Source of the DNA: Fibrobacteria bacterium
GTDB taxonomy: Bacteria > Fibrobacterota > Fibrobacteria > UBA11236
Direction of reading: 5' to 3'
NCBI GenBank assembly: GCA_043732185.1
Contig: JAYTHY010000128.1
Span: 1 to 50,955, forward strand
DNA: 50,955 nt
Part shown: piece after piece, positions 1 through 50,955 of the stretch
Numbering within the stretch: position 1 is the first letter of the stretch
Layout: every line of letters begins with the position of its first letter
Made by a program: the position numbers and the translations under genes
Notes under the pieces: generated by a model
Database searches by the model: none
What the model saw: the letters and a program-made list of their open reading frames with translations, nothing else
Told to the model about the DNA's origin: nothing

Positions 1-3000
1 GGGACTGTCCTGGCGCTGGGTTCGGGTGCCAAGCACCAAGTCACAGGCATCGGTGAAGCGTTTCCAAACATAATCGCTTTGGGCTTTTGGTACGGCTCCA
101 ATGCGACGCCAATCGCGTTGTAAATTGCGGATACGGGCGACGGCATCTTCACCAGGATTTTGGGCCAGGGCTTCGACTTCTGCGATGAGTTCAAGCTTCT
201 TTTCAAGGCTGATCTGCGGATCTTCTGCAGGCAATCCCAAGGCAATACGGCGTTCCTCGAAGAAAGCGTCACAGGCGGTGTGGAAGCGTTCCCAGATGGA
301 ATCGCTAACCTCGCGCGGTACGGGTCCGATTTTCTTCCATTCTCTTTGTAGGGCTTTGATTTTTTCGGTATTGTCGTTCCAATCGATACCGGCCAAACGG
401 AAACGTTCAATATCGACGGGGAGTTTCTTCTCGCTCCAAGCCGCGCGCGCGGCCGCCTCCGCTTCGGATGGGGTCTGGGAACTCATCATTTCGGCAATGA
501 AACAGAGGTCGGTTTTGCGTTGTAGATTGCCGCCGCGTTCGGAATCGCGTTGGGCGGAGTTTTCTTTGAGACGATCGAAAAAGCTGTCGCAGGCCGTGCG
601 GAATCGTTTCCACAGATCTCGATCCGATTCTCTAGGAGCCGGGCCCGTGGCCTTCCAGCGCTCCTGTAACGATTTGATTTTATCAATGGTGGATTTCCAT
701 TCAGAAGATCCACATATGGATTCCGCTTCCACGCAAATATCTTCTTTGATTTTTGCGTTTTCTTCTCGGACAGCTTGTTCTTCTCCAAAGCGGGCTTTGC
801 GGGCCTCAAAATACGCGTCGATGGGCTTGCGGAATCGTTCCCAAAGCACGTCTTCCACTTCCCTTGGTGCGGGACCCGTTTCCTTCCAAGTGGCTTGGGC
901 TTGCTTAATGCATTCGAATCGTTCGGCATCACCCGGCAAGGCGTCGAGACCTTCAACGAGTGCGCAAAGTGCTTCTTTCTTGGCCTGGTTCAAGGGCTTT
1001 TCCTGATTCATTTTTTCCAGGAAAACACGGCGCGCCTGGAAAAACTTTTCGCAGGCACCATGAAAACGCTGCCAAATGATATCGGCTTGATCGCGAGGCA
1101 CAGGTCCAATGGTTTTCCATTTTTCTTGTGCTTCTTTTATTTGTGTACCGGTGGTTTTCCACTCGGTGGAATCCTGCAAGGACTCGGCTATATCTACGAG
1201 GGCGAGCTTGCGGCTCAGGTTGTCTTGATTGTGTACATCTTTGCGATCGAAAAAGGCATTGCAGGCGGTTCGAAAGCGAATCCAAATGGCCTCGCTTTGG
1301 GCTTTAGGCACTGCGCCTAAACCCATCCATGCGCCTTGCGCTTCTTTAACCGTTTCCGTGGCGTCGCGCCAATCGATGTCTTCTAAAGCGACGAGCGCTT
1401 CGACTCGGGCGCAGATGTCTTCCTTAGTCTTGAGATTGCTTTCTCGTTCGACATCGAGTTCAGCGAAATACTCGCGACATTTTTCGTATAGCCCGTTACA
1501 CACCTTATTATAACGGTCCCAAAGAGCTTCGGAGCTGTCAAAAGAAACAGGCCCAACGGATTTCCATTCGGCTTGCAATTCTTTGAGGTGGACGACCATG
1601 GATTTTCGATCTTCCTGCGGCGCCAAGGCTTCGAGTTTGTCGCAAATGGACTGCTTGATTCTGAGGTTGGACCAACGTAGCCAATCCTGGGCTTCGCGGA
1701 ATCGCTCGATGAAGGCCAGGTAACGGCCGTGTAACTCATCCGCTTCCGGGCCTATGGGCGCTGGATGCAGCGATTTCCATTCACCATTAAGGATTTTGAA
1801 ATTTTTTTCCGCGCTCATCATATCCGAATTCTCGAGCAGAGTTTCAAGTTCCGGCAGCAGGGTGCGCATCCGTTGCAAGTTTACGGCGCGTAATTCTTCT
1901 AGCGAGGATTGAGTGGACGCCACAGCAGCTTCGAATCGGGCCCGAAGTTCTTCTTTACCGGCAAATGCACCGGCTGCATTGATGGCTTTATTCCACTCTT
2001 TGCGTAAATCACGGAACCGGTCCATGGCCTGGGTCGGGCTCAACTGGGCTAGAGCAATGGCCTCTTCGCAAAGGGTGGCAAGTCGGCCACCATGTTCCTT
2101 TTCTTCCGCTTGTCGACGGGCCAAGGATTCCTGGTCACGGGCTCGACGTTCCAGTTTTTCCATGGCGGAGCGATAGCGTTTCTGAAACTCTCCATCACGA
2201 CCGTCTCCGGCCGCACCTAAATTTTGGTATTGCTCGCGCAGTGCCCGGATTTCCGGAGCCTGAGCGCTGTCCGTAAATGCCCCTTCGCTGTCCACAGTTT
2301 CCGTGGATCCGCCAGCCGCTAGTATGGCTTCGAGACGAGTGCAGATGGCTTCCTTTTGGGCCAAGTTTTCGGAGGCGCGCTTTTCCTTTTCTTCCAGGGC
2401 CAATCGATCATTGCGCCATTTGGTAAAGTGCGACCGGAAATTTGCCAGGGAAGCATGGAAGCGAGCCAGTTTTTGGGCATCCGCTTGAGTGCCGCCAGCT
2501 AACAATTCGGCCAAGGCGGTTTCGGCGTCGTCGAGTTGGGCGCGGGTACTTTCCCAGTCGATAGCGGACGCGGGACCTTCGAGGGAGGCGCTGGCGCGTT
2601 CGGCCACACCTAAAACGAGACCCAATTTGGCGCGGTTGATACTGGCCACATCCGGGCCCTTTGTTGTCAGCAAGGACTTCAATCTTTCCTTGGCTGCAAT
2701 GCGGACGGCTTTGGATTTTGCACCTTTGGCAAGGCTTTCCAAGTGACCTTCGCGCGTGATTTTACCCAAGGCCATAAGCGCTAAGGAATCATCTTCCTCC
2801 ACCAGTGCTACGGATTGGAAGGCGCTGGCGTGAACCAGTTTTGGAAATGCCAACTTGCGAATTTCCAGGCTGGCGGCATACCGAGCCACGTCTTCAATAG
2901 CCCGTTGATCTTCCAAAATGGATTCCAGAGCGGCGGCACAACGCGCGACGGCACTGGGATCATTGGCTTCCGCTTTGGCGGCAGCGATTTGACTTTCCAC

Positions 3001-3240
3001 CCAGAGCTTCTGGGCCAGTTCCTTGACGGATTTATCCCGTGTTTGGTCACGCAGTTTCTTGAGCAGCAGCGGCTCTTTGACCTTGCGGGCTGCGGCTAGG
3101 CGGTTGGCGCTATCGCCATCCTCCAAGGCCAGGGTAAGTAGCAAAGGCTGCTGATCCTCTTCCAAAGAACGGATGGAGGCTGCGCGCACGGCTGGGTTGC
3201 TGTGTTTCCAATGGGGTTTGAAAAAATCTGTGAATGCCAT
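1..3240 (-). CDS. DUF349-repeat large alpha-helical protein, 3'-truncated by the window edge
   Basis: Absent from the ORF track because no stop lies inside the window. The minus-strand ATG at 3240 translates to MAFTDFFKPHWKHSNPAVRAASIRSLEEDQQ. Later segments show recurring W-x-x-x-G-P-x-P-(R/K) and LWxRFxxACDxFF motifs typical of DUF349 repeats. The overlapping plus-strand ORFs look like antisense shadows. Confidence 0.8.
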   Translation of the reverse strand, partial: MAFTDFFKPHWKHSNPAVRAASIRSLEEDQQPLLLTLALEDGDSANRLAAARKVKEPLLLKKLRDQTRDKSVKELAQKLWVESQIAAAKAEANDPSAVARCAAALESILEDQRAIEDVARYAASLEIRKLAFPKLVHASAFQSVALVEEDDSLALMALGKITREGHLESLAKGAKSKAVRIAAKERLKSLLTTKGPDVASINRAKLGLVLGVAERASASLEGPASAIDWESTRAQLDDAETALAELLAGGTQADAQKLARFHASLANFRSHFTKWRNDRLALEEKEKRASENLAQKEAICTRLEAILAAGGSTETVDSEGAFTDSAQAPEIRALREQYQNLGAAGDGRDGEFQKRYRSAMEKLERRARDQESLARRQAEEKEHGGRLATLCEEAIALAQLSPTQAMDRFRDLRKEWNKAINAAGAFAGKEELRARFEAAVASTQSSLEELRAVNLQRMRTLLPELETLLENSDMMSAEKNFKILNGEWKSLHPAPIGPEADELHGRYLAFIERFREAQDWLRWSNLRIKQSICDKLEALAPQEDRKSMVVHLKELQAEWKSVGPVSFDSSEALWDRYNKVCNGLYEKCREYFAELDVERESNLKTKEDICARVEALVALEDIDWRDATETVKEAQGAWMGLGAVPKAQSEAIWIRFRTACNAFFDRKDVHNQDNLSRKLALVDIAESLQDSTEWKTTGTQIKEAQEKWKTIGPVPRDQADIIWQRFHGACEKFFQARRVFLEKMNQEKPLNQAKKEALCALVEGLDALPGDAERFECIKQAQATWKETGPAPREVEDVLWERFRKPIDAYFEARKARFGEEQAVREENAKIKEDICVEAESICGSSEWKSTIDKIKSLQERWKATGPAPRESDRDLWKRFRTACDSFFDRLKENSAQRDSERGGNLQRKTDLCFIAEMMSSQTPSEAEAAARAAWSEKKLPVDIERFRLAGIDWNDNTEKIKALQREWKKIGPVPREVSDSIWERFHTACDAFFEERRIALGLPAEDPQISLEKKLELIAEVEALAQNPGEDAVARIRNLQRDWRRIGAVPKAQSDYVWKRFTDACDLVLGTRTQRQDSP

Positions 3241-3291
3241 ATCCGCCTAAACTTAGGAAAAAGGGAGCGAAGGTGTACAGGTTTATCGGAG

Positions 3292-4266
3292 TCAATGCGA
3301 CTCACAATTATTGAAACAATCGGCCTTCAAACACTGGCCCACTTGCAATGTCATGTGATCGACGTGAAAATCATGGTGTAGCGATTGCGTTAGTGCGGCC
3401 ATAACGGCTTTTTCTGTAGATTCGCCGGGAACGGTCTCGATGTGGGCGCTTAGGTACAGATCCCTACCGTTCATGGTCCACATATGCAGGTCATGCACGT
3501 TTTGTACATGCGGGCTGGCCCGCATCACCTTGCGAATGGCTTCGATATCCACTCCTTCCGGTGTCCCTTCGACCAGGATATGGCCGGCTCGGCGCATCAC
3601 TCGAATACCGGCAATGGCGATGGCAATGGCAATGGCCAAGCTCAGAATGGGGTCTGCCCAAATCCAGCCCTTGCTCAAAATAAGGATGGCGGCGATGACG
3701 GCAGCTAGAGAGGCGCCCAAGTCTCCCAGTACGTGTACAAAAGCACTCTCTTCATTGACGGTTTTTTCGGATTCGCCCCGGTGCATCCATATGGCCACAG
3801 CCACGTTGACCAATAGTCCTAAAACCGCCACGGCAAGCATGGACCGGGCTTCAACGTCTACCGGATGGGCAAGTCTTCCAATCGCCATACCGGCAATAAA
3901 GACGGAAAGCAAAACCAAAGTCAATCCGTTGCCAAAGGCCGCCAAAATTTCAAACCGTTTAAAGCCAAAGGTTTTTTCTTCGGTGGCTTTCCGGGTGCCG
4001 ATCGAAACGGCAAAGGCGGACAGGCCTAATGATAAGGCATCGGAAAACATATGAAAGCCATCGGACATAAGTGAAAGGGAATGGAACAGCCAACCGCACA
4101 GGATTTCCACCACCATGAATATGGCGATGATCCAAAAGCTAACCAGCAATTTCCCATACGAAGCGTGGGGTACAGGGGCAAGGCCGATGTCGGTGTGGGC
4201 ATGAATATGATCATGATCAGGGTGATGTTGATGATGATCATGACCATGGTCAAGGTGTGAATGCAT
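3292..4266 (-). CDS. Cation diffusion facilitator (CzcD/ZitB-like Zn/Co/Cd efflux) transporter
   Basis: His-rich N-terminus, SDGFHMFSD, TFGFKRFEILAAF, HVLGD and VHDLHMW motifs. The ATG at 4266 overlaps the upstream TGA (TGATG). Confidence 0.92.
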   Translation of the reverse strand: MHSHLDHGHDHHQHHPDHDHIHAHTDIGLAPVPHASYGKLLVSFWIIAIFMVVEILCGWLFHSLSLMSDGFHMFSDALSLGLSAFAVSIGTRKATEEKTFGFKRFEILAAFGNGLTLVLLSVFIAGMAIGRLAHPVDVEARSMLAVAVLGLLVNVAVAIWMHRGESEKTVNEESAFVHVLGDLGASLAAVIAAILILSKGWIWADPILSLAIAIAIAIAGIRVMRRAGHILVEGTPEGVDIEAIRKVMRASPHVQNVHDLHMWTMNGRDLYLSAHIETVPGESTEKAVMAALTQSLHHDFHVDHMTLQVGQCLKADCFNNCESH

Positions 4267-5072
4267 CAAGTGTATTCCAATGCTGTGATGGCCAATTTTC
4301 GCATGGCTTTGGTGATTGATTCCACACGGCCGGCCAAAGGTACCAGCTTTTTTTCATCCAGATAAAGTGCCCGGTTGATTTCTATCATCACTCCAGGCAC
4401 GGAAAAAGGCGGGGCAGAATATTTTTCCAGGATCCACCCGCCACTAAAAGGATGGTTGAGTCGGACGCCTAGGGAAAGGCCGGATTCTGCCAGCAAATTT
4501 TTTAGCAGTCCCTGCAGCTGGTCCCTAAATCTACGGGCGAGATCAGGGGGGCAGGAAACCGGACGCGTGCTAGGTTCGCCTTCCTCGTCGCCTAAATTAG
4601 CAATGCATATCGCTGGACGCTCTTCACCTTGGTCCGGGCCCATAGCGGGGCCTTGTGCTGTCATAGAATGGCCATCTATGAAAAATCGAATTTTCCCACC
4701 GACCAGATGTTTCCGCAGGGCCAGATGATAGGGGTCATAATACATGGACAAGCGCATTTCCCGCTCTTCCGGTGAAACGGCGTACCCGGTGGCAAAAAAT
4801 GGACGGTGTTCAAAATCGGTCAATTTTATAACGCCGTTTTCACTAATGTCTGTACGCTCCCGATTGAGGTCGGCAACAAATCGGGAGGCCGCTGCATTCA
4901 GGGTGACTTCCGCGTCGGGGATGTGAAAAAGTGCGTCCGTGAAAGGATCGCCTTCGCGCAAAAGTCGGCGACGCAAGGCGGTTTCTTCTTCTCCAGTTTT
5001 GAGCATGCGCGCAAGCATCCAAAAGGGAATGTGCCCTGAACAGTGCGGAGTGGAAACCAGTAAGGGCAACAT
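4266..5072 (-). CDS. N-formylglutamate amidohydrolase family protein
   Basis: STPHCSG, SRFVADLNR, YYDPYH, IDGHSM, NHPFSGG and MIEINRALYLDE motifs. Confidence 0.88.
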   Translation of the reverse strand: MLPLLVSTPHCSGHIPFWMLARMLKTGEEETALRRRLLREGDPFTDALFHIPDAEVTLNAAASRFVADLNRERTDISENGVIKLTDFEHRPFFATGYAVSPEEREMRLSMYYDPYHLALRKHLVGGKIRFFIDGHSMTAQGPAMGPDQGEERPAICIANLGDEEGEPSTRPVSCPPDLARRFRDQLQGLLKNLLAESGLSLGVRLNHPFSGGWILEKYSAPPFSVPGVMIEINRALYLDEKKLVPLAGRVESITKAMRKLAITALEYT

Positions 5073-5114
5073 CAATTACAGCATATCCATAAATACCAAC
5101 CTATGCCAACGGAT

Positions 5115-6641
5115 TCAGTACTTGGCCGCCCAATTCCGTAACTGGGAGCCAAAGATTTTTTGCATCTCATTCCCATTCCCTTCAAAATTATTTACGACTA
5201 TGGTAAAAGCCAACATTCGTCCAGATCGAGCCTGAAAATATCCCGCCAAGGAACGGACCCCTTCCAACGTTCCGGTTTTAATCCATAGCTTGCCCTGCCA
5301 ATCGTTTCCGTAGCGGCCTAGTTTTACTGCCATATCCGTGGCGGGCCCGTGTGTGTCTGAGTGGTTCTTTGCTTGAGCATCGGTGCCAATCAATGAAGCC
5401 CGAAATTCGGGAAAAGCCTTTTGATGAGAGGCATAGGTCAGCAAATGCGTGACTTGTCTGGGTGAAACCCAGTTGTATCGGGAAAGGCCATTGCCATCTT
5501 TGAAATGGAACTCGGCCGGTGGAAAACCCAATGTGGTTAAATAGGTGTTGACGACGACGAGACCTCCTCGCCAATCCCCGGATGGGCCCTTGGATTTGCC
5601 TATCAAGGCCAAGAGCTGAGCGGCATAGGTGTTGTCGCTTTTCTGATTGGTGTGCCGGATGAGTTGGCTTAATGGGGGAGAGATGCGTTTGCTTTCAGGT
5701 ACAGGTACAAGCACAAGTACAGACACAGACACTAAAGACTGGACGGATATGCGGTTTGGCAAAACACTGGAATCACCGCAGGCACGATTCCCATTTAAAA
5801 TGGAAAGGCCATGGGCTGTCAGAAAATCGTGAAACTCCCGCCCGCATGTCCAGGCTGGGTTGGGCAGGCTCCCCTTGATCGAAAAGGACCGTGGACCTGC
5901 TGGATAGGTGCCGCGCAGTTCTCGTACTGAACTGGGAAAACCGCCTAAAATGAAAGCGAAATCTTTGCTGGTTGTGGACCCAGTTAAAAGATGATTTCGA
6001 AAAGTTGCAATACCGGTATGCATGGGCTGGGTGTTTTGCAGGGATACCGATTTGCCGGGGGTAGGCGATCCAGTAAAATTAAGGCTATACAGATTAGCGT
6101 TAAAACTCAGACCCGAAACATTGCCAGCATAATAATTACCGGCATCTTCCCAAAGCATGGCAGGGTTGGGCCCCTCTTCAATCAAATAGGATCCATCGCC
6201 CTCCACACAACCCTTAACTTGGCGAAGTCCCAGCTTCTTAAGCGCCAGAAGCCAAGAATTAAAAATAACTGCCTGGCTCCGATCCTCCGCAAACTGAACG
6301 TCACCAAAGGTGGGATCGCCGCCGCCCTTAATAATCAAATCACCTTGGAGCGTTTCCCCTTGCAGACTTCCCGAGTACAGGAGTTCAGTGGCAAAAGTTT
6401 TATCGGCACCCAATAGGTCGAGTGCTATCCAAGTGGTAAACAGCTTTTGAATGGAACCGGGGATAAAATTTTTATCGGCATCCCGCGCATCCAACACGCT
6501 ATCGTTGGCAACGTCGAGTAAAGACCAGCCGAGTTGCGCGCCTTCAATCGGTGAAAACCCTTTTTCGAGAGACGCGGAAAATCCCAGGAGAGGTATGGCA
6601 AGGAGAATCCAGAACTTGTCTTTAGAGGAGTTCACGACCAC
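5115..6641 (-). CDS. dacB: D-alanyl-D-alanine carboxypeptidase/endopeptidase (PBP4, peptidase S13)
   Basis: Signal peptide, SxxK (PGSIQK), GGGDPT, SxN (KSDN), DGNGLSR and KTG (KTGTL) motifs. Confidence 0.92.
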   Translation of the reverse strand: MVVNSSKDKFWILLAIPLLGFSASLEKGFSPIEGAQLGWSLLDVANDSVLDARDADKNFIPGSIQKLFTTWIALDLLGADKTFATELLYSGSLQGETLQGDLIIKGGGDPTFGDVQFAEDRSQAVIFNSWLLALKKLGLRQVKGCVEGDGSYLIEEGPNPAMLWEDAGNYYAGNVSGLSFNANLYSLNFTGSPTPGKSVSLQNTQPMHTGIATFRNHLLTGSTTSKDFAFILGGFPSSVRELRGTYPAGPRSFSIKGSLPNPAWTCGREFHDFLTAHGLSILNGNRACGDSSVLPNRISVQSLVSVSVLVLVPVPESKRISPPLSQLIRHTNQKSDNTYAAQLLALIGKSKGPSGDWRGGLVVVNTYLTTLGFPPAEFHFKDGNGLSRYNWVSPRQVTHLLTYASHQKAFPEFRASLIGTDAQAKNHSDTHGPATDMAVKLGRYGNDWQGKLWIKTGTLEGVRSLAGYFQARSGRMLAFTIVVNNFEGNGNEMQKIFGSQLRNWAAKY

Positions 6642-6777
6642 AAATTTAAGTTATATCCACCGACTCCACATGGAATAGATCCCCTTCCAGTCTGCCTTGG
6701 ATGTAAATTTAAACCATGGAACGTGCAGCAGCGATTACCCAGGATGCAAAATCAAGCAAGGGATGGGAAGCGTACTT

Positions 6778-8739
6778 ATGATTGAAAACGGGCAGCCGAT
6801 TCAAACGCCACCGAAAATTGGGATGGCTCAGATGGAAATTCAGCCGGGCGCGCCTTCTGTCAATGGGGCTCGTATGCTGGACATTCTGACCAAGGCATGT
6901 GGACTGGGTGTGGATATTTTGGTCTTTCCGGAGATGTGCATTCCTGGGTACTTGCTAGGGGACATGTGGGAGCGCAATGCCTTCCTGCGCGAATGCGAAC
7001 TTTGGTCCGACCGTATCATTGCCGCTACCCAGGGACCTGGACCCGCTGTTGTTTTTGGCACCGTGATCGCCGATTGGAAATGTAAGGGTGAGGATGGCCG
7101 CGTTCGAAAATACAACGGCTATATTGTGGCCCAGAACGGCCAAGCCTTACAGCATCCTGGGTTACACAGAAGTTACGGTATCAAAACCCTGCTTCCCAAC
7201 TATCGGGAATTCGAGGAGTCACGGCATTTCTATGACATTCGGAAGCTGGCGCAGGAAACTCAAGTTGCTTGGGAATCCTTGTTGGAGCCTATACCCATTC
7301 CGCTGCAGGGCCGGGACTGGAAAGCCGGAGTTCTGCTTTGCGAAGATGCCTGGGAAGCGGATTATGCACAGAAGCCACTGGAGGTATTGGGAGGCAAGGG
7401 CTGTGACTTTTTACTCAATTTAAGTTGTTCCCCTTTTACGCAAGGCAAGAACGAAAAGCGCAGGCGGGTTTTTGAGAGTCGGGTTCGTGCGATCGGTGTC
7501 CCACTTTACTATGTAAACGGCGTCAGCTTGCAAAACAATGCCAAGACACTGTACACCTTCGATGGCCGAAGTACCGCATATGGACCGGACGGCGTCGTAC
7601 TTGCGGAAATGTCGGCTTTTGCGGACGATATGCTGGTGTTGCCGCTCGCAATGGAAAAGCCATTAGCTTCTACCCCAGCCCCACTCACCTCCCAACCATC
7701 TGCCCTGACTGTTCCTTCCCCCCGCATCGGGGAAATCCATCAAGCATTACGCTATGCCGCCAAACAGTTTTTGGCTTCCATCGGTCAGAGTAAAGTTGTC
7801 ATTGGTATATCCGGTGGCATCGACAGTGCTGTTGCTGCGGCACTGTATAGGGAAATATTGCCTCCGGAAAACCTGCTCCTGGTCAATATGCCGAGCCATT
7901 TCAACAGCGTCACCACGCGCAAACTTGCGCAGGCCGTGGCCGCAAACCTGGGCTGCTTGTATGCTGAGGTTCCGATTGAAGCCAGTTTCACCTTGACGCA
8001 GGAACAGATTCACGGTCTCGAAATTCGCTCTCGGGAGGGTACACTCCAGTCGACATTAGCGCTGCAAGGATTGGGGTTGGAAAATATTCAGTCCCGGGAT
8101 CGTGGCGGGCGGATTTTACCGGCTGTGGCGGCCGCCTTTGGAGGTGTTTTCACATGCAATGCCAACAAGGCGGAACTAACGGTGGGCTATACTACCCTCT
8201 ACGGGGATTTGGGCGGATATCTAGCCCTGCTCGGCGATCTTTGGAAAAGTGAAGTGTATGCCTTGGGCCGATATCTCAATGATCATGTTTACAAATACGC
8301 GGCCATTCCGGAAGGGTGCTTTACCGTCGTTCCCAGCGCCGAACTCAGCGCCAACCAGGCCGTGGATGAGGGGAAAGGGGATCCGCTCATTTATCCTTAC
8401 CACGACCGCCTCTTTCATTCCTGGGTGCAACGATGGAACCGCGTCACACCTGAAGAAATCCTGGAATGGTATGCGGCAGGCACATTAAATCAAAATCTGG
8501 CCTGCGAGGGTGTTGATGCCCAGGCTTTGTTTCCGGATGCAAAAGCATTTATCCTGGATTTGGAAAAATGGTGGGAACTCTATAACGGAATGGCAGTGGC
8601 CAAACGGGTACAAGCCCCGCCTATTGTTGCTGTCAGCGCACGGGCTTTTGGTTTCGATCATCGCGATTCCATGGGCAGTCCATTCTTTTCCGGTCGGTAC
8701 CGGGAGCTGCGGGCAAAAATGTTGCGAACACTGGCATGA
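6778..8739 (+). CDS. nadE: Glutamine-dependent NAD(+) synthetase
   Basis: N-terminal nitrilase-fold domain (FPEMCIPGY, LPNYREFEE, CEDAW) and C-terminal synthetase domain (ISGGIDSAV, ENIQSR, NKAELTVGYTTLYGD, PSAEL). The start is uncertain (6763, 6778 or 6823). Confidence 0.93.
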   Translation: MIENGQPIQTPPKIGMAQMEIQPGAPSVNGARMLDILTKACGLGVDILVFPEMCIPGYLLGDMWERNAFLRECELWSDRIIAATQGPGPAVVFGTVIADWKCKGEDGRVRKYNGYIVAQNGQALQHPGLHRSYGIKTLLPNYREFEESRHFYDIRKLAQETQVAWESLLEPIPIPLQGRDWKAGVLLCEDAWEADYAQKPLEVLGGKGCDFLLNLSCSPFTQGKNEKRRRVFESRVRAIGVPLYYVNGVSLQNNAKTLYTFDGRSTAYGPDGVVLAEMSAFADDMLVLPLAMEKPLASTPAPLTSQPSALTVPSPRIGEIHQALRYAAKQFLASIGQSKVVIGISGGIDSAVAAALYREILPPENLLLVNMPSHFNSVTTRKLAQAVAANLGCLYAEVPIEASFTLTQEQIHGLEIRSREGTLQSTLALQGLGLENIQSRDRGGRILPAVAAAFGGVFTCNANKAELTVGYTTLYGDLGGYLALLGDLWKSEVYALGRYLNDHVYKYAAIPEGCFTVVPSAELSANQAVDEGKGDPLIYPYHDRLFHSWVQRWNRVTPEEILEWYAAGTLNQNLACEGVDAQALFPDAKAFILDLEKWWELYNGMAVAKRVQAPPIVAVSARAFGFDHRDSMGSPFFSGRYRELRAKMLRTLA

Positions 8740-8769
8740 AGCTTTAGGAAGCATTATAATAGCAGCATC

Positions 8770-9729
8770 ATGCTGCATGTCCTAAATGGTGATTCCACTC
8801 TGGCTCTGCTCAAGCAATCAACCGTTAAAGGCGATTTTTTGGTCTGGAAGGAAATGCTGATGGAGGGTCCCACTCCAGAGGTTAAAACGGGAGGATTGGA
8901 TTGGAAGGGCCGTTCCGTTTATCTCAAAAACAGTTTTGGCATCGATCCCAAGTCCTACTTATCTGGTATTCAGAGATTTTTTAAAACATTAAATCGAGCG
9001 GCTGAAACCGATTCTGAAGTCACATTTTGGTTTGAAGAGGATTTCTTCTGTCAAATCAATCTCATCTATTTGATCGCACACCTTCCTGCCCCACTCCTGC
9101 GCCGTGGCCGGGCCTTTGTCATTTGTCCGGAAAAACCTTTGAGCATCCGGCTTGCCAGTTCCATGGATCGACTCTATGCTGCTAGAACACCGCTTGATCC
9201 AGCAATCGTAACCTTGTCAAAAAAAGTATGGCAAGCTCATTCCCTCTCTACCACCAAAGGTTGGGAATCCCTGCTTACCTGGGCACAGGCCAGTAAGGGC
9301 TTTGCCGCGTGGCCGTTGTTGCAGCGGGGCCTTCGCTGTCAACTGGGTCGACGACCGGCTCCGAACGGTGGGCTGAATGCTCTGGAAAAAGGAATGCTGA
9401 AGGCAGTTTCCGAAGGTCCCGTTAGTTTTCCACAATTTTTTCGCCGCACATGGATGGATCCGGAAATTCGTCCCTTGGGTTTGAGTGAACGGCAAATCGC
9501 ACGATATGCCTTGGATTTTTCTGCGCAAGGTCTACCGCTCCTTAAAATTGAAGGACGAGGGAGCTCGCCCACACCTGGAAAACGTCCGGTTACAGCAGCT
9601 TGGAAACTCTCACTTTCAACCGAAGGCAAAGCCATTTTTGCCCCGACAAAGGCTTCTGTAAAATCCACTCGTCCTGTGACTCATAAACCAAGTAAACCAA
9701 AAGCGCGTTCCGGTTCCAAAAAGAAATAA
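8770..9729 (+). CDS. DUF1835-like protein
   Basis: Begins MLHVLNGDST, with EMLMEGP and WFEEDFFCQINL motifs and a Lys-rich tail. Confidence 0.7.
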   Translation: MLHVLNGDSTLALLKQSTVKGDFLVWKEMLMEGPTPEVKTGGLDWKGRSVYLKNSFGIDPKSYLSGIQRFFKTLNRAAETDSEVTFWFEEDFFCQINLIYLIAHLPAPLLRRGRAFVICPEKPLSIRLASSMDRLYAARTPLDPAIVTLSKKVWQAHSLSTTKGWESLLTWAQASKGFAAWPLLQRGLRCQLGRRPAPNGGLNALEKGMLKAVSEGPVSFPQFFRRTWMDPEIRPLGLSERQIARYALDFSAQGLPLLKIEGRGSSPTPGKRPVTAAWKLSLSTEGKAIFAPTKASVKSTRPVTHKPSKPKARSGSKKK

Positions 9730-9784
9730 AAGCCATCAAGGTTACCGGATTAACTTTTGGATCGTCTCAACCTCGTAGATCAGT

Positions 9785-10345
9785 ATGATAAAAATAGCGG
9801 AACAAATGGCCTTCTACCAATCCTACCATCGTTCAGCAGGTTGTAAGGCAACACATTTTTTCGGCGTGCCTTTGGTTACGTTTTCCATCTTAATCCCAAT
9901 GGGTTGGCTGTCCATTCCCCTCGCTGGAGTGCGGATTAGCTTTGCAATGCTTTTTGTCCTTTCCACTTTAACGTATTATGTTCGGTTGGAAAAAACCCTC
10001 GCAGTTATGATGGCTTTGGTCATTTTCCCTGTGGCAGTTTTTGCTGAATGGATTTCCCGCTTTCCCTTTCGAGACTCCTTTCTTGTATTTACCACTACAT
10101 TTATTCTAGGGTGGGGGCTTCAATTACTGGGACATGCGCTGGAAGGAAAGCGCCCTGCGTTGATGGATAATTTTTTTCCATCCATTTTCACGGCGCCCTT
10201 ATTTCTGGTGGCGGAAGTTTTATTTGGCCTGGGCTGGGGAAGTGATTTGCGATTGAAAATTGCGGCGATTGAAAAATCCTCGACTCAAATCAGGCGCGCT
10301 AGTACGGTTGATTTGAGAGAGCGGCAGCTCCAGAGTAAAAATTAG
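9785..10345 (+). CDS. DUF962 / Mpo1-like membrane protein (intact copy)
   Basis: YQSYH...THFFGVP and GWGLQLLGHALEGKRPA...APLFLVAE motifs with hydrophobic helices. Confidence 0.88.
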   Translation: MIKIAEQMAFYQSYHRSAGCKATHFFGVPLVTFSILIPMGWLSIPLAGVRISFAMLFVLSTLTYYVRLEKTLAVMMALVIFPVAVFAEWISRFPFRDSFLVFTTTFILGWGLQLLGHALEGKRPALMDNFFPSIFTAPLFLVAEVLFGLGWGSDLRLKIAAIEKSSTQIRRASTVDLRERQLQSKN

Positions 10346-10423
10346 TTCATGAGTTCCCGTGGAAGGTTTGCTTTTGCTCTGAACGTGTATGTTACCGCCA
10401 TAGCCTTCTACGATGGAGCGGAC
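10127..10423 (+). repeat. Left copy of 297-bp direct repeat flanking the biosynthetic island
   Basis: Aligns without gaps to 22067-22363 (offset 11940 bp). I counted 12 mismatches, about 96% identity. Confidence 0.96.
10220..10423 (-). pseudogene. Remnant 3' end of the histidine kinase gene (duplicate of 22160-22363)
   Basis: The minus strand reads SIVEGYGGNIHVQSKSKPSTGTHELIFTLELP..., matching the C-terminus of the kinase at 22160-23284, with no 5' part. Confidence 0.85.
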
Positions 10424-10518
10424 GACGTTCGGATGACAAGCTGAACTGAAATGCCGGGAGCCAACCCAGGCAGTCCGAGAGGCAGTGACCTAGATCAGAA
10501 TAGAGGATAGTGGATTTT

Positions 10519-10550
10519 TTTTGCTCACCGGATGTTTTGCTCACCGGATG
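10519..10550 (+). repeat. Perfect 16-bp tandem duplication TTTTGCTCACCGGATG x2 upstream of the island operon
   Basis: Read directly at 10519-10534 and 10535-10550. Confidence 0.9.
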
Positions 10551-10715
10551 GTTACGGTGCTGGTCCCCAAAACACCGGGCCGTAAGCGGAACCATGGCTA
10601 GAACTCAGGACCCAGAAAAAATTTCAGGTCCAATAATGTTTGGTGTAACTTAAAAAGTACCTGAGCCGTCTAAACACCAGAAACCCGAGCTATTTAAATG
10701 GGGAGAATTTTACGA

Positions 10716-13682
10716 ATGCTAAGGCATACTTTTAGTGATTACCGGAAATTTTGCAAACCGAAGCTGGCCGAGCTTCTCAGCAGCTTGAAATTGGACAAGG
10801 AATATTCCAGCGGACGTGGATGCATCCTGGTCACGTCCGAGGGCAAGGAAGTGGTGGATTTCATCGGTGGTTTCGGGGCGCTTCTATTGGGCCATAACCA
10901 CCCCGAGATTTGTGCTGCCGCCATGGAGAGAATCGAAAAGGCTTCGGTGGTGCATTCCCAGGTTTCCATCCATCCGGAATGCGCGAAACTGGCGCGGACT
11001 CTTTCAGAACTTACTCCCGGTGACGCCGACTACTGTGTCAATTTTTCGAATTCGGGTACGGAAAGCGTGGAAGCGGCCATCAAGCATGCCTATAAGGTCC
11101 ACTTCGATAAAATCAGAATTGAATATGAACGGCTGACGCGAGTATTGAATGACTTCTTCTATAAAATGGAATCGGAAAAATCAGATTTACCCCTGCCGGG
11201 CGGGAAAACCCTGGTCGATTTCCGGGACGACCTGGATGAATACAATCTGGCGCAACTTGAAGAGTTTCAAAATCATCCCGCCATCATCGCCTTCAAGGGA
11301 TCTTTCCATGGAAAGACCACATCCTCCTTGAAAATGACATTCAATAAATCCTATCGCGAAGGGTACGAAGGCTTGTCGGCGCTTAGGTCGATTTTCGTGG
11401 ACCCACTTGAGCCGGAACGGATTCCGGAAATCGTTTCCGAGGATATTTGCACTTTCCTTTATCCCAGCCTGGATGCGGGAAAAGTTGAATTGCGGCCCAT
11501 CAAGCTTACACGGATTATTGGCCTCATCCTGGAAACGGTACAGGGTGAAGGCGGTATCAGGCCCATCCCGATCGCCACCCTGGAATATCTAGCGGACCAA
11601 CATCCCCGACTGGGGGTGCCCTATCTCATTGATGAAATCCAGACCGGTTGCGGCCGACTTGGACATGTATACAGCTATGCGCGAACTCCCCTCAAAGCGA
11701 TTTGCCCCGAATACATAACCCTGAGTAAAGCGCTGGGTGGAGGATTGGTGAAAATTGGCGCGACCCTGATACGGGAAACCATATATGATCAGGATTTCGG
11801 GATCTTGCATACCTCCACTTTCGGGGAGGATGATTTTTCCGCGACCATTGCCTTGAAATTCCTTGAGATCCTGGGCCGCCAGGATGGAAAGCTGCTTCTC
11901 GAGGTGGAATCAAAGGGCATATTCCTGAAGGAAAAGCTGATTCAATTGGGAAAGGAATTCCCGGAATTGGTCAAGGAGGTCAGAGGAAACGGCCTGCTTC
12001 TGGGGTTGGAACTTACCGATCTCCGCAGTCAATCACCCTTCTTCCGCGCCAGCGGAAAGCAGGGGATTCTTTCGATCCTGATCGCAAGCTATTTGCTTGA
12101 GTACCATGGCATCCGTATTCTTGCCCCGCTTACGACCATGCTCAAAGGCAATCCGGGAAAGAACCGGCTGTCCATTCTGAGAATTCAACCTCCCGTCGCT
12201 ATTTCCGAATCACAAATAGAGGCATTGATTGCCGGGCTTCGGGAAGTCTTCAGGATAATCCGTCGTAACAATGAGTTCTGCCTCATCGCCCATTTGATGG
12301 AATGCCCCGTTTCCGCCGCCGAACGCAGCAATCCGATCCACCTGGAGGCCAAATGGCCCGTGCAGGATGAACATCGGCATATCGATTCGCGGACCGGTTT
12401 CATCGTCCATCCCACCAATGTCAAGAATCTGAAGGAATATTATTTCCCGTCCTTTGGTGAATATTCCTTCGAGGAAAACCAATTTCCGATTTGGTGGAAT
12501 GCCATCAGCCGGTTCCTGGAACCTATCCAGGTCAAAAAAGATTTCATTTCCTCAAATGATTTCGTCATCGAAAATAGCTTGGTCTTCGTTCCTTATTTGC
12601 CCGAGTATATCACGGCAGCCAAAGCCCCTCACCTTATGAAGGAAATGCGTGACAAGGTTCAGGATGCCGTTATTTTGGCCAAGGAATTGGGGGACGAGAA
12701 TATACCAGTAAGCATGGTGGGTCTTGGAGCCTACACATCCATCATTACCAATAATGGCCTGACCATCAACGATTATGAAATGTGTATTACGACGGGAAAC
12801 GCATATACCACCGCCCTGACCCTGCTGGGCCTGATCCAGGCCTCCGATTCGCAAGGCCTGCAATTTGAATCCTGCGAAACAAGTGTAATCGGCGCGGGAG
12901 GAAATATTGGGCAAGTCGTCTCGCAGCTCCTGGCCCCTAGGGTCGGCGGCCTAACCCTAGTCGGCAGCGGACGCAAACTCAGCGGCAAAAGGCTTTTGTC
13001 CGTAAAGAAGGATTGTCTGACGGAAATTTTCCGGCAAATCCGAAAGGAAAGGACAGAAGGCATTGATGCTGAGGGTTCCGCAATGGGGACTCTCGGCAAG
13101 GAGATCTTCGCTGTCCTGGATTCTGGATGTGGTTATGGCATTCTATTGGCCAAAGCCTATTCCTTATTGGAAGTGGGGGCCCCTGGTCCCGTTTATTCAG
13201 CCGCATGCGAGGACGCTTTTTGTTGCGAAGGAGATGGTTTCGCCACTGCCCGAATCCGGTATTCGGACAGCCTGGATTCGATTGCAGATTCCGATATAGT
13301 TGTGCTTGCCACGAATTCCCATGACGATAAATTGATCACCTCGGAAAGGGTGAAGCCCGGGGCCATCGTATGTTGTACATCGGTTCCCGGAAACCTGTCT
13401 CCGGAAGGCTGGGAAGAGCATTTGGCCTTCGATGGTGGCTTGGCCAAACTACCGGAAGGATCCAGGATTCGGTTCGTGGGAATGCCGCGCGGAGGCAATA
13501 GCTATGGCTGCCTGGCGGAAACGCTTTTGCTGGGTTTCGATGGCCATAACCACTCCTTTTCAAAGGGAGTGCTTTCAACGGAAATGGTCTATCGGACCTT
13601 GGAAATGGCCGACACCCATGGCTTCAGCCTGGGCGAATTAAGAATGAATGAAGAAAGGGATGTCAAAGCATGTTCGATTTAA
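10716..13682 (+). CDS. Class III PLP aminotransferase fused to a C-terminal acyl-ACP/thioester reductase-like domain (TamH-like architecture)
   Basis: N-terminal half has DFIGGFGALLLGHNHP, NSGTESVEAAIK, GSFHGKT, ETVQGEGG, DEIQTG, TLSKALGGG (PLP Lys) and HTSTFG. C-terminal half has FIVHP, VGLGAYTSII, TTGNAYT, Rossmann GAGGNIG and YGCLAETLLL (acyl-ACP-reductase-type Cys). A GGAGA RBS precedes ATG 10716; the alternative start is 10698. Confidence 0.85.
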   Translation: MLRHTFSDYRKFCKPKLAELLSSLKLDKEYSSGRGCILVTSEGKEVVDFIGGFGALLLGHNHPEICAAAMERIEKASVVHSQVSIHPECAKLARTLSELTPGDADYCVNFSNSGTESVEAAIKHAYKVHFDKIRIEYERLTRVLNDFFYKMESEKSDLPLPGGKTLVDFRDDLDEYNLAQLEEFQNHPAIIAFKGSFHGKTTSSLKMTFNKSYREGYEGLSALRSIFVDPLEPERIPEIVSEDICTFLYPSLDAGKVELRPIKLTRIIGLILETVQGEGGIRPIPIATLEYLADQHPRLGVPYLIDEIQTGCGRLGHVYSYARTPLKAICPEYITLSKALGGGLVKIGATLIRETIYDQDFGILHTSTFGEDDFSATIALKFLEILGRQDGKLLLEVESKGIFLKEKLIQLGKEFPELVKEVRGNGLLLGLELTDLRSQSPFFRASGKQGILSILIASYLLEYHGIRILAPLTTMLKGNPGKNRLSILRIQPPVAISESQIEALIAGLREVFRIIRRNNEFCLIAHLMECPVSAAERSNPIHLEAKWPVQDEHRHIDSRTGFIVHPTNVKNLKEYYFPSFGEYSFEENQFPIWWNAISRFLEPIQVKKDFISSNDFVIENSLVFVPYLPEYITAAKAPHLMKEMRDKVQDAVILAKELGDENIPVSMVGLGAYTSIITNNGLTINDYEMCITTGNAYTTALTLLGLIQASDSQGLQFESCETSVIGAGGNIGQVVSQLLAPRVGGLTLVGSGRKLSGKRLLSVKKDCLTEIFRQIRKERTEGIDAEGSAMGTLGKEIFAVLDSGCGYGILLAKAYSLLEVGAPGPVYSAACEDAFCCEGDGFATARIRYSDSLDSIADSDIVVLATNSHDDKLITSERVKPGAIVCCTSVPGNLSPEGWEEHLAFDGGLAKLPEGSRIRFVGMPRGGNSYGCLAETLLLGFDGHNHSFSKGVLSTEMVYRTLEMADTHGFSLGELRMNEERDVKACSI

Positions 13683-15520
13683 GAAGCCGGGCGGAAGCCA
13701 CTGCATTCAAAGTCCATAAATCCATTTCCAATGTCTCTGAAATTGTGGACCTACACCTGAAAACCTATGGAACCCGGCCAGCCATCCGCTTCGATGTCGG
13801 CACCGGATACCGGACCATGAATTTCCAAGAATACTTGGGATATATCCAAGCCATGATCAGTTTTCTGGAAGAGCAGGATGAAAAACAAAAGGTGATTGCG
13901 ACGCTATGCAAGAACCGGGTGGAATGGGATATGGTGGCCATGGCCTCCTTTTACACCGCCAATATCATTTTTCCGTTGGACACCAAAACCAATCCCGTGG
14001 AATTGGATCACCTACTGGGGTTGTGCAAGCCGGACTATATCCTGACATCCTTTGCGCAGTTGCCCCGGGTGCGGGAACTGTCCACCCGCCACCGACTCCA
14101 TGCAAAGATTCTGGTCGCGGATATCTTCGAGGTCTTCGAGGATATCGGTTTCGAAAAGCCGAAGCTGCTGTCGGGTGAATCGAGAATGAAGGACATTCTG
14201 ATCGAATTCCAAGGTAGACCTATTTCACCGAGTCCCTTGCTCGACTTTCCCAATACCGTATTGGGATACTATCCCACTTCGGGCACCACGTCCCTCCCCA
14301 AGATAGTGAAGATCACGCACGGGAATATCGTCGCGGAAGTAAACTGCGCCTTTGAGGTATTGAACCTGCGGACCAATGAGGATCTGCTCAATATCGGACC
14401 GTATACCCATATCGCAACCTTGGTCGAATTCCTGGTGACCAAGACGCGCGGCTTCACGGTGACGTACTTCACGCGCGAACCCGACGACGACGATGTGCTG
14501 GAAGGGGAGATTGAAAAGCTCAAGAAGCTGGACGTGCGCATAAAGGCCTTGATGGCTGTTCCGAAATTCTGGATTTACCTGCTAAAGGAGGTCCTGGAGG
14601 AGATGAAGAACAAACCCGTGCTACGGAATCTATACCAACATCTCACCAGCATAGAGAAAAATGGCCAGCTGCATGATATCGGAACCATAGAAAAGGCCAA
14701 ATTAACTGCCGTTCGGATCCTGCTGCGCAATAAGCTGGGCGGTTATTTCAGTTATGGCATCTCTTCTTCCATGAAAATCGACGCGGCCATAGTGGAGATA
14801 TTCGGAAAACTCGGCATCACGGTACTGGATATCTACGGTGCAACGGAATGTTCCGGAATCATATCCCGTAACAAACTCAATGAAATCCATCCCGGAAGTT
14901 GCGGAAAAATCATAGATGCCTTGGATTACCGGCTTTCCGGGCTCAGGAAGATCAAGGGGGTCGATCAGGAAGTCGGAATCCTGGAGGTGAAAGGTCCCAC
15001 CATCGCGCATTCCTATCTGAAGGCGGACAATGGCGAAGAACCCATGGCCCTTGACGGAGACGGTTACCTTGCCACCGGCGATTTGGCCTGGGTGGATGAA
15101 CGTCGGTTGGTCCACCTAATTGGTCGGGAGAAGGAACTCATCCATTGGAAGGATGGCTCTTATATCGATCCGCAATACCTGTCCAATCTGCTAGTTCGCA
15201 GTATTTTCATCAAGGATGCCATGGTCGCACATACCCATCCCGAGAACGATTTCTTGAGTGTCTTCGTCTATCCCGATTTCAAAAGGATAAGCAAGGATCC
15301 CACATGGCGGACGGAAATCCATACCGGTGTCAGCGAGGACGAGGCGCTCAAAGCCCGTATTTTGGATGCCATTCGATATGCGGAATCGGTTTCCGGGATT
15401 TCGGCCTCGCTGGACAAGGATGCCGTTTTTATACTCCCGAACAAGTTGGAGCGTACGCCTACCCATAAGATCAAATTCCTCTTTGAAATGAAACGCCTCC
15501 ACCTCGCAAAAAAGATATGA
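13670..15520 (+). CDS. AMP-dependent acyl-adenylate-forming enzyme (long-chain acyl-CoA synthetase-like)
   Basis: YPTSGTTSLPK (A3), YGATE (A5), LATGD (A7), GREKE (A8) and RTPTHKIK (A10) motifs. Overlaps the upstream gene. Confidence 0.85.
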   Translation: MFDLRSRAEATAFKVHKSISNVSEIVDLHLKTYGTRPAIRFDVGTGYRTMNFQEYLGYIQAMISFLEEQDEKQKVIATLCKNRVEWDMVAMASFYTANIIFPLDTKTNPVELDHLLGLCKPDYILTSFAQLPRVRELSTRHRLHAKILVADIFEVFEDIGFEKPKLLSGESRMKDILIEFQGRPISPSPLLDFPNTVLGYYPTSGTTSLPKIVKITHGNIVAEVNCAFEVLNLRTNEDLLNIGPYTHIATLVEFLVTKTRGFTVTYFTREPDDDDVLEGEIEKLKKLDVRIKALMAVPKFWIYLLKEVLEEMKNKPVLRNLYQHLTSIEKNGQLHDIGTIEKAKLTAVRILLRNKLGGYFSYGISSSMKIDAAIVEIFGKLGITVLDIYGATECSGIISRNKLNEIHPGSCGKIIDALDYRLSGLRKIKGVDQEVGILEVKGPTIAHSYLKADNGEEPMALDGDGYLATGDLAWVDERRLVHLIGREKELIHWKDGSYIDPQYLSNLLVRSIFIKDAMVAHTHPENDFLSVFVYPDFKRISKDPTWRTEIHTGVSEDEALKARILDAIRYAESVSGISASLDKDAVFILPNKLERTPTHKIKFLFEMKRLHLAKKI

Positions 15521-15530
15521 GGGCCAAGGC

Positions 15531-15815
15531 ATGAAAACTAGCTTTGAAAATCCCATGCTTGGGGAATTGATAGCGCTTTGCCTTCAGGAGGGCATTCTCG
15601 ATTCGAATAATGAAATGGGCTTTGAGAAACGAGATCTGATCGATGAAGGTCTTATCGATTCGATGGGCCTTTTGTCCCTGCAATCCTTAATCGAGGATGC
15701 GTACGGGCTCCTGATACCCCAGGAACTTTTCGTCATGGAGCTGAGGACCCTGGAAAGCATTGCCGGGCATCTCGTTTCCGCCCAAGTCACATCGAAAAAT
15801 AAAGTCGACAGGTAG
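15531..15815 (+). CDS. Acyl carrier protein
   Basis: 94 aa and acidic, with DLIDEGLIDSMGLLSL containing the phosphopantetheine Ser. Confidence 0.85.
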   Translation: MKTSFENPMLGELIALCLQEGILDSNNEMGFEKRDLIDEGLIDSMGLLSLQSLIEDAYGLLIPQELFVMELRTLESIAGHLVSAQVTSKNKVDR

Positions 15816-15822
15816 CGCAATC

Positions 15823-17490
15823 ATGAATATCCTCGAAGCCGTAGCAGAAAACCTAAAGATCCGTAACCCAGAATGGCGGTTTCCCGAGGAGAGCAATGCA
15901 CTCTCGCTTTCCGAAATCGAAACCCGCTCAAGGGTATATGCAGGACGTTTGGCATCCCTGAACGTGGCCACCGGCGATAGGGTCGGTATCCTCTTGGACA
16001 ATTGCTCCGAATACGCTCCATTATTGCTTGGCATTTGGCGGCTCAATGCTGTCGCCGTGCCCTTGCGGCCCAAGCCCGGGAAGTATTTCGATCTTGCCGA
16101 ATATCTCCATTCTGTGCAGGAGGTCTGCCGCTTCCGGGCAATCATAGTCGCAGCCGGGGCGGATCCGCAGGCCGTCCGACATTGTTCAGAGGCCTTTGCA
16201 ACTCCGATACTCTTTCTCCCAGAGTTGCTCTTGCCCGGCATGCCGGAATCGAAGGTTAATGTGCCGGAGATTCCCGGCATCCTGCCGGAAGACGCGGCAA
16301 TAATCCAATTTTCTTCAGGTACGACGGGCACACCCAAAGGGGTCGTGGTTACGCATGCGATGATGGTGGCGCAAATTGAGCAAATCAATTGTGAAGTCCG
16401 TTCCGGATGCAATGGATCAAAGGTGACGTCATCGGCTTCATGGCTGCCCTTCAATCACGATATGGGCCTTTTCATTGGTCTATTGAATCCACTATTCGTT
16501 GGCGCGGACAACTTGCTGGCGTCTCCCAGGTACTATATGTTTAAACCCAGGCGCTGGTTCCAGATGATGCATGAGTACAATACCACTTTGCATTTCACCA
16601 CGAATTCCGCACTGTTGGGCTCCTTCAATTCGCTCGCCACGATTGAACCCGGCACCCTGGACCTTTCCAATCTCTATATGTATATCGGCGCCGAAAAGGT
16701 TATGCCCCAGGTGCTTGAATCCGCATACCGAATCCTCGCGCCTTTTAAAATGGAAAAAAGAAATCTACGCATAGGATATGGAATGGCGGAAAATACACTG
16801 GGGGCGGCCTCAACGAATAAGCCGGAGATCAGCGTTCGCCGATTCCATATCGGGGAAAAGGGCAACCTGACACCCACCCTGGATTTCGGACCCGGCATCC
16901 ACGAAGTCGTTGCTTTCGGGTCTCCCCATGCAGGCACACGCATTACCATTAGGGACGACCAGGGAGAGATCCTTCCGGAATTACAGCTTGGAGAAATCAC
17001 TATTGAAGGGCCTTGCGTGATGGCAGGCTATTTCCGGAATGCTGCGGCGACACGCCTGAGTCTGGACGGTTCCCGATTGCGTACTGGCGATATAGGATTC
17101 ACCTATGAAAACGAGTACTATTTCCATTCCCGGAAGGACGACCTTTTGATTATCGGCGGAAAAAACATTGTTCCCGATGAAATCGAGGCTCAGGTTGAAA
17201 CCATGGCCTTTATAAGGCCCTCCTGCACGGTTCTGGTGGGAGTGCATGAGCCCATTACTGGTGAAATGCAGCTCCGGTTGCTGGTGGAACCCAGACTTCC
17301 TGCAGGAACCAAATTCGGGCTAGAGTATAGACGGCTCATCCAACAGAAGGTATTTGAAACCTCCGGCGTGTTGATCCAATCCATCCAAGCCTGTGCAAGC
17401 GGCTCGGTCGAAAAGACATCGAGCGGCAAAAAGCGCAGAAAAGTGATTTCCCAAAGGCTGGTTTGCGGAGAAATCGTTTTGGCGGATTAG
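15823..17490 (+). CDS. Fatty acyl-AMP ligase (FAAL-like)
   Basis: QFSSGTTGTPKGV, SWLPFNHDMGL, GYGMAENTL, LRTGDIGF, RKDDLLIIGGKN and KTSSGK motifs. Lies directly after the ACP. Confidence 0.88.
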   Translation: MNILEAVAENLKIRNPEWRFPEESNALSLSEIETRSRVYAGRLASLNVATGDRVGILLDNCSEYAPLLLGIWRLNAVAVPLRPKPGKYFDLAEYLHSVQEVCRFRAIIVAAGADPQAVRHCSEAFATPILFLPELLLPGMPESKVNVPEIPGILPEDAAIIQFSSGTTGTPKGVVVTHAMMVAQIEQINCEVRSGCNGSKVTSSASWLPFNHDMGLFIGLLNPLFVGADNLLASPRYYMFKPRRWFQMMHEYNTTLHFTTNSALLGSFNSLATIEPGTLDLSNLYMYIGAEKVMPQVLESAYRILAPFKMEKRNLRIGYGMAENTLGAASTNKPEISVRRFHIGEKGNLTPTLDFGPGIHEVVAFGSPHAGTRITIRDDQGEILPELQLGEITIEGPCVMAGYFRNAAATRLSLDGSRLRTGDIGFTYENEYYFHSRKDDLLIIGGKNIVPDEIEAQVETMAFIRPSCTVLVGVHEPITGEMQLRLLVEPRLPAGTKFGLEYRRLIQQKVFETSGVLIQSIQACASGSVEKTSSGKKRRKVISQRLVCGEIVLAD

Positions 17491-17522
17491 GTTTGGAAAG
17501 CGGATAAGGGTGGGGGGTTAGT

Positions 17523-19892
17523 ATGTTGGCGCGATTCTGTTTGAAGCGGGGACCGGTCATTATCGGTTTTTGGTCCGTTCTGGTATTGATTTTCCTTGCG
17601 GCCATCGGGCATCGGGTACTCTCCATGGATCCCGTCGTGGACAATTCCGTTGGGGTATGGTTCATGCAGGACGATCCCGAACTTAAAGCTTATGAACGCT
17701 TTAACAAGGAGGTTGGGGAAAGGGAGTGGTCCCTGCTCCAGGTCGAAACGTCCTCGATTGGAAATCCAGAATTTCTTCGCGAACTCAGCGCAATTACAGC
17801 ACGCATCGGCAAACTGGCGCATGTCACCAAAGTCGTCTCCATGACGAATGTACGGGACAGCAAGGGCCTCGAAGACGGTTCCCTGGAATACGACAAGTTG
17901 TACCCCGCCAAGGATTCGCTGAGCCTGATCACGGACGATCAATCGATCCGTTTCCGGAAGGCATTGGCGGGCAATCCCATTTTCGAAGGGACCATCCTGA
18001 AATCCGGAGATGACCATCATTCCATGGTTCTCTTCCAGAACGATAACTTGATCCGGGATGTCCACCCTTACCGCATCGAGATGGTCGATTCCATAAAGGC
18101 GATTCTTCGCGGTTATGCCACCGTGACCGGATTTTCCCTGGCAGGCACGACCATGGTCAATGCGGAATTGAATCGCTCCGCATTGAAGGACGTGATTCTG
18201 TTTTACGTACTGGTCACCTTGTTGCTGGTCATTTTCGGCGCTTTCTCCCTGAGAAACTTCCGGGATCTCGCCGTGCTTCTGGCCGTAGTCACGGGCTGCG
18301 TTGTGCCGCCCATGGGCTTGCTCGCGCTTTTGGGCATTCCCTACAATATGGTGACCATCATGTTGCCGCCGATCCTGGTATCCCTCTGTGTCTGCGACAT
18401 CATCCACCTTATAAACGGTTTCCATTATGAGAGGAAATTCCATTCCTCCGCCCAAGCCATGGAAACAGCCATTGGGAAAATCTTTTCAGCCTGTATCTGG
18501 ACTTCGGTAGTCACCATGGCCGGATTTCTATCCTTGGCTTTTTCCACTGTCATGCCTATTTGGCAGATGGGCATCTATTCTTCCTTCGGGATTTTCATGG
18601 CCTGGTGCATTACCATGACCTTGGCGCCCGTGATGCTGGTCCGGTTTTGGCCGCTCGGAAACCTGGATAGCGGCAGTCAGGCCTCCGACGGATCCAAGGA
18701 AGCGGGTTTGTATGCGCGTAAATTCGTACCCATCCTTTTCGGCAGATTACGCCCGCTTTGGCTTTTCATTTTCGCCCTTATGTTCCTGCCTTTATTCGGT
18801 ATCTCCAAGCTGAGAGTCGATACCGACTACACAAAATTTTTTGGTAAAGACGCGGATTTGACCCGGGCTTATGCGACCCTCGAAAAAACGGGATTCTCCC
18901 AGAACGTGCTTTCCTTGGTGCTCCGTTTTCCAGAAGGCAAAACCTATTCGTCCAAGGACTATTTTGCCCGGGTAAGATCCTTTGAGAAGCAGGTTTCGAA
19001 CCTGCCCGAGGTCCGGAAAATATTATCCCTTACCCAATTGGTGGAGCGCATCGATTTGGCCTTCAATAACGATGCCGACACCGAAGGAATTGGAGTTGGC
19101 GACAATCAAGCGAGCAGCCCAGTCGTCGATAGGATTTCCGGATATTCGCCGGAACAAATCGACCAGCTGCTCTTTCTGGGGGAGCTTTCCGGAAATGACG
19201 ATATCGCCGATTTCTCTAATAAGGAAAGGAATCGGGTCCAAATCCAGGCCTTGACCCCATACTTGAGTTCGAGGAAGTTAGAGGATTTTAAACGAAAGAT
19301 CAATTCATTGGCTACGGAAACCCTGCCTGCCGATCTGACCGTCGAGGTACTGGGCGCCACAGTATTGTGGGCCAATATGGATAAGCAGATCAGCCATACT
19401 CAGGTTGCGTCTTTTCTGGCTTTGGCCATAGTCTTCCTCATTCTATTGCCCCTGATATTCCGAAGCGTGCGCCTGGGTCTTTTGGGTGTTGTCATTAACT
19501 CACTCCCACTGGCCATGACCTTCGGGGTCATGGGACTGCTGGGCATCAAGATAAACATGGCCACTGCCTTGATTGGTGGTGTCTCAATCGGCTCGACCGT
19601 GGACAGTACTATTTTCTTCATCAACAGATTCCAGCAAGGCTTAAAAGAGGGTCTGGAATGGGATGCTGCCGTGCGCAATGCCCTGATTACTGTGGGAGAC
19701 GGAATTATCATGACCTCGGTCATTCTCGCGGGAGGGTTTTGCTGCATGGCCGTGTCCGGCTTTTTACCTACCGCCCAATTCGGCATTTTCACCACGTTTA
19801 CCATAGTCAGCGCCGTCTACTTGGATTTGTTCATCGATCCGTTGCTGCTGACTATATTGAATTTGAAAAAAAAGCCGGTTGCCAAGGCCTAA
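17523..19892 (+). CDS. MMPL/RND-family inner-membrane transporter
   Basis: Twofold repeat of a transmembrane helix, a large periplasmic loop and a transmembrane bundle, with acidic TM4/TM10-type motifs (VCDIIH, VDSTIF). Confidence 0.88.
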   Translation: MLARFCLKRGPVIIGFWSVLVLIFLAAIGHRVLSMDPVVDNSVGVWFMQDDPELKAYERFNKEVGEREWSLLQVETSSIGNPEFLRELSAITARIGKLAHVTKVVSMTNVRDSKGLEDGSLEYDKLYPAKDSLSLITDDQSIRFRKALAGNPIFEGTILKSGDDHHSMVLFQNDNLIRDVHPYRIEMVDSIKAILRGYATVTGFSLAGTTMVNAELNRSALKDVILFYVLVTLLLVIFGAFSLRNFRDLAVLLAVVTGCVVPPMGLLALLGIPYNMVTIMLPPILVSLCVCDIIHLINGFHYERKFHSSAQAMETAIGKIFSACIWTSVVTMAGFLSLAFSTVMPIWQMGIYSSFGIFMAWCITMTLAPVMLVRFWPLGNLDSGSQASDGSKEAGLYARKFVPILFGRLRPLWLFIFALMFLPLFGISKLRVDTDYTKFFGKDADLTRAYATLEKTGFSQNVLSLVLRFPEGKTYSSKDYFARVRSFEKQVSNLPEVRKILSLTQLVERIDLAFNNDADTEGIGVGDNQASSPVVDRISGYSPEQIDQLLFLGELSGNDDIADFSNKERNRVQIQALTPYLSSRKLEDFKRKINSLATETLPADLTVEVLGATVLWANMDKQISHTQVASFLALAIVFLILLPLIFRSVRLGLLGVVINSLPLAMTFGVMGLLGIKINMATALIGGVSIGSTVDSTIFFINRFQQGLKEGLEWDAAVRNALITVGDGIIMTSVILAGGFCCMAVSGFLPTAQFGIFTTFTIVSAVYLDLFIDPLLLTILNLKKKPVAKA

Positions 19893-19941
19893 AAAACACC
19901 CGTGGCCATGGTCAATGGATAAACTGCAGGAAGGGATTGTA

Positions 19942-20721
19942 ATGAGAAAAGTATTGTGGCTCACGTATTCACTCCTGCTGCTGGGGAGCGTTCCGGCTTG
20001 GCCGGCGCCTCGCGACGGACTGGGCATTTTCACCGAGGCAGCTGCAAGGGATGCCGGCTATGGGGATCAAAGTGCCGACATTGTCATGACTATGAAGGAT
20101 AAATCAGGAAAAGAGGATTTCCGAGCCATGCGGCTTGCCAATCTGGAAATCGGCCCCGGTGAATATAGGAGCATGCTTGTCTTCGATAAGCCATTGGATG
20201 TCGCGGGAACTTCCCTGCTGACCTATGCCCATGCCAAAGCGGCATCGGATCAATGGATTTACCTTCCCGCCTTTAAGAGAGTGAAGAAGATTTCGGATGC
20301 GAATAAAACTGGGTCCTTCATGGGGAGCGAATTCACCTTTGAAGACATCAATTCAATGAATATCCAGATCGCTAAATTCCAGTATACACTTATTGGAACC
20401 GAGGTCCGCGAAGGTGCCATAGGCTGGACTGTGGAGCGCGATCCAATAGATGAAAACTCCGGTTACAAAAGGCAAGTGGTCTGGATAGACACGCTGAAAT
20501 TCACGGTCGGGAAAATCGAATTCTTCAATCGGGAAAACAAGCATGTAAAGACCCTGACTTTAACTGGATATGAGAAGTTTCTGGACAGGTATTGGCGGCC
20601 CAAGGAAATGAAAATGGAAAACCTGGAAAACGGCAAGGGCACACTTTTGACCTGGAACCGCTATCGATTCAAAAAAGGACTTAAAGAAAAGGACTTCGAC
20701 ATATCGATGTTGAAGCGGTAA
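19942..20721 (+). CDS. LolA-like periplasmic 'outer membrane lipoprotein-sorting' protein
   Basis: Signal peptide and DQWIYLPAFKRVKKI...GSFMGSEFTFEDI motif. An AGGAAGGG RBS precedes ATG 19942. Confidence 0.85.
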   Translation: MRKVLWLTYSLLLLGSVPAWPAPRDGLGIFTEAAARDAGYGDQSADIVMTMKDKSGKEDFRAMRLANLEIGPGEYRSMLVFDKPLDVAGTSLLTYAHAKAASDQWIYLPAFKRVKKISDANKTGSFMGSEFTFEDINSMNIQIAKFQYTLIGTEVREGAIGWTVERDPIDENSGYKRQVVWIDTLKFTVGKIEFFNRENKHVKTLTLTGYEKFLDRYWRPKEMKMENLENGKGTLLTWNRYRFKKGLKEKDFDISMLKR

Positions 20722-21992
20722 TGAAACTGTTTCTGAATTTACATTGGACGACGGTTCCCCAGTTCGTCATTCTGGTTGGGCTTTGCCTCTGGTCCGGTCG
20801 GGGAAAGGTTGTGGCCCAAGGCCTGGAACTCGCGGGAAGCGTATCGATTGAATCCAGGCTTTACCATGACAAAGCCCTATTACCCGGGCAGTCGTCGGTC
20901 AAAAACCAGCCTTCCCTTCCCGGCCGGGCCACGCATTATCCATCCGCTGCGCTCGAACCAAAATGCAGCTTCAAATGGGAATCGACGGGAGCGGACTTTG
21001 AACTGCAACCTTACCTTCGTTTTGACCGCTATGATTCAAACCGCACCATGCTGGATTTACGGTCTGCCAAGGCCGGATTGGCCATGGGGTCGTGGTATTT
21101 GAAAGCCGGCGTGGATGTGACCTTTTGGGGGGTGCTTGAATTCCAAAACCTAGTGGATATCCTGAACCAAACCGACCTGCCTTATGATTTTCTTTCCAAG
21201 CGCAAACTGGGCCAACCCATGATTAATATCAGCCTAATCACGGATTGGGGGAACCTTGATGCCTATGTCTTGGAATATTTCCGGCCGAAAACTTTTCCTG
21301 GACCTGCCGGTCGGTCCCGTCCACCTTTCCCGGTTTCCCATTCACCCGTGTACGAATCACAATTAGGCGATCGGCAGCCGGATTTTGCCTTTCGATTTTC
21401 CCGGACGCTTGGAGCGTTTGAAATTGCCGCTTCCCATTTTTTCGGAACCAGCCGGGATCCGGAAATCACCGCCGTTCCGGATCCGGCAAGTGGCGTATTG
21501 CTTTCAACTCGCTATCCTCTGCTTAACCAATCCGGACTGGAGGTTCAGTGGACCTTGGACAATCTGATTTTGAAAACCGAGGATGTCCTCCGGCTCAAAA
21601 GGGATTTCACCTGGCAATCGGCTGCCACCGGACTGGGGATGGAATACAATGTAGGAGCCCTTCTGGGCCGGACTTGGGATTTTTCCGTCTTGGGCGAATA
21701 CCTATACGACCGCAGGAATGAAATCTTGCTCACCCCTTTCACGCGGGATGTATTCGTTGGATTGCGGGTCGGCTGCAATGATTCGCGTAGCACGGAAGTT
21801 ACTCTTGGATTGGATTGGGATCACAGGCGTGGCCGCCTTGAAATCCTTATGGGGGAATTGGGCACCCGCCTGACCGATCGCCTCAAGATCTGGATTTCCG
21901 GACGTTACTTGACCAAGTTGGAAAAGGCTTCGCCCTTTTATCCTCTTCGAAATGATGGTTATACCAAATTGCAGTTCGAACTATTCCTTTGA
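20721..21992 (+). CDS. Putative outer-membrane beta-barrel protein
   Basis: Signal peptide, alternating beta-strand pattern, VTFWGVLEFQNLVDILNQ...KLGQPM motif and aromatic-rich C-terminal strand. TAATG-coupled to the upstream gene. Confidence 0.72.
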   Translation: MKLFLNLHWTTVPQFVILVGLCLWSGRGKVVAQGLELAGSVSIESRLYHDKALLPGQSSVKNQPSLPGRATHYPSAALEPKCSFKWESTGADFELQPYLRFDRYDSNRTMLDLRSAKAGLAMGSWYLKAGVDVTFWGVLEFQNLVDILNQTDLPYDFLSKRKLGQPMINISLITDWGNLDAYVLEYFRPKTFPGPAGRSRPPFPVSHSPVYESQLGDRQPDFAFRFSRTLGAFEIAASHFFGTSRDPEITAVPDPASGVLLSTRYPLLNQSGLEVQWTLDNLILKTEDVLRLKRDFTWQSAATGLGMEYNVGALLGRTWDFSVLGEYLYDRRNEILLTPFTRDVFVGLRVGCNDSRSTEVTLGLDWDHRRGRLEILMGELGTRLTDRLKIWISGRYLTKLEKASPFYPLRNDGYTKLQFELFL

Positions 21993-22066
21993 CGCAGTCC
22001 TACAATGATTCGATTAGGTCGAATCGCGGGAACCTTTGCCGACATCTACTGGAGTTCAAGGGAATC

Positions 22067-22285
22067 CTGGGCCATGCGCTGGAAGGAAAGCGCCCGGCGT
22101 TGATGGATAATTATTTTCCATCCGTTTTCACGGCGCCCTTATTTCTGGTGGCGGAAGTTTTATTTGGCCTGGGCTGGGGAAGTGATTTGCGATTGAAAAT
22201 TGCGACGATTGAAAAATCCTCGATTCAAATCAGGCGCGCTAGTACGGTTGATTTGAGAGAGCGGCAGCTCCAGAGTAAAAATTAG
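22067..22285 (+). pseudogene. Remnant 3' half of the DUF962 gene
   Basis: Reads LGHALEGKRPALMDNYFPSVFTAPLF...QSKN and lacks the first ~114 codons of the intact gene. Confidence 0.85.
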
Positions 22286-22363
22286 TCCATGAGTTCCCGC
22301 GGAAGGTTTGTTTTTGCTTTGAACGCGTATGTTACCGCCATAGCCTTCCACGATGGAGCGGAC
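22067..22363 (+). repeat. Right copy of 297-bp direct repeat
   Basis: About 96% identical to 10127-10423. Confidence 0.96.
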
Positions 22364-23284
22364 AATGAACAAGCCCAACCCGCGACGAACCTCTCCACGC
22401 TTTGTCGTAAAGAAGGGTTCAAATAACCGGTCCACATCCTGTGGGTGACACCCATTTCCATCATCCTCAATAGTTGCCAGTAGTCGGGCACCATCGGTTT
22501 TAAATCGGGTCACAATATTTCGTGCTGCAGCTTCCAATGCATTTCGATATAGATTTAAAAAAACCGGTTCCAGTCGATCCGCATCGCCCAGGCCATAATC
22601 ACTTTTCACCTGGGCATCCCAATGGAATCCGTTCAACTGTGTATGAAAATGTGTTTTTGCGCAAGCCCGGGCCATAACTACCAATTGGATCGGTCGTCGC
22701 ATTTTAGATTTGGCCGTAGACCCTAAGTCTTTTGAAAACAGTTCCAACTTTTCCACCACTCTATCAATGCGGTCAAGAATCTCTTTATTCTCCGCCGAAG
22801 CACCACGTATCCGCAGAAGTTTGGAGTTGCCCTTTAAAGTGCAGATATGATTTTTGATTTCATGGCCCAATACGGCAAAATTTCTTTCGCCATGCGTAAT
22901 GACATTTAAATTTTTAGGCAGGGGTACGCTGGGCTTTCTCTTAATACCCATACGCATACCCAAACCAAGGCTCAATTCCCGGCTCAAGTTATATCGTGAA
23001 ATCGCCCAAAAACCGATCGTAGCTACACTCAAGAAAATGACGGCAGGGATTAAAGGGCGAATCGACACCACTCCGAGTAGCGGTAGAGCTATACAGGCTG
23101 ATAACGCCCCTATTGAAGCATAAAAAAATCCTATGCGAACCTTGGACTTAGCCATCTCATTCAAGCTACCCATTTGCGCCATTGCTGAACCTGAAGGCGC
23201 AGCAATATCCGCTCTATATTTGAGAGCGCCTTGGCCTCTGCCAAGGTGATGGGGTTCATCTATATCACATGCTTCCATATCCAC
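22160..23284 (-). CDS. Membrane-anchored sensor histidine kinase (HisKA + HATPase_c)
   Basis: H-box LGHEIKN, N-box NLYRNALEA, G1 DDGNG, F-box FEPFFTTK and G2 GLGL, with two hydrophobic helices. The start is uncertain (possibly 23155). Confidence 0.85.
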   Translation of the reverse strand: MDMEACDIDEPHHLGRGQGALKYRADIAAPSGSAMAQMGSLNEMAKSKVRIGFFYASIGALSACIALPLLGVVSIRPLIPAVIFLSVATIGFWAISRYNLSRELSLGLGMRMGIKRKPSVPLPKNLNVITHGERNFAVLGHEIKNHICTLKGNSKLLRIRGASAENKEILDRIDRVVEKLELFSKDLGSTAKSKMRRPIQLVVMARACAKTHFHTQLNGFHWDAQVKSDYGLGDADRLEPVFLNLYRNALEAAARNIVTRFKTDGARLLATIEDDGNGCHPQDVDRLFEPFFTTKRGEVRRGLGLFIVRSIVEGYGGNIRVQSKNKPSAGTHGLIFTLELPLSQINRTSAPDLNRGFFNRRNFQSQITSPAQAK

Positions 23285-23362
23285 CCTTCTTCATAAGACG
23301 AATGAAGGGCGTAAAACGGGTACTTTTTTGAAAAGTATTTTTCGTTTCGAAAAGGAAAAAGT

Positions 23363-24325
23363 TTATTCCGAGAAATTAAAGGGCACGGTAACGATATCGT
23401 TGCCTGCGGCTTTGACAGATTCAAATCTCCAGGACAGCAATTTTTCCACCACAAATGAGTCGAAATCGGAAGCGTCGGTAGAACTGGAAACGATTGTAGC
23501 GTCCACGACTTGGCCACTGGGGGCAATTGCGAAGCGGAGCGTCACTTTGCCTTTCATGCCGGAATGGGTGCGCAAATAAGTGTTATACACATGTCGCAGT
23601 CCGGGTGAATGGGAGCGGATTACGGATAGGATGTCTGCAGTAGAACGCGTTGTTTCATGCATTGAAACTTCGCCCATTGGCATGGGTTTCAAAGATTCGC
23701 CGGGATGGTTTTTCGGGGATAGTCGATTTATCGTGCTATGTGGCACAGTAAATTTATCGGACTCCTTATCTCCATTTCCGTCCACGTCATAAGTGTAGTT
23801 GAACTCGAAATTCTTTTTTCCCGGCCGACCTGAAAAGCGGGTTTGGCCACTGCGCGTAAGGATGGCTACTTGCGACAGCTTATCCATATCAAGTTGTTGC
23901 AATGTTTTATCAATGAGATCATAGGCGGTTAAATTTGCTCGTGCGGACTTGGAATTGATAATCTTCACGGCGAGCGAACCCGGTACTTTAACTGGATGCG
24001 CGCTTCGCGGGGAATGGGCCGCATTCGCAGTCTTCACAGGTTGTCGTTTTATTGGGCGGGGATGAAGGTGTCGATAACCTTCCTCAGTAATGCGGCTGGT
24101 TTTTGGTGGGAGGAAACCATCGACAGGGCATACAGGCGGATAAAAATCACTATGAATAACCACATGCAAGGTCAGCACATAAGTCACAAATGCCAGGCCT
24201 AACATGGACCCTGTACTCATGCAGCCAAACAAGCGCCGATCGTTTTCCAATTCCATACTGGTTTCTACTGGCGTCAATGGAGTTTTTGGTTTGGTAAAAT
24301 AGGCCAATACGCTCACACTAGACAT
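23363..24325 (-). CDS. AgmX/PglI-type protein with C-terminal TonB-C-like domain
   Basis: Single TM helix, low-complexity linker and C-terminal GLRHVYNTYLR...GKVTLRFAIAPSGQV...WRF...VTVPFNF. An AGGAGG RBS precedes ATG 24325. Confidence 0.8.
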   Translation of the reverse strand: MSSVSVLAYFTKPKTPLTPVETSMELENDRRLFGCMSTGSMLGLAFVTYVLTLHVVIHSDFYPPVCPVDGFLPPKTSRITEEGYRHLHPRPIKRQPVKTANAAHSPRSAHPVKVPGSLAVKIINSKSARANLTAYDLIDKTLQQLDMDKLSQVAILTRSGQTRFSGRPGKKNFEFNYTYDVDGNGDKESDKFTVPHSTINRLSPKNHPGESLKPMPMGEVSMHETTRSTADILSVIRSHSPGLRHVYNTYLRTHSGMKGKVTLRFAIAPSGQVVDATIVSSSTDASDFDSFVVEKLLSWRFESVKAAGNDIVTVPFNFSE

Positions 24326-24585
24326 GCGAAGTCCTCCTGGGGGAATAGGTGTTAAAATACCCAATGGCGAATTACGGGAAACGAGAAATCAACGTTTAGT
24401 GCCAGCGGTCCAATGGGAGTTTCGCCCTTGGAAAACTGATACGATTCGTTCCGTCTTCAGCTAATATACGCGGCCTTTTTTGGCTGCGCAGCATGTTTCG
24501 GGTTTAGAAGTGGCTTTGCTAACCTTTGGAGTCCGCACTGTGTTGGATGGAAACTTTGATTCCAGTGCTCTGGTCTAACTAAAAC

Positions 24586-25290
24586 TTAATCTCCGAGGTA
24601 CGCTTCTTTAACTCTGGGATCCATTGCCAACTCGGCAGAAGGCCCTTCCATAATGATTCGCCCTGTTTCCAACACATATGCTTTCTGCGAGCGGTGCAAG
24701 GCCAGGTTGGCATTCTGCTCGACCAGCAGAATAGTGGTGCCTTCTTTATTGATCTGGGAAATGGCTTCAAAAATGGTTTGCACGACCAAAGGGGCAAGAC
24801 CCAAGGAAGGTTCATCAAGTAAAAGCAAACGCGGATGCGCCATCAAGGCTCGGCCAATGGCAAGCATTTGCTGTTCGCCGCCGCTTAACGTGCCGGACAT
24901 TTGCAGGAGTCTTTCTTTTAATCGGGGAAAGACATGAAATACATGTTCAAGATCACTTTTGATCTTGCTACGACTCTTTTCTAGGTAAGCGCCAAGTTCC
25001 AAATTTTCGACCACAGTTAGATTGGCAAATACCGCCCGGCCTTCTGGCACTAGGGCTATTCCCATTGCAGCGATGCGATGGGTGGGGATTTTATTCAGCT
25101 TTTCGCCTTCGAACAACACGTCACCGGTATGTGGTTGGGTGAGACCCATAATGCTGCGAAGCGTGGTGCTCTTGCCCGCTCCATTGGCTCCAATTAATGT
25201 GGCCACTTGGCCTTTGGCAACCGTTAAGCTGATATCGGTTAGGGCTTTGATGGCGCCGTAATTGGTGGAAATGTTTTTTAAGGTCAGCAT
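24586..25290 (-). CDS. livF: Branched-chain amino acid ABC transporter ATP-binding protein
   Basis: GANGAGKST, LSGGEQQMLAIGRALM and LDEPSLGLAP motifs. Confidence 0.93.
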   Translation of the reverse strand: MLTLKNISTNYGAIKALTDISLTVAKGQVATLIGANGAGKSTTLRSIMGLTQPHTGDVLFEGEKLNKIPTHRIAAMGIALVPEGRAVFANLTVVENLELGAYLEKSRSKIKSDLEHVFHVFPRLKERLLQMSGTLSGGEQQMLAIGRALMAHPRLLLLDEPSLGLAPLVVQTIFEAISQINKEGTTILLVEQNANLALHRSQKAYVLETGRIIMEGPSAELAMDPRVKEAYLGD

Positions 25291-25292
25291 GC

Positions 25293-26054
25293 CTAATCCT
25301 TACCCAGATAGGCTTCGATTACTTTAGGATCCCGGCGGATTTCCGTGGGTAGGCCGATGGCGATGGATTCTCCATGGTCGATTACCTGGATGCGTTCACA
25401 AACGCCCATGACAACTTTCATATTGTGCTCTACAAGCATGATGGAGATTTTGAACTCATCGCGTAAGCGGCGGATGAGATGCATCAGGTCCGAAGATTCC
25501 TGCGGATTCATGCCCGCGGCGGGTTCATCAAGTAGTAAAAGGCGTGGATGCGTTGCCAAGGCGCGGGCGATTTCCAATCGGCGCTGCGAGCCATAGGGCA
25601 GGCTGGTGGCTTGTTCATCCGCGAATTTTTCCAGCTGAAAAAGTTGAAGCAATTTATAGGCTTCGTCCCGGAATTCGGCTTCTTCTTTTTGGAAAGTGGG
25701 GCTTCGGAAAATGGATCCGAGCACGCCTTGCTTTCTGCGCATGTGACAGGAAACCTGCACATTTTCGAGGACGGTCATATCGGAAAAAAGTCGGATGTTT
25801 TGAAAAGTACGGGCAATGCCGCCCGCGGCAATGATATGTGGTTTTTTTCCTTGCAAGGGCTGGCCATCCAATAGGATATCGCCGGATGTAGGTGCGTAAA
25901 CGCCAGTGATCAGGTTGAATACCGTAGTTTTACCTGCCCCATTTGGACCGATTAGTCCAAACAGTTCTCCGAGCCGAACTTCGAGATTTAGCTCCTTAAC
26001 CGCCCATAAGCCACCGAACCGTATTGTGGCATTTTTTAATTCCAGCAAGGCCAT
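25293..26054 (-). CDS. livG: Branched-chain amino acid ABC transporter ATP-binding protein
   Basis: GPNGAGKTT, ARTFQNIRLF, LPYGSQRRLEIARAL and LDEPAAGMN motifs. Confidence 0.93.
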   Translation of the reverse strand: MALLELKNATIRFGGLWAVKELNLEVRLGELFGLIGPNGAGKTTVFNLITGVYAPTSGDILLDGQPLQGKKPHIIAAGGIARTFQNIRLFSDMTVLENVQVSCHMRRKQGVLGSIFRSPTFQKEEAEFRDEAYKLLQLFQLEKFADEQATSLPYGSQRRLEIARALATHPRLLLLDEPAAGMNPQESSDLMHLIRRLRDEFKISIMLVEHNMKVVMGVCERIQVIDHGESIAIGLPTEIRRDPKVIEAYLGKD

Positions 26055-27073
26055 TACGAATTGGCTCCCGCGGCTTTACGGGCTTCGGCGGATTTTTTGG
26101 CGGCTTTCGCTTTGTTGAAAAATCCGCCTCGGCCCAATATTCCTTGTGGTCTAAAGATCATGATAAGGATCAAGGCCATGGCGTAAATGACCATACGGTA
26201 TTCCGAAAAACTGCGGAACGCTTCCGGCAGGATGGTCAGGAATACCGCCCCCAATACCGAGCCTTCGATGCTGCCGAGGCCGCCAATGGATACCATGATA
26301 ATGATCTCGAAGGATTTTACGAAGGTGAAGGTGTTGGTATGCAGATACATGGTGTAATGCCCAAACAAACATCCGGCCATGCCAGCGAACATGGAGCTGA
26401 TTACAAAGGCCAGTACCTTGTGTCGGGTGACAGCGACACCCATTGATTGCGCAGCTATTTCATTTTCGCGGATGGCTATGAAGGCTCGTCCATAGCTGGA
26501 GCGAACCAAATTCCACACTGTTGCTACTACAGCCACTACTAATAAATAAACCCAGAAGAAATTGCTGAGTTTTGGGATACCGGTAAAGCCGCGCGCGCCG
26601 CCCACGGCATCGACATTGAGGATCAACACGCGGATGATTTCACCAAATCCCAAGGTCACGATGGCAAGATAGTCCCCGCGAAGGCGTAAGGATGGGATGC
26701 CTACGAGCAATCCGGCCAAGGCTGTAGCTAAAGCGGCTGCCAACAATGCCAATACCAACAGCACCCCGTCTTGAACGGTTACAGGAAGAAAAGGGAGAGC
26801 GGCACGAATGGCTGGCCCGGCATAATAGGTGAGCGATGCGGAAACATAGGCTCCTACTGCAAAAAAACCTGCGTGACCAATGGAGAACTGGCCCGCGATA
26901 CCGTTCGTAAGATTAAGGCTTACGGCCAGGATGATATTGATCCCAGCCAAAATAATGATTTGGTAATAGTAGGGGCCCTGACGGATCGGTCCCTCGAGCA
27001 GAAAATAATTAGCCGCCCATTGCAAGCCAGCTAAAACGGCCAAGGCGCCGAATATCCAAAGCCAGCGTTTCAA
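26054..27073 (-). CDS. livM: Branched-chain amino acid ABC transporter permease
   Basis: GQFSIGHAGF, LRLRGDYLAIVTLGFGEIIR and AIRENEIAA motifs. Confidence 0.92.
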   Translation of the reverse strand: MKRWLWIFGALAVLAGLQWAANYFLLEGPIRQGPYYYQIIILAGINIILAVSLNLTNGIAGQFSIGHAGFFAVGAYVSASLTYYAGPAIRAALPFLPVTVQDGVLLVLALLAAALATALAGLLVGIPSLRLRGDYLAIVTLGFGEIIRVLILNVDAVGGARGFTGIPKLSNFFWVYLLVVAVVATVWNLVRSSYGRAFIAIRENEIAAQSMGVAVTRHKVLAFVISSMFAGMAGCLFGHYTMYLHTNTFTFVKSFEIIIMVSIGGLGSIEGSVLGAVFLTILPEAFRSFSEYRMVIYAMALILIMIFRPQGILGRGGFFNKAKAAKKSAEARKAAGANS

Positions 27074-27969
27074 ACTTTCTCCACTTGTCCCTTGCCCAAA
27101 ATACCCGAAGGCTTGAACAGCAAGATAGCTATGAGGAGCAGAAAGGCTATGGCATCGCGATACGTAGAAGAGCCATAACCGGCTACCATTACTTCCGCCA
27201 ACCCTAAAATAAGCCCACCAAGTACAGCGCCGAAAATATTGCCGATGCCGCCAAGCACCGCCGCCACAAAGGCTTTTAAGCCTGTCATCACTCCCATCAA
27301 TGGATCGATGCCGGGGATGTTGATGGATACCAGAATGCCACCCGCCGCAGCCAAAGCGGAACCGAGGGCAAAGGTCAAGGAAATAATACGGTCGGTATTG
27401 ATGCCCATCAGTTTGGCGGCGTCCAAATTAAAGGACACGGCGCGCATCGCTTTTCCCGTGCGGGTGCGGTATACGAAATAATTAAGCAGAAGCATGAGCG
27501 CAATCGAAGTGAAAAGGACCACCAATTGTTGATTCGTCAGGCTCAATCCACCCATCGCGATATGGGTTTCGGGAATTAATTGCGGAAAAAATTTTGGGTC
27601 GGCGCCAAATAGGAGTTGACTACCGTTCTCGATGAGCAGTGATACGCCTATGGCGATAATAAGCATAGTTAGCCGAGGGGCCTTTCGGACTGGCCGGTAG
27701 GCGAAACGTTCCATGATCATTCCGATCAACGCACAGGCCAGCATAGAGAGGATCATGACTGCCGCAGCATCCAGCAACGGCCCGCCAAGTTTGCCTTGCA
27801 ACATGCGAGAGAGATAATACCCGAAATATGCACCCAGCATATAGACGTCGCCATGCGCAAAATTGATAAGGCGCATGACACCATAGACCATGGTATAGCC
27901 TAACGCCAGCAGCGCGTATATGCTGCCCAAGGAAATGCCGTTGATGAGTTGCTGAAAAAAAACCGACAT
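27070..27969 (-). CDS. livH: Branched-chain amino acid ABC transporter permease
   Basis: GSIYALLALGYTMVYG, INFAHG and KAFVAAVLGGIG motifs. Confidence 0.93.
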   Translation of the reverse strand: MSVFFQQLINGISLGSIYALLALGYTMVYGVMRLINFAHGDVYMLGAYFGYYLSRMLQGKLGGPLLDAAAVMILSMLACALIGMIMERFAYRPVRKAPRLTMLIIAIGVSLLIENGSQLLFGADPKFFPQLIPETHIAMGGLSLTNQQLVVLFTSIALMLLLNYFVYRTRTGKAMRAVSFNLDAAKLMGINTDRIISLTFALGSALAAAGGILVSINIPGIDPLMGVMTGLKAFVAAVLGGIGNIFGAVLGGLILGLAEVMVAGYGSSTYRDAIAFLLLIAILLFKPSGILGKGQVEKV

Positions 27970-27985
27970 GATTGAGTTGAGCCGG

Positions 27986-29170
27986 TTAAGGGGCTACAGT
28001 TTCCTTGAATACGTTCCGGCCATTGCCATTTGCATCCACTTGTACTTCTAGCACCACAGCGGGCTTGACGGCATTCCGGTTCTCGTCCAAAGTGGTGGTA
28101 CCCGTAACGCCAATGAAACCGCTTGTCTTAGCCAAAGCTGCGCGGACACTATCTGGTCGTGAACTGTTGGCACGCTTCATGGCATCGGCCAAAACCAGCA
28201 TGGCATCATAGCCGAGAGCAGCCATGGCATCTGGAATGCTGTCGCCAGTATGGGCATAGCGGGCTTTGTAGTCGGAAACAAATTTCTGCAAAGGGGGGCT
28301 GGGATCATCTATGGAATAGTGGTTGGAGTAATAGCAGCCGTTCAATGCGTCGCCGCCGATTTCCCAAAGCTTGGAGGAATCCCAGCCGTCGCCGCCCATT
28401 AGGGTAACGGTGATACCGAGTTTACGGGCCTGTCTGGCAATAAGACCCACTTCCGTGTAATAGCCGGGTACAAAAATGCCATCTGGATTCTTGGCTTTAA
28501 GCGAAGTCAACTGGGCCGTAAAATCCTTGTCACCCTGGCTATAGCTTTCATCGGCAGCTATGGTGCCGCCGAACGCGGTAAATCCGGTGGTGAAGAAATT
28601 GGCCAACCCCACGGAGTAATCACTTTTGATATCGCGAAGGATAGCGACATTTTTGAGCTTCAAGGTATTGGCAGCAAACTTTGCCATGACTTGGCCTTGG
28701 AAGGGATCGATATAGCAAACCCGAAATATATAGTCGCCGATGGTGGTGACTTTGGGATTGGTAGAACCAGGGGAAACCATGGGAATGCGGCTGGCTTGAC
28801 AGACGGGTCCACCTGCCAAACTATTGGAGGAAGCCACTTCGCCCAACACTGCGACGACGCGGTCTTTATTGATCAGCTTAGTTACCGCCGTTTGGGCTTC
28901 TTCCGGCTTGCCTTGATCGTCCTCGACAACTAGGCGAATCTGTTTGCCGAGTACGCCTCCGCCCTGATTCAACATGTCAACAGCCATTTGAATGCCACGG
29001 CCAGAGCTAATGCCGAAAGTGGCGGTGGCTCCGGTCATGGATCCGTACTCACCGATTACGATTTCTTGAACATCGGCTTTTTTGTTACATGCCACGAGTC
29101 CAGTGAGAAGTACGGCCGCTAACCCCAAAGATTTGGCTGCTCTGACTTTAGTTATACCCGATTTCGACAT
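27986..29170 (-). CDS. livK: Branched-chain amino acid ABC transporter substrate-binding lipoprotein (LivK/LivJ family)
   Basis: Lipobox LVAC, with GGVLGKQI, YIFRVCYIDPFQG and GGDGWD motifs. Start placed at the ATG of MSKSG (29170). Confidence 0.88.
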   Translation of the reverse strand: MSKSGITKVRAAKSLGLAAVLLTGLVACNKKADVQEIVIGEYGSMTGATATFGISSGRGIQMAVDMLNQGGGVLGKQIRLVVEDDQGKPEEAQTAVTKLINKDRVVAVLGEVASSNSLAGGPVCQASRIPMVSPGSTNPKVTTIGDYIFRVCYIDPFQGQVMAKFAANTLKLKNVAILRDIKSDYSVGLANFFTTGFTAFGGTIAADESYSQGDKDFTAQLTSLKAKNPDGIFVPGYYTEVGLIARQARKLGITVTLMGGDGWDSSKLWEIGGDALNGCYYSNHYSIDDPSPPLQKFVSDYKARYAHTGDSIPDAMAALGYDAMLVLADAMKRANSSRPDSVRAALAKTSGFIGVTGTTTLDENRNAVKPAVVLEVQVDANGNGRNVFKETVAP

Positions 29171-29249
29171 ATCGCGACCCCATTCCCGTTTTATAAGTGG
29201 TGCAAAGATAAGATTTATTACTTTAATTGCGAACAACTTGGAGCTGAAA

Positions 29250-29867
29250 ATGTTCGGTGGGAAATTAGATAAAATCCGGTGGATGTCACTAGGTGTCAGC
29301 CTTTTCCTGTTGGGAGGTTGTGGATACAATACCTTGCAATCCCAAGATGAGGATGTAAAAGCGTCTTGGTCCGAGGTAGTCAACCAATATCAACGGAGAG
29401 CGGACCTGGTTCCGAACCTGGTCAATACGGTTAAGGGGTATGCGTCCCATGAAAAAGATGTATTGACCCAGGTGACCGAAGCCCGAGCTCGGGTGGGTTC
29501 CATTCAGGCCACTCCTGCCCTAGTAAACGATCAGGAGGCCATGGACAAATTCATACAGGCTCAGAAAAGTATGACGGGTGCGCTTAGCCGCCTGATGGTC
29601 GTGGCGGAAAACTATCCGAATATTAAAGCGGATGCTTCTTTTAGGGATTTGCAGGCGCAACTGGAAGGCACAGAAAATAGAATTACCGTGTCCCGTAACC
29701 GTTATATCGAGTCCATCCGAAATTTCAACATTACCGTTCGATCTTTTCCATCAAATCTGACCGCCAAATTTGGTGGGTTTAAAGTGAAAGCCAATTTTAC
29801 TGTTGAGAACGAAAAAGCCATATCTACGGCACCTACGGTGGATTTCAACGCGCCATCTAAGCCTTAA
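29250..29867 (+). CDS. lemA: LemA family protein
   Basis: GCGYN, NQYQRRADLVPNLV, ENYPNIKA and LEGTENRI motifs. Confidence 0.93.
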   Translation: MFGGKLDKIRWMSLGVSLFLLGGCGYNTLQSQDEDVKASWSEVVNQYQRRADLVPNLVNTVKGYASHEKDVLTQVTEARARVGSIQATPALVNDQEAMDKFIQAQKSMTGALSRLMVVAENYPNIKADASFRDLQAQLEGTENRITVSRNRYIESIRNFNITVRSFPSNLTAKFGGFKVKANFTVENEKAISTAPTVDFNAPSKP

Positions 29868-29973
29868 AACTGGCCAGGCTGGAAATCGATTGACCGACAT
29901 CCGATTTACTAAAATCCCCATTGTGGGCATTGTCCTCACCGGTTCCAGAGTGGTTTGTGCGTCCAGTCTTGGT

Positions 29974-30825
29974 ATGTTCCGTTTTCTGTCCGCCCTCTTT
30001 CTTTTCCTTTGCGGGACAAGCTTCGCCCTAATCCCGGTGCCTGAGCTTTCCGGGCGCGCCATGGACTTAACCGGAACCCTTTCTGCCGGCGACTTGCAAG
30101 GCTTAAACGTCGAACTTTCCGCTTTTGAAGATCAGAAAGGCAGTCAAGTGGTACTGCTTATCGTTCCGACTACAGCACCGGAAGCCATTGAACAATACTC
30201 CATTCGCGTAGTAGACAAGTGGAAGGTGGGGCGTAAAAAAGAAGATGATGGCGTGCTTCTTTTGGTGGCCAAGGATGACCGAGCCATGCGTATAGAGGTT
30301 GGGTACGGGCTAGAGGGCGCGCTAACCGACCTCGTCAGTAAAAGAATCATTTCGGAAATCATCACGCCTCATTTTCAATCCGGGGATTTTTCTGGTGGCA
30401 TTAGTGCGGGTCTGGCAGCCATTTTGAAAGTGGTGCAAGGTGAAAACTTACCGCCTCCGGATCCTGCCCACAGCCGTAAACAAAATGCCGGACGGGGCCG
30501 GGGTATGAGCGGCGGGATGCTGATGGCCGGTTTGCTCGTAATTATGGGCTTGCGATCTATTTTTGGGCGCATGTTTGGCGGTATTTTAGCCGGTGGCTTA
30601 ATCGGAACCGCCGCGACTTTTATGCTAGGCTCGCTGGTTTTTGGAGCGGTGCTAGGTGTCGTGGCCTTGATTTTCGTCCTGCTGAGTGGCGGCGGGGGAG
30701 GCATGGGTAGCGGTTTAGGCCGAGGCGGTATGGGCGGCTGGGGCGGCGGCGGAGGTGGCTTTGGCGGGGGCTTTTCCGGCGGTGGTGGCGGATTCGGTGG
30801 CGGCGGCGCCTCAGGAAAGTGGTAG
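29974..30825 (+). CDS. TPM domain (YgcG-like) membrane protein with Gly-rich tail
   Basis: DDGVLLLVAKDDRAMRIEVGYGLEG and C-terminal GGGGGFGGGGASGKW, in the canonical position after lemA. Confidence 0.9.
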   Translation: MFRFLSALFLFLCGTSFALIPVPELSGRAMDLTGTLSAGDLQGLNVELSAFEDQKGSQVVLLIVPTTAPEAIEQYSIRVVDKWKVGRKKEDDGVLLLVAKDDRAMRIEVGYGLEGALTDLVSKRIISEIITPHFQSGDFSGGISAGLAAILKVVQGENLPPPDPAHSRKQNAGRGRGMSGGMLMAGLLVIMGLRSIFGRMFGGILAGGLIGTAATFMLGSLVFGAVLGVVALIFVLLSGGGGGMGSGLGRGGMGGWGGGGGGFGGGFSGGGGGFGGGGASGKW

Positions 30826-30832
30826 GTTGCTT

Positions 30833-31330
30833 ATGAATTGGAAACGCATGTTCCGCCACTTGTCTATAGGGAGCTACCACGTTCGGAAACTTTTTCCAAA
30901 CGAATCCATGGATCGGATTACCACGGCAGTTGCCCAAGCCGAAACGGGTCATCACGGGGAAATTCGTTTTGTTGTTGAAGGTTCCTTAGATTTTCCCTTG
31001 CTGGTAAAGGGGGTAACGGGGCGGGAACGGGCCGTTACCGTATTCAGTCAGCTGAGGGTTTGGGATACTGAAGGCAATAACGGCGTACTTATTTATCTCT
31101 TAGTAGCCGATAGGGATGTGGAAATTTTGGCTGACCGTGGCATTCACGCAAAGGTGGGAGCTGAAGGCTGGGAAGCCATTTGCAAAGAGATGGAAGGTGA
31201 ATTTCGTTCAGGTCGCTTTGAAGCCGGTGCCATTCGGGGCATCCAGGCTGTGGGCCAGTATTTGCGAACCCATTTTCCGCAATCGGGTGCTGATGAAAAC
31301 GAACTTTCCGATAGGCCGACTATTCTGTAA
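30833..31330 (+). CDS. TPM domain protein
   Basis: GEIRFVVE, NNGVLIYLL, ILADRGI and NELSDRP motifs; third gene of the lemA operon. Confidence 0.9.
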   Translation: MNWKRMFRHLSIGSYHVRKLFPNESMDRITTAVAQAETGHHGEIRFVVEGSLDFPLLVKGVTGRERAVTVFSQLRVWDTEGNNGVLIYLLVADRDVEILADRGIHAKVGAEGWEAICKEMEGEFRSGRFEAGAIRGIQAVGQYLRTHFPQSGADENELSDRPTIL

Positions 31331-31357
31331 GGCTTTTCCCGCATCACGACAATCACA

Positions 31358-31389
31358 ATAAAAAAGGCCGCTCCCTTTCAGGAACGGCC
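31358..31389 (-). terminator. Intrinsic terminator downstream of lipoprotein 31412-32797
   Basis: Minus strand reads GGCCGTTCCT-GAAA-GGGAGCGGCC followed by TTTTTTA. Confidence 0.8.
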
Positions 31390-31411
31390 CCAGTCCACAG
31401 ACCGGCGCGTG

Positions 31412-32797
31412 TCAGATATTGCCGCCGGAAAGCAGATTGCCGCTCTTTGAGTATTCCACTTTGGCAGTGCCGCCATCAGGACCAGTGTATTCAGCCGAGA
31501 AACCAGTTGGGGAAAAGGAACCATTTAAGCTGGCGGTTTTGCCATTAGCATAGGTGGCCTTGCCGTCAAAAGTGCCGGCCGTCGGTTCCTGCCCATGCAG
31601 TATGGGCTGGGCGGAAATGAAGTTGAATTCCGCCGTGCGTTCAAATCCAAATTTCTTTTCCGACGTAACATGAATGGCGTAACAGGAATTATCGAGTTCG
31701 CTATTCAGATCCTGGCCTGGATTCATGACAATTTCAACGACGGCGTGTTTTAGTGTGTCATTGGCATTCGCAACTGTAGTTTCCATTCGCACGGTCATGG
31801 TATCACCTTTGACGAATTCCGTTCCACCGGCGCGGTTCTTTATCGTGACGGAATTGATACGGCCGGAGATCATTTCTTCTTCATAGGCAAACGTGACAGG
31901 TTCATTGCCACCTATGGCTTTGGGGAACACGCGCACGCGGGCTTCAAAGGTAGCCTTCTTTACCAAGGGACGATCTTTGGGGTACATTTCAGAATACTTG
32001 GCCAGGACAACGCAAGTGTCGGAATTATCGGTAACTACTCCATCACCATCGCCATCCAAATAGGCCCCTTGACTGACAACTATGCCACCCTTGGTTTTGG
32101 TCCAGACGGCTTCAAGCACTGTATTGTCGGCTTCCAAGTCAAAATTGGCGTCTGGCCCAGCACCCACAAGGAGCGTGGTTTTCTCGACCACTCCAGCATC
32201 TAAAACGGTCAAATTGATTCGTGCGCGATTGTCTTTACCAGGCGCTGGAGTGACGATTCCGTCACCGTCGCCATCCTTAAACTCGCTGGTTTCCACTTTC
32301 CCACCAATGTAAGTCGAAATGCGTTTCCAGGAAATGGCATGTTCATTATTGGGCGTGCTGTCTTTAGCATTCGCGTCCCATTTGATAACTGCCGTGTCTT
32401 TAGTGACGGCAAATACGGAATGCGATTCGGAATAAAAAATCAAGATGCCACCTTTGGAGGCCGCCGTGTCGGTAAAAATTGCGCCGGAGGTATCGGCTCC
32501 GTTACTGATACTGATACTGGAAAGTTTGGGGAGTGATGCTTGTTTCTTGAGACCGCCCAACTTGGTAGACACATCGCTTAACGGCTGAAGAGTGACAGGT
32601 GCGGTCATGGTATTGCTCCAGCCCTTGTTCTGATCAAAGCTTTCGGCCATGGTCACGCCGGCGACTCTAGCATCGACTTTCGCATTTGCAAAGGGGTCCA
32701 AGGCTTGCTCGTCGGATGAGTTGACGCAGGCCCCAAGAAAAAGGGCGGCGCTTGTCAGCGCGATGCCGGCAAAATAGGTAGAGGATGAGTGCTTCAT
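31412..32797 (-). CDS. Uncharacterised lipoprotein with DxDxDG motifs (paralog of 47293-48669)
   Basis: MKH...LFLGAC lipobox, two DGDGDG motifs and beta-rich sequence. An AAAGGA RBS precedes ATG 32797. Confidence 0.82.
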   Translation of the reverse strand: MKHSSSTYFAGIALTSAALFLGACVNSSDEQALDPFANAKVDARVAGVTMAESFDQNKGWSNTMTAPVTLQPLSDVSTKLGGLKKQASLPKLSSISISNGADTSGAIFTDTAASKGGILIFYSESHSVFAVTKDTAVIKWDANAKDSTPNNEHAISWKRISTYIGGKVETSEFKDGDGDGIVTPAPGKDNRARINLTVLDAGVVEKTTLLVGAGPDANFDLEADNTVLEAVWTKTKGGIVVSQGAYLDGDGDGVVTDNSDTCVVLAKYSEMYPKDRPLVKKATFEARVRVFPKAIGGNEPVTFAYEEEMISGRINSVTIKNRAGGTEFVKGDTMTVRMETTVANANDTLKHAVVEIVMNPGQDLNSELDNSCYAIHVTSEKKFGFERTAEFNFISAQPILHGQEPTAGTFDGKATYANGKTASLNGSFSPTGFSAEYTGPDGGTAKVEYSKSGNLLSGGNI

Positions 32798-32845
32798 AAG
32801 AAGTCCTTTCATACGGGTTTGGGAGAGTTGGTCTGACATGTTTCC

Positions 32846-32902
32846 AATATACCACGATTTGAGAGGGTGTGTAAAGTAAAAATAGAATATAGATTACAAA
32901 AA
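32846..32902 (-). promoter_or_regulatory. Putative sigma70-like promoter plus conserved upstream element
   Basis: Minus strand TTTACA-N18-TATATT. The 30-bp element at 32873-32902 matches 49620-49649 at 25/30 positions. Confidence 0.5.
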
Positions 32903-33116
32903 ATCGTCTATAAATGCCTTAAAAAGGCCAAATAAAGCATTTAATCGAAATATTAGAGAGCTTGAATTATTTAAAGACGATTACATTATTGAAATGTAAT
33001 AGCTGGAATTGGCGATATAAGCACACACTCTAGCTGAAAGGAGGCCGCTCCAAAACGGATGGCAGCGGCGGGTTATGAAGGCAATGTGGGCTGTAAGTGT
33101 TAGGAAAATTGCTGGA

Positions 33117-33533
33117 TCAAGTGACGATTCGTTGAATTTCCAGTACCGGTGGATCCGACAGAAAGACCATTCTCAGATTTTTTCCATCTGGGACATGGCG
33201 TTGCAAGAGGCCAAGAATATTCGATTTGTAATGGACTTTGATATCATCGGAGAAATTCGCGACATCCACGGATTCCAATATTTCCACATGCATGGAGTTG
33301 GATTTGGTCTTGGGTTTGGATGCCGACGTGTCATCGTAGCCAGCTGTTTTAAAGCCGCCTGGATCTACCAATTGCCCCTTTTTTCGTAATTGGGCTTTAA
33401 TGTTGTAAAACTGGATGGTTGTCAGTTGTGAAATTTTTAATGCGGCAGTAAGATCGGCATAATTGGTTTTGGGATGGCTCAGGATATATTTTCGAACCAA
33501 TTTGAGCATTTCCAATTTTTCTGTATTCGGCAT
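33117..33533 (-). CDS. Hypothetical protein, possibly DNA-binding
   Basis: 138-aa ORF with a GAAGGA RBS and a basic helical N-terminal half. No recognised family. Confidence 0.7.
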   Translation of the reverse strand: MPNTEKLEMLKLVRKYILSHPKTNYADLTAALKISQLTTIQFYNIKAQLRKKGQLVDPGGFKTAGYDDTSASKPKTKSNSMHVEILESVDVANFSDDIKVHYKSNILGLLQRHVPDGKNLRMVFLSDPPVLEIQRIVT

Positions 33534-33591
33534 TAAATTATTCCTTCATTAGATAGGGCAGCGATGTGTTCAGAGTGAGAACTAATATACT

Positions 33592-35295
33592 CTAAGGTGA
33601 AGTTACAAAATGACTTTCCCGCCCGGTATCCAGGTATCGCATCTGAATCAAGTGAATGCCAGTAGACGTTCCGTGCCAATTCCAAACATATTCTCCTGTC
33701 GCAGGAGGCTCAACCACCTTTGATTCCAATAATGCACCCGTCAAGGAGCGGAGCTGGAGTAAGACTTTTTCCCCACCCACTGCGTAATAATGAAAGCCGC
33801 CGTTAGAAATAGAAGGGGTGCCGCTGGATTTTTGCGGATAGTTGATGCCGCGTAGGGGTACCGTGCGAGTGTACACCAGAGTGGAGATGGATTGTGCGGG
33901 CAGTAAGGTACTGTAGGCTTGTCCTGCTGCAATGATTTTTGTTTCGATAAGTACAACATTTGAATCTGCAGCTTTGGTAGTTTGAAAACGTTGCATGGAT
34001 CCGTAGGGTGTGTATCCGGGCAGAGTAACGGAAAGTGGTGCGGCAGAGATTCCATTATTATAGACAACCACGATAACTTCATCCTTTAAGGGATCATAAA
34101 AAGCTAAGGGATGTACGCTCGATTCGCCGTCGGTTGTAGAACGTATTCGGAAGCTACCGGGTCTTACAAACCGCGTATAGTGGGAGAGGGCGTGAAAGCG
34201 TTTAGGAAAGAAAAAGGTTTGATCGGCTTTTAGGATGGTCAATCCGTTGAAAGAGTTGTGCATGCCTGCAGCTCCAAGAGCTGAATTTCCGCAGCCTTTG
34301 TTGGGATTATGCGTCCACCAGAACAACCATGCACTGGCATTAGCCCTGGAAAAATCCTTATAGAGGTAATTTACCATCTCTAGGCCATCTCGCATATTAA
34401 AGTCCGCCTCAGACATGATTCTTGTCGGGTCTTGTGCTACGAGCGGTAAATAACAGGGATCCGTACAGCCCGGCAAACAATCCACACGTGAATATTCCGT
34501 TTGCCAAATTTTTTTGTTATTGGTTTTAGCCAGTGTCGCCATTTCCACCCGCACCGGATCCATATCGACATCTCGCTCCGCACCCCAGTAATCATGGGTT
34601 CCAATAACGTCCATGGCTTGAATCCCTTGCGGTGTTTCAAACTGGTTCTTGGTGAATTCCCGCGACCCTTCCCAGCCCATGCATTCGGGCCCCAGTAATT
34701 TAACCCGCGTCATTTTGCTGTCAGTCAAAAGTTTCTTCAGCACAACTGAAAAGTCTCGCAGCTCAGATTTGGTACGATAATAGTGAACGGTATATTTATT
34801 ATAGTCCACGGTGAAGGTGGCAAGTTTGGGTCCGTTATCAGGCTCATTTTGAATTCCAATCCAGCCGATATCCACGCCTGCGGTCGCCATATCCGTAATA
34901 AAATTCCCGACATAGGTTGCGAATTCGGTAAACCGACTGGGCAATAGTTTTTGCGAAGCATCCAAAAATTGTGAAGGCACATCCCAGACCGTGGCATAAA
35001 ACTGGGTTACGCCCCTGGCTTTGGCCCATAGGCAAAGATCTATTTGGTTCTGAAAATCCGATTCGGTTTTAGCGACCACACGCATTCGGATGATGGACAT
35101 GTTCGCTCCTTGCGGAGTGAAAAACATGCCAAGCGTTTTTTCTCGTTCAACCTGTGGTAATTTCAAAATTTCGGATCCGCTCCAAGTAATCGAAACGCCA
35201 AAACCATCCACGGATTGAAGGGTATCCTTAGAAACCGAAACGGTATAGGAAAACGCCGAGAGCGCCATTGTTAGAATGAAAGTTAACGCAACCAT
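33592..35295 (-). CDS. Secreted glycoside hydrolase, GH30-like (clan GH-A)
   Basis: Signal peptide, QSVDGFG, IQNEPD (acid/base), HDY, IWQTEYS (nucleophile), HYTRFVRPGS and C-terminal beta-sandwich (LPAQSISTL). Confidence 0.82.
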   Translation of the reverse strand: MVALTFILTMALSAFSYTVSVSKDTLQSVDGFGVSITWSGSEILKLPQVEREKTLGMFFTPQGANMSIIRMRVVAKTESDFQNQIDLCLWAKARGVTQFYATVWDVPSQFLDASQKLLPSRFTEFATYVGNFITDMATAGVDIGWIGIQNEPDNGPKLATFTVDYNKYTVHYYRTKSELRDFSVVLKKLLTDSKMTRVKLLGPECMGWEGSREFTKNQFETPQGIQAMDVIGTHDYWGAERDVDMDPVRVEMATLAKTNNKKIWQTEYSRVDCLPGCTDPCYLPLVAQDPTRIMSEADFNMRDGLEMVNYLYKDFSRANASAWLFWWTHNPNKGCGNSALGAAGMHNSFNGLTILKADQTFFFPKRFHALSHYTRFVRPGSFRIRSTTDGESSVHPLAFYDPLKDEVIVVVYNNGISAAPLSVTLPGYTPYGSMQRFQTTKAADSNVVLIETKIIAAGQAYSTLLPAQSISTLVYTRTVPLRGINYPQKSSGTPSISNGGFHYYAVGGEKVLLQLRSLTGALLESKVVEPPATGEYVWNWHGTSTGIHLIQMRYLDTGRESHFVTSP

Positions 35296-37916
35296 TATGG
35301 CAAAACCTGCTTTTTAACCAGATGTTGTTGTCCAGCGCTTAAGTTGAAAACAAACAGCCCGGGGTTACATGGCTTACCCAATTCCGACTTTTTGTCCCAT
35401 TGAATCGCTCCGTGATTTTCCGTTAGTAGGATATGGCGGATTCTTTGCCCTTGGGAAGTGTAAATGGAAAGGTAAGCCTTGGGCAATCCAGGCTTGATGG
35501 TATAAACTATGCGGACTTGATTGGCCAGGCTCCCTAGCTGCATGTCCAGATCACCCTTCAGAGCGGTTGCCGTTGCGGTTAAAATGCGGGTAGTTGTGAC
35601 ATTAGTAAAAGTCACTCGGGTATCGGTGGCTAAATTGATGGGATTGGTTTCGCTTGCTACGCGAATAGGTGGGGGTGGCAATCCTTTGGTGCTTCGGATG
35701 ACTGCCGATTTCAGAACACCTGCGTCCCATTCGATACTGACTTCAAACCCACCACGGGCCATAAGTCCGGTAACCTTGCCCTTGGGCCATGCGGAAGGTA
35801 AGGCGGGCAGGAGGTGAATGACATCAACCTGAGATTGCACCAACATTTCGGCAACGGCGGCAACCGCACCAAGATTGGCGTCGATTTGAAAGGGCGGATA
35901 AATATTCCAAAGGTTGGAAGAAATACTGGTTTGCAGGATTTTTTTAATCAGTGAATAAGCGCGATTGCCGTCAAAAAGCCTTGCCCATATTGCCGAACGC
36001 CAGGCTTGAGCCCATGCGGCTCCTTCTGCAGCATCTCCTCGGGCATTCATGGATATTTTCGATGCAGCCATATAGTTTAAATTGGTATATGGGTTTATTT
36101 GTCTACCGGGGTAAAGGGCTATCAAATGGGTGAGGTGCCGATGAGTATCGGTTTTGCCATCCAGATCCGCTTTCCATTCTTGTAATTGGCCCCAGCTTCC
36201 AATGCGAAGCCCTGGATCCAATTTGTTTTTGGTGTCTACCAAAGTTTGCCGGAAAGTGGAATCCAGGCCGAGAATTTTACTGGCCTCGATAGTATTGGTT
36301 AAAAGATCCCATGCAATTTCCTGATCGCCGGAACAGCCGACAGTGAATTCCCCATGTTCGGGGGAAAAGGATGGGGAAGAAACCAGACGATTGTTGTCAT
36401 TTTTATCTGGGATAAGATAGGTGGTGAGAAATAAGGCCGTTTCCTTCAGAATCGGATAGGCGAGGTTCCGGAGATAGGTGGTGTCTCGTGTGAAGGCGAA
36501 ATGATCCCATATATTTTGACACATCCAGGCGTGACCGAGCGGAAAATAAAAGGAGGTGGGCCAAGCATGAAATCCTGTGAATCCAAAAATGTTCACCTCG
36601 TTTCCCATGGTCCAGCCTTGTGCCCCAAAATAAAGTGAGGCGGTTTCTCGACCGCGTGGACGATTCATATTTAAAAAGTCGATAAGGGGAAGTGTCGTTT
36701 CACCTAGATGGGTTACATCGGCTCCCCAATAGTTCATCTGTAAGTTGATGTTGATGTGGTAGTCTGCATCCCAACTTGTATTTGGATTTTCATTCCAAAT
36801 GCCTTGTAAATTAACGGGTAATGATCCGGGCCTGGACGAAGCGATCAACATGTACCTGCCATACTGGAAAAACAAAGCCTCGAGCGCCCGGTTGTTTCCG
36901 TTGCTTTTATAGGCGGTAAGTTGGGCATCCGTCCCTATGGTAGCGGGGACTTGATTCAAATCCAGCGTAACGGCCCGAAATAATTTTTGATAATCCGCAA
37001 TGTGGGTAGTTTTCAACAAAGCGTAACCCTTGTTGATGGCGGCATTTATATCGGCGGTAACTTTTACATGAGGGTGAATGCCTTTGTAGGTGGGATGAAC
37101 AGGCAGGTAATCGGTACCCGTCGTCATGATAACGGTGGCTGTGTCTGCATTGGTAACAAGAATGTGGTCGGCATTCGTAGTCAGCGTGCCCGCAGCATTC
37201 AGCACTTTGAATTGCATTTCCAAGGCCATGTTATTATTCGTCAGATTCCCGGAGAGTTGTAATAAGCCATTAATAGTCGTTTTTGTGGTGTTTGTATGCG
37301 GTGTGGTGGTGCTGAATTTTGCTGTGATTTTTCCAGGCTGATTGGCATAGAACCTGGCGACTAAAACCTTGTCCGGATAGGAAACAAAATATTCCCGTGT
37401 ATAGAGAACCCCATTAATTGTGAACGTCACTTTGGCCAAGGCTGAGTCGATATCCAATTCGCGGCGATAGGTTTGGGTAGTGTTGGATGGGTAGGTAAAG
37501 TCAAAGTACAAATCGCCAAAGGGCTGGTAGGATCCGAATCCAACTTTCGACGCTTTAATTCCAGATGCGGCGGCATTCGCGCCTGCAACATTTCCTTGTT
37601 CAAGCAGGGTCCGCATATTCGTAATCACGGAAAGTTTACTTGAGGTGGGGTTGTTTCCCGTATAATTTGTCGTAGAGCCCGGTCCGCCCGTCCAAAGTGT
37701 GTGATCATTGAATTGAATATGTTCCTGAGCCACGCCTCCATAAACCATGCCCCCGATCAAACCGTTGCCAATCGGCAATGCCTGTGTTTCCCAAACGGTT
37801 GCCGGGGTGTTGTACCAAAGAATATAGGGTTGGGCCTGCGTCCATCCGAGCATACAAAGCAGGACGACTGAAAAAATAAATTGAAAAGGGAGTATTTTGC
37901 TTTTTTGAGTTTTCAT
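35295..37916 (-). CDS. Secreted GH95 alpha-L-fucosidase / alpha-L-galactosidase family protein
   Basis: [51 protein letters not shown] and PPFQIDAN motifs. Confidence 0.92.
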
Positions 37917-38047
37917 TATGGCCTATCTTTAGACTGCTTTGGAATTCATTTTTCAGGCTGGTACAACGTAATTTAACTCAAAGAAGGCGAAATAACCTGG
38001 GATCCTTTCCAAGCCGATTTACCTCTGAAATATATCTCGAAACCAAA

Positions 38048-41000
38048 TTAATAACCCTTTGGTAGACTGCTCAAATCGCCGCCGAGTTTTTTATAAGAGC
38101 GAAAGTACTCCTCAGCCTTCTTTTTCTGATAGGCCCGATCCGCCCCAACTCCAGCATAATAATAAGACAGAGCCTCATCAGGGCAGAGGCTCAGGACTGG
38201 ATTATTGTTGGAGGCAATGTCTTGGAAGTTTTCCATTGCTACGAGCACCTTGGAAAATTCCAGTTGCAACTCGCATGATTTGGGATTGCGGACAATTGCT
38301 TCTTTCAAATAATCCCTGGCCCCTTCATTTTGGGATTGGGCCAACATCGCTTCAGCCAAAGCGATAATGCCTTCAGTAAAATCTTCATTGGCTTCTAAAC
38401 TCTTCTGCGCCCACTCTTCCGCTGGCTTGATGCGTCCCAGCTTTAAGCAGAGCATCGAGAGTTTCGCCAATGCAGAAGCAGTCGGATACACCTCGGCGGC
38501 TTGCTCCAGGTACTCGACCGCTTCACCAGGTTTTTTTTCCGCCTCGGAAGCTGCAGCCAAACCTTGTAGTCCCAAGGCTCTATCTGGTTTAGCCAGGCTC
38601 TGACCTAAGGTGAAAAAATAAGTACGGGCTTCTTTGAGCAGGCCATTGGAGAGGAGGAGCATGCCAGCACCGAACGCTGCCGGTGCCAAGTCGGCGCGGA
38701 GTTGTAATACGGCTAAAAATTCTTTTAAAGCCAGCGGGTTATTTTTTTGCTCGGCATGAACCTGCGCGAGAGAAAGTAAAAAGAAAGGATTAGCCGGATT
38801 CTCCTTGACCAGGGATTGCAAAATACGCGCGGCTTTGTCGCTTTCATGCATTGCTAAAAAGGTTTGGCCCAACCGCAATCGGATCTCCGGATCGCTTTGA
38901 AATTGGGAGGTCTCAATTAATTGTTTGGCTTCCAGTGGTTTATTGCGATCGAGATGGGCGTTGGCAAGCCCGCACAGGGCGCGCACGGAGGGTTTCGTTT
39001 TGTAAGCCTCTAAATAGACTGCCAGGGCATTTTCGGATTTACCGGCCAGGCGCAAACCATCCGCATAAACAAGACGTCCATCGGCAGTAAGCCTCCCACG
39101 TACGGGTTCCAGTATTTCGAGCACGGATTCGGCATCCCCGCGTCTTAAATAAACTTCAGCCAGGCCTTGGGTATATTCGATTTTATTTGGGTCGGCTTGT
39201 GCTGCTTGTACATACATCTCTTCAGCCTTATCCAATTGGTCCATATTCATGGCAAGTTCTGCCAGCCAAGCACTGGCCTCGTCATTTTCCGGTTGCAAAA
39301 CCACCAAGTCTTCCAGAGCGTTTTTCGCCCTGTCCAATTCTCCAGCCGCTTTGTGCAGACGCGCTAATCCATGCAGTATATAGGGATTGCGATCACCGAG
39401 TGCATAGGCTGAATCCCATGCCGATAATGCTTCCTTGTTTCGTTTGGCCCCCTCTAATGCTTCTCCATATTGCCCCCAGGTTTCCGGGTCAGTTTTTTTA
39501 ATTTTTAGCACTTGTCTATAGAGGGCTGAAGCGGCATTGAAATCGCTGACCTTGAGTTGGATTTCCGCCAGGGCTAGGCAAGCATCCGCGTTGGCAGAGT
39601 CGAGGTTTACAACATCCGAAAGTGCAGACGACAGTTCGGCCACCAGGTTTAGTGTTCGCGTCATTTCGAGTCGAGATGTAGCCGCTAATTTATCCAAAGG
39701 GTTCAGTTTTAAGGCGCGTTTGTAGTCTTCCAAAGAGGCTCGACTCTCACCACGGGCGGATTGGCAGTCTCCAAACAAGCGCCAGGCTTTGCTGAGAATA
39801 GTATTGGATTCCGGTGATTGATCCATTCCCAGTTTCAATAAATTTTCTGCCGTGACATAATCCCGATTCTCGGCTAGCCACATTCCCACGTAAAGATTAG
39901 CCTTCTGGTGTTTTGGCTCTTTCTGAAGCAGGAGCCCGAATATATCTACTGCGCGGGATATTTCTCCCTGATGGAGGTAGGCTTCGGCCATCACATTCAG
40001 CAAATCTTTAACTTCAATGGCGTAAGCTTGGTCTTTAGGTTTAAGCTCACTGGCACGAATGAATAACTCCAATGCCTTCTCATAATTTTTAATCTGCAAA
40101 AATGTCTTGGCAGCATCAAAGGCAAGTGAGGCGTCTGTAGGCGAGAGCATCATCAAATGCTCCTTTGCGTCAGCGGCTTTAGGCATGTCTTTGACGCGCT
40201 CATAAGCGTCCACTAGCAGTTTCCATGCATGCGTGGAGCCCGGTTCGAGCGTAGACCATTTTTCCAACCAGGCAATCGCTTCGGCGGGCCGACCCAAAGA
40301 CACAGCCAGTTCCGCTCCACTGCGCAAGGCAGCGAAGTCGTTAGGGTCCTTGTCAAGGATCTGTTTATAAAGTGCCAAGGCTTCCGGATCCTTTCCCAAT
40401 GCAGTCGCTAGGGCAATTTGGATAGGAGTCTCACCTGGAAACCCTTTATTACCTATTTTCAAAACTTCAGTTAAATACGGTGACTTGTTCGCATCAGCAT
40501 AAAGCCACGCTTTATCGAAAGCCTGTCTTTGGTTTGATTGGTCAGTGGGTGATCCCGTTGTCGCTGCTTTCATTCGGTAGATTAAATTATTTCGGAAGGC
40601 CTGATTGGCCTGATCCTTCTTATTTTGATAGGCATAGAGTTCCGCTATCATTCCCAATAAATCCGGATCCTTTCGGCATTCTTCGGCCAAAGCTTTCTCA
40701 AACGGGATCATATTAGGCATATCGTACCTACGAAAGAATTCCTTTGCCAGTATCACCCGACCGCGTTGGTAATTGGAATGGAGTTTAACCATTTTTTCTA
40801 GTTCACGTGTGTCTCCAGTAAATTTGAATTTCAGTTCCGCAAGTTGAAGCGTATATTCTACTTCAGGATCCTTCAGCTGCACTAATAATGTTAGGGCATT
40901 TTCAAGTGCAGCCGTATCTTTTTCCCCCTGGGCCAATCGATGCAAGGCTTTTAACGCATTTATATCCTCAGGATGACGAGCCGACCACTGTCCGAAGTTG

Positions 41001-44000
41001 TCAATTGCGGATGCAGTATCCTGGGTTTCTTGCTGCACATGGGCAAGTTGCAATTGGTAATCTTGGAAAGTGGGATCCAATCGCACGATGTTTCCTAGAA
41101 GGATATTTTTTGCCTGGATATTTCCAGTCTTGGTGTAGAGGTGGCACAGGGTATCAAGCAAGCCTAGGTTATTGCTTTCCTTGGACTCTCGAAGCAGGTA
41201 GAACGGTAAGGCTTTGGAGGGTTGTGAGGTGCGTACGTATGCTAGGGCGGCTTCGGGTATGAATTTTTCGGGTGATAAGGTTTCCGAATTGTACTTGTCC
41301 CACGCTTTGGCCGCCCCTCGGTAGTTTTCGTTATAGAAATAAGCCATGGCTAAGCCAAAGTACTCAATCCGGCTGGGCCCGTGGTCCTCAATGAATTGAT
41401 ACAGTTTGAGGTTGGTTTTGTAATCCTCAGGTGTAACCAGCGCCTGGGCATAGGTATGTGCAAAGCTGAGATTATTCGGCTGCAATTGATACGCTTTTTG
41501 GAAACAGGCAATGCCCTGATCTTCTGCCTGTAATTGATTTCGACATTGTCCGAGACGATACCAGGTATCGGCCGCATCTGGACGGGAGGCGACTACTTCC
41601 GTCCATAAACGGGCTGCTTGCCGCAAATTTTTACGGCTGAAATAAAATTCGGCAAGTTGGTTTTGATAATTGGCCCTTTGGGTGGTATCCAGACGTGCTA
41701 ATTTTTCCAATACTACGACATAGGTTACCCGTTGATCGGCACGAAGCGTGGAGATAAGCGGTAATAACATCCGGTAAGCGCGCACTTCATTGGGGTTTGT
41801 TGTCAGACAATTGCGAATATTTTGGATGGCCGCGACAGTGTCCTTGGTTTTGAGGTCTAGCTCCGCAAGTCGCAATTGGCCACCAGCATTGTCTTTGTCT
41901 ACAGCCAGAAGCAACTGTAGGCACTTTCTAATCAACGCTGGGTCGCGCTGGGTTTTTTCATAACATAAGATTTGAATTTGACGGATTTCCTTATCGAAGT
42001 CCAACTTCTTTTGGAAATACTTTTCCGTCAATTCACCTGCCAAGCCAAAATTCTGACCGTGATAGCATGCCAAGATTACATCCCGGATACCCAAGAGTTT
42101 CTTTGCGTCCATGCGATGGACGAGGGCATAGCTTTCAGCTGATTCTTGCCATTTTTCCTGTAAAGCATAGCCCTGACCTAACAGCATAAAAAGGTCAATG
42201 TTACCAGCATCCGATCGTGCTGTTTCCGGACGTCCTGCTATTTCTTGGAGCAGCTTGAAATGCTTTACTATTTGTTCATTAGTATGAATGGTCTTTGGTA
42301 AAAGTTTCTGATAGTTTTGATTGAGTGGGCTTTGATTCAATGCGGTGCTCAAATAAGCGTATGCTTTGTCCTTGTCCTGTTTTTGTATATAGAGTTTCGC
42401 GAGTTCGAATTGGGCTTCATGTGCGCTGGAGTCGATATTTTGAATTTCCGTTAGCACATCGGCCAAGTCCAACTTATTGCCTTTTCCTTTCATAAGGGTA
42501 ACGAGCCGGTCACGTATGGATTTGTCCTTAGGATTCAGGTAAAGAGCATTGCGATAGTGGTCGATGGCTTTGGAAAAATGGCCCAAGTCTTCCTGTAATT
42601 GGGCCAATTTCAGAATGAGGTCCGAATTTCCGGATTGCAAATGCACTAGGCCTTCCATGGCATCGGCTATCTGCGTCTTATCGGAAATGGGGTTCAAGGA
42701 TTCAATGAGGTATTGCCAGGGCTTCTCCTCATTCGGTTTCAGTTCGGACCAACGCTTAGCCCATTTCGCCTCTGTTTTCCGATCCCCAAGGGTTTTTGCA
42801 ATTTCAGCCGTTTTTTCCACCGCATTTTCGTTATCCGGTTGCTTGCCCAACAGTTTCAAAAAGGCTTCAAGGGCGGATGGATTATAGCCTAATGCGTTCC
42901 CCAGGTTTTCGAGCAGGACCAAATCTTGAGGAAAGCTTTCGCAACCGAATTTAAGGATAGGGATGAGGTTTGTGCCGTGATTCTCCTTGGAATACGTGTA
43001 CACCTTGTTAAAAACGTCACGATTGTTTCTTCTGACCGAGTACCAGGATAGATAAACACGGTCGGCTTCGCTTACCTTCTTTTGATGTGCATACAAATCG
43101 GCCAAAACCTCCAATAAATCGGAATTGGTTTCCGACTCCGAGACCAGAAATGGCGTTATAGGCGCAAGAAGTTCATACGCTTGTTTTGAATGGTATTCGA
43201 AAGCCAATAAGCGCTTGCCCTGGCGATAATCGGGATGAACTTTAACCAGTTCCTGCAATGCTTTGGTATCGCCGCTCCTTGCGAAATCCACTTCTGCGAG
43301 TTGGTAGCGATATGCAATGTCGGCATTTTTAATCTGTGTCAAATACCGTAGGGATTCGAGTAAGGAGGCAGTATCCTTTTGCTTTTCGGCTATATCTCGG
43401 AACGATTTTAGGGCGGCAACATCTACGGGATGATTCCTTGACCACTGCGAATAGAGGGATAAAGCTTCGGTCATTTGTCCCGCTTTGGTTTTTTCCCTTG
43501 CAAGGCGTAGAACATAATCGCCCATGCCCCTATCCTCATGAACAATGCGTTCTATAGCATTCATTTGACGATTGGAATCGCCTTCTTTGGCGTACACGTC
43601 TGCCAGGGTTGCCAGAAGGCTTACGTCATGGGGGTTGGCAGCCAACCGTTTTTCCAGAATGGATTTACCCTTTGCCAATTGTCCCGATCGTAAATACGCC
43701 ATAGCGGCGGTAGAATCCGAAAGTGCTGTTTCCGGAACTTGCGCAATCAACCCATCCCACTCCAATGCCGACGTGGTATAGCTTCCGTTTAGGTACAGGG
43801 AATGAGCCAGCTTTTGCTTTTCTTTTATATTCGGCGCGGCGTGGCGCAAAGCTTGGAAAACATCGAGATTGGCTTTCAGCTCTGATTCTGAATTGAGTAC
43901 GAATGCATAATCATGTGCGAAGTTGAGATTGCCGGGTTCCAATCGATATGCTTTTTCCAAAGCTGTCCCGGCATTTTCGCGTCCCAGTTTTATTTGGCCC

Positions 44001-46003
44001 AGACCCAAGCGATTCCAAAGTTGTGCGTCGTTTGGAAATACGGCTGTCAACTTTCCTAAAGCTTCCACGGCTTGCGCAAATTTTCCGGAGGCAAATTGAA
44101 AATATGCGGTTTTTAACTCGTATTGACTTTGATTTTTAGGCTCGAGTCTTTCCATATTGTCCATTACATTCAAGTACATCTCCCCGTCACTGGATTTGGC
44201 TGCCAATGGCTCCAGGAAGAGCAGTCCCGCCTTGTCATCGGGATGCATTTTGACCCAGGCATGTCCGTGCTTTATGGCGCCTGCCGTGTCCTTGGCTGCA
44301 AGGTCGTATTCAGCTAGACGCAAATACCATTTATCATCATAGGGTTCCAAAGTAACTAGCGCCTGGATGGCCGCACGGATACGTGCAGGCTTGGCCTTGG
44401 TTTCATAAAGCGAAGTTACGTGTATGCGCCGAATATCGACATCTTCAGAATCCGTTTTTAAAAAGAGTTCAGCCAAATTTCCGGCGATGGAGTAATTCTT
44501 TACTCCGAACACATCCAGGATGGGCTGACGGTGGTGTTCTAAAAGCTTGGGATTCAATTCCATCACTTTGGCATACATTTCTGCCGCCCGGGATTGATTG
44601 TGATAGAGGGAAAATCCTCTACCTACTAAGACCAATAATTCCGGAGTCGATTTGGGAGATAAGGCCAATTTCTGAAGCAAGGAAAAGTTTTTCAGAATCT
44701 GTGCGTCCGCCGTAATCAGGCTTGGCAGTAGCTGCGCGTAGTCTTCGTTGTCGTGGCTATTTTTTAAGGCTTTTTGCAAATATTTGTATGAGTTTACCGA
44801 ATCTTTGGCGGCTAGAAATATTTTTGCCAACTGAAATTGAAAGACATGGTCTTGGGAGTTTTTCTTTTCGTTTTTCACCATTGCTTCAAGCCAGGGATCC
44901 GGGGATTTGCTGTCTGAAACTAAAGCCAGCATGCGCGCCTTTGCGACTGCATGGGTTGGATTGATTTCCAGAGCCGCTTGGTACGCCTCCATTGCCAAGT
45001 CTGGATGTTTTAGTACTTCCTGTAGATGTGCGATTTCCAAAGGAATTTCAAAGTCCTTTGGCGCCAACGTACGGCAAACTTCGTAATACAGTATGGCTTT
45101 TTCCATATCGGTCTTAGCCAATAGTCCCGCCAAATGGCGGTTGAATTTTACATCCTGCGAATATTTAGGGGCCACCGCTAAGAAAATTGACATAGCTTTT
45201 TTTATCTCGCCGCGGTTTTCATACATGTTGGCCAAACCAAGGGCAGCAGCGAAATCCTGCGGATTGAGTTTCAGATATTCTGATCGCAATTCCGTGGCGC
45301 GGAGATTGGTCTCTCCCAGTAAAGTGGAGATTTCTAATAAATATTTTCCTTCTTCGACTGTGCCTTTACTCTTTTTCAATAACGGCTCCAACACGGAAAG
45401 GAGTTTTTCTTTTTGAAGCGGCCTGCGGTAACATTCCGCCAAAAATTCCAATCCGTCAAATGGGTTAACTGCGTCTGTACCAACGTATCGGCCGCGGTAC
45501 GCCTCCCATTCCTTTAATGCCTCGGACCTGGACCCACCGAGAGACAATGCTTGGCAGAACTTATTCCAATCCGCTCGGATTTTTCGCACATCTGCGATTC
45601 TATGGAAGTAACTCAGTGCTTTTCGGTATTCCTTGATTTCAAAAAGACTGATGGCAATGAGACGGTTGTCCGCATTGCTGGGTTGCGGAAGCTTCAATAA
45701 GAAACGGCGAGCTTGATCGAACTTGCCCGCCTGAAAATTTAGGATGCCGGCGGCTTTGAGCCAGGATTCTTCCCCTGGATTCCTGGCAATGTGGTTTTCG
45801 AGGTCCACTAGAAAATCTGCGGTATCCATGCCAATGGCATTGCCATGAATAATTTTGTCCACCGTAGTTTGCAATTGTTTTTCTGGATTTTTATCGATGG
45901 CCAGTACCCTTTCCGGGCTACCCAAAACCAGCCAAGTCAGGACGCACCAAAAAAAGGAATGAAAAAAGCCAACCCGGCTCCGCAAGAATGGAAAATTCGA
46001 CAT
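38048..46003 (-). CDS. Giant tetratricopeptide-repeat protein (~2650 aa) with N-terminal signal
   Basis: Repeating TPR-type helices throughout (e.g. AMEAYQAALEINP, AIDHYRNALYLNP, LEDYKRALKLNP). An AGGGGAG RBS precedes ATG 46003. Confidence 0.88.
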   Translation of the reverse strand: MSNFPFLRSRVGFFHSFFWCVLTWLVLGSPERVLAIDKNPEKQLQTTVDKIIHGNAIGMDTADFLVDLENHIARNPGEESWLKAAGILNFQAGKFDQARRFLLKLPQPSNADNRLIAISLFEIKEYRKALSYFHRIADVRKIRADWNKFCQALSLGGSRSEALKEWEAYRGRYVGTDAVNPFDGLEFLAECYRRPLQKEKLLSVLEPLLKKSKGTVEEGKYLLEISTLLGETNLRATELRSEYLKLNPQDFAAALGLANMYENRGEIKKAMSIFLAVAPKYSQDVKFNRHLAGLLAKTDMEKAILYYEVCRTLAPKDFEIPLEIAHLQEVLKHPDLAMEAYQAALEINPTHAVAKARMLALVSDSKSPDPWLEAMVKNEKKNSQDHVFQFQLAKIFLAAKDSVNSYKYLQKALKNSHDNEDYAQLLPSLITADAQILKNFSLLQKLALSPKSTPELLVLVGRGFSLYHNQSRAAEMYAKVMELNPKLLEHHRQPILDVFGVKNYSIAGNLAELFLKTDSEDVDIRRIHVTSLYETKAKPARIRAAIQALVTLEPYDDKWYLRLAEYDLAAKDTAGAIKHGHAWVKMHPDDKAGLLFLEPLAAKSSDGEMYLNVMDNMERLEPKNQSQYELKTAYFQFASGKFAQAVEALGKLTAVFPNDAQLWNRLGLGQIKLGRENAGTALEKAYRLEPGNLNFAHDYAFVLNSESELKANLDVFQALRHAAPNIKEKQKLAHSLYLNGSYTTSALEWDGLIAQVPETALSDSTAAMAYLRSGQLAKGKSILEKRLAANPHDVSLLATLADVYAKEGDSNRQMNAIERIVHEDRGMGDYVLRLAREKTKAGQMTEALSLYSQWSRNHPVDVAALKSFRDIAEKQKDTASLLESLRYLTQIKNADIAYRYQLAEVDFARSGDTKALQELVKVHPDYRQGKRLLAFEYHSKQAYELLAPITPFLVSESETNSDLLEVLADLYAHQKKVSEADRVYLSWYSVRRNNRDVFNKVYTYSKENHGTNLIPILKFGCESFPQDLVLLENLGNALGYNPSALEAFLKLLGKQPDNENAVEKTAEIAKTLGDRKTEAKWAKRWSELKPNEEKPWQYLIESLNPISDKTQIADAMEGLVHLQSGNSDLILKLAQLQEDLGHFSKAIDHYRNALYLNPKDKSIRDRLVTLMKGKGNKLDLADVLTEIQNIDSSAHEAQFELAKLYIQKQDKDKAYAYLSTALNQSPLNQNYQKLLPKTIHTNEQIVKHFKLLQEIAGRPETARSDAGNIDLFMLLGQGYALQEKWQESAESYALVHRMDAKKLLGIRDVILACYHGQNFGLAGELTEKYFQKKLDFDKEIRQIQILCYEKTQRDPALIRKCLQLLLAVDKDNAGGQLRLAELDLKTKDTVAAIQNIRNCLTTNPNEVRAYRMLLPLISTLRADQRVTYVVVLEKLARLDTTQRANYQNQLAEFYFSRKNLRQAARLWTEVVASRPDAADTWYRLGQCRNQLQAEDQGIACFQKAYQLQPNNLSFAHTYAQALVTPEDYKTNLKLYQFIEDHGPSRIEYFGLAMAYFYNENYRGAAKAWDKYNSETLSPEKFIPEAALAYVRTSQPSKALPFYLLRESKESNNLGLLDTLCHLYTKTGNIQAKNILLGNIVRLDPTFQDYQLQLAHVQQETQDTASAIDNFGQWSARHPEDINALKALHRLAQGEKDTAALENALTLLVQLKDPEVEYTLQLAELKFKFTGDTRELEKMVKLHSNYQRGRVILAKEFFRRYDMPNMIPFEKALAEECRKDPDLLGMIAELYAYQNKKDQANQAFRNNLIYRMKAATTGSPTDQSNQRQAFDKAWLYADANKSPYLTEVLKIGNKGFPGETPIQIALATALGKDPEALALYKQILDKDPNDFAALRSGAELAVSLGRPAEAIAWLEKWSTLEPGSTHAWKLLVDAYERVKDMPKAADAKEHLMMLSPTDASLAFDAAKTFLQIKNYEKALELFIRASELKPKDQAYAIEVKDLLNVMAEAYLHQGEISRAVDIFGLLLQKEPKHQKANLYVGMWLAENRDYVTAENLLKLGMDQSPESNTILSKAWRLFGDCQSARGESRASLEDYKRALKLNPLDKLAATSRLEMTRTLNLVAELSSALSDVVNLDSANADACLALAEIQLKVSDFNAASALYRQVLKIKKTDPETWGQYGEALEGAKRNKEALSAWDSAYALGDRNPYILHGLARLHKAAGELDRAKNALEDLVVLQPENDEASAWLAELAMNMDQLDKAEEMYVQAAQADPNKIEYTQGLAEVYLRRGDAESVLEILEPVRGRLTADGRLVYADGLRLAGKSENALAVYLEAYKTKPSVRALCGLANAHLDRNKPLEAKQLIETSQFQSDPEIRLRLGQTFLAMHESDKAARILQSLVKENPANPFFLLSLAQVHAEQKNNPLALKEFLAVLQLRADLAPAAFGAGMLLLSNGLLKEARTYFFTLGQSLAKPDRALGLQGLAAASEAEKKPGEAVEYLEQAAEVYPTASALAKLSMLCLKLGRIKPAEEWAQKSLEANEDFTEGIIALAEAMLAQSQNEGARDYLKEAIVRNPKSCELQLEFSKVLVAMENFQDIASNNNPVLSLCPDEALSYYYAGVGADRAYQKKKAEEYFRSYKKLGGDLSSLPKGY

Positions 46004-46170
46004 ATTTACTCCCCTAATGGTGGGCATATCAATGAGGTAAAGCGCTCTTTAGATCAATCGATTAATTATCTCACCGAAGTATGGGATGTCAAGATCCCCT
46101 TGGGCCAACATCGGTGTCAATGGGTGGTCAATTATTTGTGAAATCAGGGTTCTTTTTGGGTTACGGTGAC

Positions 46171-46200
46171 TTGTAACTTGATTCTAGGCAGGGCTATAAT
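46171..46200 (+). promoter_or_regulatory. Putative sigma70 promoter
   Basis: TTGTAA-N18-TATAAT, followed by an AGGGGG RBS and ATG 46216. Confidence 0.55.
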
Positions 46201-46215
46201 AAAAAGGGGGTTTTC

Positions 46216-46446
46216 ATGGAAACGGTCTTTGATCACGACCCCAGTCAGGAGGAGTTGAAGTATCTCTTTCTTTCCGGAAAAACTCAGGCCGAATACCTGT
46301 CTTCGCATCAGGATCAGGAAACAGAATATGGAAACATCTACGCCTTGTATATGATCCGCGGCAATCGAGAGAGGGCCTTGCATTATTTGAATCGAATCCG
46401 GGATCCCAAGGAAACGTTCAACTCCAAGCCGCCGGAACCGATTTAA
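46216..46446 (+). CDS. Small hypothetical protein (76 aa)
   Basis: Has a promoter and RBS, protein-like composition, and fills an intergenic gap. Confidence 0.65.
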   Translation: METVFDHDPSQEELKYLFLSGKTQAEYLSSHQDQETEYGNIYALYMIRGNRERALHYLNRIRDPKETFNSKPPEPI

Positions 46447-46478
46447 CTTAAGGAAAAGATGAATAACGGAAAGCCTTT

Positions 46479-47258
46479 ATGCTGACGCTAATGGACACCC
46501 CTCCATTTTTGGAGGAGATGGAAAGGAAAGCCAAACAGTTGGCTCAAGCTTTGGTCAAAGCTTTTCGTGGTAAAGGCCGAATTCAATTGCTGACCAAGGA
46601 ATCGGAACTCTTGTCCGTTTCCCCGTCCTCTTTGATTTATATCATCAATGGTGTTTTCCGTTGCCAACACGGGGAAAAGACCATACGCATGTATTCGACT
46701 GGGGATTTTCTGCTAGCGCCCGGTTTAGGTGAATCAGATGGAATCAGCATCACCAGCGAATTCGGTTCCGAAATTGAAGTCGTGACGGAAAACGATTTCC
46801 TCAATCAATTGACGGCGGATAGAACGCTTTTGGCCAACTGGTTGGGGTATCAAAATTTGGAAATGCGAATAGGACATTTGCTTTGTTCCCTTTACATAAC
46901 AGATGAGCTAAAAGTTCACCCGGAAATCCGCCAGTATGCAAGTGGAGATGTGATTATCAACGAAGAGGAAGAGTCACAGGAAATTTACGAAATGATCTCG
47001 GGTACCGCATCCGTTTCCTCGCGTGGCGTCGACTTGGCTACCGTCAAGACTGGGGAGGTATTCGGTGAACTGAGTTTTTTTACCGGCCTTAAAAGAACAG
47101 CTACAGTTACCGCTTCAGAGCCTTGCCTATTGCAGGTTATCGATCAAAGGCAGTTCCTAAGAATTATGAAATATCGTCCGACTTTGGTTGAGGGAATGAT
47201 TCGCACGTTATGTCATCGTTTGGTGGATCTCAACTTGCGCTTGATTCCACCCAAATAA
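46479..47258 (+). CDS. Cyclic nucleotide-binding domain protein (tandem cNMP-like domains, no HTH)
   Basis: C-terminal GEVFGELSF...RTATV phosphate-binding cassette, with a degenerate N-terminal copy (IYIINGVF...GDFL). Confidence 0.82.
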   Translation: MLTLMDTPPFLEEMERKAKQLAQALVKAFRGKGRIQLLTKESELLSVSPSSLIYIINGVFRCQHGEKTIRMYSTGDFLLAPGLGESDGISITSEFGSEIEVVTENDFLNQLTADRTLLANWLGYQNLEMRIGHLLCSLYITDELKVHPEIRQYASGDVIINEEEESQEIYEMISGTASVSSRGVDLATVKTGEVFGELSFFTGLKRTATVTASEPCLLQVIDQRQFLRIMKYRPTLVEGMIRTLCHRLVDLNLRLIPPK

Positions 47259-47292
47259 TCCTAGGGTCCGCAAACAGGCACTCGCCATTTCC

Positions 47293-48669
47293 TCAGGGAA
47301 TCGTTTCCATTAGAACACCTCTTCCCAAGGCATCCCAAATCACGTGTAGGTGTTTGTCGTCGCGGGTTTTAACGGTAACGTCCATTCCTGTATGTGACAA
47401 TTTGCCTTCGACTTGCACCGACGAATGATCGGTATAGTCGACATGCATGTTTAGGGTGCCACTTTGGGGTTGCTGGCCTGAGGGAATGGCGAAGTCGGAA
47501 TTAAAAATAAACCGAGCTGATTTCTCCTCGCCAAGCTTCTTCTGGGAATGAATATCCATGGCATAGATGCTATCGTCGCTTTTATTGTTGAGATCCCCGC
47601 CGACATTCATGGACAGCACTATATCCAATGTGTCTAAAGTGTCTTGTGCTGTTGTGCCGATGATAAGAAAATGTGCCTTGAGTTTGGACTGAAGATTGAA
47701 ATCCGGGCTGCCGCTCAAGTTTAATAGATCCGAACTGGAAATTCGGCCATCCACGGTTTTTAAATCAAAGTGAACGCGTTTGGTTTCCTGAACCGCTGCA
47801 CCATAAATGATGTTCAAGCGCAGCCGTGCCTTGGACCACTGGGCATCCGGATGATCCTTTGTCGGCCCTTTTTCATACAGTACAAGATCAACAAGCGAAG
47901 CTTTGTGATTGTCGATTACGGAACCGTCATTATCTGCGTCTTCATATGTGGCTGTGGCCAAGGTGTCCGTACCCAGGAGTTGGATTTTTGTCCAAGCAAC
48001 CTCAAAAATGATATTGTCCGGTTCCGTATCAAAACTGTTATCCGGTCCTGGACCCACTACCAGTATGGTTTTTTCAACTACGCCATTAAAGGCCGTGGAC
48101 AGGACAAATCGCGCTTTAGATTTTCCTGTGGGCGAGGGATTCACAACCCCATCGCCATCCGCATCGGAAATGTCTGCTCTATCCACGCGGCCACTGCCGT
48201 AAGTGGAAACGCTGCTGGCCTGGATGATACTGCCTTTTCCCGCGCCCGAATCGATGCATATGGTAGTGGAGTTGACTGTGGTTTTAAGTGGAGTAATGAT
48301 GGTGGTGTCAAATTTAATGGTGACCTGGCACTGGAGGGCAAAAATCAAAGCCGGGAATTGAAATACCGGCATGGTTGCTTGGAAGGCCGCTGAAGCTTTG
48401 GCCATGGCCCCGGTACCCGCACCTGCACTGCTGTTAGGAGCAAGATGAAAGGCTTGCAACCCCAAAATACTGTCAGCCACGGACGGCACCTGCCCGATGT
48501 CCTCTGACTGCTTGGTTTCGCTGAGATAGGTTCTGACTTGGGCGTTGATGCTATTGGGAAAATCATCTACGCCTACCCGCCGCTCATCCGGTTTAAAGCA
48601 ACCAGTTAATATTCCAATTGATGTCACGCCCATCAAAACAGTCATTGGCCAAGTGATTATCCTACGCAT
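47293..48669 (-). CDS. Uncharacterised lipoprotein with DxDxDG motifs (paralog of 31412-32797)
   Basis: MRR...ILTGC lipobox with DADGDG and DADNDG motifs. The ATG lies 1 nt after the upstream stop. Confidence 0.82.
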   Translation of the reverse strand: MRRIITWPMTVLMGVTSIGILTGCFKPDERRVGVDDFPNSINAQVRTYLSETKQSEDIGQVPSVADSILGLQAFHLAPNSSAGAGTGAMAKASAAFQATMPVFQFPALIFALQCQVTIKFDTTIITPLKTTVNSTTICIDSGAGKGSIIQASSVSTYGSGRVDRADISDADGDGVVNPSPTGKSKARFVLSTAFNGVVEKTILVVGPGPDNSFDTEPDNIIFEVAWTKIQLLGTDTLATATYEDADNDGSVIDNHKASLVDLVLYEKGPTKDHPDAQWSKARLRLNIIYGAAVQETKRVHFDLKTVDGRISSSDLLNLSGSPDFNLQSKLKAHFLIIGTTAQDTLDTLDIVLSMNVGGDLNNKSDDSIYAMDIHSQKKLGEEKSARFIFNSDFAIPSGQQPQSGTLNMHVDYTDHSSVQVEGKLSHTGMDVTVKTRDDKHLHVIWDALGRGVLMETIP

Positions 48670-48670
48670 G

Positions 48671-49510
48671 TTACTTCTGCTCCTTGACGTGGGTGCGAGG
48701 AAAATACTGGACGTTGAATTGCATAACCCGATCGGGTTTGTTCTCGTTTTTGGCAAGATTGAAAACATCCTCGCGGAATTTTTCGATCCGTTTCTGGATT
48801 TCCGCATAGGTTTCTGCGCTTACAGTGAGCAGTCCAGAAGATATATGCCGTTCCTCTTTGGGAAAAGCAAACAATGCATCGGCAGCCTGCACCACCCATT
48901 CCCGATTGAGTCTTTTCACCAGGTCTCCCATCGAAGCTGCCGGCTCTTGGTTCTTGAAGGCGGGGTGATATCGTCCGTCTTTGTCCTGTTTGAGCAACTC
49001 CCATTCGCAAAGTTCGCGCACGCATTTTTTCAAGAGGGCCACGGGAATCGCCGGCCGGATGAAGCGCGCCAAGTCTTCATAGTTGCCGCGGAAATCGTAA
49101 ACTTGGATGGCAGAACGGATCAAAGGATAGTGATAGTCTTGATAATATTTGCTATTGGTAGGATTGAGCCGCACAAAGTTGCTGCGGTTGCGTCGGAAAA
49201 GCATTTGCTCGTACAATTCCTGGCGCTCGGCGGGGCGTTTGCTTTGCCCATAGGCAACCAGGAGTCGAAAGTAATCGGCCTCCGTTGATTTGAGTCCAAA
49301 TACGACGATTAGTTTTGTGGCCGCAGAATCGCTGAGTGTTCGCTTGCCTTTTACGACGTCGTTGAAATAACCAGGATTGGTGAAACCGGCATCCGCCGCA
49401 AGCTTGCGATGCGTGTACTTGCCTTTATCTGTAGGCTGAGGGGCACGGCGTTTTTCCTCGAAAGACTCTTCCAAGAACTTGCGGAAATCCTCGTATTGGT
49501 AAACGTCCAT
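48671..49510 (-). CDS. TIGR02147-family protein (putative HTH regulator with DUF4423-like C-terminus)
   Basis: MDVYQYEDFRKFL...YTHRKLAADAGFTNPGYFNDVVKGKRTLS...EADYFRLLV...EERHISS...VMQFNVQYFP. Typical ~280-aa length and an AAAGGA RBS. Confidence 0.85.
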   Translation of the reverse strand: MDVYQYEDFRKFLEESFEEKRRAPQPTDKGKYTHRKLAADAGFTNPGYFNDVVKGKRTLSDSAATKLIVVFGLKSTEADYFRLLVAYGQSKRPAERQELYEQMLFRRNRSNFVRLNPTNSKYYQDYHYPLIRSAIQVYDFRGNYEDLARFIRPAIPVALLKKCVRELCEWELLKQDKDGRYHPAFKNQEPAASMGDLVKRLNREWVVQAADALFAFPKEERHISSGLLTVSAETYAEIQKRIEKFREDVFNLAKNENKPDRVMQFNVQYFPRTHVKEQK

Positions 49511-49593
49511 GACCGTCCTTTAAAAATTTACCCAGCGCTTGGACTGGTAAGGGCTTGAACATCGTTCCGTTTAAGTCGTTTGCTCTGTGGAAA

Positions 49594-49649
49594 AGTATAC
49601 TCATCCTCCCACAAAATGGAAAGTAAATAATAAATAAAGATTACAAAAA
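49594..49649 (-). promoter_or_regulatory. Putative sigma70-like promoter plus conserved upstream element
   Basis: Minus strand TTTCCA-N17-TATACT. The element at 49620-49649 is shared with 32873-32902. Confidence 0.5.
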
Positions 49650-49796
49650 TTGAAATAATTGGCGATAAATTGATAAAATATGGATTTATGTAGAATTATA
49701 TTAAAATATACTAATTACAATTTGGGCAGCTTTCCATAAAGGCGCAGCAGCTATTTCAGGACTCCAAGACAACCTTATGAAGCACGCGAAAATTTT

Positions 49797-50615
49797 TTAC
49801 TGGTATCCGAGGGTGTGATTCCCCTTGAACGGGACTTTCTGATTCTGGCTTTCGTGGTATTTCCTTCCCTTCAAGGGGGTATCTTTGACTATCGATTCCG
49901 CGGCATCAAAAACCACATTTTTCCAGTCCGATTTTTCCATCATAAATTTGAATGTCGAAGTGGTTTCCAGCCAGCCGTATGCCACTGGCGTGCCTGTTCG
50001 GTAATCCCAAATAAGGAAGGTGCCTGACAAGTGTAGTGCCTTAGGCTTGGGAAGCAGCAGCTCTCCAACGGCCAGGCCAAGTGCCCCTCCGGCGCCAACC
50101 AGCAAGGCGCTTGAGGTAGCATCCTGCTCTTGCTTTTCCTCCACTGTGAAGTGCAGATGGCTTATCTGCAATCCAAGATCCGGTTCGAACTCTGCTTTCC
50201 GCAGCAGTCCCCCGCCGGGAAAACAGAACAGAATTGGAATCAGGGGGCCCTCAGGTAGAATGCTTCCATCGGGTTGAATATACTGTTCAGGCAATTGCAA
50301 TAGGGTATCCTGATAAACCGTTGTGTCCGGACGCAGGCCTCCGAGTCGTTTGGGAACAGCCTCCGCAGTTGCAGACAACCTGTCCATGAACAGCCCAGCC
50401 AAAATTATCGCCGGATCATATATGCTGTCCCGAGTCTGTTCGCGGAAAGCGGCCTCGAATTCTCCGAGATTCTCGATCTCCACATCCACCAGAGGTAGAA
50501 TCAACAAGGTTCTCCCCGCAAAGTTTGCACCATTGTACTCCGAATTTGTGCACACGGATTTATTTGGAGCTGCACAGCCGAGCAGACAGAGTGTCAAGGC
50601 AATTGCTGTTTTCAT
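49797..50615 (-). CDS. Hypothetical lipoprotein
   Basis: MKTAIALTLCLLGC lipobox and GAAGGT RBS. Confidence 0.75.
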   Translation of the reverse strand: MKTAIALTLCLLGCAAPNKSVCTNSEYNGANFAGRTLLILPLVDVEIENLGEFEAAFREQTRDSIYDPAIILAGLFMDRLSATAEAVPKRLGGLRPDTTVYQDTLLQLPEQYIQPDGSILPEGPLIPILFCFPGGGLLRKAEFEPDLGLQISHLHFTVEEKQEQDATSSALLVGAGGALGLAVGELLLPKPKALHLSGTFLIWDYRTGTPVAYGWLETTSTFKFMMEKSDWKNVVFDAAESIVKDTPLKGRKYHESQNQKVPFKGNHTLGYQ

Positions 50616-50667
50616 TTTTACCTTCGGGCTATAAAAAAATTTTCGTTCTGCACTTAACTGGTCTTAG

Positions 50668-50955
50668 CTAGAATACATAATTGACTGAAAGTCCTGGGAA
50701 AATAAACATTCCCGTTTTATTGTATTCATGCACTGTCGAGGAAAATTCTTTCCATATTTCAAAATCGGCCCCAAGCTTAAGTACGAATCCATTTTTTTCA
50801 CCAAAATCTTTCAAGTATTTCAACCCACAGTAGCCTCCAAAAAATTCAGGCCCTACCCGAAACAATTGAGGGGTATAGTTCAATCCATTTATGCTTCCAA
50901 TCTGGAATTTTAAAATATTCCTTTCGTTTTCCGATTTTAAAATATTCCAATTTAT
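50668..50955 (-). CDS. 3' end of a hypothetical, possibly outer-membrane beta-barrel, protein (5'-truncated by the window edge)
   Basis: The frame is open to the window edge and ends FPGLSVNYVF, with a terminal Phe and alternating pattern. Confidence 0.6.
   Translation of the reverse strand: MNWNILKSENERNILKFQIGSINGLNYTPQLFRVGPEFFGGYCGLKYLKDFGEKNGFVLKLGADFEIWKEFSSTVHEYNKTGMFIFPGLSVNYVF

Follow-up and report, generated by a model that had tools for sequence, protein, structure and literature searches.

A transferable gene cassette with a transaminase-reductase fusion and an isolated family of adenylate-forming enzymes probably makes an undescribed amine-based lipid

A seven-gene cassette in a Fibrobacteria contig (the window, a stretch of 50,955 nucleotides analyzed as a whole) probably makes an amine-based lipid that has not yet been described. 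Its conserved core is a transaminase-reductase fusion and ANL2, an adenylate-forming enzyme of an isolated family, often joined by an MMPL transporter; the genes for a FAAL-type enzyme with its ACP, a LolA-like protein and a barrel are optional. Amine formation itself is an already known step, and the new part is ANL2. In our best reading, to which we assign a probability of roughly 45%, ANL2 couples the alkylamine to a second acid and the resulting N-alkyl amide is exported. If true, this would give a new amine-based bacterial lipid, a new family of ligases for the coupling of long-chain amines, a defined cargo for MMPL/LolA-like/DUF1302-like modules, and a genetically encoded route from fatty acid to fatty amine or amide for biocatalysis. 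We found no description of a cluster with this composition in the literature searched, most subscription journals, MIBiG and antiSMASH being outside its scope.

Gene layout and the fusion enzyme

The seven genes all lie on the forward strand and are separated, in order, by −13, 10, 7, 32, 49 and −1 nt, in agreement with the first-pass annotation, which had described them as co-oriented and tightly coupled. The fusion gene has two candidate starts and runs from 10698 or 10716 to 13682, joining a class III transaminase (about residues 1–525) to an acyl-ACP-reductase-like thioester reductase (about residues 555–985). It is followed by ANL2 (13670–15520), for which we propose the role of an amine-acylating ligase, the ACP (15531–15815) with an attachment site at Asp-Ser44, and the FAAL-type enzyme (15823–17490, with the longest ORF from 15760), whose best NCBIfam matches, PRK07768, PRK09192 and FAAL models, are all below cut-off. 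The remaining genes encode an MMPL/RND inner-membrane transporter (17523–19892) with 11 hydrophobic segments in a simple hydropathy scan, a LolA-like/DUF1329-like periplasmic protein (19942–20721; PF17131, E 1.6e-52) with an N-terminal hydrophobic leader, and a probable outer-membrane beta-barrel of DUF1302-like type (20721–21992). Pfam assigns Aminotran_3, AMP-binding, PP-binding, AMP-binding, MMPL and LolA_like/DUF1329 to genes 1–6 and has no match to gene 7. The earlier proposal of an envelope module stands on Pfam matches for the MMPL and LolA-like members, whereas the barrel call is indirect, coming from language-model features that adjoin DUF1302/porin clusters (0.97). Neither Pfam nor NCBIfam finds a KS, condensation or thioesterase domain in the seven genes, as had been noted before. 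A promoter and terminator scan gave counts at chance level (12 versus 11.4 and 18 versus 14.7).

Separate searches with the two halves of the fusion bear out the domain assignments made earlier. The N-terminal half matches PF00202 (E 1.4e-57), with CrmG as its best match by both sequence and fold. The C-terminal half is related to cyanobacterial acyl-ACP reductase (AAR; 6JZU; profile E 1.9e-22, single-sequence E 3e-5) and to PigE of prodigiosin biosynthesis (4PPM; profile E 2.1e-21, single-sequence E 3e-8). When a model of the whole fusion was used for the fold search, one domain dominated and only transaminases were among the matches listed; the reductase half was therefore assigned by profile. 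All of the 41 homologues keep the PLP-binding Lys344, the glycines G732, G735 and G738 of the NAD(P)H motif GxxGxxG (732–738), and the catalytic Cys938, which aligns with AAR Cys294. Both domains are homologous to those of PigE, yet their order is opposite, and the fusion scores 294.8 bits against the cut-off of 850 for the PigE equivalog NF053554. The order is the same in TamH of the tambjamine YP1 tail pathway (TamA/TamH) of Pseudoalteromonas tunicata (PMC9594044), which also has an N-terminal class III transaminase and a C-terminal AAR-like reductase; its K340, G707–713 and C887 correspond in position to K344, G732–738 and C938. Formation of the aldehyde and the amine has been demonstrated for TamH, which requires acyl-ACP and yielded no product from acyl-CoA (PMC9594044). 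The fusion is by these features a TamH/KecF-type transaminase-acyl-ACP-reductase with a predicted acyl-ACP-to-amine activity, so that the TamH-like route proposed in the first-pass annotation gains support from conserved residues and fold. Because the catalytic residues of this fusion type are invariant, we regard the sequence of FAAL, ACP, aldehyde and alkylamine as known chemistry.

The absence of pig/tam genes, which had been taken as a sign of novelty, is not new in itself, since the pyrrole-free transaminase-reductase systems of KecF in the koreenceine cluster (PMC6498172) and PP_2782 of Pseudomonas putida (PMC10829540) have been characterized and have the same domain order. DUF1302, LolA-like and MMPL genes are found in a kec-like locus (L038) as well. 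However, the KecF and PP_2782 clusters include four KS genes with ketoreductases and their amine cyclizes, while the cassette has no KS, and kec-like rows form a separate branch in a quick tree. In tambjamine biosynthesis the acyl chain is likewise provided by an adenylating enzyme and an ACP, which in the cassette are separate FAAL and ACP proteins. The cassette differs in the addition of a dedicated second ANL family and the MMPL/LolA-like/barrel module, and in having no pyrrole genes in the cluster. A condensing enzyme of the PigC/TamQ type is also missing: none is in the cluster, and a search of the genome with PPDK-type proteins of four distant loci returned short mobile-domain matches only.

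Conservation of the gene set

In the close clade, 17 of 18 genome loci have ANL2 as the gene immediately following the fusion, and when ANL2 alone was used as the query, a fusion of the same clade preceded it in 57 of 58 informative loci from at least seven phyla. ANL2 is the better conserved of the two, with full-length genome matches 51–63% identical for ANL2 and 42–56% for the fusion. In contrast, ANL2 was found beside none of the more distant or truncated fusions (0/62 loci). Nine of these 62 loci have a PPDK-family ATP-dependent enzyme, in six cases directly behind the fusion, with what we take to be the domain set of PigC/TamQ; no such enzyme occurs in the 82 ANL2 loci. Among 23 non-redundant loci with enough flanking sequence, 13 have FAAL and ACP, 17 MMPL, nine the LolA-like gene and four the barrel, whose homologues occupy the same slot in L003, L105, L106 and L117. 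The seven-gene set is accordingly not the conserved unit it had been thought to be; the fusion and ANL2 are a near-invariant core around which the other genes come and go. FAAL and ACP co-vary, with both present in 13/23 loci and neither in 10/23. The ACP accompanies FAAL in 13/13 FAAL loci, and its Asp-Ser is invariant in 32/32 aligned rows. In eight of the 10 loci without FAAL and ACP (8/23 overall), ANL2 is the sole adenylating enzyme seen, and a FAAL search of three genomes with ANL2-only loci gave no match at E 1e-20. In a quick tree, from which we claim no order of events, the lineages without FAAL do not fall within the FAAL/ACP subclade but branch outside it. Clustering of neighboring ORFs in the 82 loci, noisy because of antisense frames, revealed no recurrent further enzyme, and KS queries across them detected a single FabH-like gene (L002).

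The ANL2 family and the proposed product

We compared 46 ANL2 family members with their 106 nearest outside relatives. The superfamily motifs (P-loop, YGxTE, TGD, hinge Arg) are present, A10 Lys600 is kept in 42/46 members, and the structure has the ANL fold (Z 26.7 to 6H1B and 27.9 to 7A9J). Judging by its sequence, ANL2 stands isolated as a family that arose from proteins resembling long-chain acyl-CoA synthetases, its closest relatives, and its best NCBIfam score is 100.3 against a cut-off of 476. Relative to them, SGG(A) has become SSS(M), (E/Q)GYG has become D(I/V)YG and GKN..PxE(I/L)E has become G(S/T)Y.DPQ..S. An acidic insertion at 267–273 also sets the family apart, and the A8 Glu (104/106 outside relatives) is replaced by Ser in 46/46. 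ANL2 retains the motifs for adenylation, and these differences lie around the second half-reaction. A missing A8 lysine might have marked enzymes that do not use CoA, but we rejected this criterion because the loss is only partial (Lys in 10/46 and Lys or Arg in 26/46, compared with 88/106 outside relatives).

In the proposed pathway, FAAL would activate a fatty acid and load it on the ACP, as is known of the FAAL family, and relatives without these two genes may use housekeeping acyl-ACP. The acyl chain would then pass to Cys938 of the reductase domain and be released with NAD(P)H as an aldehyde, which the PLP domain would aminate to a primary alkylamine; for this fusion, conserved residues and fold are the basis for both steps. 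The substrate adenylated by ANL2 would be another carboxylic acid, probably an aliphatic one; attack of the alkylamine on this adenylate would give the N-alkyl amide, a step suggested by gene position and pathway logic. ANL enzymes can form amides with amines (PMC6677021, PMC10804368), and the amide-bond synthetases McbA/ShABS (PMC10804368) and CfaL are stand-alone members of this superfamily that use an amine to trap the acyl-adenylate. ANL2 shares their fold at only ~15% identity, no better than to other ANL enzymes. The product would finally be carried to the outer membrane or outside by the MMPL, LolA-like and barrel proteins. An arrangement of inner-membrane MMPL, periplasmic carrier-like and outer-membrane proteins beside lipid-metabolism genes is also reported for MMPL/RND + DUF1329 + DUF1302 modules (10.1101/2020.07.04.188060) and BstABC, although the folds given there for BstB and BstC differ from those of the cassette's LolA-like and barrel proteins (PMC11713862). 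The earlier view that the product is a different, exported amine-containing lipid is consistent with the TamH-like chemistry, the lack of a condensing enzyme and the envelope module; for its direction, export rather than uptake is the likely reading. More tentatively, the cassette as found in at least seven phyla may supply the amine half as well as the acid half of an N-alkyl fatty amide with two chains, joined by a long-chain-amine-accepting ANL family and delivered to the outer membrane by MMPL, LolA-like protein and barrel. Such a lipid would be the nitrogen counterpart of a wax ester, its amide bond running in the opposite sense to that of N-acyl amino-acid lipids.

Several observations count against the amide reading. 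McbA has Asp201 in place of the CoA-ligase His, and this Asp was proposed to activate the amine (PMC10804368), but ANL2 keeps His247 in 45/46 members; the incomplete loss of the A8 lysine and the acyl-CoA-synthetase-like relatives point the same way, as do the eight loci with ANL2 as lone adenylating enzyme and the position of FAAL-less lineages outside the FAAL/ACP subclade. These relatives and loci would also suit an ANL2 that delivers an acyl chain to Cys938, either by itself or via a carrier; FAAL and ACP would then be a second feeder that came later, in a single subclade, and the free primary alkylamine would be exported by MMPL or used by enzymes encoded elsewhere. We find this somewhat unlikely, even though ANL2 and not FAAL is the invariant partner of the fusion and the longest structural alignments to ANL2 come from CAR adenylation domains (540–541 residues, Z ~28, tied with many ANL enzymes). 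A predicted complex of ANL2 with the reductase domain hints that the two touch directly: it scores 0.55 where the best control scores 0.00, no fewer than 88% of contacts are shared between runs, and the partner pLDDT is 80 or higher. Such contact would fit acyl feeding at least as well as amide formation. Of 157 solved complexes, 116 attain this score, as do 2 of 215 mismatches, yet the range up to 0.60 holds only 18 of the 157 solved complexes and both mismatches. Feeding by ANL2 would leave 13/23 loci with two redundant feeders for one reductase, and since TamH made no product from acyl-CoA (PMC9594044), ANL2 is an unlikely acyl-CoA supplier. P0072 is a natural FAAL-transaminase-reductase single polypeptide, to whose N-terminal domain the FAAL-type enzyme is 37% identical, and it therefore ties FAAL, not ANL2, to the reductase; no ANL2 embedded in a longer polypeptide turned up in a dedicated search, which adds slightly to this argument. 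Cyanobacterial AAR draws on acyl-ACP made by a synthase and has no activating enzyme of its own. The same is true of KecF (PMC6498172), which further argues against the need for such a feeder. Because the reductase is the only possible user of acyl-ACP in FAAL/ACP clusters, ANL2 is free there for another step, as the amide reading has it.

The second acid may also be of another kind. Glu253 (46/46), Ser366 (45/46) and Ile/Val388 (46/46) carry side chains where the outgroup mostly has Gly (60/106, 103/106 and 100/106, respectively), at positions that, by alignment with luciferase, we take to be at or near the acid pocket. These could favor a short, branched or dicarboxylic acid, or the amine's own carbamate (giving a urea), and the product would be a polar-headed alkylamide or dialkylurea instead of a two-chain wax amide. 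We judge this improbable, as the other residues of the pocket (Ala249, Ala/Gly296, Gly396) are small or aliphatic and a long tunnel may be re-routed. In the NRPS code, an Asp at the position after His247 is associated with alpha-amino-acid activation; ANL2 has none, which argues against such substrates. A catabolic role, with barrel, LolA-like protein and MMPL importing long-chain amines or amides and the fusion running in reverse from amine through aldehyde to thioester, appears very improbable. Transaminases are reversible, and Pseudomonas putida reportedly needs DUF1302/DUF1329 and an RND gene for growth on fatty esters (10.1101/2020.07.04.188060). However, loading by FAAL and ACP is biosynthetic, as is every characterized fusion of the TamH/KecF type, no hydrolase or beta-oxidation gene is recurrent in the 82 loci, and the Kangiella cluster has further genes for tailoring or building acyl chains, namely those for a desaturase and a ferredoxin-type reductase and one that is FabH-like. 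Should ANL2 instead feed the fusion, the system would be a case of carrier-independent feeding of an acyl-ACP-reductase domain.

Flanking repeats and distribution

The cassette is flanked by a 297-nt direct repeat that had been overlooked, with forward-strand copies that are 96% identical. The left copy (10127–10423) contains the 3′ end of an intact Mpo1-like gene (9785–10345); the right copy (22067–22363) carries the duplicated Mpo1-like 3′ end and overlaps the 3′ end of a convergent histidine-kinase gene (22160–23284, reverse strand). The Mpo1-like gene was rejected as a pathway member: elsewhere in the genus 12 of 14 genomes have it, and it is absent from 79 + 65 related loci. A sister genome (G002) has a single repeat copy and an empty site, where the diagnostic sites of the repeat copies are compatible with either an ancestral state or a deletion product. 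Read depth over the repeat is doubled in runs X1 and X3, and no joint skipping the cassette was found in contigs of four DNA runs, which drop rare variants.

Only two of 296 genomes of the phylum carry the cassette, which in our best reading moves horizontally. Base composition did not enter the case for transfer, because the GC content of the cassette (0.48–0.52) is near that of the genome (0.49) and its third-position GC (0.56–0.64) is only slightly high against a mean of 0.53 (sd 0.06, crude ORF set). A search of plasmids for ANL2 gave no match at E 1e-30. Within the family of Kangiella the cassette occurs in two of 61 genomes. Its cultured carriers are Kangiella taiwanensis and K. sediminilitoris, for which cassette-free close relatives would serve as natural controls if the proposed pathway is true.

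Gene content of the cluster and the fusion enzyme

The + strand from 10698 to 21992 carries all seven named genes, with intergenic gaps of -13, 10, 7, 32, 49 and -1 nt, in agreement with the co-oriented, tightly coupled arrangement described in the first-pass annotation. Each occurs once in the genome, which also has two PPTase-family matches. The Pfam matches in gene order are Aminotran_3, AMP-binding, PP-binding, AMP-binding, MMPL and LolA_like/DUF1329, and domain profile searches found no KS, condensation or thioesterase domain in the seven genes, as had been claimed. For the last gene, proposed to encode a beta-barrel, Pfam gives no match; a language-model search places the protein next to DUF1302/porin clusters (0.97). 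Ahead of the fusion, within what is likely the promoter region (10443-10618), a variable piece of about 174 nt is absent in the compared genome G008 and in the contig from one run.

The first gene joins a class III transaminase to an acyl-ACP-reductase-like domain. For the N-terminal half, sequence and fold both give CrmG and PigE as the closest matches. The C-terminal half, previously proposed to be an acyl-ACP reductase, matches by profile both the cyanobacterial enzyme (AAR; E about 2e-22) and the reductase part of PigE (E about 2e-21), and its Cys938 aligns with AAR Cys294. Lys344, Gly732/735/738 and Cys938 are invariant in all 41 aligned homologues, picked from among 120 matches listed. 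TamH has the same domain layout and is reported to convert C12-ACP, and not C12-CoA, to the amine with NADH (PMC9594044), and KecF (PMC6498172) and PP_2782 (PMC10829540) are pyrrole-free examples from type II PKS clusters. Since these three have been characterised, the enzyme type is already known. This cluster was not found described in a literature search, with MIBiG outside its reach, or in the TamH supplement; work on a Streptomyces tambjamine pathway concerns separate reductase and transaminase enzymes (10.1101/2025.08.11.669332). The amine-forming chemistry is already known, here combined with an uncharacterised partner family, ANL2, encoded by the second gene, in a mobile cassette.

Association of the fusion with the ANL2 family

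Scanning species genomes with the fusion gave at least 569 matches, of which the best 79 loci were used. Among these, 18 match at 42% or more, and ANL2 lies directly downstream in 17, although cut or broken in four (L006, L010, L011 and L016). The exception, L019, has only the first 200 fusion residues. In the interval L019:9962-12576, the frame of a close homologue of the fusion breaks off after about 400 codons, and the next gene, judged by eye, looks recombinase-like; the locus has no ANL2. The family is absent from all 62 loci L018-L079 (best score 48 bits). With ANL2 alone as the query, a metagenome scan found 65 loci: the fusion is directly upstream in 57, seven begin inside or at ANL2, and the remaining one (L168), at the end of a contig, keeps a piece of 183 residues and has no fusion. 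Together, the 82 ANL2 loci form 57 groups at 90% identity. Named carriers belong to Pseudomonadota (including Kangiella taiwanensis), Nitrospirota, Nitrospinota, Acidobacteriota, Gemmatimonadota, Myxococcota and Spirochaetia. A quick fusion tree of 42 rows, with no characterised enzyme among them, left out L015, whose fusion is split. In this tree the ANL2-linked fusions group as a single clade (SH-aLRT 100); FAAL/ACP carriers lie in an 11-row subclade (98), outside which the Acidobacteriota, Gemmatimonadota and Myxococcota rows fall.

Conservation of the whole seven-gene set, raised in the first-pass annotation, is partial. The exact order recurs in L105, L106 and L117, but across 23 non-redundant loci with at least 2.5 kb of flank on the left and 4 kb on the right, FAAL is present in 13, ACP in the same 13 (10 by cut-off, three by manual check), MMPL in 17 (16 plus one in the same way), LolA-like in nine and the barrel in four. 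Single open frames span MMPL and LolA-like (L148:12036-15311) and ACP and FAAL (L105:11864-13789), both possible natural fusions. Where the usual FAAL is missing, an acyl-CoA-synthetase-like adenylating enzyme (L015:8044-9978) or a different FAAL-type enzyme (L014:8225-10015) can lie directly upstream of the fusion. The K. taiwanensis cluster (L002:8317-22900) additionally has ferredoxin-type oxidoreductase, fatty acid desaturase, FabH-like and DUF1302 genes; its MMPL is of a different lineage, at 22% to that of the window.

Searched against 1.84 billion cluster representatives, the ANL2 profile retrieves a single full-length cluster (1004 bits) followed by fragments, and the next full-length proteins score at most 231 bits. 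These outside relatives, of which 16 were scanned, resemble long-chain acyl-CoA synthetases, and some carry fused ACP and acyltransferase domains. The predicted structure is confident (pLDDT 85.5). Its matches to many different ANL enzymes are of similar quality (Z 25-31, 13-21% identity), so no particular function can be read from the fold. Set beside 106 of these outside relatives, the family retains the adenylation motifs and carries an acidic insertion at 267-273; SGG has become SSS, (E/Q)GYG has become D(I/V)YG, and Ser replaces the A8 Glu. Aided by luciferase alignments, we take the changed sites to border the acid pocket and nucleophile tunnel. ANL2 retains the His that is replaced by Asp in McbA (PMC10804368).

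Proposed pathway and alternative readings

In the best-supported part of the scheme, acyl chains would pass from FAAL to ACP, reductase and transaminase to give an amine, and amine formation by the cassette is very probable. A single natural FAAL-transaminase-reductase protein without a carrier domain exists (P0072, 1490 aa); its source files it under a sea-spider name, probably reflecting bacterial DNA in that assembly. Characterised pathways hand the amine on to a further step. A PPDK-family enzyme occurs in nine of the 62 distant fusion loci, directly behind the fusion in six (neighbours include L018:10614-12488, L021:12597-14783, L026:12898-15504, L032:7268-9643, L051:12861-15593, L064:12845-15448 and L067:6850-9567). 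Some of these loci also have FAAL/ACP, UbiA-like or CarS-like genes, and none has pyrrole genes among the scanned neighbours; they are another putative orphan cluster type for amine lipids. Here, the slot behind the fusion is filled by ANL2, and ANL enzymes are able to form amides with amines, with uncatalysed capture in the case described (PMC6677021). Our best reading, at a probability of roughly 45%, is therefore an exported N-alkyl amide: ANL2 would act on the amine after the fusion, and MMPL, judged from its family (PMC11713862), would export the product.

Alternatively, ANL2 could feed the reductase of the fusion. Against the amide reading, it is the sole adenylating enzyme in eight of the 23 non-redundant loci, three such genomes of uncertain completeness have no FAAL match, and a complex prediction gives weak support for ANL2 touching the reductase domain (0.55; best control 0.00). 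That mark was attained by 116 of the 157 solved pairs and two of the 215 mismatched ones; of these, just 18 of the solved pairs, but both mismatched ones, scored 0.60 or less. Because of these observations we retain a feeder role as the main rival, somewhat less likely than the amide. That ANL2 instead uses an unusual acid partner seems less probable still, and a catabolic role of the cassette, for which a P. putida study offers DUF1302/DUF1329 data (10.1101/2020.07.04.188060), is very improbable.

Mobility of the cassette and other features of the window

Direct repeats of 297 nt, 96% identical, flank the cassette at 10127-10423 and 22067-22363. The 3' ends of an Mpo1-like gene and a convergent kinase gene lie within the repeat, and both genes therefore stay whole. 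In G002, a genome of the same genus, one repeat copy is present and the two flanks are joined directly, while the same site is filled in G008. Identity between G008 and the window is 98.3-99.4% for cassette genes and 81.7-98.4% for flanking genes, which suggests a recent exchange, although two flanking genes also reach 98%. In two runs, one of which may be the source sample, the repeat is covered at twice the read depth. No integrase was found inside the cassette. ANL2 occurs in two of 296 genomes of the phylum and two of 61 in the Kangiella family.

Elsewhere, an ORF of at least 1080 aa at 1-3240 (- strand), presumably resembling DUF349 repeat proteins, has internal repeats of about 77 aa, which account for a 41-nt repeat family at 254-1284. 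A TPR-repeat protein of 2659 aa is encoded at 38048-46027 (- strand), adjoining GH95 and GH30-like glycoside hydrolase genes.
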